Below, one piece after another: positions 1 through 64,000 of a DNA stretch of 64,000 nucleotides. A model generated the notes under the pieces. It did no database searches. It had not been told where the DNA came from and saw only the letters and a list, made by a program, of their open reading frames with translations. The stretch is from the IMG/VR virus record IMGVR_UViG_3300047159_000046; one strand, written 5' to 3'. The translations under genes and the position numbers were made by a program. Numbering within the stretch: position 1 is the stretch's first letter; each line of letters starts with the position of its first letter. This DNA comes from a virus. Taxonomy: Duplodnaviria; Caudoviricetes.

Positions 1-533
1 TCCATTTCTGCGTTCATTTGTTCTACCTTTTTCCTATATGTATTATAATCGAGCCAAGGAAAAGTGTATTTCGTAATTTTGAATACCGCTGTTACTGGAT
101 TCTTGACGCCTCTTGTTCCTCTGGCTTTGACCCAATTGGAAGCCATGTTTTCCAGTTTTTTATACCATTCTGTATTATGGAAATAAGGGTCCACATTATC
201 CAGAACCTCCTGAAATCTTTTCTGATATGTTTTACTTGCATCCGCTGTCTTTCTGACAGTGAAAGAGTAACTAAGGTAACATACGGTAGTAAACCATCCG
301 TTTCGCATATCGTTTGTTTCAAGCATCTTGAAAAAATCATCAATGGTTTGGGGATCCTCGGTTATATTATCATCAATATCATCATCAGAAGACACATTTT
401 CAGACGAATCATCATCGTCTACAGCAGAAGAATCATTATCTACAGCAGAAGAATCATCTTCCGTAGTATCATCAAATTCTCCCGAATTGTCATCATCAAA
501 ATAGTCTTCTTGTATTAAATAACGATTTCTCAT
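1..533 (-). CDS. Hypothetical protein with acidic N-terminus (3'-partial), probably late/virion
   Basis: Own translation: ATG at 533, MRNRYLIQEDYFDDDNSGEFDD..., open to the window edge; TATTTAT motif upstream (552-558). Missing from the ORF track because it has no stop in the window. Confidence 0.7.
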   Translation of the reverse strand, partial: MRNRYLIQEDYFDDDNSGEFDDTTEDDSSAVDNDSSAVDDDDSSENVSSDDDIDDNITEDPQTIDDFFKMLETNDMRNGWFTTVCYLSYSFTVRKTADASKTYQKRFQEVLDNVDPYFHNTEWYKKLENMASNWVKARGTRGVKNPVTAVFKITKYTFPWLDYNTYRKKVEQMNAEM

Positions 534-727
534 TAAAATTACCTTTATTTGATAAATAGTTGAATTTTATATAACTTATTCTATTAATGAATTTAATTTT
601 GTATCTTTGTGTTAATCAAAATATTTACGATTATTATTGGCACAAAGAATTAAAATTAGATAAAAATTTCTTGTAAAATAGAATTATTATTATTATCTTT
701 GCGTTGTTTAACAAAGACAATGCAACA

Positions 728-1033
728 ATGACAGATAAAGAATTTTCCATAAGATTGGACGAATTGAGAACAGAAATAAAGAGTTTCTGGGAAGCCAACG
801 GAATTGAACATATAACTCCTGACGATATAAATGCTTATATGTTTTTAAGCATTCAGCATCAAATAACAAGGGATAAATACGGAGACAAACCGTTTGATTA
901 CGATTCCGAAGAAAAAGAACAAACGACTTCGGTAACCAAAGAAAAGGTGGAAACAAAACCAGAAACAGATACAAACGAAAAAAAAGTTTCCTCTGCTCCC
1001 AAAAAACATGTGGTTGTAATAAAACAAAAATAA
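728..1033 (+). CDS. Hypothetical protein
   Basis: ORF after TATCTTTG promoter (~694-701); likely start MTDKEF. Confidence 0.65.
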   Translation: MTDKEFSIRLDELRTEIKSFWEANGIEHITPDDINAYMFLSIQHQITRDKYGDKPFDYDSEEKEQTTSVTKEKVETKPETDTNEKKVSSAPKKHVVVIKQK

Positions 1034-1040
1034 TTATATT

Positions 1041-1868
1041 ATGATAAAGAAAGTAATACAGATTAGTGATATACACGTTCCTAATTATCAAAGACATGAT
1101 GAATACAATGAGGTGCTAAACAATCTTGTCCATGCATGTCAGGAAGAATGTAACGGATATGATTCTTCCGAAGTCAGAATCGTGTTGTGCGGTGATGTGG
1201 TACATCAAAAGAATACGGTTTCAAATGAACTGAATATGCTGACTTCTTCATTCATACGCTCTCTTGAATCGCTATGCAAAGTGATAGTTATCATGGGAAA
1301 TCATGACCTGTTGCTGAATAACTCATCAAGAGCGGACACTCTTACCGCTTTGTTTGAAACAGCCAAATTCGGGAATTCCATACTGCTTGATATGGAACTT
1401 GGATATCAGAGCGGAGTATATGAGGATGATAATATCAAGTGGGCATTATATTCTATATGTGACGGTTATTCAAATCCGTTCCCAAAAGGATTTAGAAAAA
1501 CCAAATCTGCAAAGGTGATAGGGTTGTTTCATGGACAATTGGTCGGAGCTACCAATTTCAACGGAATGGTTTATGAGGACGGAACATCGATTGATGAATT
1601 TGATAAATGTGACGCAGTTATGGCTGGCCATATTCACAAACGTCAGGTAATCCCAATGCCTAACGGAAATGATTTTGTATATTCAGGGTCCCTTGTTCAA
1701 AGAGACGAGGGAGAATCGGTACTGGAACATGGTTATGCCGTATGGGATATTGATACCATGGAACACAAATTCGTTGATATTGCATCTTCTTATGGAATTT
1801 ATAAAATAGAGGTCAACGATCTTGAAGATTTGGATAATGATTTGGAAATAATTGACAATCTAATATAA
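1041..1868 (+). CDS. Metallophosphoesterase, SbcD/Mre11/T4 gp47-like nuclease subunit
   Basis: Calcineurin-like motifs SDIH, GD, GNHD, FHG, GHIH, then YSGS; SbcC-like partner at 15102. Confidence 0.85.
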   Translation: MIKKVIQISDIHVPNYQRHDEYNEVLNNLVHACQEECNGYDSSEVRIVLCGDVVHQKNTVSNELNMLTSSFIRSLESLCKVIVIMGNHDLLLNNSSRADTLTALFETAKFGNSILLDMELGYQSGVYEDDNIKWALYSICDGYSNPFPKGFRKTKSAKVIGLFHGQLVGATNFNGMVYEDGTSIDEFDKCDAVMAGHIHKRQVIPMPNGNDFVYSGSLVQRDEGESVLEHGYAVWDIDTMEHKFVDIASSYGIYKIEVNDLEDLDNDLEIIDNLI

Positions 1869-1873
1869 TATCA

Positions 1874-2786
1874 ATGAATACCAATGAAGTATTAAATAAA
1901 GCCAGAAATGAAGATAATGACGAGTTCTACACTCTTTTCACAACCGTAGAACAAGAGCTTGTCTATTATAACAATATATTTGCAGATAAAACGGTTTATT
2001 GTAATTGCGATAATCCGATTACCTCCAATTTTGTGAAGTGGCTATATTCCAACTTTGACACGTTGCATCTTAAACGTATCATGGCTACTGCTTACAATTC
2101 ACACGGACAAGGACAATATTTCAATACAGATTCTTGCGATGATAAATATCTTGATGCGATATCAGCAAAAACAAGTCTGCTTAATGGAAATGGAGACTTC
2201 AGAAGCGATGAATGTATAGAACTGTTAAAACAGGCCGATATTGTTGTAACGAATCCTCCTTTCTCTTTGTTTAGGGATTTTATAACATTGATGATGAAAT
2301 ATGATAAAAAATTCATTGTAATAGGACATCAAAATGCCATAACTTATAATGAGATTTTTCCTTATATACAATCAAACAAGATACAACTGGGATACTCCAT
2401 ACATGCTGGCGACAGGGAATTCAGAGTATCAGACGATTATCCTATCAATACAAAAAAAATCACGAGTTGATTCAGACGGAAACAAATATATTAGCGTGAC
2501 AGGTATTAGATGGTTCACAAATATACGTTCTCAATCTTATAACAAAAATTTAATATTGTTTCAAAAATATACTTCTGAACAATATCCCAAATACGATAAT
2601 TGCGATGCCATAAATGTAGACAAGACTTGTAATATTCCTGCTGATTATGACGGAGTAATTGGAGTTCCTGTAACTTTTCTTGACAAGTACAATCCAGATC
2701 AGTTTCAAATAGTAGGTAAAATCAACAATCCGACTTGTAACGGAAAAAAGATTTACAAACGTTTGTTGATAAAAAAGAAATCATAA
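1874..2786 (+). CDS. EcoRI-family adenine DNA methyltransferase, copy 1 (one frameshift in A-run ~2452-2459)
   Basis: NDEFYT, YCNCD, GDFRS, VVTNPPFSLF, and C-terminal YDNxDAINV...GVPVTFLDKYNPDQF split across two frames. Confidence 0.85.
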
Positions 2787-2820
2787 TTTGTTGACTGTAA
2801 AACAAATATAAACAACAAGG

Positions 2821-3767
2821 ATGAATAAGAATGAAAATTTGCAAAAGGCCAACAAAGTCAAGAACGATGAGTTCTACACAAAACTCTCAGATATAGAAAA
2901 AGAGCTAATTCACTACAATGAGATGTTTGTTGGTAAAACCATTTATTGTAATTGCGATAATCCTGTCAAGTCCAACTTCGTTCAGTGGTTCTATATTCGG
3001 TTCAATATCTTACATCTTAAACGTATTATTGTAACTGCCTATAATTACGGGGGTATTTATTGGGATTCCGATTTTGCTACAGTGGACCCGAAGTCGCTTG
3101 ATATCAGCAAGGAAATATCAAAGGATGTGAGGAAACTTAATGGAGATGGAGACTTCCGAAGTGAAGAATGTATCGAGCTTTTAAAGCAGGCTGATATTGT
3201 GGTCACGAATCCTCCGTTCTCTTTGTTTAGGGAGTTTGTAGCTCAGTTGATGACGTATAAGAAGCAATTTATCATCCTTGGAAATATGAATTCTATTACT
3301 TGCAAGGAGATATTCCCTTATATTCAGCAGGAATCAGATGAGTTATGGATATTCAATACATTCTGGAGATAGAGAGCTATCAGGTACAAAGACACCTATA
3401 AAAGGACCGACAAGATATGGATTAGGATGCTAATGGTATCAAACTTTAAAATCCAGAGTGAACGGAGTCAAAAATTCGGAACGATATATTGTGGTAGACA
3501 ACTTTGCCGATTGCAGAAACATAATGATAAACTTATATTATTCAGAAATACACTCCAGAAGAATATCCGAAGTACGACAATTATGATGCCATAAACGTTG
3601 ATAAGAGGTGCGATATTCCATGTGACTACGATGGCGTTATGGGTGTTCCTATTTCATTTCTTGACAAATATAATCCCAAACAGTTTAAGATAGTGGATAG
3701 AATAAATAATCCTTCTTTGAATGACAAAATCATTTATAAACGTATTTTGATAAAAAAACTCAAATAA
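2821..3767 (+). pseudogene. EcoRI-family adenine methyltransferase, copy 2 (several indels at ~3330-3550)
   Basis: Intact N-terminal half with NPPFS; C-terminal YDNYDAINVD...FLDKYNPKQF recovered in another frame; may be an assembly artefact. Confidence 0.75.
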
Positions 3768-3831
3768 AATTTGCATAATTCAATTTTTTATAATATCTTT
3801 GCATCATAAATAATAATTAATAGATCAAAAA

Positions 3832-4110
3832 ATGATAAAAGTAATAGAAGTATCTGCACCATGGTGCGCTCAATGTAAAGGATTTAAACCCATTTTTGAT
3901 TCGGTAAAAAAGGAATTGGAAACTGATGATATCCAATTCTCGGAAGTTAATGCTGATGACGATGATGACTTCGTTGAAAAATATAAAATCCAGTCATTGC
4001 CCACAACGTTAATAACCAATGATAAGGGGGATTTATTAAAAAAAATTGTGGGACTAAAAACTCACGATGCTCTTCGTGATGATATTTTATCGGACCATTA
4101 TACAGAATAA
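3832..4110 (+). CDS. Thioredoxin family protein
   Basis: SAPWCAQC active site, IQSLPT cis-Pro motif, 92 aa. Confidence 0.9.
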   Translation: MIKVIEVSAPWCAQCKGFKPIFDSVKKELETDDIQFSEVNADDDDDFVEKYKIQSLPTTLITNDKGDLLKKIVGLKTHDALRDDILSDHYTE

Positions 4111-4112
4111 CA

Positions 4113-4406
4113 ATGACAGATTCTCAAACACAAAATAAGTTCCGCATATATAATAGATATGATGCTATCGAACAAAATTTTGAAGAAAAAGATAATAATG
4201 TTTATCAATTAATTACCAATGCTTCCTATGTAAGCATATCCCATGATGACAACGGAGATGTATTCGGTGTTGATCCAGAGGGAGGGCCAATGATAGTTAA
4301 AGATTCATTTTTGTCTGATTATTCAACCGAAGCTCCTCATTTGTGGATTGATAAAATCATGATACAGGGGAAAGGAGATATTTTTATTTACACAAAAACA
4401 ATTTAA
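4113..4406 (+). CDS. Hypothetical protein
   Basis: ORF in operon; contains VDPEGGP motif. Confidence 0.65.
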   Translation: MTDSQTQNKFRIYNRYDAIEQNFEEKDNNVYQLITNASYVSISHDDNGDVFGVDPEGGPMIVKDSFLSDYSTEAPHLWIDKIMIQGKGDIFIYTKTI

Positions 4407-4418
4407 ATTTGATAATAT

Positions 4419-4859
4419 ATGTATTTTGTATCTAAATTCAGTTATGACGCCATTAACGAAAAGGGAGCCACTACAAAAGTCAAAGACGAGTTTTTAATCA
4501 ATGCTGAGACTTTTACGATGGCAGAAGCAATGACCATTAAAGAGAATGAGAATTCCAATGTAACAGACATCGCAATAAGCGCATTGACAATTTCAAAGGT
4601 CAATGAGGTGGTATTCTTTGAGGCAAATGAAAAAGATCCAGATGTAATTTATAAGTTTTTCAAGGTTAAGATTATATTCTTTGAATTGGATGAGAATACA
4701 GGAAAAACAAAAAAACTTACAGAATACAAATTGGTTGAAGCTCCTTCCATCTCCAAGACTCACGAGATTGTAAAAAACTTTCTTTCTACAAGCGTTATGG
4801 AATTCAAGATTGAAAAGGTTGAGGAAACCAGAATTTCAGCTGTGGTAGAACTTTCTTGA
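4419..4859 (+). CDS. DUF4494-like Bacteroidetes protein
   Basis: Pattern YF..K..Y....EKG..KV.....NAETFT.AEA ... FFKVKI.F.ELDE.TGK.KK ... VEET.I..V matches my recollection of DUF4494. Confidence 0.7.
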   Translation: MYFVSKFSYDAINEKGATTKVKDEFLINAETFTMAEAMTIKENENSNVTDIAISALTISKVNEVVFFEANEKDPDVIYKFFKVKIIFFELDENTGKTKKLTEYKLVEAPSISKTHEIVKNFLSTSVMEFKIEKVEETRISAVVELS

Positions 4860-4894
4860 TAAAGGCCGTTTAGTTTTAGTTGTTTATATAATTG

Positions 4895-4931
4895 AAAAAA
4901 GCGTTGGACCATTATGGTTCAACGCTTTTTT
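4895..4931. terminator. Bidirectional rho-independent terminator
   Basis: AAAAAAGCGTTGGACCA-TTA-TGGTTCAACGCTTTTTT between convergent genes. Confidence 0.85.
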
Positions 4932-4957
4932 ATTTGTTGTTATCTATTGACAACCAA

Positions 4958-5500
4958 CTATTTGGCTTCTGTATTTTCCGTAGTGTTTGTTGGGGTGGAT
5001 GCTGAATCTGAATTGTTGTTGTTTTCATCCAGCTCCTTTTGAATTTCGTTTTTGTCAATTCCCGTCTTTTCTGCAATTTCGGATTCAACGAATTTCTTTA
5101 TCATCTTGAATACTTTTATATCAGGATGAAGAATGGCAAGATTGGCTATTATGGACCAAATTTCCCCAGTTAGGATTATTGCGGATATTCCTCTTGTAAA
5201 TACACACGTCTCATCCATTCCAAATATCTTATCCAAAAGGACAAACAATATTATCAAAGATATGTATATCAGCAGTTTGCATATTGCGTTAAATATTCCG
5301 CTGCTTTTGAGTTTTATATTCTGTATTCTATAGCTGCGTACCACGCCCACAACGAGGTCTATCAATACTGCAACCGTTATGAATAGAATATATGTACTTC
5401 CGTTTCCTAAAAATGAAACCACAAAAAGAATGGCTGATACCACCCACGATTCTATGGAAGAAAACAGTAGTCTGAACGAATTGTAAAGATGTTCAATCAT
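4958..5500 (-). CDS. Phage holin (holin_4_1-like)
   Basis: Several TM segments; motifs DLVVGV, SSGIF...KLLIY, LLDKI, EIWSIIAN; charged tail. Confidence 0.75.
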   Translation of the reverse strand: MIEHLYNSFRLLFSSIESWVVSAILFVVSFLGNGSTYILFITVAVLIDLVVGVVRSYRIQNIKLKSSGIFNAICKLLIYISLIILFVLLDKIFGMDETCVFTRGISAIILTGEIWSIIANLAILHPDIKVFKMIKKFVESEIAEKTGIDKNEIQKELDENNNNSDSASTPTNTTENTEAK

Positions 5501-5587
5501 TTTATTAAATTTTTATATTAATAAATAGAAAAAAGAGTTTACTTTTTACATATAATATCACTATTTATTTTAAAATATTTAAAAAAG

Positions 5588-5866
5588 ATGAAACAGATTG
5601 TAGAAAAGGTTATTCTTTGGTGCCAGGCGCATCAGAGTGCCCTTGTAAACTTGATTATCGTAGTAGCTGTGGTTTGTATTGCAATGGTTTGTTGCGTACA
5701 CTCCAACTCATCGGATTCCAATGCGGTTGCAGATACAGATTCCGTAGCAATAGCAGATACCACGGCATCAGACTCAACAGCAGCAAAGGACAGCGTTGCA
5801 GTAAAAGATACCATTTCAAAAGATTCAGCAGTCGTTGCAACAAAAGATTCAGTTGCCAAAAAGTAA
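5588..5866 (+). CDS. Small membrane-anchored protein with D/S/T/A-rich tail
   Basis: One TM helix then DS(T/V)A repeats; TATTTAT upstream; divergent from the holin. Confidence 0.65.
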   Translation: MKQIVEKVILWCQAHQSALVNLIIVVAVVCIAMVCCVHSNSSDSNAVADTDSVAIADTTASDSTAAKDSVAVKDTISKDSAVVATKDSVAKK

Positions 5867-5989
5867 AACGAATCTTTGTGTTTGATTGTTGGGGGGAGAA
5901 GATTTTAAATCTTTTCCCCTTTTTTATTTGCATATATCAAATTTAATGTCTATCTTTGTGGAATAAATAAATAATATATAAATAACACA

Positions 5990-6334
5990 ATGACAAAAAA
6001 ACAGGAAGTAGCTTCTTTGCGAAAGCAAATCAGAGATGTCGAACAGAAAATGACAGCAATAGAAAATCAGCTTGATACAGAGAGTGTGAATATGTATAAC
6101 CAATACTCTGTAAAACTGCATATTCTATGCAAAAAAATGGGAGTATTCGAGGTGCCCATCGAGAAAAAAGGCAGACTGCCTGTCAAGGTTACCAATATGG
6201 AGACAGGAGCTTTTGTCGTTTATAACACAAAGAAAGAGGCTTTACAATCGATTGATTGCCATTCAAGCAGATTGTCATGCCTAAGAAACGGACCACAAAT
6301 TTATGAGAAATGGAAAGTTGAATATGATTATTAA
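5990..6334 (+). CDS. Hypothetical protein, coiled coil plus NUMOD1-like C-terminal DNA-binding motif
   Basis: PVKVTNMETG..VVYNTKKEA...I; own TATCTTTG promoter. Confidence 0.55.
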   Translation: MTKKQEVASLRKQIRDVEQKMTAIENQLDTESVNMYNQYSVKLHILCKKMGVFEVPIEKKGRLPVKVTNMETGAFVVYNTKKEALQSIDCHSSRLSCLRNGPQIYEKWKVEYDY

Positions 6335-6351
6335 ATTTAAATTATAATAGA

Positions 6352-6801
6352 ATGAAAATTAAATTTTTAAAAAAGAGAACATACTCCAGTGTAGAGACTG
6401 GAATCTCCAAGGTCAAATATCTGGTAATTCTTGATAACCAAGACAACTCCATTATGGGATGTGCCGAAGCGGTCAAAAAGAACAGAGACATCAAAGGACT
6501 TATCAAATCTGGCCTGTTGAAATATGACGAAAAGAAAAACTGTTTTTCTTTCAATGTTGATGGAAAGGCAACATGCAATAAAAAGGAAGATAAATATGAT
6601 CGAAAAAACGGTATTTCAATCGCAGATGGCAGAGCAAAATATCATGGATATAAACGATTCGCTCTTCTTTTAAGATGTTTATCAGCAGAACACAACAAAT
6701 CTATTGATGCGATTGTGTATGATCATGCCAGAATTGAAGACAAAATCAACGCACTGGGATATACAGAAAAACAGATTGCCGATATTCCTTATATCGATTA
6801 A
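6352..6801 (+). CDS. Hypothetical phage protein
   Basis: GKATCNKKEDKYDRKNGISIADGRA segment, also seen in 60797..61786. Confidence 0.65.
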   Translation: MKIKFLKKRTYSSVETGISKVKYLVILDNQDNSIMGCAEAVKKNRDIKGLIKSGLLKYDEKKNCFSFNVDGKATCNKKEDKYDRKNGISIADGRAKYHGYKRFALLLRCLSAEHNKSIDAIVYDHARIEDKINALGYTEKQIADIPYID

Positions 6802-6821
6802 ATGTAAATTATTAATTTTAT

Positions 6822-7301
6822 ATGAAACTAAAATACAAATACGTCAAAAACAATGCGTTTTGCAAAGACCTTGAGTTTATTGACAAGGGGGAAATGGTTG
6901 ATTTATATCTTCCTGATAATGTGGAATTCAAACAGAACGAAAGCAAGATGCTGAATCTGGATGTCGTTTTTGATATTCCCAATGGATATCTGATGAAGAT
7001 TTATCCTCGGTCCTCCACTTATAATAAATACAAGGTTCTTCTTACCAACAGTGTCGGAATTATTGACAGTACTTATAAGGGAGATAATGATACCATAAAA
7101 GCGGTTCTTTTTGCCACTAACCCAACATCAATCAATGCTGGAACAAGAATATTGCAATTCGAGCTGGTGCTGTCACAAAAAGCCACATTATGGCAGAAAA
7201 TAAAATGGTTCTTCTCATCTTCCGTTAAACTTGAGCGTGTACCTAATTTTGTCAGTTTTACCGACAAAAACAGGGGAGGTTACGGAAGTACGGGAATCTG
7301 A
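6822..7301 (+). CDS. dut: Trimeric dUTPase
   Basis: Motifs DL, PRSS, GIIDSTYKG, RILQ, RGGYGSTG. Confidence 0.95.
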   Translation: MKLKYKYVKNNAFCKDLEFIDKGEMVDLYLPDNVEFKQNESKMLNLDVVFDIPNGYLMKIYPRSSTYNKYKVLLTNSVGIIDSTYKGDNDTIKAVLFATNPTSINAGTRILQFELVLSQKATLWQKIKWFFSSSVKLERVPNFVSFTDKNRGGYGSTGI

Positions 7302-7421
7302 AAAGTTCAATCGTGTAACTGTGTTGCACATAAAGATTCTTTTGTATTTGATTCGCATATATGATATATGCAGATAAATCTATATGATTTATTGAACCAA
7401 ATAAAAAGCGATAGAATTAAA

Positions 7422-7453
7422 AAAGCCGATGATAAAGCAATATCATCGGCTTT
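7422..7453. terminator. Terminator hairpin between convergent genes
   Basis: AAAGCCGATGAT...ATCATCGGCTTT. Confidence 0.7.
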
Positions 7454-7474
7454 ATTTGTTTAATTATTAGTCAT

Positions 7475-10400
7475 TTATACATAATAACAGAATCGATTTC
7501 CATCATAGAACAGTTTCAATACAGAACTTTCTGTGTCTTTTATGGTAAATGTTTTGGATCCAATCATAAATGTTCCATTACCAAATATGGTTAACGTATC
7601 TCCTATTTTGTAGAAACCATTAGCTCTTATTTCTGTAACATCGACAGAAGTAGATCCGACATATATACACTGAGATCTTCCAGTCAATACTAATATAGCT
7701 TCAGTCGATTCATATATAGCATAAGTTTTGGTGTCGGTCAACTCACCTTCCAATACCATATTTCCATAATTATCAACAGTCAAACAATTGTTTCTGCTCG
7801 TGTCCGAACTTCCATTTCCTATAATAAACGCACAATTATTTGTCATTGGCTTGTTGTATGTGCCCATGATATGCTGATTGTCTCCGCTAACGATGTTATA
7901 CGAACCCTCTACATGTGCATACTTGAATGAACTGCCTATAACATTGTTAAATCCCTCTGCGTGTGAACAGGAACCGCTAACTCTGTTTGAGCTGCCCTCT
8001 GCATGGGAAGATTGTCCGCTAACCATATTGAATGATCCCTCGGAATGAGAATATTCACCTTCCGCCAAACAACTGTTTCCCTCCGCATGAGCAGCGGTAT
8101 TGTTGGCGATTGTGAAAGACCCTTCCGAATGCGCTCCTTGAGACGATGCGCTTGATTGTAATCCCTCAGCATGTGCTCCTGGCTGAGAAGCGAATGTTGA
8201 CAATCCTTCTGAATGTGCTGCGCCTCCGATGGCTTGTGTCAACTGCCCTTCCGAATGCGCATGTACTGATAATGCAGACGTTGATGTACCCTCCGAGTGT
8301 CCTCCTTTGGAATACGTTTTATATCCTTCACTATAAGAGTAGTCCGTAATAGCTGATGCCATATATCCCAGCGATACGGCAGCAATTCCACTGGATGTGT
8401 TATAATATCCCAAAGCAACGGAATTGTTGTTCGTTGCAACGTTTCCCCTACCCAATGTAACTGAATAATACCCGTTTGACAGATTGTTAGCACCGTAAGC
8501 AAATGCGTTATTAGACAATGCCGAAGATGAATTTCCTCCCGCAAAAGAGGTAATACCAGATACCGTAGATGCGCTTCCTATTACAAATGAGGCATCTCCA
8601 TTAACAATAGCACTTACTCCGAATGATGTTGATGCAATTCCAGATGTTGTACATCCCTTTCCAAATGAAAGATCATAAATTCCGTAAGTAATACTGCTTA
8701 GACCTCCCGCACATGAATAATCGCCTTGTGCTTGCGTTTGGATTCCCATTGAATGAGAAAAAGCTCCAACGGCACTTGTATTATGTCCCTCCGAATGAGA
8801 ACCTTGTCCATAAGCATAAGTTTGCAATCCTTCAGCATGGGCAGCATCCATAAATGCTATTGTTGCAGAACCTTCCGAATGGCATCCTGCATTTATCGAT
8901 TTTGTTTGTGAACCCTCGGCATGGCTGTCCACTCCCAAAGCTGATGAGCCGTAACCCTCGGCATGGGAAAAATCATCCATAGCCCTTGTCATTTCTCCCT
9001 CTGCGTGAGCTGCCATACCACTTGCAATGGTAGTGATACCTTCGGAATGTGATGCCAATAAAATCGCCTTGTTCTGTTTTCCCTCACAATGTGTTGCTTC
9101 TGATAATGCAGATGATTGTTCGCCCTCAACGTGACTATAATTTCCACTGGATATATTTTTATATCCTTCACAATGAGAATAAGGAGCCATGGCTGAATTT
9201 GTGGCGTAATCATTAAATATTTCTCCCAACTTTTCGGATGTATGGCCGACTACAACAGGTTGATAATTTACTTGATTGGATACCAAATCCCAGAAATTAT
9301 GAGGAGTTGCTTGGTCTTCATTATAGAAGTTGGAATCTCCTCCCACATTAACCATTGATATACTTGCAAAACCTAATGATGTTGCAATACCACTTGATTT
9401 TACTCCATTCGCACTTTCCATTGTGACAAGATCATCCAAAACGACCGAACCGCCACCTGCTTTGGCACTTATGATATTGTCCTCTGTAATGGTAATATTG
9501 TCTCCAGCGGTCAACTTTTTCTGATATGTGGTTGTGATAACGTTTCCGTCACCATCCTTTAAACATTTACCATCAAATGTTGTTGCCGATAAGTTTCCTG
9601 CAATTTTCATATTGCCATCCCAATCAACAGACAATGCGTTGCTTCTGATGGTATTATTTGTTCCGTTTCCTATAATGAACGATGACTTTTCATCGGCAAT
9701 ATTATATTTGCCTTGAACATGTTGAACATCTCCCATCGATATTGTATAAACACCTTCCGAATGGGATGCGTTTCCTATAGCCGATGTCATTGTTCCTTCT
9801 GCGTGAGAAATATAACCCATAGAGAAGGAAGATCCCTCTGCATGAGATCCCTCCTGAATGGCTTGTGCCCCAAGTCCTTCTGAATGTGCTCCTATTCCTG
9901 AAGCTATGGTTATCCTGCCTTCCGCATGGGAATAATCTCCTATAGATTTAGACCCGTTTCCTTCCGCATGAGAAGCAATTCCTGATGTAACTGATCCCAT
10001 CCCCTCTACATGAGAAAAGTTGCCGTTGGCTATTGATGATATGCCCTCTGCATGCGCTGCCTCACCATATACCTGTGTACTGGTTCCTTCTGTGTGAGAA
10101 ACAGATCCAGATGCAATCGTACCCTGTCCTTCTGCATGAGAAACAAACCCTAATGCTTGTGTACCCAATCCCTCGGAATGAGAAGAATAACCAGAAGACT
10201 TGGTATTATGTCCTTCTGCATGGGAATAATCGCCAATACTTGTGTTAAACAAATAGTCATTGAATATTTCTCCATTATTATTTGAGACACCAACTAATGT
10301 AATGGTATATGCGGATTTGTTATTAACATCATCTCCAGAACCATCATGATTGTTTATATTAGTTAGACTGGATATTTTCTTATCATTGGTGAATACAACA

Positions 10401-10669
10401 TTTTGACCAGCCTCCATATTGTCCATTTTAGCCGAAACAGCAGCGTATATTCCGCTTGATTCAACTCCGTTGGTACTTGTAGAGGTAACCAGCGTATCAA
10501 GAACGATAGGCTTTGATGCCGCTGCGCTAATCACATTGTCATCCGTTATTGTGATATTATCACCAGCGGTCAGTTTCTTCTGATAAGTGAGATCTGATTT
10601 TTTTTCTACATTTGAAACTAATAATTGTAAATCCTCTGTATTAAGAAGTTTTATATATTTTATATCCAT
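7475..10669 (-). CDS. Fibre/adhesin with YadA-head (Hep/Hag-like) SHAEG repeats; probable receptor-binding or decoration fibre
   Basis: Dozens of 14-aa S/AH(A/S/V)EG repeats, IIGNG..RSNA..DW.GN connector, YQKKLTAGDNITI linkers. Confidence 0.8.
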   Translation of the reverse strand: MDIKYIKLLNTEDLQLLVSNVEKKSDLTYQKKLTAGDNITITDDNVISAAASKPIVLDTLVTSTSTNGVESSGIYAAVSAKMDNMEAGQNVVFTNDKKISSLTNINNHDGSGDDVNNKSAYTITLVGVSNNNGEIFNDYLFNTSIGDYSHAEGHNTKSSGYSSHSEGLGTQALGFVSHAEGQGTIASGSVSHTEGTSTQVYGEAAHAEGISSIANGNFSHVEGMGSVTSGIASHAEGNGSKSIGDYSHAEGRITIASGIGAHSEGLGAQAIQEGSHAEGSSFSMGYISHAEGTMTSAIGNASHSEGVYTISMGDVQHVQGKYNIADEKSSFIIGNGTNNTIRSNALSVDWDGNMKIAGNLSATTFDGKCLKDGDGNVITTTYQKKLTAGDNITITEDNIISAKAGGGSVVLDDLVTMESANGVKSSGIATSLGFASISMVNVGGDSNFYNEDQATPHNFWDLVSNQVNYQPVVVGHTSEKLGEIFNDYATNSAMAPYSHCEGYKNISSGNYSHVEGEQSSALSEATHCEGKQNKAILLASHSEGITTIASGMAAHAEGEMTRAMDDFSHAEGYGSSALGVDSHAEGSQTKSINAGCHSEGSATIAFMDAAHAEGLQTYAYGQGSHSEGHNTSAVGAFSHSMGIQTQAQGDYSCAGGLSSITYGIYDLSFGKGCTTSGIASTSFGVSAIVNGDASFVIGSASTVSGITSFAGGNSSSALSNNAFAYGANNLSNGYYSVTLGRGNVATNNNSVALGYYNTSSGIAAVSLGYMASAITDYSYSEGYKTYSKGGHSEGTSTSALSVHAHSEGQLTQAIGGAAHSEGLSTFASQPGAHAEGLQSSASSQGAHSEGSFTIANNTAAHAEGNSCLAEGEYSHSEGSFNMVSGQSSHAEGSSNRVSGSCSHAEGFNNVIGSSFKYAHVEGSYNIVSGDNQHIMGTYNKPMTNNCAFIIGNGSSDTSRNNCLTVDNYGNMVLEGELTDTKTYAIYESTEAILVLTGRSQCIYVGSTSVDVTEIRANGFYKIGDTLTIFGNGTFMIGSKTFTIKDTESSVLKLFYDGNRFCYYV

Positions 10670-10674
10670 TTTTT

Positions 10675-13104
10675 TTAATTAAATAAATCATTTATTTCTT
10701 CGGGAGTGAAATATGAAACTACTATAGATTCTCCTCCTCCTCCACCTGTACTGCTTATAACATTATCCTCGGAAATTGTTATATTGTCCCCAGCGGTTAG
10801 TTTCTTCTGATAAGTATCTGTAATTATATTTCCATTTGCATCTTCTTTCGCTTTTGTCGCATATTCTATGTTTCCTATAAACGTATTTGCAGAAACATTA
10901 CCTGTTGTCAAAACGTTTCCGCTCCAATCCATGGTCATTGCGTTGGATCGTTTGGACTGTGTTCCGTTTCCTATTACCAAAACATAATCTTCTCCTTGCA
11001 CTTCGTTATATCTACCCATGGCATGCTGTGATGCTCCGCTGGCTATTGTGAATTTTCCTTCCGAATGGGAACCGTCTGTCAACGCAGAAGTTCTCCATCC
11101 CTCCGAATGAGAATACTGACTTCTTGCGTCCGAACATCCTTCCGCATGGGCAGCAAAACCTGACGAATATGAATTAAATCCCTCCACATGGTCATTCATA
11201 CCAGATGATGCGTTGGCAGCCCCTTCAGCGTGTGAGTTTTTACCGTACACTTTATTGTTTACACCTTCGGCATGCGCTCCAGATGCGGACACTATATTAT
11301 AGTTTCCAAAAGCAAAGGAATAGTTTCCTAATGCTTGAACTTTCAAACCTCCAGCAAATGAGCTGTTCCCTGACGCTATTGTTTCATCTCCTTCCGCATG
11401 TGAGTTTTCTCCAATTGCAGATGTGGCATGTCCCTCTGCATGTGAATATTGTCCAGTAGCAACGTTCCCTGAATAGTCGTTGAATATTTCACCTACGTTG
11501 ACTATTGTTTGTGCCGTATCCGTTTTATCCTCTGTCTTTACAGAATGTCCCACAAGAACGACATTGGTTATTGCAGATGCCGTATAAGCAGAAGTGTTGT
11601 CTCCATTCAGATCATAGAATGTAATATTCTTATTGTAAGTCGTATCTATCACATTCCCCTTATAGTCCTTTTCAGCCGTTCCTGCCGATGATGCGTAATC
11701 AACCTCTCCGCTTATGGATTGTGCCGATACGCTGCCGTAGAAAATGGCATTTCCCGACCAGTCCATTATAAAAGCGTTGCTTCTCTCGCTGGCAGACAAT
11801 CCGTTTCCTATTATAACCGCAGCAGAATCACCGCTTGCTATATTGTATTTTCCCTGTACATGCTGAGCTTTTCCGCTTGCTATCGTTCCCAATCCCTCAG
11901 CATGTGAATAGGCTCCGAAAGCGGAATTCTGCTTATAGTCATTGAATACCTCACCAACTGCAGAATAAGACAGACCAGTGGTTGATGCCGTATTTCCAGT
12001 AGGGAAATATTCTGTTACCTGATAAGCACCCACTTCAGATACTTCCGTTATTCCGCTTTTATAATTGGCGTCTGTCTCGTCTCCGTTTATGTTGTAAGTA
12101 TTGGTATAAGAACTTATAATATAATTGTCCTTATCAAGTCCTATATTTGTTCCTGCGCTTACTTTTTGTTGATAAAATTCTGTTATTACTCTTCCAGAAC
12201 CGTCTTTCATTGCGTTTCCATATACGGTATCTGCAGATAAGTTTCCTTGTATGTATGTGTTTCCAGACCAATCCACGGTCATTGCGTTGGAACAGGCTGT
12301 TGATGCACTTCCGTTTCCTATGACGAATGAATATCCAGAAGTATTATCCTCCAGATTATATCTGCCCTGTACATGTTCACAATCCGCACTTGCAACGGTA
12401 CAATAACCCTCTGCATGGGAATATTTGCCCATGGCGGAATTGTTTTGATAATCATTGAATATTTCTCCTACAAGTTTATACTCAATCTCTTTTCCGTCCT
12501 TATCCTTTTCCGTGTACGTTATTTCCTGATTAAGTCCTACAAGAGTGATAGAAGAAACACTGGTGGCAGAATTGATAACGGAATCATCTCCGTTCAAATT
12601 ATGTGTAGAAACCGCAGTCTGTGCCACATTGTAGGCTTCAAGAGCGTAGTTGTACGCTTCTTCCGAATTGTCGATAGCCTTGCTTATATCCGTCTCAACA
12701 TCTTCTATTGTGGTAAGTGCCTTTGTGGCATGACTGACAGCCACCTGCACGTCATCAAGGATATCATATTCGATATGAAGCGGAGAATCTGTCGTTCCCT
12801 CTCCCTTTATGGTGTCCTTGTCAAAAACATCCTTAAAAGCACCTATATCAACCGTGGTATCTGCAGAACCGTTATATAAGGTATCGCCTGTTTCTCCTTT
12901 GAATGTAAGTGTTCCTGGCGTCTTTGCTACTTTAAAAGGATACTCTGCCGTTCCTTCTCCCTTCAAGGTGTCGTTATCTATTATAACCGCTGTGGAGGCT
13001 GTGGTTCCAGTGAGTGTACCATATTTGATAAGACTGTCTATCTGCTCCTGCGTAAGCGTAGACAAATCATATTCAATATTGTTAATGTAAATTTTGCCGT
13101 TCAT
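10675..13104 (-). CDS. Second SHAEG-repeat fibre/adhesin
   Basis: Three modules of GEIFNDY...SHAEG...QH.(Q/M)G.YN...IGNG...SNA...DWSGN; DTL.G.GT...PL motif at N-terminus; TATTTAT upstream. Confidence 0.8.
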   Translation of the reverse strand: MNGKIYINNIEYDLSTLTQEQIDSLIKYGTLTGTTASTAVIIDNDTLKGEGTAEYPFKVAKTPGTLTFKGETGDTLYNGSADTTVDIGAFKDVFDKDTIKGEGTTDSPLHIEYDILDDVQVAVSHATKALTTIEDVETDISKAIDNSEEAYNYALEAYNVAQTAVSTHNLNGDDSVINSATSVSSITLVGLNQEITYTEKDKDGKEIEYKLVGEIFNDYQNNSAMGKYSHAEGYCTVASADCEHVQGRYNLEDNTSGYSFVIGNGSASTACSNAMTVDWSGNTYIQGNLSADTVYGNAMKDGSGRVITEFYQQKVSAGTNIGLDKDNYIISSYTNTYNINGDETDANYKSGITEVSEVGAYQVTEYFPTGNTASTTGLSYSAVGEVFNDYKQNSAFGAYSHAEGLGTIASGKAQHVQGKYNIASGDSAAVIIGNGLSASERSNAFIMDWSGNAIFYGSVSAQSISGEVDYASSAGTAEKDYKGNVIDTTYNKNITFYDLNGDNTSAYTASAITNVVLVGHSVKTEDKTDTAQTIVNVGEIFNDYSGNVATGQYSHAEGHATSAIGENSHAEGDETIASGNSSFAGGLKVQALGNYSFAFGNYNIVSASGAHAEGVNNKVYGKNSHAEGAANASSGMNDHVEGFNSYSSGFAAHAEGCSDARSQYSHSEGWRTSALTDGSHSEGKFTIASGASQHAMGRYNEVQGEDYVLVIGNGTQSKRSNAMTMDWSGNVLTTGNVSANTFIGNIEYATKAKEDANGNIITDTYQKKLTAGDNITISEDNVISSTGGGGGESIVVSYFTPEEINDLFN

Positions 13105-13252
13105 CTGTTAAGTTATTTATTTTATAAATAGTTATATTTAATCAAAGAAAAATTTGTATATGTTTATTTTTATGCTTATATTTATTAGTTTGACAATTTT
13201 TTAAATATAGGTTTATTTCATATATTACTATTTATTTAAATATCATATAAGC

Positions 13253-13927
13253 ATGTTTAATAATAGCAATACATATAACGATGATTATCAAGAAGATGGC
13301 TATCAGTCGGATGACAATTCTTATGACAACGACAATGACAACGATGAAAATGATAATGATAATGACGAGGAACCTATAGACAACCAATATGCCAATAATA
13401 CATCTAAACCTCGTCCAATCAGCAAAAGATATATAATAGCATATATTGCCAGATATTTTGGAGAACGTATACCGTCACCAAGGGGATCTTCCTATAAACC
13501 ATTTCATAAAGGTAAACATCTGATTGTGCTAAGAATATCAGACCACAATACCGTATTAGATACATGGGGTCAAAAGTATAAGTACAGATTGGAAAAACCA
13601 TGGCTAAATCATTTTTACAGTTTTGTCGTTCCAAACAATCTTCCACAGAAACGAGTTCATTCCAGTGCTTATGCTCCATTGAAAGTGGTACAATATACCG
13701 TCAATGTACCAAACATAAAGACAATAGAAGACGTGCGCAATTTATGCATTGATATCCATTATATCATAGACACAGGCAACGTACATTGTGATTCTCCATA
13801 TTTATCACGACCTAATTTTTATATATGCAAGAAACCGCAATACAAGATACCAACAAATGAAAATGTTATAGAAAGAATATTGGAAACAATGAATCGAGTA
13901 GATAATAACCAATTTTTCTTATGGTAA
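13253..13927 (+). CDS. Hypothetical protein, acidic N-terminus, RISDH motif
   Basis: 224-aa ORF with TATTTAT upstream and its own terminator (~13940-13969). Confidence 0.7.
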   Translation: MFNNSNTYNDDYQEDGYQSDDNSYDNDNDNDENDNDNDEEPIDNQYANNTSKPRPISKRYIIAYIARYFGERIPSPRGSSYKPFHKGKHLIVLRISDHNTVLDTWGQKYKYRLEKPWLNHFYSFVVPNNLPQKRVHSSAYAPLKVVQYTVNVPNIKTIEDVRNLCIDIHYIIDTGNVHCDSPYLSRPNFYICKKPQYKIPTNENVIERILETMNRVDNNQFFLW

Positions 13928-14023
13928 AAACAAACTCAAACAGGTACATAAAATGTATCTGTTTTTTTTGTTCTTATGAATTTTATACTTATTTTTGTAT
14001 GTTAAGAAATATAATACGGACAG

Positions 14024-14953
14024 ATGGGAAAAGTTGACAAGCTTAATACGGCTAAAAAATCAAGGGATGATGAATTCTATACTTTATTGACGGATATCGA
14101 AAAGGAGTTGATGCACTACAAAGATATATTTGTAGGAAAGACAATATACTGCAACTGCGACAATCCTGCAAAATCCAACTTTGTAAAGTGGTTCTATATG
14201 CGGTTCAATATTCTACACTTAAAGCGTATTATTGTAACTGCCTATAATTCAGATACTTGTAACGGGGGGGGGTATTATTGGGATTCCGATTTCGCTACAG
14301 TGGACACAAAAACTATTGACATCAGCAAGGAAATTGAAAAAGACGTTAGGAAACTTAACGGAGATGGTGACTTTAGAAGTGAGGAATGTATTGAGCTATT
14401 GAAGCAGGCTGATATTGTGGTTACAAATCCTCCGTTTTCGTTATTCAGGGAATATGTAACTCTATTAATGGACTATAAGAAGCAATTCATCATCATTGGT
14501 AATATGAACGCTATTGCATATAATGAAATCATTCCATATATAACAAGAAATCAAATCATGTATGGATATACAATACATTCTGGAGACAGGGAATTTCAGG
14601 TTCCAGACACCTATAACAGAACCGATAAATATAGAATAGATGCGGATGGTATCAAATATATCAGAGTGAACGGAGTCAGATGGTTCACCAATATGAGGTT
14701 GCAAGATTATAATGATAATTTGATTTTATTTAAAAAATACATTCCATGGGAATATCCGAAATTGGATAATTACGATGCAATCAACGTTGACAAAACGTGT
14801 GATATTCCTGCTGATTATGACGGAGTTATTGCAGTTCCTGTTTCATTCTTTGACAAATACAATCCAGAACAGTTTGAAATAATAGGCAAGATTGAGCCAG
14901 TTTGTCAAGGTAAGAGAATTTATAAACGGTTGTTAATAAAAAAGAAATCATAA
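14024..14953 (+). CDS. EcoRI-family adenine methyltransferase, copy 3 (intact)
   Basis: 309-aa ORF with all motifs, including VVTNPPFSLFRE. Confidence 0.9.
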   Translation: MGKVDKLNTAKKSRDDEFYTLLTDIEKELMHYKDIFVGKTIYCNCDNPAKSNFVKWFYMRFNILHLKRIIVTAYNSDTCNGGGYYWDSDFATVDTKTIDISKEIEKDVRKLNGDGDFRSEECIELLKQADIVVTNPPFSLFREYVTLLMDYKKQFIIIGNMNAIAYNEIIPYITRNQIMYGYTIHSGDREFQVPDTYNRTDKYRIDADGIKYIRVNGVRWFTNMRLQDYNDNLILFKKYIPWEYPKLDNYDAINVDKTCDIPADYDGVIAVPVSFFDKYNPEQFEIIGKIEPVCQGKRIYKRLLIKKKS

Positions 14954-15101
14954 TTTGTTGGATAATTACATTTTTGTTACTATCTTTGAATAATAAAGAA
15001 ACGTATGCAAGAATTTTAATAAAAAAGTTGTAAATAATTTGATTATTAAATAATAATATATTATCTTTGCGATATAAAATATATATATCAAAAACACGAT
15101 A

Positions 15102-17526
15102 ATGAGAAAAGTAGAATTGCCACAGAATGCGAAAGCACAGGTTATATGGAATGTATCTCCTTATGATTATACTCCAGAAAAGAAGAATCAGATTTGTGCC
15201 AAATTTGCGGATAAATATGGTATCGACAAGAACAGGGTAAAAGTTATTGCCAATATCAAAACAATAGATGATAATGGTCAGGAGATTTCCATATCCAAAG
15301 ATATCATATCCAAAATACAGGATGTGGAGTTTCAGCAAACACTTTTCAAGGATTATATTGCGGAAAGAAAAATAACCGATTGCGATTTTGAGCAGATAAA
15401 AAAGATTGATGCCGAAATAAATGTCAATATAAATTATGATGTTTATGACAAATATCGCAGATATTCAATAAAATGGGTAAAGTGGGATAACTTTCTATCT
15501 TACGGAGAAAACAATTTCTTTGACTTTACCACATTGGAGGGTTTGGTCCTGCTTAATGGAGCACCTGCCAATCAGACAGGAAAAACAACATTCGCCATTG
15601 ATCTTATTCATTATCTTTTGTTTGGAAAATGTTCAAACGGAAAGGCTGATGTCAATTCAAAAATATTCAACAAGCATATTCCAGAATGTACCTCTGTAAA
15701 AGTGGAGGGATGCATAAACATTGAGGGTGTTGATTATGTAATACGGAGAACGCTTAGCAGACCAGCATTGGAGAAACGTACAGCAAAAAGCAAAATCACA
15801 TCCACACTTGAATATTTCAAGGTGATAGGGGACAATGATTATGAGAGTTTAAAGGATGTTGACAGTGATACTGCTGATGAATCTCTGAATGAGGCTTCTG
15901 TTCAGGATACCAACAAGGTTATAAAAGAGGCACTTGGCAGAGAAAGTGATTTTGATCTGATAATTTGTGCGACAGCTAAAAATCTTGATGAACTGATAGA
16001 CAAAAAGGACACGGAGAGAGGTAAACTTCTTTCACGATGGATTGGTCTTGATGTTATAGAAGAGAAAAGCATTCTTGCAAAAGACAAGTACAATAAAGTG
16101 ATAAAGCCATCTCTTATTTCCAATCATTATGATAGACAATCATTGGCTTTGGATATAGATAATTGCAAGATAAACATTGACAATATCAAGAACTCTATCA
16201 CGGACAAGAATTCAATGATAGACAATCAGCAGAACGAACTTGTCGCATTAAAGGAACAAAGAGATAATCTGTTGAGCGCAAAATCACAGATAGATTCGGA
16301 TTTGCTTAAATATGACAGATATACCCTTGAAAATTCACTGCAAAAAATCAAGGAAAAGGGAAGTATGTGGCATAAACAGATAGATGATACCAATACACAG
16401 ATTGCCGAAATAGGTACAGTATCTTTCAATGCCGAAGATTATGACAAAAAGGTTGGAGAATTGTCCGAATGCAATATCCTGATAAATACCATAAGAAACG
16501 AATACAGAAATGTTGATTCTCAAATGAAATCGTTGAAAAACGGAGAGTTCTGTCCTACATGCCATCAAAGACTTGTGGGTGTGGATAATTCGGAACATAT
16601 CAAAGAATGCGAGAATAAACTTGAAGAGTTGAAACAACAAGGAATTCAGACCGCCAATAATAAGACAGTCCTTGAACAGGCTGTTTCCGAAATGAAAAAG
16701 AGCAGAGATTTGTATGATATGCTGAATAAACTTGTTGTAAAAAAAATCTTCGCTTGAAGTGGAATATGAAAAATGTCTGTCGTTATATAAGGAAACAAAA
16801 ACGACTTATGACAAATATCTTTCAAACGCATCTTTGATTGACAATAACAACAAGATTGACAGAGAGATAATTGTAAAAGACGGTCTTATAAGAACGCATG
16901 AGGACGGAATAGAGAATTTGAAGCATGAGGTTATCAATCTTTCCAATCAAATTGAGAACATAAACAACCAGATAGTCAATGATACCAATCTGATAGAAAC
17001 GATTGCGAAAGAGGCAATAATTGAGAAGCACTGGAAGATATATATGGATATGGTAGGAAAGGATGGTGTTTCAAAAATGGTATTGAGAAAAGCGATTCCT
17101 AATATTAATGCCAAATTGAATGAGCGTCTTAACAATGTTTGCGATTTTGAAATAGAAGTCGCAATTTCCGACAAGAATGACGTTATGTTCTATTTAGTAA
17201 AAGACGGAGTAAAGTCTGATTTGACAAGCGGAAGTGGTTTTGAAAGGACAGCATCTGCATTGGCTTTGAGAAGCGTTCTGGGTGAGATGTCCACAATGCC
17301 ACGACCTGATTTCCTTGTGGTTGATGAGGTTCTTGATGGAGTATCTGCAGAAAATTACTCCAAAATAGAAACCTTGTTCAACAAGATATTAAGTGATTAT
17401 AAATTTATTATTCATGTCACTCATATTGAGGAGGTCAAGGATTGGCATTCGCAGATAATCACCGTGAACAAGACTGGTAATATTAGTACCCATATCTACT
17501 ATCAACAATTAAGATTAAATATATAA
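15102..17526 (+). CDS. SbcC/Rad50/T4 gp46-like ATPase (frameshift in A-run ~16739-16746)
   Basis: NFLSYG, Walker A NQTGKTT, coiled coil with CPTC zinc hook, signature SGFER, Walker B VVDE, H-loop VTH. Confidence 0.9.
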
Positions 17527-17532
17527 AATAAA

Positions 17533-17923
17533 ATGAATAATTTATATTCGCTAATTACACTATATGTGTTTGTTTCTTATGGACTTACGGTTCTTCTGGT
17601 TGACGGAAAGGGTCCTTATGATATTTTGGAGAAAGGCAGACTTTTTATCAAAAATCATATTTCTGCAGGATTGGGTGAGATGTTTGATTGTCATTTATGT
17701 ACCTCCACAAACATAGGATGGGCATTTGTGGTTTTTTGAACAGCTGTGCGGATTTACATTATCACCCGTATCTTTCATATTATCCATAGAAGAGACAAAT
17801 GTTATCATCATAGCCATCCTCAATGCTTTCTTTACAGCTGGAGAGGTTTGGTTTGTAAGTACCATTGTCGATTTAATGGGAAGTGTCATTAATCATTTTA
17901 ATAAAATTGATTATCATGAGTGA
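17533..17923 (+). CDS. Membrane protein, DUF1360-like (frameshift in T-run ~17732-17737)
   Basis: GP..I...R ... GEMFDCHLCTSTNIGW followed by TM helices in the second frame. Confidence 0.5.
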
Positions 17924-18173
17924 AACAGACAATTTAGCCATGTCGGAAATAGAAAAGGAAAATAAACTTCTGAAACAGGAACAGGATGAGGCTAAGAACA
18001 AACAGATTAGAATAAAAGAGGAACTTGCCAAGAAACTTATTTCTGGTCATCTTGGAGAGGAAATAAGCACAATAGTAAATTCTGGATATAATGATCCTGT
18101 TATCGTTATACATGTCCCATGGTATAAACGATTTATAAAGTGGTTGAGAAAATTTTTTCATATAAACAAATAA
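17916..18173 (+). CDS. Hypothetical protein
   Basis: ORF in operon. Confidence 0.6.
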   Translation: MSETDNLAMSEIEKENKLLKQEQDEAKNKQIRIKEELAKKLISGHLGEEISTIVNSGYNDPVIVIHVPWYKRFIKWLRKFFHINK

Positions 18174-18178
18174 CAGTC

Positions 18179-18445
18179 ATGGATTTAGAAGATATTTATA
18201 AATCAGAAAAAACGCATCATTTCTATTTTGATAGCGTGATGGAACTGGCTTCCATTATCTCAAAATTCAGGGATGATACCACAATAGAGGACAATATGGA
18301 AATATCAATAGATGTTCCCCATGAGTTTTTTAGAAATATTCAGTCCTCACTTGATAAGCTGGAAGGAAATACAGGTCCAGATACCACTAACGGATTTATT
18401 CTTAATGTGGATAAACATACCAAATTCATTTTTCATGACAAGTAA
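18179..18445 (+). CDS. Hypothetical protein
   Basis: ORF in operon, likely start MDLED. Confidence 0.6.
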   Translation: MDLEDIYKSEKTHHFYFDSVMELASIISKFRDDTTIEDNMEISIDVPHEFFRNIQSSLDKLEGNTGPDTTNGFILNVDKHTKFIFHDK

Positions 18446-18564
18446 TGTACTTTTTTTAGTTTTTTGATTATATATATTATTTGCAGGTACAGAAATGTAC
18501 CTGTTTTTTTGTGTTTGTCATTTTTTATGTGTATCTTTGTAGTGTAAAACAAATACATAAACAG

Positions 18565-19495
18565 ATGAACAAAAACGACAATTTACGCAATGCCAACAAG
18601 GCAAAAAACGATGAATTCTTTACACGACTGACAGATATTGAAAAGAGCTGATGCACTACAAGGAGATGTTTGTCGGAAAGACAATTTACTGTAACTGCGA
18701 TGATCCTGTCAAGTCAAACTTTGTTCAGTGGTTTTATATGCGTTTCAATATCCTACATTTGAAACGAATTATAGTAACTGCTTTTAATTCAGTCGGTTGT
18801 GGAATTTATTGGGATTCTGATTTTGCTACAGTGGACCCTAAGTCGATTGACATTAGCAAAGAAATAGAGAAAGATGTTAGGAAACTTAACGGAAACGGCG
18901 ACTTTAGAAGCGATGAGTGTATAGAGCTGTTAAAACAGGCTGATATTGTGGTCACCAATCCGCCTTTCTCGCTGTTCAGAGAATACGTCAAAGTATTGAT
19001 GGATAACAACAAAGATTTTTTAATTGTGGGAAATATGAACGCAATAACATATAAGGAGTTTTTCCCGTATATCAAGGACAACAGAATCGGGCTTGGGATT
19101 CACCAACGGAGCAAAATCGTTTATCAACCCAATGGAGTTGAAGAGAAAGATCGGACTGATATCGTTTGGTACACCACTTTGCCGATATCAAAACACAATG
19201 AGAACTTGTGCTGTTTCGTAAGCATACACCCCAGAAGAGTTTCCCAAATATGACAATTATGATGCCATAAATGTTGACAAGACGTGCGATATACCTGCTG
19301 ATTACGATGGCGTTATGGGTGTTCCAATTTCATTTCTTGATAAATATAATCCGAAACAGTTTGAAATATTAGGATGCGATTGGTAGATATAGTATGATAG
19401 ATGGTCCTACAGAACAAACAAAAGGAAAATATCTAACAAATATAAACGGTAAACCAAAATACGCCAGAATATTAATAAAAAGAAAGATTGTATGA
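18565..19495 (+). pseudogene. EcoRI-family adenine methyltransferase, copy 4 (frameshifts at ~18645 and ~19200-19400)
   Basis: MNKNDNLRNANKAKNDEFFT... through NPPFS and the C-terminal motifs, across frames; own promoter TATCTTTG ~18532. Confidence 0.75.
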
Positions 19496-20422
19496 ACAAT
19501 AATGACAATTTAAGTAACGCCAGAAAAATAAAGAATGATGAGTTCTATACTTTATTGACTGACATCGAAAAGGAGTTGATGCACTACAAAGAGATGTTTG
19601 TCGGAAAGACCATCTATTGTAACTGCGATGATCCCGTAAAGTCCAACTTCGTTCAGTGGTTCTATATGCGGTTCAATATTCTACACTTAAAGAGAATTAT
19701 TATAACTGCCTATAATTCAGATACTTGTAACGGGGGTGGGTATTATTGGGATTCCGATTTCGCTACAGTGGACCCGAAAGCTATTGACATTAGCAAAGAA
19801 ATTGAGAAGGATGTCAGGAAACTCAATGGAAACGGTGACTTCCGAAGTGATGAATGTATCGAGTTGTTAAATCAGGCGGATATTGTTGTTACAAACCCTC
19901 CATTCTCTTTGTTCAGAGAATATGTTAAAGTGTTGATGGATAATAACAAAGACTTTGTTATTCTTGGAAACATGAATGCTATAACGTACAAGGAAGTATT
20001 CCCGTATATCAAGGAGAACAGGATAGGGTTGGGATATCTTAATGGAAATAAAAAATTTCATAACAGTGGATAATAAAGAACAACCTATTAGAGCATTTTG
20101 GTATACCACTTTGCCGATTGCGAAACATAATGAAGAACTTGTATTGTTCAGAAAGTACTCTCCAGAAGAATATCCGAAGTATGACAATTACGATGCCATA
20201 AACGTTGACAAAACGTGTGATATACCAGAGGATTATGATGGTGCGATGGGTGTTCCTATTTCATTTCTTGACAAGTACGATCCCAAACAATTTGAAATTA
20301 TAGACGGTTTTAACAGATATTCATTTCTTACTGGTCCTACGGAACAGACACAAGGAAAATATCTATCAAAGATTAATGACATACCAAAATATGCAAGAAT
20401 AATAATTAAAAAGAAACAATAA
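19492..20422 (+). CDS. EcoRI-family adenine methyltransferase, copy 5 (one frameshift ~20050)
   Basis: Two ORF halves join at an A-run; complete motif set. Confidence 0.8.
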
Positions 20423-20423
20423 T

Positions 20424-20891
20424 ATGAAATATGTAAATTACAGTGTTGTATTTCAGGAAATACCTGATGAAGTGTCATTGGCTATAAACATCTCCAATTG
20501 TCCGAATAATTGTGTGGAGTGTCATTCGGCATATCTTAAAGACAATATAGGATTGCTACTTGACAAGACCGCCATTGACAAGTTGATGAATAAATACAAG
20601 AAAGATGTCACCTGTTTTTGCTTTATGGGTGGGGATGCTGAACCAGATATGGTATGTGAATTATCCAAATATATAAAAGATAATTTTGAGGGTATCAAAA
20701 CGGCATGGTATTCGGGGAAAGAGGAAATATATGATAAATATAAGAACGGAACTTTTGATTACATCAAGGTGGGTCCATATCTTAAAGGTTTTGGTCCTTT
20801 GAACGAAAAGACGACCAATCAAAGACTGTATAAGATTAACGGAGATGCGAAGGAGGATATAACATATAAGTTCTGGAAGCATGGAAAATGA
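20424..20891 (+). CDS. nrdG: Anaerobic ribonucleotide reductase activase (radical SAM)
   Basis: VVFQEIPDEVSLAINISNCPNNCVECHS, FMGGD, YIKVGPY, TTNQRLY: Bacteroidetes-type NrdG. Confidence 0.9.
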   Translation: MKYVNYSVVFQEIPDEVSLAINISNCPNNCVECHSAYLKDNIGLLLDKTAIDKLMNKYKKDVTCFCFMGGDAEPDMVCELSKYIKDNFEGIKTAWYSGKEEIYDKYKNGTFDYIKVGPYLKGFGPLNEKTTNQRLYKINGDAKEDITYKFWKHGK

Positions 20892-21135
20892 TGATTATTA
20901 TCAGAGCGTAATTGGTATATTGGCAAGTTTTATGGGACAACACTTGGCGAATGGCGTAAAAGATATGTATATAAAGGAAAATACCATTTTATGCGCTTTC
21001 CAGATTATCAAAAATGTTTTGATATTTGATGATGCCTACAAGGTGGTACATTCCTCCCTGCAAAAAGGATACAGGAATGGAATTGTCTTGTTTGAGAAAC
21101 GTGGAAATGATAACTATTTCTCGTTGAAGTTTTAA
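20881..21135 (+). CDS. Hypothetical protein
   Basis: Overlaps the nrdG stop. Confidence 0.55.
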   Translation: MENDDYYQSVIGILASFMGQHLANGVKDMYIKENTILCAFQIIKNVLIFDDAYKVVHSSLQKGYRNGIVLFEKRGNDNYFSLKF

Positions 21136-21390
21136 TGGCATCAAAATATTTATTGATTTTTTTATTAAAATAGATATAATTTTTATAAAAACACTATTTT
21201 TTATAAGAGAAAAGAAAGTTCTTATTCATTAGACGTTAATGGCTTTCTAATCTGTTTATAAAATAGCGAACCTTCGGTGTACATTGGATGGTACATTATT
21301 CATGTGAAACTCCTCTTTTATATTCTCTTTTATTCAATACGTTTTAAAAACGTGATATAGATTATAGTTGAATGGAAAAGAGACCACAGG

Positions 21391-21425
21391 AATCCTGATA
21401 GAAGAAAATTCTATCAGGATTTTTT
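21391..21425 (+). terminator. Rho-independent terminator
   Basis: AATCCTGATAGAA-GAAAA-TTCTATCAGGATT followed by T-run. Confidence 0.8.
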
Positions 21426-21492
21426 ATGTGAACTAACCATATAGGTTAAATTCTTGTCTTTTTGCAGATATTTATATGAAAGAAAGAAAAAT

Positions 21493-21843
21493 ATGAGAAG
21501 AATAAGACTAACGGAAAAACAGCTCCATAATGTTATTAGAGAATCTGTCAGCAATATTTTGAATGAACTAAATTGGAAAACATATAATAATGCTGCAAAG
21601 AAAAGAAGCCAACAAATACACAATCCATTTACTCATGATGAATATGAAAAGAGTGTAGAACCTTTGCTTAGCGCAATGGATAACGCTTTGGAACGCCAAT
21701 ATCCACATTGTATGTACGACCATGAGTTTGACAATAATTCACCAGAAAAGCTGGCATATAACAAGGATCTTGATAATCAAATGAATGGAAGATACAAATA
21801 CGAAAAGGGAGGAAGAGGCTATTATCTTGACGATGAAGAATAA
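21493..21843 (+). CDS. Probable virion-internal protein with RLTE.QLHNVI.ESV..ILNE leader
   Basis: N-terminal motif shared with the next gene; TATTTAT upstream; own terminator. Confidence 0.7.
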   Translation: MRRIRLTEKQLHNVIRESVSNILNELNWKTYNNAAKKRSQQIHNPFTHDEYEKSVEPLLSAMDNALERQYPHCMYDHEFDNNSPEKLAYNKDLDNQMNGRYKYEKGGRGYYLDDEE

Positions 21844-22002
21844 TACAATCTCATATTTTATATGACAACCAAGCGGAGGAACGTAACAGTTTTTCCGCTT
21901 TTTTGTGTAAATATTTTGACATTGTTTTACGTCTGGAACGGTCTTTGCGGGGGGGGATAAATTATGTAAACTTTGCAGATATTTATCTGTAAAAGAAACA
22001 AT

Positions 22003-22470
22003 ATGAGAAGAGTAAGATTAACGGAGGGGCAGCTCCACAACGTAATTATAGAATCTGTCGGAAGAATACTGAACGAAATATCGAAAGATAAAAAGATGAT
22101 GAGCATGAAAAAAGCAAGGGATCTCGGAAGAAATGACCAAGCTAATGAATTTGCAGAGAGTCTGCTTGATGATTTAAAACCATACGAATATAGAAATATG
22201 CCTACTGAAGGTTTCTTTGGCTACGATCGTAAAAATTGTAACGGACTTAAATTACAGGATAGCCGTTGTCATAACGGAATAGATAATTATCATGTAGACA
22301 GACCTGATGCGTCAAAGGATTATTATCATCATTATTATGGTGATTGGTATGAGGATGAATTTCCAGATGGGGACAAGTATTATGATTTTAATAAAGAAAG
22401 AAACGCTGATCCAAGATATATAAAAGCAAAAACAGAACTTGACAGACTGAATGGTTTAAAATATAAATAA
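22003..22470 (+). CDS. Probable virion-internal protein with the same leader
   Basis: MRRVRLTEGQLHNVIIESVGRILNE; same upstream motif and terminator family. Confidence 0.7.
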   Translation: MRRVRLTEGQLHNVIIESVGRILNEISKDKKMMSMKKARDLGRNDQANEFAESLLDDLKPYEYRNMPTEGFFGYDRKNCNGLKLQDSRCHNGIDNYHVDRPDASKDYYHHYYGDWYEDEFPDGDKYYDFNKERNADPRYIKAKTELDRLNGLKYK

Positions 22471-22604
22471 CACTGTTTTATTTATATTGTTAAACAATAA
22501 AAAGCGGAGGAACCATTTAAGATTCTTCCGCTTTTATTGTTATGAACGTGTTAAAAAACCTTGTAGCAACAGATATTAATTAGCCAATTCCAATTTTGGA
22601 GCAT

Positions 22605-22865
22605 TCAATGCCTTACAGGTATATCTGGATTCATAAACTTTGCAGAAAAAGAACCGTTTTCTCCTTTTCTATATTTTTCATTTGCCATTTTAGTGAATTC
22701 CTTGGCACAACTCATACAATCTGGTTTATCGCATAGATGGCAGGGACTGGATGGATTGTCTTTTTCATCTCGTTTTTTAAGTTGATAGGCTCTTTCAATC
22801 CTATTAAGCCGTTCTATTTTTTTGTCTATTTCGGCATTATACTCATCAAGTTGTTCTTTAGTCAT
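22605..22865 (-). CDS. Hypothetical protein with CxxC-CxxC motif
   Basis: CHLCDKPDCMSC. Confidence 0.6.
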   Translation of the reverse strand: MTKEQLDEYNAEIDKKIERLNRIERAYQLKKRDEKDNPSSPCHLCDKPDCMSCAKEFTKMANEKYRKGENGSFSAKFMNPDIPVRH

Positions 22866-22940
22866 ATATACAATTATTTATCATATAAAAAATAGTGTTT
22901 TATTTTATTTTTTCCCATTTTATTTATTTTATATGTCATA

Positions 22941-23525
22941 TTATAATTCTGCTGATATTTTTTGAATCTCTGTAAAAATATGTCTTGCAATATAATCAAT
23001 TTTGGTAGGAACATCATCATCAATTCTGATACAATGCTTGATACAGGTTTTGTTATTGCTGTGTTTGATTGTTATTTCGGAAGTGCAATAGTTGGTATCT
23101 GATACTTTTGTATTCAGTCCTACCGAAATATCTTTCTGCATATCTATCAACAATACCAAATCATATCCTGTGGTTTCTTTCACTTCTGGCAACTTGTACA
23201 GTCGCATCCGTATAAGATTATACATATCCAACGCAAAGGCGTCTATGCTTGTAATCTTGTCAATTATATCATCTGCAGAAGAAGCCTGTCTGGATATCCG
23301 ATATGGGGAAAAATCGTCATGCTCAGTATCAATATAAGAGCTGACAATATAGAAAACCTTTCCGATCTGTTCTATACTGACACTTTTATATTTCTTTGAA
23401 TGTAAATAAATATCAAAATGGATATCATTATCATCTTTTTCTAAAATATCTTTTAATTCGATATTATCCATCTTTGATAAAGTATCCACCACATCTGAAA
23501 AAATCTTGTTTGATGGTTTTGTCAT
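22941..23525 (-). CDS. Hypothetical protein
   Basis: 194-aa ORF in operon. Confidence 0.65.
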   Translation of the reverse strand: MTKPSNKIFSDVVDTLSKMDNIELKDILEKDDNDIHFDIYLHSKKYKSVSIEQIGKVFYIVSSYIDTEHDDFSPYRISRQASSADDIIDKITSIDAFALDMYNLIRMRLYKLPEVKETTGYDLVLLIDMQKDISVGLNTKVSDTNYCTSEITIKHSNNKTCIKHCIRIDDDVPTKIDYIARHIFTEIQKISAEL

Positions 23526-23530
23526 GTCTT

Positions 23531-23902
23531 TTAAATTTCAGTTATGATTTTTTTAATGTTGTTTATCATTGCTGCATATTGTTCATTATCAGCATCATTT
23601 AAAACAGTTGAATATAATTCGGTTTCATTTTGGCAGTCTCTTCCTCCATGAAACAATTCCACTTCAAGTGAATGTGACTTTGTCTGGAACATCGCTTTAT
23701 TGGAATGGATATCCAGTATTGATACAATTACAACATAATCACCATATTTTTCATATATGTCGATAAACGACCTGTTGCCACAATATGTAGTGTTTATAAG
23801 AAAATTTGGGCAATCTTCTTTAAGACTGTTTGCAATAAAATCGGATGTGAATTTGACATCTTTTTTTGCGTCTTCTGTTGCATAAAAATCTTGCAATTCC
23901 AT
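23531..23902 (-). CDS. Hypothetical protein
   Basis: ORF with TATATTTG promoter upstream. Confidence 0.65.
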   Translation of the reverse strand: MELQDFYATEDAKKDVKFTSDFIANSLKEDCPNFLINTTYCGNRSFIDIYEKYGDYVVIVSILDIHSNKAMFQTKSHSLEVELFHGGRDCQNETELYSTVLNDADNEQYAAMINNIKKIITEI

Positions 23903-24024
23903 AAATTTGTTTTTTTTGTTTCTGCAAATATAATAAAAATCATAATAAAAAACAAGACACCAAATGATAAAATCATTCAGTGTCTTGAACTATGAAAAAC
24001 TAAAACAAAGTATATGTGGTATGA

Positions 24025-24333
24025 TTAGGAAATGGAGGCCAAAAATATCAGGTAGTCATAGGCTTCTGTCTGTCTGCAGTTGTCAACGATAAATCTGCAG
24101 ATATCATTTTTCTCATTTTCGTCATCAATATCCTGCCAGATGCGTCTCACATTATTCATTCTTCCTCTTCTGAAGTCCGAAAGAATATTGTCTGCCATTC
24201 CGCCTTCCTCGTCCTCGTCTTCATCTGTGTTGATGAAATTAGGATTGTATGCACTTTCCCTCATTAGCTTTGCTGCGGAGCTTCTCACAATTCTCCGTAT
24301 TGCTGATTCATTAAGAATTCCATTATGTCTCAT
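24025..24333 (-). CDS. Probable virion-internal protein (ILNESAIRRIVR leader)
   Basis: Related N-terminal motif; TATTTAT upstream. Confidence 0.6.
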   Translation of the reverse strand: MRHNGILNESAIRRIVRSSAAKLMRESAYNPNFINTDEDEDEEGGMADNILSDFRRGRMNNVRRIWQDIDDENEKNDICRFIVDNCRQTEAYDYLIFLASIS

Positions 24334-24394
24334 ATCTCCAATTTTCTTTTATTAAGATAAATAGAACACAACCGATAAATTGTGATATTAATTA

Positions 24395-25696
24395 TCAATC
24401 ATGTCGCAACACATCAAACGGATCGTCATCATCATCCCAATCCCGATTTCCCAATCCATTGGAATGACCTGGCATATTACGAGGTTTGCCATAATTTTTA
24501 GGAGGCAGATTTGTTAATATTCCACAACTTTCCAATGCTGGTCTAAAATTGGTCCTTTCTGGATCATTCCATAATATATTTACATCCACAACGTAATAAA
24601 TACGATGATCGTCTTTGTTGAGTATGCTGTCTTCTATTTTAACATGGCATGGAATCTTTTCTTCGCTGGTTGAGAATTGTCCATCCTCTCCTTTATATAC
24701 ATTTAGATACACAGAGAATGACGCCTCGTTCAAATTCTCATTTGTGATTTCAATAATATTTTCCTCCTTTGAGGATGCTTGTTCAATTTTAGCAGAAATT
24801 ATTTTTAACGCTTCTATTCCAGAAATTTGGTTATCATAAGAGCTATAATACAGATTACCTATCATCATATTTCCTGATATTTTGATAATAAACTCTCCGC
24901 TTTCAGGAGTTGCATTTGTCAAGTCGTCTATTTCCCCAGTAGGTGTATGTGAGGCTATACTACCAATCTTATCGTTGAGTCTTTTGATGTATTCCTGTAC
25001 AATACCAGCAGGAGCTCCGATTAGATCACTCCATCCTGTAAAGGAGTCAATTCTGTTTAGATAATCATTATTTATCTGGGCATTTTTATTCTCTATCTTA
25101 TCCTGAAATCTGCTTTGTATATCATTCTCTATTTGTTCCGCTTCGTCTTGAAAATTGTTGTTGAAGTACTCATCATATTTGCTTAACACCATATTCTTAA
25201 TGGCGTCTTTTAAATCTCTATCATGAAACATATCATTTTCCATTGATTTGATGGTTTTGTCGTCCAGTCCCCTGACTCCTTCAAGCCAGCCATCAATTTG
25301 CGTTAATCTGTCTTTAAAATCTCCGAATATCTCTTTGTCTTTTGATACGTTATCTCTCGATCCTGCCTCAAAACTCAACTTGCATGTGTAGCTTATCTCA
25401 AGGCTTTTATGATTGTCTGATGCAAAAAGCGTCTGGCTGGACCAATCCTCATCACTTGGATATATTGTAATGCTTTTGCATGTTGGAGACTCTCTGCTAA
25501 AACCTTGGGCAACGGAATAGGACGGAATGCCTATTTCAACAATAACATTCAGTTTTCCCTCACCTTTCACCATTACAGGAATGGCATCCTTAATGTCTAT
25601 TTCCGTACTATTGGAAGATGCGTCATCCTCATTCATAAGACGTCTCATGTTTTCCAAAATCATAGAGACATTTCTATTTCCATAGTTGTTTATCAT
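24395..25696 (-). CDS. Acidic hypothetical protein, probably late/virion
   Basis: 433 aa; MILENMRRLMNE leader; TATTTAT upstream. Confidence 0.7.
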   Translation of the reverse strand: MINNYGNRNVSMILENMRRLMNEDDASSNSTEIDIKDAIPVMVKGEGKLNVIVEIGIPSYSVAQGFSRESPTCKSITIYPSDEDWSSQTLFASDNHKSLEISYTCKLSFEAGSRDNVSKDKEIFGDFKDRLTQIDGWLEGVRGLDDKTIKSMENDMFHDRDLKDAIKNMVLSKYDEYFNNNFQDEAEQIENDIQSRFQDKIENKNAQINNDYLNRIDSFTGWSDLIGAPAGIVQEYIKRLNDKIGSIASHTPTGEIDDLTNATPESGEFIIKISGNMMIGNLYYSSYDNQISGIEALKIISAKIEQASSKEENIIEITNENLNEASFSVYLNVYKGEDGQFSTSEEKIPCHVKIEDSILNKDDHRIYYVVDVNILWNDPERTNFRPALESCGILTNLPPKNYGKPRNMPGHSNGLGNRDWDDDDDPFDVLRHD

Positions 25697-25821
25697 TTTG
25701 TTATTTTTTTTCTTTGTTATAAATATTATGCAAATCTAACAAAAAAATATGTTTTGTTTTTGTTTTTATGATTTATTTCGTATCTTTGCGATATAAAATA
25801 ATTTTAAAACCGTTTTTTACA

Positions 25822-26745
25822 ATGAAGATAGTCAATCAGCAAGCCCAACTGTTGAAACAGGAATTTGGAGAGACAAGAGAGGAAATAATCAATCACACCT
25901 ACCAGCATGCAGCCAGATGCGCAGGAGTATGTTATGCCTCATCAAAGACATACGACAATCCAGAAGATGCCAAGGCTTTTGTCAATAACATTCTGATAGC
26001 CCACAAACATTTTTCTCCTTTGGCCCATGCTGCCGTTTATCTTGAACTGTCAAATTATGAAGATGATTACGATGCTTACAACCGTTTGATACAGTTGCGT
26101 GAATTTGACCATAACGCTGTCAAATATGCAACGTTCTATGATTATTATAAAAATCCCAACGGAGAGGAAAAGGATTCGGACAATTGGAGAATGGTAGTTG
26201 TAACGACTTTCAGATTTATCATACAATACAATTTGCTGGATATCTTTAAGAAATATTGTGTAAGTTATGATTATGTGAAAACAAATATCAATCCTTATCT
26301 TGACTTCAAAGATGTAATCACTCCTACCTATAGTGTATTGTGTGATACGTCACGGGTTATTGCAACCGAGTTCAACAGACACGCTGCCAATGTTGCCATT
26401 TGCGGTCAAAGTACCAGATATTGCAATCTTTCCAATGATAAGAAGTTCAAGGATATTGAATTCGTAAAATCCGTGGTTCCCTGCGATTTCACAACCAGAC
26501 TGACCATGCGTTTGTGTATGTATGTCTCATCGTTGTCTTATCGGTTCCTTATACATCATGGAGTAAAGCCAGAAATAGCCAGAAGCATCCTGCTGATGAA
26601 TCTTCACACCCAGATGGTCTATTCCGCCAATATGGAAGAATGGGATTATATCTTTAATGTAAGAATAAATGGAATGACAGGAGTTCCACATCCTGATGCA
26701 AAGGATCTGGCTATAAAAATAAAATCAGCAATAGAAAATGAATAA
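25822..26745 (+). CDS. thyX: FAD-dependent thymidylate synthase
   Basis: AARCAGVCY, HFSPLAH, SRVIATEFNRH...QSTRYCN, PEIARSIL, PHPD; the RHR motif reads RHA here. Confidence 0.8.
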   Translation: MKIVNQQAQLLKQEFGETREEIINHTYQHAARCAGVCYASSKTYDNPEDAKAFVNNILIAHKHFSPLAHAAVYLELSNYEDDYDAYNRLIQLREFDHNAVKYATFYDYYKNPNGEEKDSDNWRMVVVTTFRFIIQYNLLDIFKKYCVSYDYVKTNINPYLDFKDVITPTYSVLCDTSRVIATEFNRHAANVAICGQSTRYCNLSNDKKFKDIEFVKSVVPCDFTTRLTMRLCMYVSSLSYRFLIHHGVKPEIARSILLMNLHTQMVYSANMEEWDYIFNVRINGMTGVPHPDAKDLAIKIKSAIENE

Positions 26746-26766
26746 TACAAATTAATTATAATTACC

Positions 26767-26991
26767 ATGACAGAAGAAAATAAAAACATTCGTATTCAGT
26801 TCGTTTCCAAAGATACGGAGAGAGCGTGGAAGATGCTTTATAGCAGCATGGACAACTTTAAATACTTGATGGACAACAAAATGAATGAAAATGAATTCAT
26901 TTCAGAAGGAGATATTCGGGAAGTTGTCAATCACATGAAACAAACCATAGAAAGCATCGGGGAGGTTTCCAATATTGACATAAAAATGTAG
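26767..26991 (+). CDS. Hypothetical protein
   Basis: ORF after thyX, ends in TAG. Confidence 0.6.
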   Translation: MTEENKNIRIQFVSKDTERAWKMLYSSMDNFKYLMDNKMNENEFISEGDIREVVNHMKQTIESIGEVSNIDIKM

Positions 26992-27102
26992 TCTATTTGA
27001 TTTTTTTGATTTTGATTTTTATATTCGGAAGAGCCATAAACGGTTTTTCCGTTTTTTTTATTATAATTCATTGTATCTATTTATTGATACACAAATACAT
27101 TC

Positions 27103-28071
27103 ATGATAATGAACAGCATTTCATCATACAGAAGACACATATCAGAATCCCAATCTGCAGGCTCTTCAAAAACGCTGGGGAACGGAAGAAACATAACATT
27201 TACAAGATCCAATCCAACGGGAACATTCAAGGCGGTTAAAAACTGGCTCGAACAGATAGAAAAGGTGAGTCCAGACAGATTCACAGAAGCCCAATGGAAA
27301 AAGGATGTTCCCAATTATCATTCCAATATCGATGTATCGGAGGCAAAGACAAAAAGCAGATATATACGGACAATTCTGGACGGTGTGTTTTATGACTTTA
27401 GATTTTCCAATCATACCAAATCATATACAGGTGAACAGGACAACAATGACAATATGATAGATATTGAATTTGACGATGATGACAATTCAATTGCCAGTGT
27501 AAATATAGATATGTCAAGGTTGAAATCTTTTACCATAAACGATTTCAAGTCAATCATTGAGGAGGTGAACAAATTCAACACGCATCCCGATGATGTACAT
27601 AACAATCCTGCTGATTATCCTGTACTGAACAGATACAACAATCTTAAACTTTCCATGGATAATCATATTGAATATGTGGAAGAAAAGAATCAGATGGAAC
27701 AGGAACGGAATCAGCAGAAGTTATATATGAATGAATATCTGCCATTATTTAAAAATGATATATTGATATATCCAGAAAGAAGATATATGGATGATTTTTA
27801 TTACAAGACTGCCAATGGAATGTTTGCAATACCAAGCAAATATGCCGATTGTCATGATTCCGATTTCTTTACCATATTGGTTATGTTTGACGGCTATCTT
27901 GAATCCGTATTGTACAAGCCATGGAGAAATACTGTAGACGAATCGGATATAGAACAGATGGTCAATGATGCCAAAGATGATGCTTTCCATAATTGTCCGC
28001 TGTTATTCAAGGACTGGCAGGCTAACGATATGCCTACAGATACCAAAATAACATATAGCGATATTTGCTGA
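27103..28071 (+). CDS. Hypothetical protein with SRY...RFSNH motif
   Basis: 322 aa; TATTTAT upstream; terminator family downstream. Confidence 0.7.
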   Translation: MIMNSISSYRRHISESQSAGSSKTLGNGRNITFTRSNPTGTFKAVKNWLEQIEKVSPDRFTEAQWKKDVPNYHSNIDVSEAKTKSRYIRTILDGVFYDFRFSNHTKSYTGEQDNNDNMIDIEFDDDDNSIASVNIDMSRLKSFTINDFKSIIEEVNKFNTHPDDVHNNPADYPVLNRYNNLKLSMDNHIEYVEEKNQMEQERNQQKLYMNEYLPLFKNDILIYPERRYMDDFYYKTANGMFAIPSKYADCHDSDFFTILVMFDGYLESVLYKPWRNTVDESDIEQMVNDAKDDAFHNCPLLFKDWQANDMPTDTKITYSDIC

Positions 28072-28177
28072 TAAACATAATGGAATAACACTGTCCCATT
28101 TTATGAAAAACGAAAAGCGGAAGAACCTTTTACGATTCTCCCGCTTTTTGTTGTTATGTTATACTATTCCGTTTTTG

Positions 28178-28750
28178 TTACTTGCACTTGTCATACAGGT
28201 CCTTGCAACGCTCCTGCATTGTAGCTACATATACCATATAAGGCAGAACTTTTTCATGTGGTTTGCTATCATACAGATATTGAGACACATATTTTAGCAA
28301 ATAAGGATTAATATAACGGAGAGAATACAGATTGATAAGAAGATAAATGAAATCCCTGTCGTTTGTGGCACTGCCAATATTGTCATGAACATACTTTCTG
28401 ACATTTTTTTCCACCTCATCCAGAAACGCTGGAATATCGATAGTCGTAGTTTTCCCCACTTCCTTGAATTCTCCATCCCGTTTTATTGCCTCAAACTTTT
28501 TGATTGCAAGATCATCATAATAGTTGCTGTATATGCTGATATCATCACGTGTACAACCATGCTTTTCGATAATATCAGCTACTTCTTGCGATGACATGAT
28601 ATTATACACTTTCTGCTCGACAAAAACACAAGAAGAGTTTTCGTCCGTTTCGGCATCAAGCCGTTCCAGAAAATACTTTTTAATCTCATCCTTGCACTCC
28701 TGGATTTTTAAATCCTTGTCGGTTTTTTCAACCAATTCTTCTTTACTCAT
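28178..28750 (-). CDS. Hypothetical protein
   Basis: 190-aa ORF. Confidence 0.65.
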   Translation of the reverse strand: MSKEELVEKTDKDLKIQECKDEIKKYFLERLDAETDENSSCVFVEQKVYNIMSSQEVADIIEKHGCTRDDISIYSNYYDDLAIKKFEAIKRDGEFKEVGKTTTIDIPAFLDEVEKNVRKYVHDNIGSATNDRDFIYLLINLYSLRYINPYLLKYVSQYLYDSKPHEKVLPYMVYVATMQERCKDLYDKCK

Positions 28751-28851
28751 ATATTTAAAATTTATTAAATGTTTATTTTATATCCTGTTTTGTATATGTT
28801 TTTATTACAAATTCACATGTTATTTAAACTGTCATAAGAATATCTTTCTGG

Positions 28852-29520
28852 TCAAAAAACAAATTTATTGTTTAAATCGTCATAATAATATCTTATCGTT
28901 TTGGAATCCTTGTCAAAAAACAAATCGAACAGCTGTCCCCTGTCGATAAAGTCATCATAATCATAGGACCGTTTCAAAATATCCATTCCCCTGTCAAACA
29001 GATCTGTTGCGTACTCATACGGCATCCCATAGAATGAATTGCGCATCAGATATCTCGTGATGGCATCTGTTATCATCAGACTTAGCATATTATTGTCCAC
29101 TCCAATCTCATTAAGGTTCATTTTGCTCTTTTTGTATGACAGATATTTACACCATATTTCTGATACCTTGTCACCACCGTACTCATACAAAAACTCATCA
29201 AGAATATCATCATTTCTGCAAAGTTTGTCATCATATTCTGGTGATTGCTGGACCGTATTGTGTATATCGTCCTTGTGCGTTTCATACAACTTGTCCACAT
29301 CCTTACTTAACATGTTGAATATGTACTGATAGAATGCGTCTGGCAAATCAACAACATCATACAGCTTTATCTTTTCATAAGCCTCTGCTTGCATTTTGTC
29401 AATGGCTGATGTGTATTCCCGTATCTTGTCACATACGTCTTTGTCATAATACTTGTCAATATTTGACAGGTTAAAACCTCCTTCTTCAATCAACCTGTCC
29501 ATCTCTTCTGCTTCTGACAT
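28852..29520 (-). CDS. Hypothetical protein
   Basis: 222-aa acidic ORF. Confidence 0.65.
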   Translation of the reverse strand: MSEAEEMDRLIEEGGFNLSNIDKYYDKDVCDKIREYTSAIDKMQAEAYEKIKLYDVVDLPDAFYQYIFNMLSKDVDKLYETHKDDIHNTVQQSPEYDDKLCRNDDILDEFLYEYGGDKVSEIWCKYLSYKKSKMNLNEIGVDNNMLSLMITDAITRYLMRNSFYGMPYEYATDLFDRGMDILKRSYDYDDFIDRGQLFDLFFDKDSKTIRYYYDDLNNKFVF

Positions 29521-29746
29521 ATCTTGAATTTTCTTTGTTTGTTTTTATTTGTTTTGTCCAGTATCTCCTTATAAACATCCAGTACACAATTACAGAACAT
29601 ATATACATCATAGACATTAATATCAGACTCCAGTCGGTAGCTTTTCCCCCTGATTCCACCATATTGTCATATACCGCATAAAGGTCCAATAATGCGACCG
29701 ACACTGTACTGATATCAAACACAAATCTTATTATCCAGTCTTTCAT
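29486..29746 (-). CDS. Small membrane protein (2 TM)
   Basis: MKDWIIRFVF..., two hydrophobic segments. Confidence 0.5.
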   Translation of the reverse strand: MKDWIIRFVFDISTVSVALLDLYAVYDNMVESGGKATDWSLILMSMMYICSVIVYWMFIRRYWTKQIKTNKENSRYVRSRRDGQVD

Positions 29747-29778
29747 ATTATGTCCTGTTGATTTTGTTTTTTTGTCAA

Positions 29779-30030
29779 TCACACCTCTTCCTGTACCTGA
29801 CATACGTTGATATTGCCTGGCCGTTTGATCCACTTGCTTATCCTATCAACCTCATTGCTGAACCTGTATTCATTCCACTCCCCAAGACGTGGGCTGCCAT
29901 GCTCATACACTTTCATGAACGCATACCTCTTGCTCTTGAACACGGTATCAATAAGCCTGTAACACTGCCCCTCCGTATTCCTGTATATCTGCACGCTGTT
30001 ACCAGCCTGTATCGCTTTGTATCTCATCAT
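29779..30030 (-). CDS. Hypothetical protein
   Basis: ORF with TAACTTTG promoter ~30050. Confidence 0.55.
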   Translation of the reverse strand: MMRYKAIQAGNSVQIYRNTEGQCYRLIDTVFKSKRYAFMKVYEHGSPRLGEWNEYRFSNEVDRISKWIKRPGNINVCQVQEEV

Positions 30031-30159
30031 CGCTTATTTCATTTGCCGACAAAGTTATGAATTTTATTATATATATCCAAATTTTTGTTTTATTTTTTAT
30101 TTATTTTTTTTGATTATTTTTTATTTACATATAAAATAAATGATATAAACAAATAATTT

Positions 30160-30411
30160 ATGACACAAGAAGAAAAAACATCACTATGTGAGAACATTGT
30201 CAAAAAAGGCATCTCTTTCTACAAGGAGAATCTCAAACAATTCAGCACATACGAGAAATGGAAACAGCTGTCAGAAATCTACAGCTTCTGTTTTGGCGAA
30301 CAGATGCACAAGGAAGAGGAACTCGGCTACAAAATTGACGAACCTGTATGGTTAAAGGCTGACGACAAGATTGTCGCTTTCTGTATCACTAACGGAATGA
30401 TAGCCTTATGA
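30160..30411 (+). CDS. Hypothetical protein
   Basis: 83-aa ORF. Confidence 0.6.
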   Translation: MTQEEKTSLCENIVKKGISFYKENLKQFSTYEKWKQLSEIYSFCFGEQMHKEEELGYKIDEPVWLKADDKIVAFCITNGMIAL

Positions 30412-30640
30412 CCATATCATCGTCAATAGCCACACAACCCGCCACCAACCTGTTCATTGAATGGAATATATATTCCACCAACCAGCGGTACTGTTATTCT
30501 TATCCATGGACAATACAAGACGGATTCTACAAGCAATTCTCTTGATGCGATGATTTAACGTGAAATACCCCTACACAAAAAAGCGGAAGAACCTTTTACG
30601 ATTCTTCCGCTTTTTATATATGTCCCCAATCGGCAATATG

Positions 30641-30970
30641 TTATTTCTCTGCTGATTGTTCCGATTTTTTGTCCTTCATCTTGTCATACTCGTCAAACAA
30701 ATCCATGATTCCTTTGTACACTTTCTCTATCTCCTTCTTGGTATTGTCCACCACACTCTTGTCCTCCTCGGTCATCTCCGAACTTCTGATGTTCATGTGA
30801 TTGGCAAAGAACTTGGTGAATATCTCCGCAACCGAATACCACTGCGAAAAGATTACCCTGTACAGATATACAAATCTGTCAATCTCCGTAGGCTCCCAGT
30901 CAACTTTGATGGGCTGCCCCTCTTCCAACTTCTCTTTGCTGTCGGTCTCACTGTTCTCTTTTTTTATCAT
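30641..30970 (-). CDS. Hypothetical protein
   Basis: 109-aa ORF. Confidence 0.6.
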   Translation of the reverse strand: MIKKENSETDSKEKLEEGQPIKVDWEPTEIDRFVYLYRVIFSQWYSVAEIFTKFFANHMNIRSSEMTEEDKSVVDNTKKEIEKVYKGIMDLFDEYDKMKDKKSEQSAEK

Positions 30971-31060
30971 TCTTTTTTTATTTTGTTTATATTATCTCTT
31001 TTAAAAAAATACATTTTTTTATTTTTTTTTATTTTTTTTCGGGATGTGTAGTTATCAGGC

Positions 31061-31430
31061 GTTGACCTGTCAGATACTCATGGCTTATGTGTGGTCCCGT
31101 TCTTGGCGTGGCCCTGTCAGATACCATGGAAATGTGTGGTCCAGTTAGGGTGTTGCCCTGTCTGGTGCCGTGGGAACCGACTGTCCCGCTCTCGGTGTTT
31201 CCCTGTCTGGCACCATGGGAATGTGTGGTTTCGTTAGGATGTTGCCCTGTCAGGTTGCGTAGGAATCTACTGTCCCGCTCTCGGTAGCGTGTTGCCCTGT
31301 CAAGTACCATGGGAACCGACTGTTCCGTTAGGATGCTGCCCTGTCAAGTGGCGTAGGAATGTGTAGTCCCGTTAGGATGTTGCCCTATCAGATACCGTGG
31401 GAATCCACCGTCCCGCTCTCGGTAGCGTGG
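31061..31430. repeat. GC-rich degenerate tandem repeat, 8 units, period 44-50 bp
   Basis: GTTGCCCTGTCA-like core at 31061, 31108, 31152, 31197, 31241, 31291, 31335, 31379. Confidence 0.85.
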
Positions 31431-31608
31431 CAGGCCCCCCCCCATTTTTTAAAATTTTTTTTTAAAAATTTTAGATGGGGAACTGCGCCCTGTTCTGAGC
31501 CCGAAAAACCTACGAAACTGGGTGGGGTTACGTAGGTAGGGGTGGGGTGGGGCTATGAAAGGTGGGCTATCACCACCCCATGGTAACAGCCCACCTTTTC
31601 AAAAAAAA

Positions 31609-31624
31609 TGTTTCACGTGAAACA
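31609..31624. promoter_or_regulatory. parS: parS site 1
   Basis: Exact TGTTTCACGTGAAACA. Confidence 0.85.
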
Positions 31625-31635
31625 TCAGTTACGAA

Positions 31636-31651
31636 TGTTTCACGTGAAACA
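31636..31651. promoter_or_regulatory. parS: parS site 2
   Basis: Exact TGTTTCACGTGAAACA. Confidence 0.85.
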
Positions 31652-31661
31652 TATAGTTTGC

Positions 31662-31961
31662 TTAGCACTCGCCGATGGCAGCCGTCAATTTGGCTCTAAA
31701 TTCGGCGAGGTCACCGCTTTCGGTGCGAGGCTCACCGAGGCTCACCCGTGCCCCTTTGAGGGTAATAGGGTAGTATGCCCCACCTTTGAGGTGTGCCTCG
31801 CCATAAGAGGCTCTTGCCTCTTTGAAAGAGGCTACTGCCTTGGCGAGTAGGTCGGCGAGGGTTTTTGCCCGTACGACCTTTGTTGATTTTTGGCCGTCCT
31901 TGTTGGCGGTCATTACGTTTGCGACTAAAAGACTTGCGAACTCTGATTTGCTAACTAACAT
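31662..31961 (-). CDS. Small basic hypothetical protein
   Basis: Own promoter (32044-32051), structured leader, terminator hairpin ~31557-31600. Confidence 0.7.
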   Translation of the reverse strand: MLVSKSEFASLLVANVMTANKDGQKSTKVVRAKTLADLLAKAVASFKEARASYGEAHLKGGAYYPITLKGARVSLGEPRTESGDLAEFRAKLTAAIGEC

Positions 31962-32438
31962 AGCGTTATGCGGTTTAAACTTACCACCGCAAAGTTTTAA
32001 TATGCCTCAATCGGTGGGGCTGCCGTTGTTCCTTTGAACGATACAAAGATACGGCAAAGTGTTGAGACTACCAAATAATTTCCCAATTATTTTCAAATTA
32101 TTTTACAAATAGCTGAAATACAATAATTTACAAAGATAGATTTTTTTCCGTTATTGTAGGTAGGTAGATAGGATAACGGGTAAAACGTAGGATAACGGGT
32201 AACAATGTAAGAAAGGGCAAAATAACGTGAAATAAGGCGTTTTGGGGCACTTTTGTAGGTAGTTGGATAAACCATATCCAAATTTAAATAAAACGCTTTA
32301 AAACGCTTTAAAATGAATATCCGACAATTCCAAATATTTCAGCAAGATTTAACAAACTTTAACATTTTGGAAATAGGCAAAAAAATAGGGCTGCCCTATT
32401 GAGGATAACCCTATTTTCTTTGTTTTATAAAACGGGGT

Positions 32439-32804
32439 TTAATCCGCCCGTCTTACAAAACAGAAAACCGACTGGACTTGCCCTTTATGCGGTCCGTCCG
32501 AAAAGCGTACGCTCTTCGGGTGACTTGTCGCTGGGGCGACCAAGTCGTTTCGGTCCTTGCAAGCGGACAATACCATGCCCGACACTATGTATAGCGTGCC
32601 CTCTTGTGGCTCAGGCAAGCCCTCAACAGCCCCGAAGGTAGGGGTGGCGATGCCGTTTTCATCGGGTTCGGTGTAACCCGAAGAAATCCGAGGGCAAACG
32701 CCCGAAGGTGGGAACTTTGTCCCGTCATTCAAGCACACCTCATGAGGCGTGCAATTTACAAATGTGATTTTTTCCATGTTTGCTGAATTGTTAGTTGTTG
32801 TCAT
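32439..32804 (-). CDS. Conserved phage hypothetical protein (N.TPH...GLPEP.EG..YIVS family)
   Basis: FVNCTPHEV, GLPEPQEGTLYIVS, RNDLVAPAT; start reassigned to after the leader. Confidence 0.75.
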   Translation of the reverse strand: MTTTNNSANMEKITFVNCTPHEVCLNDGTKFPPSGVCPRISSGYTEPDENGIATPTFGAVEGLPEPQEGTLYIVSGMVLSACKDRNDLVAPATSHPKSVRFSDGPHKGQVQSVFCFVRRAD

Positions 32805-33302
32805 ACTTACTATGGGCTTAGCCTTTACAGCCCTTAGGTTTAATACGCCCCAATCGGTGGGGCTGCCGTTGTTGATACGTTTTGTTCGTTTCAACACAGC
32901 AAAGATACGGCAAAGGGTTGAAACTACCAAACATTTTTGCAATTATTTTTGAAAAATCTGCAAAATAATTTATAAGTATCTGAAAATAAGATAAATAAAG
33001 AATGATGTTTTTTTCGTTTGGTAGAATGATATATATATATTGTTTGCTGATATACATACATTGCGTTCGCTTTTCGTTGTGTTCCCTACAAACATAAAAT
33101 AAGGCGTTTTGGGGCACTTTCTTTGTTGGGGTGGATAACTTATGCCTATTTTGAGCAAAACCGCTTTAAAACGCTTTAAAATGGAAAGTTGAGAAATCCA
33201 AATGTTTTTGAAATATTTAACATTTTTTAACATTTTCAAATACGGCAAAAAAAAATAGGGCTGCCCCTATTTCAAGAGCAGCCCTATTTTTATAGCTTGT
33301 TT

Positions 33303-33518
33303 TTAGTCCCTATCTAAATACCATGGTATCCAGAAACATATTAGGGTTGCTACTATTGTGACACCCGCCATGAATGCGGTGCAATAGTCACCCGCCACAA
33401 GGGCAGCGGGAAGGGCTATAATAGCCACCGCCGTTAGCAGCCCTACGAAACTAAGCAAGAAAACTATTGCCACGTCCTCGATTTCAATACCTTTAAAAAA
33501 ATCTACTACCTTTTTCAT
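33303..33518 (-). CDS. Small 2-TM membrane protein
   Basis: Promoter-leader-gene-terminator cassette. Confidence 0.7.
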   Translation of the reverse strand: MKKVVDFFKGIEIEDVAIVFLLSFVGLLTAVAIIALPAALVAGDYCTAFMAGVTIVATLICFWIPWYLDRD

Positions 33519-33822
33519 TTTACTAATAATTTAAACAGCCCTAATCGGCGGGCTTGCCGTTGTTGAAATACGTTTCGTTTGTTTCAACACAGCAAAGATA
33601 TATCGAAATGTTGAGACTACCAAACAAAAAGTAAATTATTTTTGAATTATTTTATAAGTTGCTGATATATAGCAAAATAGAATTTTATTTTTGTGTTCGC
33701 TGCCCGTCCGCCTGGTGCGCTATTGACAATTCCAAATTTTTTAACATTCTTTAACAAACTTTAACATTTTGGAACAAGGCAAAAAAATAGGGCTGCCCTC
33801 TTTCAAGAACAGCCCTATTTTT

Positions 33823-34158
33823 TTAGAATACACGTCCCCTCTGAACGTGAACCCATGTAGGTTCGTTAGGATTAGGCGCGGGTCTTGTCTCCCACTGCCT
33901 TTCAGATGCGAACCAAACGGGTTCTGTGGTTGTTTTGTTATCAAAACGGAAATGCCCCTGCACCCCATGGGCTTGTATTTGTGTCCGAAGGTAGGCGACC
34001 GCCTCTTCAAATGTTGTCGCCGATGGTACTGCGACAATACACTCAAAGGTCTGCGACCATCCTTGCAGCCATTCTTTAGTAGAAAGACCGCCAAGACGGT
34101 TCATGCCAGTAGTCTTAATGCCTTCAAATCTGCTAAAAATTTCGCTTAAATTACGCAT
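33823..34158 (-). CDS. Hypothetical protein
   Basis: Start MRNLSEIF after the structured leader; cassette. Confidence 0.7.
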   Translation of the reverse strand: MRNLSEIFSRFEGIKTTGMNRLGGLSTKEWLQGWSQTFECIVAVPSATTFEEAVAYLRTQIQAHGVQGHFRFDNKTTTEPVWFASERQWETRPAPNPNEPTWVHVQRGRVF

Positions 34159-34385
34159 TTTTAAAAGAGGCTTAACCTTTACAGCCGTAGGTTTTAACGC
34201 CTCAATCGGTGAGGCTGCCGTTTGTCTTTCAACACAGCAAAGATAGGGCAAAATGTTCAGACCACCAAATTTTTTCTCAATTATTTTCAAAAAAGTTTTT
34301 AAGTGGCTGATACGCACGCATATACGCATACTGAATTTAGTATGCAGATATATGTAGCTATATCCTATCTTTGCCGAAACGTATT

Positions 34386-34613
34386 TTAATACGTTTCATA
34401 ATAATATTTGGGGTAACTTTTGCCCGTTTCTGTTAGGTAACCCCAATAACCTAAGTCAATAGCAAGGCATTGCATAAACACAACACCCGACAAGCCACAA
34501 AATAGGGCTGCCGTTTTGGGGGTGGTGAAATAGTCACCTAATACTATACCTAAAATCAAAAAAGATACCATAAAGAGGACAACGGCGATAAGATAAAATT
34601 TGTTGAAATTCAT
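34386..34613 (-). CDS. Small 2-TM membrane protein
   Basis: Cassette with own promoter. Confidence 0.7.
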   Translation of the reverse strand: MNFNKFYLIAVVLFMVSFLILGIVLGDYFTTPKTAALFCGLSGVVFMQCLAIDLGYWGYLTETGKSYPKYYYETY

Positions 34614-35093
34614 AACTCTATATTTTTTAGTCTCCCACTAACATCGGGTGGGCATCCGTTTGTTGGTTAGTTCCAACACAGCAAAGGTATATATAATTTT
34701 TAAAACCGCAAAATATTTTATCAATTATTTTCAATATTTTTTTAACCGCTTTTCGCTTGTCCCCTCTTTGCCGTTTGTTTGTGCCGATATGATACACTAC
34801 ATCGAACGACAACAAGAATGAAAAGATTTTATCTGCATACTCAATATATTTGAAATATTGCATCATACGCATTTTAAGGCGTTTTGAGGGACTTTTGTCG
34901 ATATGAATGTATGTTTGTAGGGACGGGCAAACAAAACCCGTCACAACGAAAAATTCATATTTCAAAACATTATGCAATAAAAATTTCAATCCGCATATAT
35001 ATACGGATACTGAAAATAGTATGTAGGTATAAACACACAAAAAAACCATACATATTCTGCATGGTTTTTTATATAGTGTTTGTTCTTGTTTGT

Positions 35094-35738
35094 TTAGTCT
35101 TCGTCTTCTGCGTACATACAATTCAGAGCGTCCCGTCTGCTAAACATACAATAAACGTGAGTCGGCATATCATGCCTTGAATACATATCGGCGCATACAT
35201 CGCTTGCCTTGAATAGCTGCAAAAATCTGCATCTGCCAATTTGTTTCCATGGTGTCCCAACGTATTTTGAGCAATTCACCATTTTATAGCCCGTATTGAC
35301 AATAGCCCATGATTTTTTGCGCAATTCTTCGGTTGTTTTGCCGAAAAAACTGGCTGGGTAAAATTTGGTTTTTTCAACAATAACCTTTGTAATATGATAT
35401 TTTTCAGGCTCTCCTACTAATTTATCAGTCCGTCCGAACATACCTTGTTCGTCCCTGATTTCAGGAAAACCCAAACAAAAATCGGACTGTCTTGATACCT
35501 CGCCGTTCTTTTCGATTTCGTCATAGTTCTGTTTATAAATTTCGTCCCCTAATTGAGGGGCAAAGAGTCTGCCCGAAAAACAATTTTTTTCCCACAATTG
35601 GGGATAATTATATTTATTATATGGAGAATATTCTCTTGTCATGATAGTCTCCTTCTCACCCGTTTTGTCGTTTGTAACCTCAAAAACGTAGGCAATTTTT
35701 TTGCCAAACTCAAAAATCTTATCATTTAGTTCAGACAT
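35094..35738 (-). CDS. Hypothetical protein
   Basis: Start MSELNDK after promoter 35786-35793. Confidence 0.7.
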   Translation of the reverse strand: MSELNDKIFEFGKKIAYVFEVTNDKTGEKETIMTREYSPYNKYNYPQLWEKNCFSGRLFAPQLGDEIYKQNYDEIEKNGEVSRQSDFCLGFPEIRDEQGMFGRTDKLVGEPEKYHITKVIVEKTKFYPASFFGKTTEELRKKSWAIVNTGYKMVNCSKYVGTPWKQIGRCRFLQLFKASDVCADMYSRHDMPTHVYCMFSRRDALNCMYAEDED

Positions 35739-36189
35739 ATCTTTAAAATTTTTAGTAGTCGTTGGGACTATTCCCAAACGCATAACAAAGATAGATAAAA
35801 TATCTGATATAACCAAATATTTTATATGTTTTTTTTATAAAGAAATATTTTTATATTTTGCCCGTTGTTTTGCCGTGAAATTGAATATATACTTTTTTAC
35901 ATATACATTCTTCATACCTTTGCGTTTGTGGACTAACACTACTATATAGTGTTTATAATACAGCAGCCGTAAAAACGACTGAAATTTAAATCTTTTGTAG
36001 CTAATATCCAAAAGATTAACCAATACGAAAAGCCCGAAACAAACATATAATATATTAATATATTGATAATTTTTTAATGTTGGGACAAATATAATGTTAT
36101 TTGCTGATATATCCAAACTTTTTAACACAAAAAAATACCTACCACTTTCACAAGCAGTAGGTATCTGGCTAAAAATATAAAGTATTATG

Positions 36190-36471
36190 TTATTCTTTTT
36201 CTATGTATTTCACGCACTGGATATATGAACTTTCAATGCGTATTTTATACACACCTTTGGGCAACCAATCCCAAACAGGTATGCAAATTTCGCCGTTTAT
36301 AACCTCTCTTTGTTCAACTGATAAACAGCCGAAACAAGTTTCTATGTATAGGGTGGCAAGCCCGTCACAGTTGTCTCCATCTGCAACTTTTGCGCACACC
36401 TCTTCGGGTTGTGCGTTTAAAGAACATAAAGAACAAAGAATAAGGCTCAAAGATGCTATTAACTTTTTCAT
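36190..36471 (-). CDS. Secreted mini-protein: signal peptide plus T9SS type-A C-terminal-signal-like domain
   Basis: MKK-hydrophobic-LNA|Q; ...LPKGVYKIRI......KYIEKE. Confidence 0.55.
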   Translation of the reverse strand: MKKLIASLSLILCSLCSLNAQPEEVCAKVADGDNCDGLATLYIETCFGCLSVEQREVINGEICIPVWDWLPKGVYKIRIESSYIQCVKYIEKE

Positions 36472-36557
36472 AACTTATAATTTTTAATTGTTGGTACAAA
36501 GATAGTAGTAATATTTGAAAAAAGCAATAGCAAAAGTGTTAAAAAAAAACATTGATC

Positions 36558-37275
36558 TTTTAACACTTTTTGTTTGGGAAAGTCCCGAAAATTTCGTAAC
36601 TTTGTATGGTGCACTAAACCGAAAATGTTAAAATTGTGTTAAAATCTGCAAAGAAAAAACCTCGAAAATTTAACACTTTTTATTTGCTTTTGTACCGAAA
36701 ATTTCGTAACTTTGTATGGTGCGCTATTTTGGAATGTTAACGAAAGTTAAAATACGTTACAAAAATAGCCTGAAAATTTAACACTTTTTATTTGCTTTTG
36801 TACCGAAAATTTCGTAACTTTGTATGGTGCGCTATTTTGGAATGTTAACGAAAGTTAAAATACGTTACAAAAATAGCCTGAAAATTTAACACTTTTTATT
36901 TGCTTTTGTACCGAAAATTTCGTAACTTTGTATGGTGCGCCAAACTGAAAATGTTAAAACGAAAGTGTTAAAATAAGTGTTGCCGTTTTCTCCTGAAAAT
37001 TTAACACTTTTTATTTGCTTTTGTACCGAAAATTTCGTAACTTTGTATGGTGCACTAAACTGAAAATGTTAAAATAGTGTTAAAAAGTGTTGCCGTTTTC
37101 TCCTGAAAATTTAACACTTTTTATTTGCTTTTGTACCGAAAATTTCGTAACTTTGTATGGTGCACTAAACTGAAAGTGTTAAAATAGTGTTAAAAAGTGT
37201 TGCTGTTTTCTCCTGAAAATTTAACACTTTTTATTTGGAAAAGTCGCAAATTTTGCGTACCTTTGTATGACACCC
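36558..37275 (+). repeat. Tandem array of 7 host-type promoter units (period 108-115 bp), non-coding
   Basis: TTAACACTTTTTATTTG...CCGAAAATTTCGTAACTTTGTATGGTGC; -7 boxes at 36597, 36707, 36815, 36923, 37038, 37148, 37258. Confidence 0.85.
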
Positions 37276-37342
37276 AAAACTTAACTTTTTACACAACAAA
37301 AAAACAGAATAGTTTTTTGCTATTCTGCTTTTTTATATCTTT

Positions 37343-37537
37343 TTATATCCTACTTTTAAAAAAGTCGACATAATCTGCCCACTCTTTGAAATTTCGGGTT
37401 TTTTCGTAATCTTGTTTGGAAAGCCGTTTTTTAACTTAGGTGAAATAGTCACCGCCAATCCTATAATCGGCGACAACATAAAAACCCCTTTTGTCCTTGT
37501 TAAAAACCATACAGAGGCACTCAAATTCTTGTTTCAT
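37343..37537 (-). pseudogene. Short gene with internal TAA (37436-37438)
   Basis: MKQEFECLCMVFNKDKRGFYVVADYRIGGDYFT*VKKRLSKQ...KSRI*, with promoter and leader. Confidence 0.45.
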
Positions 37538-38231
37538 ACTACAAAACCGCTTTTTCAACCACCAGCAGTAGGTTCTAAGTTCATTTTCAATACACAAAGA
37601 TAACATAAAAATCTGATACTACCAAATTTTTACCTATCTTTTTTTGGGGTTTTTATATTTCGTTGTTGTATGTAATTGCGTGCGACTTTATAAGCAATAA
37701 CCAACACCAAAAATTTGGTATCACCGCCAAAACCATCCAGACCTCGAAATTGAAGTCTTCATTTGCCCATAACAAGCAACGGACAAATGAAGAATGTCAT
37801 AAACCCGTATGCGAATACAGAAGAAATACGACAAAAACTCTTTCATGAACTTTATAATTTTTAGTAGTACGTAGGGACTATTCCCAAACGCACTACAAAG
37901 ATAAGCCGTTTTTTAGATATATCCAAATATTTTGCCGATTATTTTCAATCTTTTTTTATTGTCCTTTTTGTGTGTGTTTGAATATCCTACAATAACACAC
38001 AATAACGAAAGAAACGGCAAATAAGGCACTTTAATTGCGTTTTGAGGGACTTTTGTATGAAATACGGGTAAACTAACTACAACGGGTCAATAATGCGCTT
38101 AAAACGCTTTAAAATGAATATCCGACAATTCCAAACATTCAGGAGAATTTTAACATACTTTAACATTTTTGAATACGGGTAAAAAAATAGGACTACTTTT
38201 TGTGTAGTCCTATTTTATTTTGTTTTATGAT

Positions 38232-38652
38232 TTAGCCTAAAATTTTTGTTTCTCCGCCATCTACCATATACTCAAAATGTTCTTCATTTGTGTCTATACT
38301 CCAAACGGGTGTATAATATGTAAAAAATCTGTTCACCGTTTGGATAAAAGTATGATAAATATGCCTCTTTTGCATTGTTTAGGATATGTAGTTCCCTATA
38401 TCTGTTAGAGCTATTTTTTCTAAACTCGCCGTTTTTCTTGATGTTTTTGCCATATAGCCACAAAACGCCTTTCACCATCTGCACATTGGTCAATTTGATA
38501 GGCAGAATATCAGCAATTAAATTGCTTATTTCCTTTTCATTTTCCTTACTCTTGTTCATTCTGTTTTTCAGTAACAAAATTTGCTTTTCAGTGGCAAAAC
38601 CTTGTTCTTTAATTGTTGCTACTAATTCTGCATTTGAAATTGTTTTTGCCAT
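38232..38652 (-). CDS. Paralog family A (GFATE.QI.L.K.R.NK), frameshift near 38330
   Basis: Homologous to 44861..45271 and 45434..45859; C-terminus YTPVWSIDTNEEHFEY...KILG lies in another frame. Confidence 0.7.
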
Positions 38653-38814
38653 AATACTAATTTTTTTTAATGTTTAAATGTTTTGTTTGTTCCCTTGAAC
38701 AATGCAAAGATACAAATAAAGTTCGGAAAAACAATAGCAAAAGTGTTAAAAATTTAATTATTTTTTTAACACTTTTTGTTTGGTATTGTCGGCAAAAAAC
38801 GTTACCTTTGTAGT

Positions 38815-38985
38815 GTAATTAAAAAAGCAACAATATGTAAAACTAAAAGCCACACTCAACAAGGCAAAACGACAACGGGAAACGGCATCACACCCGATTG
38901 ACAAATAAGGCGGTCGAACAATACGAAATAGGTGTTATAAAGTTACTATTTTGGGAAGGAGGAGACAAAACACGCACTTTTTTTA
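38815..38985 (+). ncRNA. Structured ncRNA family, copy A (ATG-TAA mini-ORF)
   Basis: Own promoter 38803-38810, covarying helices across six copies, ends in CACGCAC plus T-run. Confidence 0.7.
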
Positions 38986-39182
38986 AAAGTTAAAAAGTGT
39001 TAATTTTTTCCTGCGAACGAAAGTTTGGGGTGTCATACAAAGTTACGAATTTTTTGGGACTTTTCCAAATAAAAAGTGTTAAAATTCTGTTAAAAAATCG
39101 CCTGAAATTTTAACATATTTTAACGAAAAAAAAAACGGGCTCTCCATTTGGAAAACCCGTTTTTTGTTTATGTTAATTTCTG

Positions 39183-39533
39183 TTAAATCCCAATACGTTT
39201 TTCTATTGCTTTTTGCAAATCTGCATTATACCAATCCCGTGCCTTTCCTACAAAAAACGCTTTCATGGTATCAAAGTTTTTAAAATTAGCTTTTATGCCG
39301 TCCGTTATGATATTATTAAAATCGGACTCGTCTTGTGAATGTTTCCCACCCCAATCACGGATATCCCGTAGTTTTTGGTATGTTTCATACAACTTATAAT
39401 AAAATGTTTCACGTGAAACATTTAGTCGTAGCTGAGGTGCTTTATTTTGCCTCTTTTTAAAGTCTTCGGGTAAAAAATAATTGAACATCAAAAGGGAAAA
39501 TCTTTCATTAATCGATAAATTTTCAGTATTCAT
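39183..39533 (-). CDS. Hypothetical protein (contains parS)
   Basis: Cassette; NVSRETF is encoded by the parS site. Confidence 0.65.
   Translation of the reverse strand: MNTENLSINERFSLLMFNYFLPEDFKKRQNKAPQLRLNVSRETFYYKLYETYQKLRDIRDWGGKHSQDESDFNNIITDGIKANFKNFDTMKAFFVGKARDWYNADLQKAIEKRIGI
39405..39420. promoter_or_regulatory. parS: parS site 3
   Basis: Exact TGTTTCACGTGAAACA inside a CDS. Confidence 0.8.
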
Positions 39534-39676
39534 AATAACTTTATTTTAGTAGTACGTTGGGACTATTCCCAAACGCAAAACAAAGGTACAAAATGTTTTT
39601 TGAATAAACAAGAAAAAAAGTGAATATTTTATTAGGATATTCACTTTTTTTGTTTATAGGTTTTTTATATATATTA

Positions 39677-40114
39677 TTATATAGCTGCTGTTTGGGCTCT
39701 TTCTGTCTCCTCAACATCTACCAATGTATTCTTTTTGAGGTCGTTAAAAAGTTCGTCACAAAATTTAACGGACCTCAAAATATTATATCCAAAATAATGA
39801 TATAAGGAACTTTTCCTTTTTTCTAATCTTGTCGCAAATTCATTTCTATATCTATCAGCCTTTTCCAAATCGGCAAGGGTCAATGTTTTATTTTTATCAT
39901 ATAGTTGGGCTGCCCAACATACCATCTCGGTGAATGTTTCACGTGAAACATTTTCATCAAAAATCAAATAGGGTGGTATTTCCTCTGTTGGTACGTTGTC
40001 GCAAAAAGAGGACAACATATTGATGCTGAATTGCATATACTTTGCATACTCAGCATATTCACCCATGTTCATTACACCCTTGTTTGCCCACTTCTCAAAT
40101 CTGCTTAGTTTCAT
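39677..40114 (-). CDS. Hypothetical protein (contains parS)
   Basis: Cassette; NVSRETF is encoded by the parS site. Confidence 0.65.
   Translation of the reverse strand: MKLSRFEKWANKGVMNMGEYAEYAKYMQFSINMLSSFCDNVPTEEIPPYLIFDENVSRETFTEMVCWAAQLYDKNKTLTLADLEKADRYRNEFATRLEKRKSSLYHYFGYNILRSVKFCDELFNDLKKNTLVDVEETERAQTAAI
39935..39950. promoter_or_regulatory. parS: parS site 4
   Basis: Exact TGTTTCACGTGAAACA inside a CDS. Confidence 0.8.
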
Positions 40115-40466
40115 AACTTTTGTTTTTAGTAGTTCGGCACTATTGCCGTTTGATTATGCCACAAAGATAGACCAAATAAACCATATATCCAAATATTTTA
40201 TCAATTATTTTCAATTTATTTTCAATTCTTTTCTGCTTGCACCCGTGCGTGCGGATACTGAATTTGGTATCGGCTAAATTTAGCTGTTTTTAGCCCCACT
40301 ACGACACTTTCGGGTAAAAGTGGATAAAACTATTCACTTTCCACACAAAACGCTTTAAAATCGCTTAAAATAGCTTGTGTTGCGTTTCTTGATATAGTTG
40401 ATACACACAAAAAACGGCAAGAACATTCTGTTTGTCCTTGCCGTTTCTGTTATGATGTTGTATTCT

Positions 40467-40880
40467 TTATTCTGTTTCTTCCATCTCCAATTCATTTACC
40501 TTGTCCCAATATTCATTCAGTAAATTTTGGGCTTTTGCTATTGTTATTTTGTTGTTTTTTATAAACATTGAATATAGTCCCCAAAAAGCCAATTCTTGTA
40601 TATCTATTTTTTCTGTATTCTCTATATTTGTATTATACGCATTCACGCAAAATTGCAAATTTCCAGATACATAGGAAATTGCAAACTCTTTTGAGTCGCT
40701 GCAATCCATGCACCTGCGCTCTGCCTCTTCCCATGCCAATTGACTATAGTCGCATAGGTAGTTGGCATTCTTTATGCCGTTTTCCAGACCTTCTGTTATT
40801 GTGTTTATATCTGCATATATAGATATAAAAACCTCTGAAATCTGTTTTGCATAGCTGTTTGTCAATTCTGTCTTGTTCAT
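40467..40880 (-). CDS. Paralog family B
   Basis: MNK.ELT..YA..IS..F ... NLQFC..AYN ... KAQ.LL.EYW.KVNELE, shared with 47781..48188. Confidence 0.75.
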   Translation of the reverse strand: MNKTELTNSYAKQISEVFISIYADINTITEGLENGIKNANYLCDYSQLAWEEAERRCMDCSDSKEFAISYVSGNLQFCVNAYNTNIENTEKIDIQELAFWGLYSMFIKNNKITIAKAQNLLNEYWDKVNELEMEETE

Positions 40881-41059
40881 AATGTTTAATGTTTTATTGT
40901 TTTTGTTGATGCAAAGTTACAAATAAAATCGGGAAAAGCAAGAGCAAAAGTGTTAAAAATAAAAAGATCTTTTTAACACTTTTTGTTTGGAAAAGTCCCG
41001 AAAATTTCGTAACTTTGTATGACACCCTAAACCGAAAAAATTAACACTTTTTAACTTTT

Positions 41060-41240
41060 AAAAAAAGTGCGTGTTTTGTCTCCTCCTTCCCAAAATAGTA
41101 ACTTTATAACACCTATTTCGTATTGTTCGTCCGCCTTATTTGTCAATCGGGTGTGATGCCGTTTCCCGTTTTCTTTTTGCCTTGTTTTGTGTGGCTGTTA
41201 GTTTATGTTGTATTCATATTGTTTGTTGTTTCTTAATTGC
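41060..41240 (-). ncRNA. Structured ncRNA family, copy B (MNTT* at 41203-41217)
   Basis: Promoter 41245-41252; opposing promoter 41010-41017. Confidence 0.7.
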
Positions 41241-41961
41241 ACTACAAAGATACAAAAAAATTTTGAACTACCAAACAAAAAGCAAAAAAAAATTCAAAAA
41301 CCTAAAAAGATTTTTGAATTTTTATTGTCGTGAAATATTGCTACATTATATCAATGTTATATCACTTATCTCCGATAAAAAGATACTTTCTGTGTCGTTT
41401 CCATGTTTTACATATAGTTCATAATTAGTGCCATATTTATCGCTTGGTAGTGACCGCAAACGCAATAAATGTATATCAGTGACTACCATCACAATATCAT
41501 TTTTATTTCGTCAACTACAATTCTTGTCGGCACATCATAATTGTTGCCTTTTAGATATTCAACTATTTTAACATACATTTTCTGATGTTCTCTGCGCTCT
41601 GTGCGCTCAACTTCTGTTTCGTTGTTCATAACTTTTTGTTTTTAATTAATAATGTTCGTTATTTTCACTTGCAAAGATACAAAAGATTTTTGATATACCA
41701 AACTTTTTTGCCGTTTTTTTTGCGGTTTTTTTATAAATTTTCGTTTTGTATCAGTATATCAGTCATATATCTTTTTATCTGATTGAGGGTCATATTATCA
41801 AAATCAACATATTTTAACAATATTCTATGTTCGCTTTTGCCGTGCTTTAACCCGTAGCACTTTTTTAGACGGCAAATATTTCATTACAAAAGAGTCTCCT
41901 TTCTCCATATCGAAAATAAACCCTCTTTTTTCATCATAGCGCAAATTTTTGATATAGTTAA

Positions 41962-42234
41962 TCATAGTATGTTGCTCCTTTCCTCAATTTCTTCCAAACA
42001 TTTGGAAAGTGTTTTGTGCCCCAAATTAGGCATATTTAACGTTTCGTAGGGCACACCCGTTGTTTGTCCGTTTACATCAATTATACAAACATTATAATCA
42101 AGATATTTTTCCATCAACCCTATTTCCACTATAATATAGTGGCTCTTGCTGATAGTCGCAATCAGCGTGATTATTGGGGCTTGTGGTATCGTTTCTATAT
42201 GATACCTTTTTGCGACCTTGTATGTATGTTTCAT
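41962..42234 (-). CDS. Hypothetical protein
   Basis: Cassette with promoter and structured leader. Confidence 0.6.
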   Translation of the reverse strand: MKHTYKVAKRYHIETIPQAPIITLIATISKSHYIIVEIGLMEKYLDYNVCIIDVNGQTTGVPYETLNMPNLGHKTLSKCLEEIEERSNIL

Positions 42235-42601
42235 AACTTTATACGCTTTTTGTAACCATCAGCGTTAGGCTCTTGTTCGTTATTGTTGATGCAAAGATAT
42301 AGCTAAAAATTGATATATCCAAACATTTTTGCAATTATTTTCAATTTATTTTCTGTTTCTTTCTGCTTGCACCCGTGCGTGCGGATACTGAATTTGGTAT
42401 CGGCTAAATTTAGCCGTTTTTAGCCTTGATACGACACTTTCGGACAAAAGTGGATAAACTATTTATCTTTCACACAAAAACGCTTTAAAACGCTTTAAAA
42501 TAGCTTGTATTGCGTTTCTTAATATAGTTGATGCACACAAAAAAACGGCAAGAACATTCTGTTTGTGTCCTTGCCGTTTCTGTTATTGTGTTGTGTTTGT
42601 G

Positions 42602-43033
42602 TTATTCCAATACGCTGAACATTTTTGAGTCCCTTATATCTCTGATATTTTTGGCGTATTTAAGTACTTTAAACGCTTTTGTAATTGTCTCAATATCCTT
42701 TTTATCGATATTTCCGCAATATTGATATATCACTTCGCTATCATTAAATTTCATACGCAAAGTTTCATACGACAAATTTATTTTTATCATATTATATCCA
42801 TATCCATCATAAATCACCTCAAATTCTCCTCTGCTTTTTGAGGTTGTAAGGGATATATCAGTGCAATATTTTATTTCTTGTAACTGAGTCGGGACTGCAT
42901 AAGTCTCTTTTGAAATGTTCTTTAATAAACCTTTCAAAATTCTTACATCGTCTTTTTTTGTGGTAGTCTTGATAAACTTTTTGTTCAAAAGACCATCATT
43001 CAGTTTCAAATAAGAAAAATTTAGCTGTTTCAT
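42602..43033 (-). CDS. Paralog family C
   Basis: Homologous to 43667..44101 (LNK...ILK.LLK.I.K.T..VP...QEIK...DISL...K.RGEF...YDG). Confidence 0.75.
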   Translation of the reverse strand: MKQLNFSYLKLNDGLLNKKFIKTTTKKDDVRILKGLLKNISKETYAVPTQLQEIKYCTDISLTTSKSRGEFEVIYDGYGYNMIKINLSYETLRMKFNDSEVIYQYCGNIDKKDIETITKAFKVLKYAKNIRDIRDSKMFSVLE

Positions 43034-43219
43034 AACTTTAATAATTTAATTAGTATTTCTGTTTGTTGATGCAAAGTTACAAATAAAGTCGGGAAAAACA
43101 ATAGCAAAAGTGTTAAAAATTTAATTATTTTTTTAACACTTTTTGTTTGGAAAAGTCCCAAAAATTCCGTAACTTTGTATGGTGCTCTAAACCGAAAGTT
43201 TTAACACTTTTTAACTTTT

Positions 43220-43400
43220 TAAAAAAGTGCGTGTTTTGTCTCCTTCTTCCCAGAATAGTAACTTTGTAACACCTATTCCGTATTGTTCGTCCACCTTATT
43301 TTTGGTTAGGGTGTGATGCCGTTTCCCTAAATGTTTTTGCCTTGTTGAGTGTGGCTGTTTGTTTATGTTGTATTCATATTGTTTGTTGTTTCTTAATTGC
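43220..43400 (-). ncRNA. Structured ncRNA family, copy C (MNTT* at 43363-43377)
   Basis: Promoter 43405-43412; opposing promoter 43170-43177. Confidence 0.7.
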
Positions 43401-43666
43401 ACTACAAAGATAGTCATTATTTTTGATATATGCAAATTTTCAACCAATTATTTTCAAATTATTTTACGTTTCGTTTTTACCCGTTTTTAGCCTCAATACG
43501 GAACTTTCGGGTAAAAGTGGATAAAACTATTCACCTTTCACACAAAACGCTTTAAAAACGCTTAAAATAGCTTGTATTGCGTTTGCTGGTAGTTCTTGAT
43601 GCACACAAAAAAAAACGACAAGAACATTTTGTTTGCCCTTGTCGTTTCTGTTATTATGTTTGTTCT

Positions 43667-44101
43667 TTATTGTAGTACGTTGAACATTAATGAATTTCGT
43701 GCGTCTTGTAGTGTTTGTATATCTTTCAATATGCCAAATACTTTTATCATTATTTCTACATCATGTTTATTGATATGGCTGCAATATTGCGACAATATTT
43801 CTCCGCCGTTGTATTCTATTCTCAAAATGCCATGGGAAAGATTTATGATTATTTGGTTGTCCTCAAAACCATCATAAAAAATCTTAAATTCACCTCTTCC
43901 CTTTGTCGCTTTTAGGGATATATCTTTTCCTATCTTTATTTCTTGTACCTCAACTGGGACACAATTTGTAGCCTTTTTGATGCCCTTTAAAAGGCTTTTC
44001 AAGATAGACAAACATTCTGTGTCTGCTATATCGTTTATAAGCAAATTCTTGTTCAAAAAACCCTCTTTTAGGTGCATACATGAAAAACTCAATCTGTTCA
44101 T
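43667..44101 (-). CDS. Paralog family C
   Basis: See 42602..43033. Confidence 0.75.
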   Translation of the reverse strand: MNRLSFSCMHLKEGFLNKNLLINDIADTECLSILKSLLKGIKKATNCVPVEVQEIKIGKDISLKATKGRGEFKIFYDGFEDNQIIINLSHGILRIEYNGGEILSQYCSHINKHDVEIMIKVFGILKDIQTLQDARNSLMFNVLQ

Positions 44102-44309
44102 AACTTTAATGTTTAATTAGTAATTTTGTTTGTTGATGCAAAGATATATCTTTTTTCTTAATCTGCAAAATGTTTTGGGACTTTTTTTGAAAATATTTTA
44201 TGTTCGTATCTTTATGTACTGATACACAAAAAATAGCCGACTTTCACAAGCCGACTATTTCGCATTAAACATTAAATTAGAAATACAAAAATCATTATAT
44301 CATTCTGTT

Positions 44310-44627
44310 TCATTCCGTTTGTTCGCATAGTTCCGTTTGTTCCATTGGTATGCCTACATAATCTTTGTAACAAGCTATATTTTTGTAATAGTCATATTCG
44401 TCTACTACGTTGTCAATCAGTGGTAACCATTGCCCGTAATATTGATTTTCGGGCATCTCTGTATCAATTTCCTCTTCCCGATATGAAATATATCCATCAA
44501 ACAATTCCATAACACAGGTGGGGTCTATCTCAAAACTATTCAAATAGTCCCTTGCAAAAAGAGAATTGAGGGTTATTTCGTTTCTAAGTTTGCCGAATTC
44601 CTCTAATGTTAAAAATCTGTTTGCCAT
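44310..44627 (-). CDS. Paralog family D
   Basis: LR.E...NSL...DY.N...ID......FD.YI, shared with 54793..55143. Confidence 0.7.
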   Translation of the reverse strand: MANRFLTLEEFGKLRNEITLNSLFARDYLNSFEIDPTCVMELFDGYISYREEEIDTEMPENQYYGQWLPLIDNVVDEYDYYKNIACYKDYVGIPMEQTELCEQTE

Positions 44628-44860
44628 AACTTTGTTTTTTTAGTTAGTATAATATGTTCTTGTTGTCTTTCAACGCTACAAAGGTAGTTCTTATTTTTGA
44701 TATATGCAAATTTTCAACCAATTATTTTCAATATTTTTTTTATTTTGCTTTTCACGCATACATAAGGCGGATACTGATTTTAGTACCAAGCCGTTTGTAC
44801 TACACAAAAAAAATAGGGCTGCCCTTGTTGAGTAGTCCTATTCTGTTTTGTTTTGCGTTT

Positions 44861-45271
44861 TTAACCTATTATTTTAATATTATTAGCACCAATAATGTAT
44901 TGAAAACCCATAGAATGCGAAAATAAGTCATAAACACAATCATGGTAGGAATTACCATACGCATAAAACGACTTCAAATACAAATATTTTGGATGAGTGA
45001 CAACATATTCATCTTTAATCCCCAAAATACAATTTTTACGACAATCGCCATTTTTTTTGAAATTCTTATCATAAATCCACTTAGCAGCCTTGTTCTTTTG
45101 CTCTTCTGTTAATCGAATAGGCATAACACTATCAAGCAAATTAAACATTTCAGAGGCACTTTCATCGCTTTTGTTTATTCTCCTTTTAATTAGATTTATT
45201 TGCTGTTCAGTCGCAAAGCCTTGTTTCTTGATAGTTTTTACTAATTCAGAATTGCTAATCATTTTTGCCAT
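44861..45271 (-). CDS. Paralog family A
   Basis: MAKMISNSELVKTIKKQGFATEQQI. Confidence 0.75.
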   Translation of the reverse strand: MAKMISNSELVKTIKKQGFATEQQINLIKRRINKSDESASEMFNLLDSVMPIRLTEEQKNKAAKWIYDKNFKKNGDCRKNCILGIKDEYVVTHPKYLYLKSFYAYGNSYHDCVYDLFSHSMGFQYIIGANNIKIIG

Positions 45272-45433
45272 AACTTTTATGTTTTGTTGTTTTTGTTAAT
45301 GCAAAGATACAAAGAAAGTTCGGGAAAACAATAGCAAAAGTGTTAAAATTTCAAAGATCTTTTTAACACTTTTCCAAACACACAAAAATAGGGCTGCCCT
45401 TGTTGAGTAGTCCTATTCTGTTTTGTTTTGCGT

Positions 45434-45859
45434 TTATCCTACTATTTTCGTTTTGCCGTCTTGTTCCATATAATCAAAATATTCTTCATTTTCTGTCTCA
45501 ATACGCCAAACGGGTGTGTATTTGTTGTCTCCTTTGGTATAAAAGCAAGAAAGATAAGCCTCTTTTGCGTTGTTGAGGATATGTAGTTCCCTATTTCCCA
45601 AAGGACTATTTTTTCTAAATTCTCCGTTCTTCTTGATACTCTTGCCATACAAAGATAAAACCATCTTGACCATCTGCATATTGGTCACTTTAATTGACCA
45701 TGGCATTATCTCTGATATATATCCAAGAATTTTCTTTGCGTCTTGCTGATTTTTGTTCATTCTTTGTCTCAGCAACCTTATTTGTTTTTCAGTTGCGCAC
45801 ATATCTTGATGTCTGCTTATTTTCAACCATAAATCATAATTTTCAATTTTCTGTTTCAT
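45434..45859 (-). CDS. Paralog family A
   Basis: ATEKQIRLLRQRMNK...IKKNGEFRKNS; start MKQKIEN. Confidence 0.75.
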   Translation of the reverse strand: MKQKIENYDLWLKISRHQDMCATEKQIRLLRQRMNKNQQDAKKILGYISEIMPWSIKVTNMQMVKMVLSLYGKSIKKNGEFRKNSPLGNRELHILNNAKEAYLSCFYTKGDNKYTPVWRIETENEEYFDYMEQDGKTKIVG

Positions 45860-46021
45860 AACCTTTAATGTTTTGTTGTTTTTGTTGATGCAAAGATACA
45901 AATAATGTTTGAAAAAGCAATAGCAAAAGTGTTAAAATTTCAAAGATCTTTTTAACACTTTTCGCTTAAAATAAATGCCCAAAAGTTTTGCATATTACAG
46001 ATTTTTGCGTATCTTTGTAGT

Positions 46022-46199
46022 GTAATTAAGAAAGCAACAAATATGAATACAACGTAAACTAAAAAGCCACACAAAACAAGGCAAAGATAAAACGGGAAAA
46101 GGCATCGCACCCGATTGACAAAAAGCGGACGAACAATACGAAATAGGTGTTACAAAGTTACTATTTTGGGAAGGAGAAGACAACACACGCACTTTTTTT
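46022..46199 (+). ncRNA. Structured ncRNA family, copy D (MNTT* at 46043-46057)
   Basis: Promoter 46010-46017; opposing promoters 46254-46261 and 46364-46371. Confidence 0.7.
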
Positions 46200-46494
46200 A
46201 AAAGTTAAAAAGTGTTAAAACGTTCATACGAATGGACAGTTTTGGGTGTCATACAAAGTTACGAAAAATTTGGGACTTTTCCAAACAAAAAGTGTTAAAG
46301 TTTTACTTTAAATTATTCACACTAATTAACACTGTTTTAACACTTTAGATTTAAAGTGTCATACAAAGTTACAGAATTTTTTTGAAAAAAACAAACAAAA
46401 AGTGTTAAATTTCTCCTGAACTTTTTAACATTTTTTAACAAAAAAAACGGGTTCTCCGCTTGGAAAACCCGTTTTTCGTTTATGTTAATTTATG

Positions 46495-46831
46495 TTACTT
46501 ATTATACAACAATATCTTGATATATGTTTGTGCGCTGTCTGTGCAATCCCAAAATGATACTACCACCCCACTATCAGATAAATCAAACGGGTGTACCAAA
46601 TTTTCGTTCATTTCGTCCGCACTGCTATCTTGATTGGCGGGACACACCTCAAAATCGTAGTATGTTTTGTCCTCTGCATTTTGAATTAAAAAATGCCTCA
46701 ATTCGTCATTTATTATAGTCTCATTTATTTGCGTTTGCGACTGCGTCATATAATAAAAAGCGACCTCACAACTATCATTTCTGCTCAATTAAGTTAATAA
46801 ACTTTCTTGCACTGATTTTTGTTTTATTCAT
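46495..46831 (-). CDS. Hypothetical protein (frameshift near 46785)
   Basis: Start MNKTKISARKF after promoter; body in another frame. Confidence 0.5.
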
Positions 46832-46965
46832 AACTTGTATAATTTAATTAATATTGTTTTGTTGTCTTTCAACACTTGCAAAGATACTACTTTTTTTTAA
46901 TATACCAAACTTTTTTGCAAAAAAAATAAGAACTATTTTGTAGTTCTTATATATCTGTCTGAAAA

Positions 46966-47421
46966 TCAGAAATTAGGGTCTCTATAATTTTCGCAATAGT
47001 TGAACATAAAAATAGGGTTAAAAGATGTTCCACCCGTCTTTTCTGTTGGTCGCCATCTATTGTAAGAAAATTTAAAAGTTATTTCCCTTGCTGATAGAAT
47101 AGGAAATCCGTCATCGTCACAGTCCGTTATCGTGATAGTCTTTTTCTTTTCATTAAAAGCCAAAATCCTAAATGCGTACCTATCACTTCCGACAACTTCC
47201 GTGACGCATCCACCCAATTTTGGTGTTCTACCTTTTTCCCACTCCGAAAAACGCTTTTTCACCTCATCTATTTCTTTTTGAGAATAAAACCATTTTTTGT
47301 AAGTGTATTTCCCAAACGGGCAAGAAAATGACACTTTTGCCTCACGCTTTTTCATTCCATGCTCAATTTTCTTCCAATCTGAAAGAAATTCAATAACCGC
47401 TCCGCTTTTTGTGTTTGTCAT
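46966..47421 (-). CDS. Hypothetical phage protein (GSDRY...YRDP.F motif)
   Basis: Cassette ORF. Confidence 0.7.
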   Translation of the reverse strand: MTNTKSGAVIEFLSDWKKIEHGMKKREAKVSFSCPFGKYTYKKWFYSQKEIDEVKKRFSEWEKGRTPKLGGCVTEVVGSDRYAFRILAFNEKKKTITITDCDDDGFPILSAREITFKFSYNRWRPTEKTGGTSFNPIFMFNYCENYRDPNF

Positions 47422-47780
47422 AACTTTATTGTTTTTAGTTATTAATATTAATTATTGTATTTCAACACCGCAAAGATACAAAAGTTTTTGATAACTGCAA
47501 AACTTTTATCAATTATTTTCAAAGTTTTTTCTGTTTGCGTATGTGCGTGCGAGTACTGAATTTGGTATCGGCTGTTTGAGGCTGTTTTGAGCCACAATAC
47601 GGCACTTTCGGGTAAAAGTGGATAAAACTATTCACTTTTCACACAAAACGCTTTAAGGACGCTTAAAACAACTTGTATTGCGTTTTTTGATATAGTTGAT
47701 GAACATACACACACAAAAAAAACGGCAAGAACATTTTGTTTGTCCTTGCCGTTTCCGTTATTGAGTTTGTGTCCCGTTAT

Positions 47781-48188
47781 TTATTCTTCTTCCAACTCAT
47801 TGACCTTTGCCCAATATTCATCCAATAATTTTTGGGCTTTTGGCATCACAGAAGCAATATAGTTTTCTTCTTGTTGCATCTTTCCCCAATATGCCAAATC
47901 GTCAATCTCAATACAATTTTTTGAGTCGTGCTCATAACTATTTTCGTTGTAAGCATCAATACAAAATTGTAAATTGTTTTTGACAAAATCAAATTCCAAA
48001 TTTGGGTCACTTGATGAAATCATACAATCTGCATCGTCCGCTGCAATTTGATTAAAATCACAAAGTTCATCAGCGGTGACCTCACCCTCTTTCATACTGT
48101 CTGCAATATCGCCAGCATATACATCAATATCCTCAAATAAAGATGAAATACTCATTGCATACTTGTCTGTCAATTCTTGTTTGTTCAT
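47781..48188 (-). CDS. Paralog family B
   Basis: See 40467..40880. Confidence 0.75.
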   Translation of the reverse strand: MNKQELTDKYAMSISSLFEDIDVYAGDIADSMKEGEVTADELCDFNQIAADDADCMISSSDPNLEFDFVKNNLQFCIDAYNENSYEHDSKNCIEIDDLAYWGKMQQEENYIASVMPKAQKLLDEYWAKVNELEEE

Positions 48189-48306
48189 AACCTTAAATTT
48201 TAGTTTTGTTGTTTTACACTTGCAAAGATACGAAAGATTTTTGAACTACCAAACGTTTTTGCAAAAAAAAATAAAAAATATTTTAGTGCTGATTATGTAT
48301 CTAATT

Positions 48307-48657
48307 TCAAATCAGCGTAATATCCTCTAATTGACTAAGATAAAAACATTCTTCTTTTGTATTGTGCATCAATATTAATTCGTAATTTTGTCCATAACCA
48401 TCTTGTTTCAACGGGACAACTCGCAAAGATAATGTTTCGATGTTCCCTATAATCTTGATACCATCCGCATTGTTTTTCATTTTCAACACAATACGGGAAG
48501 GAAAAGCATAATTATTTGTTTGCATATAGTCCGTTATCTTTGTTTGCATCCTTTCGATATTTTCCCTAAGTTCCAAATTGGCATTGTGTTCTATTGCCTT
48601 TTTTTCAATATACTGCTCCAAAGGCATATCGGCTTCGTTTCTGATAAAACTACTCAT
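48307..48657 (-). CDS. Hypothetical protein
   Basis: Cassette ORF. Confidence 0.65.
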   Translation of the reverse strand: MSSFIRNEADMPLEQYIEKKAIEHNANLELRENIERMQTKITDYMQTNNYAFPSRIVLKMKNNADGIKIIGNIETLSLRVVPLKQDGYGQNYELILMHNTKEECFYLSQLEDITLI

Positions 48658-48986
48658 AACCTTGTTATTTAATTTTTGATACGCAAAGATACAAAAGATT
48701 TTTGAACTACCAAACTTTTTTGCAGATTATTTTGATGTTATTCTGTTCTCGCACATATAAGGCGGATACTGATTTTGGTATTCACCCGTTTTTACCCGTT
48801 TATTTGCGTTCTAACGAACTTTCGTATCAAAGTGGTACAAACTATCAACTACTATCAACAAAAGTCCTATAAATAGCTTCTATGCTATCATTTCGGCAAA
48901 TAAGTAGGCACACAAAAATAGCCGACTTTCACAAGCCGACTATTCTACTACTAATCTACTAAAAAGTTATGAATTGAAAAATATCT

Positions 48987-49889
48987 TTAATATATAAAAT
49001 GCACTTGTTCATCATTGTTGAATTCACACAAACAATTCTCGATGAAAAGTTTTTTGTCTTTTATTTCCAACTTCTTTATTTCAGAATATGCCCTAACTGC
49101 ATTTTCAGAGCAAATGATAACTTGTTTTGGCATCCCCTTTTCGTTGATAAGACTAATAAAATGCGTAGTTCTATCATTGAACTTTGCCTTTTGTGTCAAA
49201 TCATCCAAATAGTCTTCCAAACAATCAATAGGAACTGACTCATTATGATTAGTCGTATCTATTAGTATGTGTTCGGTACAATTATATTTGCAACTAATCT
49301 GTGCGGATATGATATCGTCTTTTGTGTCAATTATCCAACATTCGTCATCGTGAATCTGAATAAATCTCATTTCTCCGTCACTTGTTTTTTTCTTACAAGG
49401 ATACACACAATCAGCATTAATATGCATAATGATTTTATTTGCCTTAATATCCAATATGTTAGAGTTCCATATACAATGGTCACTTCCAACTTTTCTCGGG
49501 ATAAATTTGTTTTTTCCAAATCTATCAATGATATTATTTCATCGCCTCTATCATAGGAGAAAAGATTTTCAGATATATCTGTTATTGAATAAAACATAGA
49601 TACGTTATCTATATCCTCGCTAACTTTTTTTCCGTTACGCAAAAGAACTTCTTTATGACCATTTCCCAAATATTCGAATTCCAAAATAGCCATATCGTCA
49701 TTTTCTATCGTATTATGATATTTTAGCATTACGTTATCTATTGCTATTCTTGTATCAAATACAAGGTTACATTCTCCCGTTATTGCGTTCATATACAATA
49801 CGTTTGTATTTCCATCAACACTTCACTACATATAATGTATTTGTAAGCTGTTTCTTGATGTTCTGTGAAAAATCTGTTGCTGTTTTCAT
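48987..49889 (-). pseudogene. One gene broken by two frameshifts (~49815, ~49450)
   Basis: Start MKTATDFSQN after promoter; pieces 49367..49798 and 48987..49454 overlap in different frames. Confidence 0.55.
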
Positions 49890-50047
49890 ATTTACTTTTG
49901 TTTTTAGTTTTGTTATTTATTTACACTTGCAAAGATACAACTTTATTTTGATATACCAAACTATTTGCTGATTATTTTTACAAAAAAAATAGCCTACAAT
50001 TTTTTTACAAATTGCAGACTATTCTAACCAAAAACTATTTTAAAACA

Positions 50048-51070
50048 TTAGTAAATAAATCGCACGCTTACAATATCAATATCATTTATTTCGCAAATAG
50101 TCGTTCTAATTTCATTTCCGTATTCACAAGACAACGTTCCCGAAACCGCTGATATGCCAGCCCAATGGATATCTTTATACGCACTAACAAAATGCTGTTT
50201 TGTCTTGACAATAATCTGAATAGGACACCCTTTTGTTGAAAGCAAATCATTCAGTTCGTCAAATAGAAAATTGTTGTCGTTGTCGTTTGCCCTCACTATA
50301 CATTCTTCTTTATCCTTGTTCATAAGGGTAACAATATCATATAGTTCATCAGTCCTATAATCTTTTGCGTTTATCGTCACCTTGTCTTGCAACTCAATAT
50401 GATTAGGCTGATATTCACATGGGAAGCCGCCACCTTTCTCCTTGTTGTTTTTATCTACCAAATAGATAGTTTCCGAGTCTACAATAAGGATGCTAAAATC
50501 ATTTTCGTTCTCTATGTTCTCAAAACGCAAATAATCAACACTTTCACTCAATAACCATTTGTCTGTATTTACATTCCAAACGTTATAATAAACTTCGTTG
50601 TCCTTATTCTCCATTCTGATAGCATACAAATTTTTCCAATGATACATAATTGTACGTTCCTCTGAGCCATTCCAAAAAGGAATTACATTTGTATTTCCGT
50701 TGATATCTACAATATCTCTTGTTTCGTCAAATCTTTCAATCTGATAGTAATTCTGTGAATTTGTGACCAACTGGAAAAAACATTCTCTTTTATGATTTTC
50801 AGTGACCACCTCACTGCCTTTTAAAATCATATATCCATAAAGACCATCCAACTCTCTATCAATGATAGCCGCTTCGCCACTATTATACACAAATTTGATT
50901 TCCTCATCAGAGGCTTGGTCGTCATCAAAAACCAACTCTCCGTTTTGGGAATTTGTGTCCCTCATAAAAAACACATTATACTTGTTGTCTTTTTTTACCA
51001 CTGCAAAGTGGTTAGATACAACCTTTGCGTTATCGAACGCTGCCAATGACTCAATGTTTTTTGTTTGCAT
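50048..51070 (-). CDS. Hypothetical protein, beta-rich
   Basis: 340-aa cassette ORF. Confidence 0.7.
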   Translation of the reverse strand: MQTKNIESLAAFDNAKVVSNHFAVVKKDNKYNVFFMRDTNSQNGELVFDDDQASDEEIKFVYNSGEAAIIDRELDGLYGYMILKGSEVVTENHKRECFFQLVTNSQNYYQIERFDETRDIVDINGNTNVIPFWNGSEERTIMYHWKNLYAIRMENKDNEVYYNVWNVNTDKWLLSESVDYLRFENIENENDFSILIVDSETIYLVDKNNKEKGGGFPCEYQPNHIELQDKVTINAKDYRTDELYDIVTLMNKDKEECIVRANDNDNNFLFDELNDLLSTKGCPIQIIVKTKQHFVSAYKDIHWAGISAVSGTLSCEYGNEIRTTICEINDIDIVSVRFIY

Positions 51071-51474
51071 AACTCTATTTTTTTTAATTTAGTAATATTG
51101 TTTATTTCCTTTAACGCTACAAAGATACATCTTTTATTTTGAACTACCAAACTTTTTGCAGATTATTTTTGAATTATTTTATCCGACTTGATGGTATGTT
51201 CCTATCTTTGTTGATGCAAAGGTACAAACAAAATACGACAAAAGCAATAGCAAAAGTGTTAAAAAAAACATTGATCTTTTAACACTTTTTTCTTGTTTTT
51301 ATCCAAAATTTTCCGTAACTTTGTATGGTGCGCAATTTTGGAATGTTAATGAAAGTTAAAATCTGCAAAGAAAAATACCTCGAAAATTTAACGTTTTTTG
51401 TTTGGAAAAGTCCCGAAAATTTCGTAACTTTGCATGACACCCTAAACCGAACAAATTAACACTTTTTAACTTTT

Positions 51475-51670
51475 TTAAAAAAGTGCGTGTTTTGTCTCCT
51501 TCTTCCCAGAATAGTAACTTTGTAACACCTATTCCGTATTGTTCGTCCGACTTTTTTATTTGTTCGGGTGTGATGCCTTCTCCCGAAATATCTTTGCCTT
51601 GTTGAGTGTGGCTTTTAGTTTATGTTGTGTTCATCTTATTTACGTTTTTAGTTTAACTTGTTTCCTTTAA
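51475..51670 (-). ncRNA. Structured ncRNA family, copy E (MNTT* at 51620-51634)
   Basis: Promoter 51676-51683; opposing promoters 51316 and 51425. Confidence 0.7.
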
Positions 51671-51775
51671 CACTACAAAGATACAATTTATTCTTGACAA
51701 TACCAAACATAGGGACAAAAAAATAAGAACTATTTTCGTAGTTCTTATTTTCTTTATTGTTATATGTTTTGCTTG

Positions 51776-52966
51776 TTATTGCTCATCCTCAGTTTTGATA
51801 GTAGCTTTCAGACAATACATATCATTAAGTTCATCTATAATTGTCATAAACATACATTTTGAAGAACGTACCTCACAAACAATATCCACATATTTAGAGT
51901 TGATAAGTTCCAAAGTTTTTTGCACCCCTACATTCATTATACATTCATTTGTGTTGTCGTTTGTCCCACCGCACTCAATATTTGCGTTGAAAGATATTAC
52001 GTCTTTGTCCTCGCACTCTCCGAAAAGTCTCAAAGTATGATTTTCAAAACGAAATATTTGTTTATCATATTCATAAATCATTTTGTTTTGTACCTTGATT
52101 TTGTTAATCAAATCCGACTTGTCAATATGAGTGTATGTATTTGTATCGTCAATTTTTTTAGGGAAGAACGACAATACGTCTTGAATACCTCTCGCAATTA
52201 ATTGTTTGTGTTCCAAATTTACAGAAACATTGTTTTTGTATAAAAAGGTGATAGAAAAATCGCTTTGATATTGCGCATCTTTTGCCGACACAGCACTGAT
52301 ATTTAAACCAATACATTCTTTATTGTCTGCATACTCAATGATATTTTCAGTAACCTCTAATGGCAAGGCAAAATCGTTTTTCAGAATTGCGGTTTTGTTG
52401 TCAATAGTTGAAACATTCACATTCACAATTGTGTTGTCGTTTGTAGCCAATAATTGCAAAAGGTCATTATCATTCAGTACCACCATATCGGGATGGTTTA
52501 TAAAGCGGTTGCTTTGTTGTAACGCTTTCGCTTTCTTGATACAGCCGACAAACGTATCTACAATCCACTTTCCATCCAAACTTAGCTGATTATCTGCAAA
52601 TAGATATTTATTGACATCAAATTCGCCACACTGCATATCTGCATCAACATTGTTTTGATACAGACTCAAAACCCATGTTTGTTCTCCGTTTGAAACATAC
52701 AGCTTGTCGTCACCCTTTGTTTCCAACATCAATTCATTATTGCTTGTCGTTTTGATTTTGTTCAGTTCCCGTGCGGATATTTGAACCTTGCCCTTGTCGT
52801 CCTCAATATCTGCGGATATGGCTGAAAAACCATACCACAAATTCTCAATAACACATTTATTGTCGGTCTTGTTGCAACTCAATGCAATAATGTTATTTAC
52901 TTTGTTGTCGGCTGAAAAAAGATTGACAACCTTTTTGAAATTTTCTACACTTACTTTTGCTTTCAT
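51776..52966 (-). CDS. Divergent beta-sliding-clamp-like protein
   Basis: 396 aa; LQLLATND, FALP, FFPK...IDKSDLI line up with clamp motifs of the neighbouring gene. Confidence 0.45.
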   Translation of the reverse strand: MKAKVSVENFKKVVNLFSADNKVNNIIALSCNKTDNKCVIENLWYGFSAISADIEDDKGKVQISARELNKIKTTSNNELMLETKGDDKLYVSNGEQTWVLSLYQNNVDADMQCGEFDVNKYLFADNQLSLDGKWIVDTFVGCIKKAKALQQSNRFINHPDMVVLNDNDLLQLLATNDNTIVNVNVSTIDNKTAILKNDFALPLEVTENIIEYADNKECIGLNISAVSAKDAQYQSDFSITFLYKNNVSVNLEHKQLIARGIQDVLSFFPKKIDDTNTYTHIDKSDLINKIKVQNKMIYEYDKQIFRFENHTLRLFGECEDKDVISFNANIECGGTNDNTNECIMNVGVQKTLELINSKYVDIVCEVRSSKCMFMTIIDELNDMYCLKATIKTEDEQ

Positions 52967-53128
52967 AACTTTAACTTTTAATTTGGTTTTGTTTTACACT
53001 ACAAAGATACAAATAATATTGATAACTGCAAACTTTTCACACAATTATTTTCAATTTATTTAAAAAAAAGCTATCAGCAACATAATAGTCACTGATAGCC
53101 TCAATTTTAAAAGGATATAAAAATATGA

Positions 53129-54292
53129 TTAATTTGCGTACTTGTTATTCAGATAGCAAGGCATCAACATTGCAAAATCTATCTTTTCACCCTCAATACA
53201 TACGGCTCTGTTTGAATAGGACATATTCAATTTGATGTTTGATTTTTTAGGATATGAACTTACAATTTGATTTAATGCTTTCAAAGTGAAACGTATCTGA
53301 TATTCTCCTATTTCATTGTTTAGAATAGGTACGTTTGTGGACTTTTGATTTTCATCCGCAATATTGCTGATTCTTAAATTGTTGTCTGCAATATCGAAAG
53401 TAAGTTGATGGTCATCCAAATTTTTGTCGGTATATCCTTTTAATGCTTTCAAAAGCGCATCAACACTCAAAGTGATACTCTTTGTGTCGTCCTTTGGTAT
53501 TACCAATTCCACGTTTGGAAAATGTTCGTTTGCATCAACAAGAATACTATATGATAACAATTCTGTTTCTCCGTCATAAATCGTGAACACAAAATTTTCT
53601 GTATCTCTTTTGTCCACTGCAATACGGCTAATTTCCATTCGGTCGTATTTGTCAAATTTGGTGATAAGTTTGCATACTTGATTAGGTATTGTTATTTCTT
53701 TGTAGTCCTCATCCAAAGAAACGCTCTCAATATCATTTATCGCCAACACATGGGCATCAGTGGCGGTCATCTTTATCTTTTCGTCCTTTGCTCTGAAAAT
53801 ATCAACACAACACATTATAGGTCGGCTCATATCGTCCGAAACATACGAAGAAAAAAATGTTTTTATTTTGTCGCTCAATTCGGCATCTTTGATAGTACAA
53901 ACACTTTGGCTGATTTTGTCCTCTGCCAATATTTTAAAATGATTGATGTTACCAATTTTTATCTGCATATTCTCTGATTCCATATCCAATATTTCATCAT
54001 ACATACGCATATTAACTTCGGACTTGTTTGATAGAGCCGATACAAAATCATACAATGTATCAAAACCTATCACGGCATCCAAAATGTTTGAATTGGCATC
54101 CAACTCACATTTTGCCGTATTCAAGATATATCTTGCATTGTCTTTGCGGTCTTGCAAACGACAAACGCCATCTTTGTCTATAATCAGTTCACATTCTTTT
54201 GCCTCTTTGTTATTGTTGTCTTTCAACACAATATTCAAAGATTTTACTGCGCTTTTCAACTCCTTTGAAGAAATTTTTACACTTGTTGTCAT
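53129..54292 (-). CDS. dnaN: DNA polymerase III beta-clamp homolog
   Basis: 387 aa; VSDDMSRPIMCCV, MTATDAHVLA, ITIP, FPNVELVIPK, LLKALK, MLMPC match the DnaN signature. Confidence 0.8.
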   Translation of the reverse strand: MTTSVKISSKELKSAVKSLNIVLKDNNNKEAKECELIIDKDGVCRLQDRKDNARYILNTAKCELDANSNILDAVIGFDTLYDFVSALSNKSEVNMRMYDEILDMESENMQIKIGNINHFKILAEDKISQSVCTIKDAELSDKIKTFFSSYVSDDMSRPIMCCVDIFRAKDEKIKMTATDAHVLAINDIESVSLDEDYKEITIPNQVCKLITKFDKYDRMEISRIAVDKRDTENFVFTIYDGETELLSYSILVDANEHFPNVELVIPKDDTKSITLSVDALLKALKGYTDKNLDDHQLTFDIADNNLRISNIADENQKSTNVPILNNEIGEYQIRFTLKALNQIVSSYPKKSNIKLNMSYSNRAVCIEGEKIDFAMLMPCYLNNKYAN

Positions 54293-54469
54293 AACTTTTT
54301 TATTTAGTTTATAATGTTTATTTGTTGTCTTTCAACACAGCAAAGATACATATAATTTTTGATATACCAAACTATTTGCTGATTTTTTTTGAATTAAAAT
54401 GAAAAAATAAAGTTTTCAACAATTAATAAAATTTAACTTAAAAAACTTGCATTGTTCATAACAATTTTT

Positions 54470-54660
54470 TAAAAAAGTGCGTGTGTTGTCTTCTCCTTCC
54501 CAGCATGATAACTTTATAACACTCATGACGTATCGTTCTACCACCTTTTTGTTTGTTCGGGTGTGATGCCGTTTCCCGAAATATCTTTGCCTTTTTGTGT
54601 GGCTGTTAGTTTATGTTGTGTTCATATCGTTTGTGTTTTTAGTTTAACTTGTTTCCTTTA
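54470..54660 (-). ncRNA. Structured ncRNA family, copy F (most diverged; MNTT* at 54611-54625)
   Basis: Promoter 54667-54674; compensatory helix CATGA/TCATG. Confidence 0.7.
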
Positions 54661-54792
54661 ACACTACAAAGATACGCATAAATTTATACACTTCCAAATC
54701 TTTTGCAGATTATTTTCAAGAATATTTTAAACACAAAAAAGCGTACGACTTTCACAAGCCATACGCTCCCGTAATTAAAACAACAAACTAAA

Positions 54793-55143
54793 CTAAAAAT
54801 CAAAAGCTATGTATTTTTCGGCAATTTCTGCTTCCCGTATTGTTTCTTTGTCGCAATTAAGGAACATATCATTGTCGGAAGGTGCAATCTGTCTGTAAAA
54901 GTCAATCAGAGCGTTGTCATTGTCGTAATCTACTATCACGTCATACATATCAACACTTGATATATCAACTCCGTCCGCCACGGCATACTCGATGAGGCTT
55001 TCTATGTATCTATCAAAAAAGCGTTTTGTCTTTTCTGCATCTATGTTCAAAGTGTTTCTATAATCAGAAACGTCCAATGAATTGATAACGACCTCTCTCC
55101 GTAATTGTTTCAATTCTGCCGATGTCATATTTCTTTTTGCCAT
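54793..55143 (-). CDS. Paralog family D
   Basis: See 44310..44627. Confidence 0.7.
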   Translation of the reverse strand: MAKRNMTSAELKQLRREVVINSLDVSDYRNTLNIDAEKTKRFFDRYIESLIEYAVADGVDISSVDMYDVIVDYDNDNALIDFYRQIAPSDNDMFLNCDKETIREAEIAEKYIAFDF

Positions 55144-55220
55144 AATGATAATGTTTTTTGTATGTATTCTAAATTTATTGTTGTCGCACCCGTATATGTA
55201 CGGGTACTGAAATTAGTATG

Positions 55221-55697
55221 TTATAATATATCTGAGGGTTGCATTTCGTTCATCACAATAATCTTTGCAAATAGCTGTTTTGTCTTAACAAGCGTGATAT
55301 CCTTTTGATAAAATACATACCTATCTTTGATAGTGTAAACCTTGTCTCCGATATGTACCGCAAAACGGGTGAGGAAATCTTTGCCTTTTGAGGTTTCTAT
55401 ATTGTCTATTTTGCCACAAATAGCCATCCAATCCTTGTCGGCTAATGAGGTGATTTTGATATAGTTTCCACACTCGCCACCCCTTGGCGCATCATTTCCC
55501 GTTTCGTACTTGATATTCATTTCTTGCAATAAGGACAAATACTTGTTGGTATTGTTGATATTGCGTGAGTGTCTGCCATTGTGTCGGCATGATACGGGAC
55601 GGAATATCCCGTTTGACAAACCAAGCACCCAATTATGGATATCTTGATATACGTTGTCGTTTTTGGTGATGTGCAACTTCTTTGCTGCATCAATCAT
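55221..55697 (-). CDS. Hypothetical protein with GNDAPRGG motif
   Basis: 158-aa ORF. Confidence 0.6.
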   Translation of the reverse strand: MIDAAKKLHITKNDNVYQDIHNWVLGLSNGIFRPVSCRHNGRHSRNINNTNKYLSLLQEMNIKYETGNDAPRGGECGNYIKITSLADKDWMAICGKIDNIETSKGKDFLTRFAVHIGDKVYTIKDRYVFYQKDITLVKTKQLFAKIIVMNEMQPSDIL

Positions 55698-55699
55698 TT

Positions 55700-56130
55700 T
55701 CTGCTCTAGTTCTTGTTTTTTATTTACACTGATACGAATTATTTTTGATGCCGTTTAATAGTCACTTTGATAGAGTATGAACCATCGTCCTCGTTCAAAG
55801 CTATTTGTTTTGCACCATTCTCCTTTGGCAATCTGAATACTTGCTCCGTTAATGTATTGTCAAAATAGTCTTCTAAGGTGGAGAAAGGTATTAGCTCCTC
55901 ATCCGCATTGACTAAGAATTGTTTTTGATTATCACTGATTTACATTTGAATTTTGCCAATACTTTTTGAGATTCTGCCTCAATCTCAATCAGACAGCACT
56001 CATTGTTGAATATCTTAATAAATCTGAACTCTCCATTTTCATGCTTGTAGAAGAAATAACAAGGTGTAACATAATCTACGTTTTCGTCAAACACATATTC
56101 AATAATAGTTATTTCTTTTTTAATCTGCAA
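55700..56130 (-). pseudogene. Fragmented paralog of the 48987..49889 gene
   Basis: PC....GEFRFIKI.NNEC.LI versus PC....GEMRFIQI.DDEC.II. Confidence 0.45.
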
Positions 56131-56225
56131 ATAATATCATTGATTTTTTTCCGAAAGCCTATTGTGCGTTTTTTAACATTTGTTCACACAATACACATCC
56201 AAAAAAAAGGATGACCACATTTCTG

Positions 56226-56364
56226 TGACCATCCCTTCAAACAACTTTTAAACTATTAAAACATTAAATGGCAATTATATTGTGCGTTTTTTTTTGTTTA
56301 CCAAGACTTGACCATCCCTTCAAACAACTTTTAAACTATTAAAACATTAAATGGCAATTATATT
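56226..56364. repeat. 56-bp direct repeat (56226-56281 and 56309-56364)
   Basis: TGACCATCCCTTCAAACAACTTTTAAACTATTAAAACATTAAATGGCAATTATATT twice. Confidence 0.85.
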
Positions 56365-57169
56365 TTTTCAGTTCGTCTATATGACCTACAAATAGTGGCA
56401 ATAAGTAGCGTTCCCAAATAGTCCTCAAATAGTGAGAAAGCAAGTCTATATTATGAAATTCATCCTCTGTATAGCTATATGTATAGTTATTAATCAAACT
56501 CTCTGCATTCAACTTAAAATTCTCTGGGTCGTGACAAATTGCTGTATACAAAGCATCAATAACACAATCTCTAATATCCTCCAAAGAACTATCAATGGTT
56601 ATATTTTCGTTGTCGTGAATATCGACTGCATATCTTTGCAGATAGTTCTTTCCTACCTTTGTCAAGAACTCAGATATGTTGTCTCTGTATTCCTCATCCG
56701 ATACGACTGATAGTGCCAAATCAAGTGCCTCACAATCCTCATCAGATAAATTGTCGCATTTGCCTTTTGAAATAATAACATGATTTTCATCGCTGTTATC
56801 CATGTAATATTTGTCGGTCAGTCCCTCTCTTACTTTTCCACTTTCGATAAGTCGTAGTTTGTCATCATATAGGGTGAACATATCACTTTGTTCCACTACA
56901 ACATATTTTTTATTGGGACTGCAAACAATTTTCCATGCACTCATACATTTGACGCACTCCAATTCTTCCTTGGCATCTTTTCGATAATAGAAAAGCGCAT
57001 CACAAACGCCGTCATGGGCAATAACCCACTTGTCGCTGTAAGCAACAATTCCTCGAACCCAATTGGGCATCATTATTTTATTGGCATCATACAACATATT
57101 GTATACTCTGCCCTCGAACTCGCTTAGTTTGGAAATTACTTCCACTTTTGTTAAATCAATTGTCTCCAT
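56339..57169 (-). CDS. Hypothetical protein
   Basis: Start METIDL after promoter. Confidence 0.7.
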   Translation of the reverse strand: METIDLTKVEVISKLSEFEGRVYNMLYDANKIMMPNWVRGIVAYSDKWVIAHDGVCDALFYYRKDAKEELECVKCMSAWKIVCSPNKKYVVVEQSDMFTLYDDKLRLIESGKVREGLTDKYYMDNSDENHVIISKGKCDNLSDEDCEALDLALSVVSDEEYRDNISEFLTKVGKNYLQRYAVDIHDNENITIDSSLEDIRDCVIDALYTAICHDPENFKLNAESLINNYTYSYTEDEFHNIDLLSHYLRTIWERYLLPLFVGHIDELKKYNCHLMF

Positions 57170-57234
57170 TTTACTTTTGTTTTTAGTTTTTTTATTCTTG
57201 TTTCCTTTAACGCTACAAAGATACAACTTTATTT

Positions 57235-57600
57235 TTAATTCTCCAAATTTTTATTCAATTTTTTTATTCTTTGCTGATATTCTTCCCAACCTTTTACATT
57301 GGCGACTTTTAAGGTCACCTCTCTTTTGAACATATCTCCCTCTCTTGAAACTATAGATAGGTAGATGGTTATTTCAAATTTCTCTCTGTCTTGTCTGAAA
57401 GGATTTTCAGATACAAACGCATCAATGAACTCAGATACATTATACATGGGAATCATTGTCTCCAATGTATTCAGAGGACTTGCTAAAAATAATTCTGCAT
57501 TTGCTTTTGTTGGGGTGCTCTCCGTATAAATGATTGAGCCTTTACATTCAGCAATAATGTTTTTTAGCTCGCTTTCGGTAATTCTCATTTGTTGTGTCAT
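57235..57600 (-). CDS. Hypothetical protein
   Basis: Cassette ORF. Confidence 0.6.
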   Translation of the reverse strand: MTQQMRITESELKNIIAECKGSIIYTESTPTKANAELFLASPLNTLETMIPMYNVSEFIDAFVSENPFRQDREKFEITIYLSIVSREGDMFKREVTLKVANVKGWEEYQQRIKKLNKNLEN

Positions 57601-57757
57601 AATTGATAATGTTTAATTGTTTTACACTTGCAAAGATACATATAATTTTTGAACTGCCAAACTTTTTGCCGATTTTTTTACAAAAAAAATAGCCGACTTT
57701 CGCAAGCCAGCTATTTTCCAACTAAATCAAAAGTTATGAAAAAAAATCTTTTCTATA

Positions 57758-58225
57758 TCAATAATTTGCGCCATACACCTCATCCACAAGATGCAACAGC
57801 GTATCATTCTTTTTGATGCTTGTTATAAGCAGATACATTATTACAATGTAGTCGTAATCGGGTCGGTTCTTTTGCCATAATGACTCTATCAATATATCAT
57901 CATTCTTGACTCCGAAAGCTGCCCCCAAATGTTTCTCTATCAGCTCCTCCTTTTCTTTGTCTCCAATGCGGTTGAGAATATAGTCTGCGGTAGAACATAC
58001 GATATCATAATCGAACTTGATATCATTGTTGTCTACATCTATCTCAACCGAACATATATGCTCCTTGTTGATGCTCTCCACCCAAATGCGGTCGGATGCC
58101 ATTTTCATGCTTGTCGCATCTTCCAAGAATATCTCAAGCTCATTAAAATCAGATATTCCCGTTTCTATTGCCAAGTCCTCAATAAGGTTCTTGCACTTTG
58201 TCTCATCAAAATTTGTCTTGTTCAT
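57758..58225 (-). CDS. Hypothetical protein
   Basis: Cassette ORF. Confidence 0.7.
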   Translation of the reverse strand: MNKTNFDETKCKNLIEDLAIETGISDFNELEIFLEDATSMKMASDRIWVESINKEHICSVEIDVDNNDIKFDYDIVCSTADYILNRIGDKEKEELIEKHLGAAFGVKNDDILIESLWQKNRPDYDYIVIMYLLITSIKKNDTLLHLVDEVYGANY

Positions 58226-58433
58226 AATATTGCTGTTTTGTTTTGTTGGGACAAAGATACATCAAAGATTTCAATTATCCAAATAATTTTTCAATTTTTT
58301 TTACACCCGTATATACGGATACTGATTTTGGTATTGGAGACTATACACACAAATGCGCCGAAACTTCACAGCCTCGGCGCATTCAACCAATTAAAAATTA
58401 TCAAAAAAATATATACAATAAAATTTACAAGAC

Positions 58434-58805
58434 TCAAATCTGAATTGAATATTTTTCAAGTTTAACAGCGACAGTGACATCAACCACTTTCTTGTCAAGC
58501 ATACCGAGTCTGTACGCTCCCTCTTCCTCTGCTGATATCTTCTTTCCGTTCTCGTCTGAAAGATATTCGGCAACATAGCATCTTTCCGCCTTGTCGTACT
58601 TCCACCAAAAAGAGAATTTGTTTCCCGTCTGTTCTGAAAGTTTGCGCTCGCACTCTTCAAGGCACTCGCTCACTTTCTTTGACTTGTTGTCAAATACCAT
58701 GTTCTGACGTTTCATGTAACTGCCAGACTTCTGCAAGCCAGCATAAGCCAGTTTCACTCCTCCCATCGCCATCACTGCGGGAACGTACAATTGCTTGTTT
58801 ACCAT
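58434..58805 (-). CDS. Hypothetical protein
   Basis: Cassette ORF with structured leader. Confidence 0.7.
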   Translation of the reverse strand: MVNKQLYVPAVMAMGGVKLAYAGLQKSGSYMKRQNMVFDNKSKKVSECLEECERKLSEQTGNKFSFWWKYDKAERCYVAEYLSDENGKKISAEEEGAYRLGMLDKKVVDVTVAVKLEKYSIQI

Positions 58806-58910
58806 ATTGCCTAAATATTACTCCTAAGGTGATTTGTATAAGGGCTTCACCTTTTGTCCCTGCCTCATCAGCGATACAAAGATACGCCAAATATTTGAAC
58901 TATCCAAATA

Positions 58911-59420
58911 TTATTGCAGTTTTTTCATATTTATTTTTTCCTTTATTCTGAAACTAAGGTTTTTGTAGCCGTAATTCCACAAGGGAAACCTCATATATAT
59001 ATAGTGGGCATCAAGTATCTCCCTTGCCACCTTGTCGTATCTGTTCAACGGCGTTTTATATATGTAAAAATAGAAACCTCCGAGATGGTTATATACGTCT
59101 GCGTTGAATTCTATCGGCTGTCCACAGTCTGTCCGCATATACACTGGAACATACTCCCGTTCCGTTCCGTAGTCCATTTCGGAGCACACAATCATTGAGC
59201 CAGTATATACCGATACCTTGATGCTGCTGTCCTGTCCCATCATGACGGTCATTGTATATCCGTCTTTGTCCAGCTCGGCTATTCTGACCGCCCTCGCACT
59301 TCCTGCGTCACGCTCCATATAATATCCCCATTCCTGTATTCCTGAATTGGCGGATATATATCCTCCGACAAGCAGGAACAGAAAGGTGACAATGATCGTG
59401 ACAAATGTTTTGTTCTTCAT
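58911..59420 (-). CDS. Exported protein with signal peptide
   Basis: MKNKTF-hydrophobic-ISA. Confidence 0.65.
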   Translation of the reverse strand: MKNKTFVTIIVTFLFLLVGGYISANSGIQEWGYYMERDAGSARAVRIAELDKDGYTMTVMMGQDSSIKVSVYTGSMIVCSEMDYGTEREYVPVYMRTDCGQPIEFNADVYNHLGGFYFYIYKTPLNRYDKVAREILDAHYIYMRFPLWNYGYKNLSFRIKEKINMKKLQ

Positions 59421-59661
59421 ATATGATTCTTATTTTTGTTGGCAAATATAAATGTTCTTTCTTTCAAATCCAAACAATTCTGCTGATAATTTCGTTTTTG
59501 CACTCGTATTAACGGGTACTGATATCAGTATATATATAATGTATGGTCACAATAAAGCCTCACCACTTGAGCAAAAGTGTGATGAGGCCTCAACTACTAT
59601 TATATTACATAAAACATCAAAAGCCAATTAGTTTTTACGGCTGTGACCATATTAGTTTTTA

Positions 59662-60228
59662 TCACGCACCATACTTCTTGTACTTGTATTTATTGTTGTA
59701 GGCGTCATGGAACAGACGTACCAGCAGCTGCAGATCGTAGTTGGAATAGTCCGTTTCCATATTCATTGTACATATCATCTTGTCTCCGCTGTCCATCAGG
59801 ATAACCGACTGGTCCCCGTCATAGACAATCTTGGATATCTGTTCTCCGTGATACTTCTCCTCCCTGTCCAGTTTCATCTCCGTGCATATATTAAGCTGTC
59901 TGGCCAGTTCGATGACAATAAGGAATCCAGCCATCTGGCGTTCCTCTGGAAAATTGTCGTCGTCTTTTGACGTTTCGTCTATACGCTCTATCAGATCCTC
60001 GTCATAACTGTTCAGATTGGAATGGGTGAACAGTGTCTTCGGAGTCATCCTGGTAAAGAAATTGAAATAGTATACGGTCACCACGGTCATGATAGCCACT
60101 CCCATTATAAGGCATGTGTTCTCATCCAGATCTGTAAGATATCTGAACTTGGAATTTACCGCCACTGTATATCCTATCATCAGGAGCAGAATGAACGTTA
60201 TTATATGTTGTATTATTGATTTCAGCAT
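59662..60228 (-). CDS. Membrane protein (2 N-terminal TM)
   Basis: Hydrophobic segments at N-terminus. Confidence 0.65.
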   Translation of the reverse strand: MLKSIIQHIITFILLLMIGYTVAVNSKFRYLTDLDENTCLIMGVAIMTVVTVYYFNFFTRMTPKTLFTHSNLNSYDEDLIERIDETSKDDDNFPEERQMAGFLIVIELARQLNICTEMKLDREEKYHGEQISKIVYDGDQSVILMDSGDKMICTMNMETDYSNYDLQLLVRLFHDAYNNKYKYKKYGA

Positions 60229-60372
60229 AATCGTTGTGTTGTGTTTATAAATTGCGTACGTGTAATGCGGGTACTGAATTTAGTATCTGCACGATTGCAT
60301 GTCGCACTTCGTTTTTATGGCTTATCCCGATTGACACCATGGCTATAATGGCCTGTGCCATGATGATCTGTT

Positions 60373-60684
60373 TTATTTTCCGCATATCAGGATCATCAGG
60401 TTGCCCAGTCTGGTATCATTCATTTTCACAAGGACACATCCGTCCGTTTCAACCAGAGGCTCACAGTCCTCGAACAGGCCAATCATTCTGGTCCGTTCGG
60501 TTCCCTCCACCATATCTACCGATGAGGCTCCCTTTGCCAGCCGTTCAAGACTGGACTTTTTCAGATCCTCGTTACTGTCCACTTGAAGCCATACGGTAGG
60601 ATCCTCCTCGTTGGCGATATAGGAGTCGCTGTTCAAACGGCCCATAAACTCTTTTGTTGTCATCTTCTCTTTTAATTGCGCCAC
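60373..60684 (-). CDS. Hypothetical protein
   Basis: GTG start after promoter ~60727. Confidence 0.55.
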   Translation of the reverse strand: MAQLKEKMTTKEFMGRLNSDSYIANEEDPTVWLQVDSNEDLKKSSLERLAKGASSVDMVEGTERTRMIGLFEDCEPLVETDGCVLVKMNDTRLGNLMILICGK

Positions 60685-60796
60685 AGAATGTTAACGGCTG
60701 AGGCTTCCGCTCTAAATTCAACGATACAAAGATATATATAATATTTCAATTATCCAAATATAATATCAAAAAAAATTATAAAGAAATGTTTTTATA

Positions 60797-61786
60797 TTAT
60801 ATTGGATCATCCAGCACATTGTTCTTATACTCGAACGCCCCGAAATTCGTGAGCGTCTTATATACAGCCAGCACTTTAAGTTTATCAGCTCCCTCCCAGA
60901 GTCCAGCATGAATGGTATTCCAAACGGAATCGTTGTCAAACGGCATGACCACAAATACGGGAGCGGGTTTATTCATATCAAAATCAACGAACCAGATTTT
61001 CCCGTTCTCATCAATATTGACTCCGTCATATTTCTTTGCTGATATCTGTTTCAGTCCTTCCTCTACACTTATCCGCTCTATCTTTGCAAACTCCCCACGC
61101 CAGTCCCCCTCATCACAATTCTTGTTGTCATGTGTCTTGTCATAACTCTTCGCCACGTGGATAACAAAAGAATCAAACGGTACATCTGCAAAATCGTCAT
61201 CTTCTGGAACGGCAGCAAGAGCCTCATCGCTTATCTCCTTTTCCACGCCTGTATGTACGGGTACTGAATTTAGTATGTGGTCACAGTCCGCATTTTCACT
61301 GCCAGCCAGCTTAATCCGCAATTTCTGAAAGCCAGCAAGACGTGACTTGAACAGTTCGTTCGTATCATCGAAATGCCGAATATACTGTTCAAGCGTAGCT
61401 TGATGTTCCCGTATGATGGAGCATCCTCTTTTGTACGCATGAATGTTGGCGTCAAGTCTGGCCAGCCGAATTCCTTTGGCCTCATCAAACTTGTCCTGAC
61501 GGCTGCATTTGGCTCTTCCCATAACATAGAACTCGCATGTCCCGTCACCGTTGAACACCACACCCCTGTGGTGAAGCCTCATCGTGCTGTCCACCGAATA
61601 TTCATTCTTATGCTTGATGAACAGGTGACCGTAACATGACAAGTCAATGGTACATTTATAACATACAGAAACCTCCCTTTGAGACAATATCTCAGGACTT
61701 CCGCACTCTTTCATTTTTATGCGGATATTGTTCATATCGCTGCCCATATATAAATCACTCTTTTCTTTGTTCATCTTGTTGCTCAT
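60797..61786 (-). CDS. Hypothetical protein sharing a domain with 6352..6801
   Basis: GRAKCSRQDKFDEAKGIRLARLDA. Confidence 0.7.
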   Translation of the reverse strand: MSNKMNKEKSDLYMGSDMNNIRIKMKECGSPEILSQREVSVCYKCTIDLSCYGHLFIKHKNEYSVDSTMRLHHRGVVFNGDGTCEFYVMGRAKCSRQDKFDEAKGIRLARLDANIHAYKRGCSIIREHQATLEQYIRHFDDTNELFKSRLAGFQKLRIKLAGSENADCDHILNSVPVHTGVEKEISDEALAAVPEDDDFADVPFDSFVIHVAKSYDKTHDNKNCDEGDWRGEFAKIERISVEEGLKQISAKKYDGVNIDENGKIWFVDFDMNKPAPVFVVMPFDNDSVWNTIHAGLWEGADKLKVLAVYKTLTNFGAFEYKNNVLDDPI

Positions 61787-62247
61787 ATTTTTTTAAAATA
61801 GATGTTCTTTTTATCTGACCTGCAGTATGTCTGGCATGAGCCGACATAGTCCGCAACTGGAACCCAGTCGTAATGGTTGAGATTGTAATCGTTGCATGTA
61901 TCATTGAACACACAGTCCTTGCACCTGTCATAATCGTCTTTGCCAGTCCATTCGGTCACTGTCACACGCAAAGCCTCATCGCCAAGCACAAGAACATCTC
62001 CAATAGCAGCCTCATCGGCAGGAGCCTTGTCCTCTTTCAGGAATACATCCGTATTGTCCGAACGGTCGTAATCGTTGCACTTCAACATGGCTATCGGAAG
62101 TTCAAGTTCGGAACTTACGTCAAATATCTTGCATAAACTGTGAAGCATGCACTTGTCACATCCTTTGCCATCATCCGACTTTTCAACCTTTCCCGAACGA
62201 AGCCCCACGGTAATCCTGTCTCCTGTTTTGTAATCTGTCATTCTCAT
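61783..62247 (-). CDS. Cys-rich protein with two CxxC..C..C.RSD repeats (probable metal binding)
   Basis: CDKC....C...C.DYDRSD..DVF and CKDC....C...C.TYCRSD..NIYF. Confidence 0.7.
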   Translation of the reverse strand: MRMTDYKTGDRITVGLRSGKVEKSDDGKGCDKCMLHSLCKIFDVSSELELPIAMLKCNDYDRSDNTDVFLKEDKAPADEAAIGDVLVLGDEALRVTVTEWTGKDDYDRCKDCVFNDTCNDYNLNHYDWVPVADYVGSCQTYCRSDKKNIYFKKI

Positions 62248-62523
62248 TTCCTATATGTTTTATGTTCGCTACAAAGATAATGATAATATTACATATATGC
62301 AAACAAAAAGTGCTGAAACTTTCACAAGCTCCAGCACTTTTCTGTTGATTGTCCTCTACGCCAAGCAGGCCTCAACCGTATTAAACGTGAATAAAAAATT
62401 TAACTACAAAAAAAATTAGTAAAAATGGTAAACTATAAATATCATCAATATTCATTGACACTACAAAGATAGTGTTTGTTTTTTATATATGCAAATTTTT
62501 TATCAATTATTTAAAAATTATTT

Positions 62524-63042
62524 TTAAAATCCGCAAAGATACACTTCTTTCAAAACATAGGTCCCGTGATTGTCCAGCCATGACACCATATCAATATCCG
62601 TCATGATGTTGTCAAGGTCGTTGTCAAACACGAACAGCACGTTGCTGTCAACGGATCCAATCTCATACGGAAGCATGGTGTTGATATCACGGAACATGTC
62701 ATACGCACTCCCACCCAATACGGTCTTGTCCATCATGTTCTGTACGGCATAGCTCAATCCGTCATGCAGCACTCTCAGATAATGCTGGTAGGCTTTTATG
62801 CCGAATGACTTGTCAATGGTCAGCAGGTTATTGATTGGGCTGATATGTATCATTCCTCCCATACCGCTGTTGTCATCCAGATACAGCACCGCTTCGGTCT
62901 GCTCTTTCGCATCGTCAATCCTGTCGGCTCTGGCGATTGACATCATCAACCCTTTCCCCTCGTTCACTATTCTGTCCTCGTTGATGAGGCTCTCTTTGTC
63001 CCTGTTCTCTGCGGAAACAATATGATACAAATATGTGTTCAT
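62524..63042 (-). CDS. Hypothetical protein
   Basis: 172-aa ORF. Confidence 0.65.
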   Translation of the reverse strand: MNTYLYHIVSAENRDKESLINEDRIVNEGKGLMMSIARADRIDDAKEQTEAVLYLDDNSGMGGMIHISPINNLLTIDKSFGIKAYQHYLRVLHDGLSYAVQNMMDKTVLGGSAYDMFRDINTMLPYEIGSVDSNVLFVFDNDLDNIMTDIDMVSWLDNHGTYVLKEVYLCGF

Positions 63043-63141
63043 TTTATTAATTTTTTTTTATTTGTTATTTATATTTTAAAAAAATTATAAGCCAGCATTT
63101 GGTACACCGAATGTATATATGCGGAATATCCAATTTGTATG

Positions 63142-64000
63142 TCAAGCCTCATCAATACGTTTGACGTTGTGGCTTGTCATGAGTATATCGATGGCATCCA
63201 ATACTGCCCTTGTGGTTATATCCTCCGCTCTTAATACAATGGCGTTGGATGGATTTCCGTCAAGATAATTGATTAGCATCGTCTTGTCATCGCAGGCAAA
63301 TTCAAGACGGGCCTCATCCTTTTCAAGATTGTGCACTTTGAGGTAAATCTTGTGGGTATTGGCGGTGTCTATCACCTGTGACATGGTAAGCGGATACATT
63401 GCTGGCAAAAAGTAGGTCCACAGATACATGACAATTCCCTGCAATCCGACAATATCCTTGACTGCTGATTCTATGCTTGCTACGTCATAAGGAGCGCACA
63501 CCTCACATGTCTGCATCGCTACATTGTTGAAAGGGTTTCCGTCTGGTGTAACATACAGTCTGTTAATAGATATCTTTCGGTCTCCATTGTCCATATCGAA
63601 AAATATCTTGTCATACAGCAGTGATTTTTTGAATTTGAACTCGATGAATCCTTTTTCTGGCTCTGCAGTACTTAACTCCTTGACATCCTTTTTGTTCTCA
63701 CCCGTGACATCGTACACTTTTTCCATTATGGTATAGATAACGTCTATCCGACTTGGCGTGGTATATTCATATACCTTTTGAAGAGCCTCATCCAGAGTGC
63801 CATATTCATTGCTGACATATCCTCCGTTGCCGTAACCGAATTCTTTGTAGTTGCCGTAGCCGAAAACTTTGTATGTTGCCGAATTGTCCTTGTCGGAATA
63901 GTCTCTGTGCAGATTTATAAGTGCCATGCCGTTCCGTTGGGCTTCAATGGAATATCTGCTTGGTGTCCCGCTCTCCACCATGCTTGTGATGCTCCACTCT
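63142..64000 (-). CDS. Hypothetical protein (probably 5'-partial)
   Basis: Frame stays open to the window edge upstream of the ATG at 63981. Confidence 0.65.
   Translation of the reverse strand, partial: EWSITSMVESGTPSRYSIEAQRNGMALINLHRDYSDKDNSATYKVFGYGNYKEFGYGNGGYVSNEYGTLDEALQKVYEYTTPSRIDVIYTIMEKVYDVTGENKKDVKELSTAEPEKGFIEFKFKKSLLYDKIFFDMDNGDRKISINRLYVTPDGNPFNNVAMQTCEVCAPYDVASIESAVKDIVGLQGIVMYLWTYFLPAMYPLTMSQVIDTANTHKIYLKVHNLEKDEARLEFACDDKTMLINYLDGNPSNAIVLRAEDITTRAVLDAIDILMTSHNVKRIDEA

Follow-up and report, generated by a model that had tools for sequence, protein, structure and literature searches.

The 64-kb stretch of viral DNA analysed here (the window) encodes a tail spike, SbcCD, a sliding clamp, ThyX, a dUTPase and a holin, which identify it as phage; its source is a giant T4-like phage infecting a member of the Bacteroidota. 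The genome is at least 226 kb long, with a full size of probably about 360 kb, and the window represents about a fifth to a quarter of it. The host phylum was assigned from the promoters, since Bacteroidota promoter motifs occur 74 times in the window compared to 6.4 expected. Neither tRNA genes nor Rfam families were found in the window, and megablast and tblastn searches against GenBank phages returned no useful close relatives. Two distant relatives (G090 and G091) were recognised via gp46 (41% identity); both are fragments (153 kb together) in which the early region has no counterpart and neither parS nor ParB_N is present. Because the available relatives are either very close (at least 78% identity) or too distant to share the early region, they provide a weak test of parS conservation.

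The exact 16-mer TGTTTCACGTGAAACA occurs four times in the 64 kb (parS-1, 31609-31624; parS-2, 31636-31651; parS-3, 39405-39420; parS-4, 39935-39950; no strand assigned to any of them), the first two copies being intergenic and the last two lying within genes. By chance 0.01 copies are expected and none of 100 shuffles reached four or more; permitting up to three mismatches added no site in the window (0.55 expected). All four fit exactly the 16-bp chromosomal parS consensus TGTTNCACGTGAAACA by which binding sites of ParB/Spo0J are recognised, and with their immediate flanks all four are the 18-bp palindrome ATGTTTCACGTGAAACAT; they have in common the 19-bp core AATGTTTCACGTGAAACAT, outside which the flanking sequence is unrelated. 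An earlier note on this DNA had reported four perfect copies of a chromosomal-type parS in a phage window devoid of parA and parB, and each part of that claim stands: the same four positions were recovered far above chance, the 16-mer is identical to the parS of Bacteroidota genomes, and ParB_N, HTH_ParB and ParA-type Pfam families gave no match at E ≤ 0.01 among the 87 ORFs of the window, while ParB_N and HTH_ParB were both matched in a Bacteroides thetaiotaomicron control genome. A chimera with host origin DNA, by which the note supposed that its claim might fall, was rejected, as the sites are flanked by phage ORFans, whose relatives are all from phages, and the independent contigs L210 and P0011 share the same junctions. 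On the host side, the exact 16-mer or a 20-mer was found in contigs of Alistipes, Muribaculaceae, Bacteroidales, Geofilum, Chryseobacterium and Chitinophagales, and chromosomal parS sites in Bacteroidota are clustered at a single locus (2-7 sites at up to one mismatch). Within the order of a Bacteroidales MAG (the likely host order), only 21 of 81 genomes contain exact parS, with a maximum of two copies each, so that the phage with its four copies equals or exceeds its host.

The intergenic copies are spaced 27 bp start-to-start, and parS-2 begins 11 bp past the stop codon of a 99-aa gene on the minus strand (31662..31961, 53% GC). This gene and, past it, the parS pair are driven by a Bacteroidota-type promoter (TTTG-N-TAnnTTTG; 32044..32075, minus strand). 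The two parS copies pair together in a hairpin (31600..31652, minus strand) with a 19-bp stem, a 7-nt loop and a folding energy of -27.6 kcal/mol (z = -6.2), which starts about 10 nt past the stop codon and is followed by U8; judged from its sequence, the pair looks like an intrinsic terminator ending the transcript of the 99-aa gene. A stable hairpin with a U-tract after a stop codon was found at the parS pair only, the genic sites having no such arrangement. The 99-aa gene is kept at 71-93% identity in 24 metagenome proteins and its product has a predicted alpha/beta fold (pLDDT 71) without significant PDB match; Pfam and PHROG gave no match and the ESM Atlas returned nothing. It was considered as a ParB-like or centromere-binding candidate and rejected on these grounds and for want of any resemblance to ParB. 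A 167-aa gene (32439-32942) has a homologue lying 78 bp from a parS in the phage record G088 but at no other parS locus, and the association is provisionally treated as coincidence. None of the genes neighbouring the parS sites has an annotation. Next to the pair stand eight GC-rich (56%) repeats of 44-50 bp (31058..31429, no strand), after which come an AT-rich palindrome and G-runs; the layout of this stretch is iteron- or sopC-like.

All four sites lie within early transcription units with host-type promoters, a position that would also suit an operator: a DNA-binding regulator of early genes other than ParB, of phage or host origin, might use the palindrome, its match to parS being convergent. 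We consider this highly improbable, since convergence on the 16-bp consensus four times without a mismatch is very unlikely, no candidate regulator adjoins the sites and the 99-aa protein shows no match to a DNA-binding fold.

The genic sites belong to an early operon that runs on the minus strand from a Bacteroidota-type promoter (40162..40193) to a terminator-like hairpin (39165-39130). parS-4 lies in its gene P0002 (39677..40114, a 145-aa ORFan) and parS-3 in P0001 (39183..39533, a 116-aa ORFan), both of 32% GC and both on the minus strand, and in each the site is read as (N)VSRET(F). The earlier note had pointed out that these adjacent and otherwise unrelated genes both encode NVSRETF, and had suggested selection on the DNA rather than on the protein. 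Both points are strengthened: BLASTP between P0001 and P0002 found similarity limited to NVSRETF, and codon usage gives P = 0.0023 per gene for NVSRET being spelled as parS, an improbability that favours a constraint acting on the DNA, not the peptide. All 13 homologues of P0001 (78-97% identity) have NVSRETF unchanged, as does every homologue of P0002 (92-95% identity) that spans the site, and a JGI contig of 92% identity contains both genic parS without a mismatch. The JGI metagenome scan for relatives of the parS genes yielded one 3.6-kb contig; neither P0001 nor the 99-aa gene had relatives among IMG/VR or GTDB contigs, and a profile search of the whole library with P0001 returned the family itself and one spurious repeat protein, without distant relatives.

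Base composition sets the intergenic pair apart, as it lies within a GC-rich island (53-56%) in a genome of 33% GC. This would agree with the sites being passengers without present function, the pair having come with a GC-rich module recently imported from another element and a 21-bp motif having been gene-converted into the two genes; the flanks that all four copies have in common past the 16-bp core also look as if they were copied from one another. However, the genic sites stand outside the island in ORFans of low GC, and the sites persist through variants of 78-97% identity. The AA...T flanks carry no private signature and follow a general viral parS preference, A being present at position -1 in 71% of 213 viral sites (in the phage, 8 of 8 half-sites have this A compared to 45% in sampled host sites). 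Additionally, the island had no match in the plasmid collection, and the phage collection matched the parS pair alone. We therefore regard passenger status as very unlikely.

Two proteins from other samples have their junctions exactly at parS sequences. In P0012, NVSRETF is the exact point where the N-terminal half of P0002 gives way to the C-terminal half of P0001, whereas in P0011 P0002 is fused to a read-through of the parS pair; this implies either that stretches of 530 bp and 8.3 kb between parS copies were deleted or that the sequences were mis-assembled. Such junctions, along with the 19-bp stem and U8 just past a stop codon, would fit an explanation by nucleic-acid structure, in which the pair serves mainly to end transcription of the 99-aa gene, and the dispersed identical copies of 19-21 bp are recombination points that shuffle or delete the variable early region. 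A likeness is offered by the repeated promoter/stem-loop cassettes of T4-type phages that Arbiol et al. reportedly described in 2010. Against this, neither a terminator nor a recombination repeat needs the exact universal parS four times, the genic copies stand mid-gene without a U-tract, and each fusion was found just once, on a contig of about 1.5 kb, where an assembler may have joined sequences across the 21-bp repeat. We judge this explanation decidedly unlikely. The terminator-like hairpin, the sites at deletion junctions and the phi29 precedent taken up below are all absent from the earlier note.

parS without ParB is not confined to this phage. Of 10 parS-bearing IMG/VR records with a completeness of 90% or more, 8 have no ParB_N, and the complete G088 (113 kb) has four parS sites without ParB_N, HTH_ParB or AAA_31. 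Clostridium phage phiCP7R has seven parS, including three tandem pairs, and tandem spacings of 23-27 bp are common among viral parS pairs. The records G103, G104, G106, G107, G109, G113 and G088 and phiCP7R resemble the window in their exact copies of the 16-mer, which form tandem pairs at a spacing of 23-27 bp accompanied by distal site(s) 7-12 kb away; the IMG/VR tandem-pair records searched also resemble it in having no ParB_N gene, while phiCP7R is likened to it by its sites and pairs alone. These phages differ from the window in belonging to unrelated lineages, in their GC content (30% and 54-55% where measured) and in having mostly intergenic sites, and the Bacteroidota promoter signature is missing from G103, G113 and the G088 region. 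Among 191 other parS-bearing viral loci none resembled a Bacteroidota phage, so the host phylum offers no parallel case. The parS sites of phiCP7R are unmentioned in the genome paper of this Clostridium perfringens phage. Orphan parS pairs thus seem to be common on phages without ParB, which points to a general and little-studied mechanism.

Some parS-bearing viral records (G089, G100, G111 and G097) do encode ParB_N, and the window covers only about a fifth to a quarter of its genome, so a ParB-family protein encoded by the phage outside the window (parABS or KorB-like) might read the sites, with host ParB being irrelevant or a competitor. Partition cassettes, however, normally stand beside their centromere, and no ParB or ParA is encoded in the 64 kb that contain all known sites. 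Phage and plasmid ParB proteins also usually use private spellings, whereas the universal host spelling is found here exactly four times. With ParB_N missing from most complete parS-bearing phage records and no ParB in the 153 kb of G090 and G091, we consider a phage-encoded reader rather unlikely.

Because the window combines four perfect parS with the lack of a ParB gene in 64 kb, host ParB is most likely borrowed, and we hold with roughly even confidence that the four sequences are working parS by which the phage chromosome captures host ParB. Dimers of host ParB (a Spo0J-type, CTP-dependent clamp) would recognise parS once the phage chromosome has been injected, load at these sites and spread from them across the early region (about 25-46 kb of the window), thereby linking the phage DNA to the ParA/SMC chromosome-handling machinery of the host. 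The most likely use would be in cells where infection stalls (a carrier or pseudolysogenic state), in which the unpackaged phage genome would be retained and positioned. Bacteroidota form no endospores, and such a state might be the counterpart, among hosts that do not sporulate, of phi29 entering spores via Spo0J and parS. Draining ParB from the few host sites might be a side effect or an alternative use. The earlier note had likewise proposed that host ParB may be recruited to segregate or position the phage genome, or titrated away from the host chromosome. On the other hand, DNA modification, frequent among T4-like phages, could block ParB, partition is of no obvious use to a strictly lytic giant phage, and the host phylum offers no parallel case; all three count against the capture of host ParB.

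Bacteroidota are a dominant phylum of gut and sludge, and their phages are known for persistent (carrier) infections that are poorly understood. A broader scenario, which we put forward tentatively and as possible rather than probable, is that a nominally lytic T4-like phage of about 360 kb in a non-sporulating Bacteroidota host plugs into ParB-CTP/ParA/SMC via four parS sites, two of them in coding sequence, and is held, positioned or silenced in a dormant carrier phase; the 23-27-bp parS pairs on phages lacking ParB would then represent a general host-centromere mimicry across unrelated lineages. Beyond phi29, no description of such mimicry by tandem parS pairs on ParB-less phages was found in the literature searched. 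If host ParB does load at these sites, lytic phages would exploit the host centromere system outside the spore strategy of phi29 too, with giant phages of Bacteroidota among them, and the four 18-bp sites would offer a testable handle on the upkeep of a non-integrating phage genome in dividing cells, or on disturbed host segregation.

Compared with known systems, the window shares with chromosomal ParABS (parS, ParB/Spo0J and SMC loading) the identical 16 bp, the clustering of sites within a few kb and the placement of sites inside genes, as in B. subtilis, where one parS lies within spo0J; it differs in being viral, in having no parA-parB operon beside the sites and in its more uniform flanks. 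The cassettes of plasmids and prophages (P1 parABS, F sopABC, N15, actinophage parABS) similarly place centromere sites on an extrachromosomal replicon, and the adjoining array of ~45-bp repeats is reminiscent of F sopC (12 x 43 bp). Unlike the window, these elements bring ParA and ParB genes of their own along with private centromere sequences; no Pfam family of an adjoining parA-parB or sopAB pair was found among the 87 ORFs. KorB-OB systems and dispersed phage ParB/KorB operators also involve palindromes for ParB-family clamps in or near transcription units, with silencing as a possible outcome, but there KorB/ParB is encoded by the element and the sites are many and genome-wide, whereas the window has only four in the host spelling. 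A published precedent is the lytic Bacillus phage phi29, whose genome has five parS and travels with the host chromosome by way of host Spo0J (PMC2731898). Like the window, phi29 and its relative Nf carry several copies of the host chromosomal parS on phage DNA. phi29, however, is a protein-primed podophage with a 19-kb genome that infects a spore former, where its sites have been shown to serve entrapment in the spore, whereas the window comes from a giant T4-like phage whose host lies outside the spore formers, with two sites in genes and one pair doubling as a terminator-like hairpin. Since Bacteroidota lack endospores, the biological purpose must differ from that in phi29, and the mechanism may nevertheless be alike.

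The exact palindrome TGTTTCACGTGAAACA occurs in the window at 31609, 31636, 39405 and 39935, as the earlier note had reported, with a chance expectation of about 0.01 and four copies reached in none of 100 shuffles. Allowing up to three mismatches uncovers no additional, degenerate site, and every copy in the window is perfect. When flanking bases are included, each of the four forms an 18-bp palindrome (ATGTTTCACGTGAAACAT), and 19 bp are common to all (AATGTTTCACGTGAAACAT); further out the flanks are unrelated, so the sites do not belong to a longer repeated unit. They match exactly the 16-bp palindrome of chromosomal-type parS, the identity that the same note had given them, and the 20-mer AATGTTTCACGTGAAACATT is present in many phyla, Bacteroidota included (Alistipes, Muribaculaceae, Bacteroidales, Geofilum, Chryseobacterium and Chitinophagales, among others). 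Four such genomes each have 2–7 sites, counting those with up to 1 mismatch, clustered on one contig; in three of these genomes the cluster spans no more than about 2 kb, and one Alistipes genome has a pair with 47-bp spacing. The exact 16-mer was found in 21 of 81 genomes from the order of a Bacteroidales MAG, never in more than two copies, so that the phage, with four perfect sites in 8.3 kb, has at least as many as a host chromosome. An A at position -1 is present in 45% of host half-sites compared to 8/8 phage half-sites, and in 71% of viral parS pairs generally. It is highly improbable that the palindrome is instead the operator of another regulator.

The window (GC about 33%) encodes two tail-spike-like proteins matching Flavobacterium phage tail spikes, together with SbcC/SbcD, a sliding clamp, ThyX, dUTPase, thioredoxin and a holin. 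The Bacteroidota promoter motif TTTG-N17-23-TAnnTTTG is present in 74 copies versus 6.4 expected, mostly on the minus strand ahead of small genes between 30 and 64 kb; this excess and placement identify the host as a Bacteroidota bacterium and the 30–64 kb block as an early region transcribed by the host RNA polymerase. Dispersed repeats of 170–310 bp with 81–94% identity (38803-39084, 45995-46299, 51387-51641 and others) lie across this region and surfaced on aligning the window with L210, an independent contig containing window junctions. Additionally, seven window ORFs (1874-2470, 2821-3372, 14024-14953, 18651-19253, 19492-20073, 20042-20422 and others) match Pfam EcoRI_methylase (best E 1e-109), and six ORFs match a single locus of the distant relative G091; these methylase genes or gene fragments form a paralogous array. 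From the two nearest IMG/VR relatives (gp46, 41% identity), which measure 46.6 kb and 106 kb and are rated 13% and 29% complete, respectively, a whole genome of roughly 360 kb is suggested. Within the 64 kb of it covered by the window, none of the 87 ORFs matches a ParB or ParA family (Pfam, E ≤ 0.01), in agreement with the earlier claim that parA and parB are absent there; that the sites are read by a phage ParB encoded outside the window is unlikely. As judged from sequence, there is about an even chance that the four function as parS sites and capture the host's ParB. The captured protein would likely position, retain or locally silence the phage chromosome by way of ParA/SMC, probably during infections that stall or enter a carrier state; alternatively, the sites could serve to titrate ParB.

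The sites at 31609 and 31636 form an intergenic pair (starts 27 bp apart) that begins 11 bp past the end of a minus-strand gene of 99 aa (31662-31961, stop codon included), whose host-type promoter lies at 32044-32075. Because each site is palindromic, the two pair with each other, and the minus strand folds into a 19-bp stem with a 7-nt loop (-27.6 kcal/mol, z = -6.2) directly followed by eight U. The pair thus has the stable hairpin and U-tract past a stop codon that define an intrinsic terminator, and it appears to double as that of the 99-aa gene. Beyond it there are a second hairpin, G/C runs, an AT-rich palindrome and then eight GC-rich (56%) repeats of 44–50 bp each (31058-31429). The layout of these repeats, with the elements that follow up to 31600, resembles F sopC and iterons; a search of the plasmid collection with the island returned nothing, and matches among the phages collected were confined to the parS pair itself. 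GC content from 31058 to 31961 is 53–56%, the AT-rich palindrome and the parS pair excepted, versus 33% for the genome, and it is very unlikely that the sites are non-functional passengers of an imported GC-rich module. A cassette of promoter and conserved 5' leader is repeated at 31990-32075, 32850-32931, 33560-33624 and 34200-34269, ahead of several small GC-rich genes; its read-through translation gives ...NGSPTDWG... or ...LPYLCCVE..., and the homologues P0044 and P0048 carry that leader fused in front. An array of seven tandem Bacteroidota-type promoters lies on the plus strand at 36559-37265, between the parS clusters and where long ORFs are lacking. The promoters sit within a 110-bp repeat (6.2 copies, 88% matches), and some 60 nt rich in TGTTAAAA come after each of them.

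The other two sites are located inside ORFans of one early operon (promoter 40162-40193, terminator-like hairpin 39165-39130): 39405 in P0001 (116 aa, 39183-39533, minus strand) and 39935 in P0002 (145 aa, 39677-40114, minus strand). These genes are otherwise unrelated and both encode NVSRETF at parS, which had been taken to suggest selection on the DNA. Under phage codon usage, the probability that NVSRET is spelled by the exact parS codons is 0.0023 per gene and 5e-6 for both; selection on the peptide alone therefore does not explain two perfect palindromes, and the suggestion stands. Conservation was assessed in close variants only: NVSRETF is invariant across 13 P0001 homologues (78–97% identity) and is kept in all P0002 homologues covering the site, and no distant P0001 homologue emerged when 1.8 billion representative proteins were searched with a profile. 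A JGI contig of 92% DNA identity has both genic 16-mers exact, which is consistent with DNA conservation but weakly so, because at that identity roughly one 16-mer in four would be unchanged anyway.

P0011 and P0012, singleton proteins encoded on ENA contigs of other samples, are chimeric with junctions exactly on parS. P0012 joins the N-terminal half of P0002 to the C-terminal half of P0001 (equivalent to window positions 39183-39404 joined to 39951-40114), whereas P0011 joins the same N-terminal half to the translated spacer, second parS and hairpin region below 31609 (equivalent to 31600-31651 joined to 39951-40114). Unless they are mis-assemblies, they imply between-parS deletions of 530 bp (P0012) and 8.3 kb (P0011). 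Real recombinants are plausible in a recombination-proficient T4-like phage; the other source would be assembler joins across a 21-bp repeat. A solely structural or recombinational role of parS, to which such junctions might correspond, is quite unlikely. In either case, P0011 places the parS pair in phage context in an independent sample. A chimera of the window with origin-proximal host DNA, which the earlier note had raised against its own reading, is excluded by P0011, L210 and 24 phage-only homologues of the 99-aa gene.

Exact parS is common in IMG/VR contigs, and ParB_N is absent from eight of the ten parS-bearing records at least 90% complete. A family of mostly complete genomes of 42–43 kb (G103, G104, G106, G107, G109 and G110; GC 55% in G103, the sole member measured; direct terminal repeats in G103 and G104) has no ParB_N gene and a fixed layout, with two parS sites spaced by 23–25 bp and a third, exact one about 7.2 kb off; G113 has a 27-bp pair and a third site 12 kb off. 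G087 carries 24 sites without ParB_N, and G088 (113 kb, complete) four within 4.8 kb without ParB_N, HTH_ParB or AAA_31. A 167-aa window protein (32439-32942, phrog_21731), probably genuine only in its last 112 residues, has a homologue (36% identity) in the unrelated G088 (L331 7114-7449), 78 bp from parS; no homologue lies beside parS in about 190 other viral loci. None of the comparator phages, including phiCP7R below, is related to the window phage, and the Bacteroidota promoter signature was seen in 0 of 191 viral loci examined, with no second example found for the host phylum. parS on phages is nevertheless a recurring device. The lytic Clostridium perfringens podovirus phiCP7R (NC_017980.1; 18.4 kb), whose host is a spore former, has seven parS-like sites in 5096-12148, of which four are exact and three have one mismatch; six of them form three tandem pairs 25–26 bp apart and one stands alone, and the genome paper of this phage makes no mention of parS (PMC3362512). 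With its five parS sites, the Bacillus phage phi29 relies on host Spo0J for entry into the spore (PMC2731898). The window phage, with four, shares with it the presence of several host-type parS sites; however, spore entrapment is impossible in a Bacteroidota host, and the window phage is therefore a variant rather than a member of the phi29 case.

Follow-up and report, generated by a model that had tools for sequence, protein, structure and literature searches.

The window, a stretch of 64,000 nt, contains six copies of a promoter-driven unit which is non-coding apart from a minute reading frame, carries two hairpins supported by covariation and matches no known RNA family. The DNA is from an uncultured giant (jumbo) phage of wastewater and sludge, and judged from its sequence the unit is a candidate new RNA family restricted to one lineage. 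We tentatively propose that it may be a stand-alone, high-dosage early phage sRNA, acting in trans as a stoichiometric binder.

Copies of the element and their surroundings

Through a repeat search, alignments and a covariance model (R1), we found six copies in the window and none beyond them. They scored 190-204 bits (E 1e-36 to 1e-39, Table 1) and the next best match of the model in the window scored 18 bits; the six copies are thus far above chance. The model recovered exactly the places where a sequence-only reading had put six copies of ~170-190 nt in both orientations. Strain variants in metagenomes of activated sludge and wastewater yielded nineteen further full copies and one cut by a contig end, giving 25 full copies with 15 distinct sequences among them. 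Each strain carries at least 4-6 copies (4 on the contig behind L003/L009, 5 on L103 and 6 in the window). The copies were absent from the IMG/VR, INPHARED and GTDB genomes searched, and none was found beside the nearest distant sliding-clamp homologues. The samples holding the element were wastewater, activated sludge and bioreactor sludge, which does not fit the gut phage and Bacteroides setting supposed at first reading; the promoters and the A-rich leaders free of Shine-Dalgarno (SD) sequences point to a host among the Bacteroidota.

Searching the whole window with Rfam 15 at the gathering score gave 0 matches. At E≤5, positions 36000-55500 gave 12 weak matches, none overlapping any copy, so that the earlier impression of an unrecognised family stands. 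6S RNA (~180 nt, a long rod with a central bubble) was considered and rejected, as the element has two short hairpins only (z -0.25 to -0.57) and no Rfam 6S match.

Table 1. Positions of the putative RNA genes and associated features in the window
Feature	Position	Strand	Score (bits)	Description
Copy A	38779..38984	+	190	promoter and RNA; RNA body ~38816-38984
Copy A promoter	38779-38782, 38803-38810	+		TTTG, N20, TACCTTTG
Copy A mini-ORF	38835-38840	+		ATG TAA
Antisense promoter unit beside copy A	39038..39082	-		TTAACACTTTT box, TTTG, N20, TAACTTTG
Copy B	41060..41275	-	204	promoter and RNA; RNA from ~41239 down to 41060
Copy B promoter		-		TTTG-N19-TATCTTTG
Copy B mini-ORF	41203-41217	-		ATG AAT ACA ACA TAA
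Copy B helix 1	41165-41168, 41148-41151	-		CGGG / CCCG
Copy B helix 2	41113-41120, 41091-41098	-		CGAAATAG / CTATTTTG; 14-nt loop 41099-41112
Copy B 3' AU-rich hairpin	41035..41070	-		GCACUUUUU 41062-41070 / AAAAAGUGU 41044-41052, then UAAUUUUUU
Copy C	43221..43435	-	203	promoter and RNA; covariance match 43221-43399
Copy C mini-ORF	43363-43377	-		
Copy C helices		-		helix 1 UUAGGG/CCCUAA; helix 2 CGGAAUAG/CUAUUCUG
Copy D	45990..46199	+	191	promoter and RNA; covariance match 46023-46199
Copy D mini-ORF	46043-46057	+		ATG AAT ACA ACG TAA
Copy E	51477..51706	-	204	promoter and RNA; covariance match 51477-51670
Copy E promoter		-		TTTG-N20-TATCTTTG; leader 16 nt longer
Copy E mini-ORF	51620-51634	-		ATG AAC ACA ACA TAA
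Copy E helix 1		-		UUCGGG/CCCGAA
Copy F	54471..54697	-	197	promoter and RNA; covariance match 54471-54661
Copy F mini-ORF	54611-54625	-		
Copy F helix 2		-		CGUCAUGA/UCAUGCUG; three double changes and one U-C mismatch

Every window copy has a sense promoter TTTG-N19/20-TA(T/C)CTTTG, of the same class as those preceding the neighbouring genes. The TAnCTTTG box and A-rich leader first ascribed to each copy are present at all six, and the TTTG box lies N19/20 upstream; a TTTG-N20-TAnnTTTG promoter and A-rich leader are kept in 25 of 25 full copies. Homology between copies extends from the promoter to the T-run or AU hairpin, so the duplicated unit is a transcription unit of the size of a gene.

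The region is hyperplastic, with small ORFan genes in paralogous pairs and many repeated promoters and terminators, and holds a sliding clamp and an SbcC-like protein among its replication genes. No tRNA genes were found within the window. Downstream of copies B, C, E and F lies a gene in the same orientation, and all downstream genes have promoters of their own; copy F is flanked by the upstream gene's terminator (54737-54770) on one side and by the promoter belonging to the sliding-clamp gene on the other. Copies A and D are oriented against all neighbouring genes and run into convergent terminators, and this orientation is kept in relatives.

Antisense promoter units adjoin copies A-E, pointing at the 3' end of the element from ~45-80 nt past the T-run; beside copy F we found neither an antisense promoter nor a TTAACAC box after the element. 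This unit is regarded as an associated feature, and its membership of the RNA gene is only putative.

Strains differ by indels and relocations with junctions in repeats, elements included. L007 has a left flank of A/D type and, across an element, the right flank of E, L103 has a relocated B cassette in which the B element travels with its downstream 137-aa gene, and the contig behind L003/L009 has no copies B and C.

Hairpins, start-stop frame and 3' end

Both hairpins are present in 25 of 25 full copies, with stems that vary by compensatory changes and constant loops of 13-14 nt. Helix 1 is CGGG/CCCG in A, B and D, TTCGGG/CCCGAA in E and F, and TTAGGG/CCCTAA in C; the variants of both helices agree exactly with those first listed. 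In helix-2 stems, 6 of 16 positions differ between copies; its 14-nt loop has one variable position in the window copies (Y at position 7), and one relative has a second change. In all, 92.7% of cells were paired, compared with ~40% when the partners were slid. Double changes occur at six pairs and 0 of 500 shuffles reached the covariation score, in agreement with the two covariation-supported helices of the sequence-only reading; this covariation represents ~5 independent double changes within one phage lineage of 85-97% identity. The diversity of the stems amounts to three haplotypes for each helix, which recombination has shuffled.

The strand first chosen is also confirmed, with a G-U pair in 15 of 15 distinct sequences, a sense promoter at all copies and no antisense one at F. 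A pseudoknot had been suggested between the loop GUGUU and the 3' AACAC; the complementarity exists, but no covariation supports it and one relative carries GGGUU, uncompensated. The "folded domain" of that reading was overstated, for the RNA is mostly unstructured (z -0.25 to -0.57). It folds no more stably than shuffled sequence (MFE z about -0.3 to -0.6), and the MFE and centroid folds contain only the two short hairpins and no closing helix. Purines make up 62-65% of the RNA, and the purine-rich 3' tail is constant among copies.

The mini-ORF is ATG AAY ACA ACR TAA in copies B-F and ATG TAA in A. Its persistence in homologs was checked: the ATG is kept in 25 of 25 full copies and closed after 1, 4 or 6 codons (M*, MNTT* and MNSNTT*), three copies being of the ATG TAA form, in which the stop directly follows the start. 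The claim of conservation with synonymous changes only holds as a sequence pattern, but on just two substitutions, both synonymous; there are also two indels (-9 and +6), both in frame. A +1 shift in the mini-ORF would open a 26-codon frame reaching into helix 1. Beyond this frame of 1-6 codons the element is non-coding, since frame-breaking indels occur between copies, and its first description as a multicopy, promoter-driven unit, non-coding save for the mini-ORF, is upheld. The leader before the ATG scores in the 92nd-99th percentile of all ATG contexts, inside the range of real gene starts of this phage; ribosome loading is therefore plausible, and the 5' end of the RNA probably engages ribosomes.

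CACGCAC followed by a T-run, with which each copy ends in the first description, belongs to a weak AU hairpin in copies A-E, as its 5' arm, and is not a clean terminator. This 9-bp, weakly terminator-like hairpin (GCACUUUUU/AAAAAGUGU) has ~-7 kcal/mol and z -0.2 to -2.0, and its 3' arm is the TTAACACTTTT box on the opposite strand; copy F has a different weak 3' flank. No canonical GC-rich terminator was found at any of the six copies. The predicted RNA would be about 175-215 nt long with an uncertain 3' end, and a very AT-rich stretch follows it. "RNA"-library contigs, which bear on the high expression supposed at first reading, cover the entire 17.5 kb evenly, and this coverage is compatible with DNA carry-over.

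Proposed role and alternatives

Considering these features, we suggest that the six elements may be paralogous, self-contained small-RNA genes of the jumbo phage. A host-type early promoter would drive each gene, giving an A-rich, mostly single-stranded RNA that opens with a genuine-looking translation start closed after 1-6 codons and displays two hairpins with constant loops alongside the constant purine-rich 3' tail. Such an RNA could act in trans by binding, or sponging up, a factor of host or phage origin that recognises the invariant loops or tail. A ribosome would be loaded at the start-stop frame and may make the RNA more stable or contribute to the titration; the frame would also keep ribosomes from entering and unfolding the hairpin region. 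The need for stoichiometric amounts would explain 4-6 copies with strong promoters. No complementary targets longer than ~13 nt were found in the window.

We might speculate further, with little confidence, on a new class of phage RNA engaging the host translation machinery, in which SD-independent loading on the start-stop frame and two invariant loops capturing a host factor (a defence or ribosome-associated protein) would make the 4-6 copies a stoichiometric trap early in Bacteroidota infection.

The alternative that survives best, though unlikely, is a cis-acting or local module, namely a convergent-transcription or antisense switch, or a leader or antitermination RNA (cf. HK022 put), tuning the adjacent early gene cassette. 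The antisense promoter units at five of six copies with their TTAACACTTTT boxes would suit such a module, as would the co-orientation of B, C, E and F with a downstream gene without a strong terminator and the movement of the B element with its 137-aa gene in another strain. However, A and D point away from genes into convergent terminators and yet stay intact in several strains, and the conserved orientation of these two copies argues against a cis leader; moreover, copy F has no antisense promoter, each downstream gene has its own promoter, and unrelated genes are preceded by near-identical elements. A put-like leader proper, lying between a promoter and its operon and co-oriented with it, was rejected because A and D are directed away from every gene.

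The sequence-only reading had offered a sink resembling the lambda bar minigenes. In such a model, host translation would be shut down by mass translation of the four-codon frame, which would free peptidyl-tRNA or tie up ribosomes and release factors. The frame of 1-6 codons in a start context typical of the genes of this phage, the ATG in all full copies with in-frame indels and synonymous changes, and the dosage expected from strong promoters and multiple copies agree with it. Even so a bar-like tRNA sink is unlikely, and the explanation as a whole distinctly so: the last sense codon, ACA, is the commonest Thr codon of the phage (45%), so a tRNA-Thr(UGU) sink would starve the phage too; the three ATG TAA copies offer no sense codon past the start; the window has no tRNA gene; and the idea does not account for the conserved ~140 nt of RNA downstream, two selected hairpins included.

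Equally doubtful is the absence of any RNA function, the element being a repeated relic (a decayed early gene start plus spacer) kept alike by gene conversion and at most a homology patch for cassette shuffling, similar to the PeSL cassettes of T4-type phages. PeSLs, however, pair a promoter with a terminator stem-loop (PMC2839356) and are not known to have anything like a conserved 175-nt transcribed body. The hyperplastic setting, with its paralogous ORFan pairs, repeated promoters and terminators and strain junctions in repeats, is what a relic would predict, and the mini-ORF resembles ordinary gene starts. Between strains the element (0.90) is conserved no better than its flanks (0.89-0.905), a comparison blurred by gene conversion. 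Against this, compensatory stem changes with constant loops require selection on a folded single strand, and the halves of both helices remain matched in 25 of 25 full copies despite module shuffling.

Very improbable is a primer or R-loop RNA of replication origins, by analogy with T4 oriF/oriG and ColE1, where a promoter-made transcript stays hybridised near an AT-rich unwinding stretch: a strong promoter, a purine-rich RNA running into AT-rich DNA, independence of orientation amid replication genes (sliding clamp, SbcC-like protein) and adjoining iteron-like TTAACAC boxes would fit, but we know of no precedent for six homologous origins within 16 kb, sequence-conserved hairpin loops are foreign to R-loop origins, and GC skew does not switch locally where the copies lie.

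Few small RNAs encoded by phages are known, and most of them are single-copy. We know of no described family in which 4-6 dispersed, promoter-driven copies share a conserved start-stop frame, and of almost nothing on RNA-based takeover or anti-defence in Bacteroidota phages. Should the RNA be transcribed and bind a factor of the host, the trans-acting sRNA proposed here would be an entry point to the way in which an uncultured jumbo phage takes over its host early on; it would also be a new family for RNA databases, known from one narrow lineage and from sequence alone.

Comparison with known systems

Of the general features of sRNA genes, the element has a promoter, no long frame and two covarying hairpins, and its 3' end is a weak AU hairpin. 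CsrB/RsmZ-type sponges, the pseudo-ToxI of phage phiTE and RNA anti-CRISPRs act by stoichiometric binding, with dosage provided by repeated units, and some sponge or decoy RNAs are phage-borne and expressed early. The proposed binding and the dosage by repetition of a binding unit would be alike. In contrast, sponges and mimics have tandem short motifs in one transcript or imitate a host RNA (CRISPR repeat, ToxI), whereas the element consists of whole dispersed genes with no recognisable mimicked RNA, and no host match to it as such was found in the GTDB genomes searched.

In dual-function sRNAs and in 5' stabilisers such as the cryIIIA STAB-SD, ribosomes bind close to the 5' end of an RNA that is mostly non-coding, as is predicted here. 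Bacteroidota ribosomes ignore SD sequences, and initiation in Bacteroidia is SD-independent with an A-rich mode (PMC6847099, PMC7797042). Unlike STAB-SD, the element has no SD and would initiate in this A-rich mode, and its frame of 1-6 codons is too short for a functional peptide.

Lambda bar (barI, barII) is a very short frame on a phage transcript from a strong promoter. Translation of a bar-type toxic minigene leads to drop-off of peptidyl-tRNA and to tRNA starvation, and its toxicity is dependent on Pth. The sequestration of tRNA by toxic minigenes has been described (PMC2490762). The element likewise has a start followed by a stop after one to few codons in a well-scoring start context. 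It differs from the bar sites in being multicopy and a predicted RNA gene with a conserved, structured body; its frame ends on the Thr codon that the phage itself prefers or, in some copies, stops directly after the ATG.

The PeSL of T4-type phages is a compact unit in which an early promoter accompanies a terminator stem-loop, set among ORFans (PMC2839356, PMC4122927), and no further parts are known to be described for it. Repeated regulatory sequences in a hyperplastic, ORFan-rich early region are common to both, as is recombination between copies leading to indels and relocations among close strains (L007, L103 and the L003/L009 contig). The element as a PeSL cassette was rejected, as it has a promoter with a conserved 175-nt body instead and no GC-rich terminator stem-loop; the PeSL-like part is the generic promoter and terminator repeats around the element, not the element itself. 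Compared with PeSL, the element adds two covarying hairpins and a start-stop frame in the transcribed body.

The repeated element and its start-stop frame

The six-place element proposed by the sequence-only reading was confirmed by repeat finding, direct reading and alignment, with copies of 170-195 nt. A covariance model made from these copies recovered all six in the 64-kb window at 190-204 bits (E 1e-36 to 1e-39), and nothing else in the rest of the window scored above 18 bits. A TTTG-N19/20-TA(T/C)CTTTG promoter was located upstream of each copy, and this promoter type also precedes most small genes in the region; the pattern TTTG-N17-23-TAnnTTTG had 75 matches in the window, densest at 32-60 kb. 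The duplicated and conserved unit is the promoter, the RNA body and a weak 3' hairpin, with conservation concentrated in hairpin loops and single-stranded tracts.

Coordinates of the element copies and of the sliding clamp gene in the window
Feature	Position	Strand	Remark
Copy A	38816-38984	+	
Copy B	41060-41239	-	
Copy C	43221-43399	-	
Copy D	46023-46199	+	
Copy E	51477-51670	-	
Copy F	54471-54661	-	
Sliding clamp	53129-54292		phage replication gene

Near the 5' end lies a short start-stop frame (mini-ORF); its form in the six copies, and the variants of the two helices, had been described exactly by the earlier reading. The ATG was kept in 25/25 full copies, and the frame took three forms: M* (n=3), MNTT* (n=15) and MNSNTT* (n=7). 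The only substitutions were AAT/AAC and ACA/ACG, accompanied by two indels of -9 and +6 nt; that all four events preserve a short closed frame has a chance of about 0.01 by rough count. The peptide itself is clearly dispensable, and the kept feature is a start soon stopped. Moving the reading frame of copy B by +1 would give 26 codons extending into helix 1, a frame that indels break in other copies. Frame-breaking indels separate the copies, therefore the element is not protein-coding. Derivation from the beginning of a gene was rejected: the window has no paralogue that opens with the mini-ORF sequence.

When every ATG context of the window was scored, the 25 nt upstream of the mini-ORF ATG ranked in the 92nd-99th percentile and inside the range set by 51 real gene starts. 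AAC, ACA and AAT are frequent second codons of real genes too. Because the leader scores are gene-like and these codons common, ribosome binding at the mini-ORF ATG is, on sequence grounds, very probable if the RNA is made.

Hairpins, 3' end and expression

Across 15 distinct sequences, 92.7% of cells held standard pairs, versus 27-45% with partners slid by 1-3 columns. Six pairs showed changes on both sides and the covariation score was reached by 0/500 shuffles, with independent double changes numbering only about five, all within one lineage. Helix 1 occurred in three forms (CGGG/CCCG, UUCGGG/CCCGAA and UUAGGG/CCCUAA) around a constant 13-nt loop. Helix 2, of 8 bp, showed the forms AAAUAG/CUAUUU, GAAUAG/CUAUUC and UCAUGA/UCAUGC within a fixed C-G and G-U frame, the last differing by three double changes and containing one U-C mismatch. 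The 14-nt loop of helix 2 had one variable position in the window copies and a second change in one relative. Although leaders, ORF forms and the types of both helices were reshuffled between copies, the halves of each helix were matched in all 25 full copies. The strand favoured earlier was supported by the G-U pair in every sequence and by a sense promoter at every copy, copy F having no antisense promoter. The suggested pseudoknot GUGUU/AACAC gained no support from covariation, and one strain-variant locus (L001) carries an uncompensated GGGUU.

The whole RNA folded no better than shuffled sequences (z -0.57 for B, -0.25 for F and -0.73 for the antisense of B), therefore about 70% of it is predicted to be single-stranded. 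These predicted folds rule out a 6S-like rod.

The CACGCAC and T-run described as the 3' end were present, but in copies A-E they form the 5' arm of a 9-bp AU hairpin, and the U-run after this hairpin is poorly conserved; copy F has a different weak 3' flank. Since no canonical terminator was called at any of the six copies, the RNA 3' end is uncertain, giving a length of 175-215 nt. SD-like AAGGAG(G) in the 3' tail was also considered as a special signal; the rest of the window shows no depletion of such motifs, so the tail motif has no special weight.

Three metatranscriptome libraries and one raw-read run were mapped to 38000-55500. The library contigs covered all 30 bins (17.5 kb) evenly, and the greater depth at the elements is accounted for by repeats that match more than one place. 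The raw-read run contributed a single read.

Genomic setting and strain variation

The window contains no tRNA genes; besides the sliding clamp, it carries an SbcC-like and a thymidylate-synthase-like protein. GC content over the element region is about 31-36%. The elements are surrounded by small ORFan genes that neither Pfam nor PHROGs assign to a family, each with its own promoter and most with strong hairpin terminators. Some form paralogous pairs: 40467-40880 / 47781-48188 are 42% identical, and 42602-43033 / 43667-44101 and 38284-38652 / 44861-45271 are visibly alignable; none of the three pairs matched Pfam or PHROGs. Elsewhere, two adjacent large proteins of 1064 and 809 aa (7475-10669 and 10675-13104, minus strand) match phrog_25468 (function unknown) in several stretches, in a locally GC-rich region (41-43%). 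Another GC-rich stretch (43%) holds tandem repeats at 31058-31429 with nested periods of 44, 89 and 138 nt, the consensus starting GCCCTGTCAGGTACC....

At 36559-37237 (plus strand), a 110-bp unit is repeated 6.2 times in a tandem array that runs on to about 37335. The unit comprises a TTAACACTTTT box, a TTTG-N20-TAACTTTG promoter and a short stretch with more GTGTTAA-like boxes; the last promoter precedes a predicted transcript of about 65 nt and a good hairpin terminator near 37300-37335. The unit also stands singly or doubly beside copies A-E, and the array could represent promoters, iterons or short RNAs. All 28 occurrences of the 11-mer TTAACACTTTT in the window fall within 36.5-51.5 kb (36542-51456). 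At least five small genes have a face-to-face pair immediately before them (38749/38766, 40956/40973, 43116/43133, 45346/45363 and 45935/45952), with a further pair at 51262/51279; the sites look like operators for a regulator of one promoter class.

Runs containing the phage DNA belonged to 11 studies and sampled wastewater, activated sludge or bioreactor sludge, not the gut as had been supposed. The promoter consensus and SD-less A-rich leaders fit a Bacteroidota host, and such leaders agree with known translation initiation in Bacteroidia (PMC6847099, PMC7797042).

Nine loci from a metagenome scan and three contigs fetched via a neighbouring protein added 19 full copies and one cut by a contig end, in strains 85-97% identical to the window. 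The 25-kb contig behind loci L003 and L009 has F, E, D and A without B and C. L103 has five copies, with the whole B cassette (element and downstream 137-aa gene) at a different place, and L007 joins an A/D-type left flank to the right flank of E across an element. RNA-library contigs also showed joints at repeats, among them a 589-bp indel at 45328-45918, where contigs of three runs leave out the stretch separating two copies of one gene-upstream repeat. In one run 1067 bp are missing at 42598-43666. Both are deletions at the level of cassettes that distinguish strains in the ORFan region.

Scanning IMG/VR with four conserved element patterns retrieved 87 loci, none matching the covariance model; the phage was absent from IMG/VR and, by megablast, from INPHARED. 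In GTDB genomes the element patterns had either no match or chance matches scattered over unrelated phyla, and further pattern matches were chance only and rejected by the model. The neighbouring proteins had relatives only at 90% identity or more, and an exhaustive HMMER search of 1.84 billion representatives with the sliding clamp found none between 91% and 30%. The element was absent from the contigs of the two best distant clamps, and to date it is known from a single uncultured lineage.

Possible function and comparison with known systems

The element is probably a functional RNA gene. The unit is kept at 4-6 copies behind strong early-type promoters and works in either orientation, independent of its neighbours. 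What it does can be proposed only tentatively: the RNA would act in trans, be needed in large amounts and serve as a sponge or decoy that binds a host or phage factor stoichiometrically, and the start-stop frame at its 5' end would load a ribosome. An abundant trans-acting RNA fits best because the unit is orientation-independent, multicopy and strongly promoted, with conserved loops and single-stranded tracts. A search of the window for trans targets found no complementary stretch of more than about 13 nt, and none matching the invariant loops.

Next to copies A-E, the antisense promoter units and the TTAACACTTTT boxes suggest instead a local sense/antisense or leader module, which we consider unlikely. 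A cis leader or put-like role was rejected because A and D point away from every gene and run into convergent terminators, an arrangement that the strains share. A sink like the lambda bar minigenes is doubtful: ACA is the commonest Thr codon of the phage itself (45%), the ATG TAA form, in which no sense codon follows the start, persists in three strains, and the selected hairpins would be left unexplained. We hold a recombination relic without function to be equally doubtful; purifying selection stronger than in the flanks was not seen, in a comparison confounded by gene conversion. An R-loop origin is very improbable.

The element has unusual features: its genes are multicopy and dispersed, it carries a start-stop frame, and its modules are shuffled with the helix halves still matched. 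No Rfam match was found, in line with the first reading, which recognised no known family; the element is a candidate new RNA family of an already known general kind, phage small RNA. Because copy number and position vary and contig joints fall at repeats, its region behaves like the hyperplastic regions of T4-type phages that are shuffled through promoter-terminator stem-loop cassettes (PeSL) (PMC2839356, PMC4122927). The element itself is not a PeSL, since no comparable transcribed body is described for PeSL.
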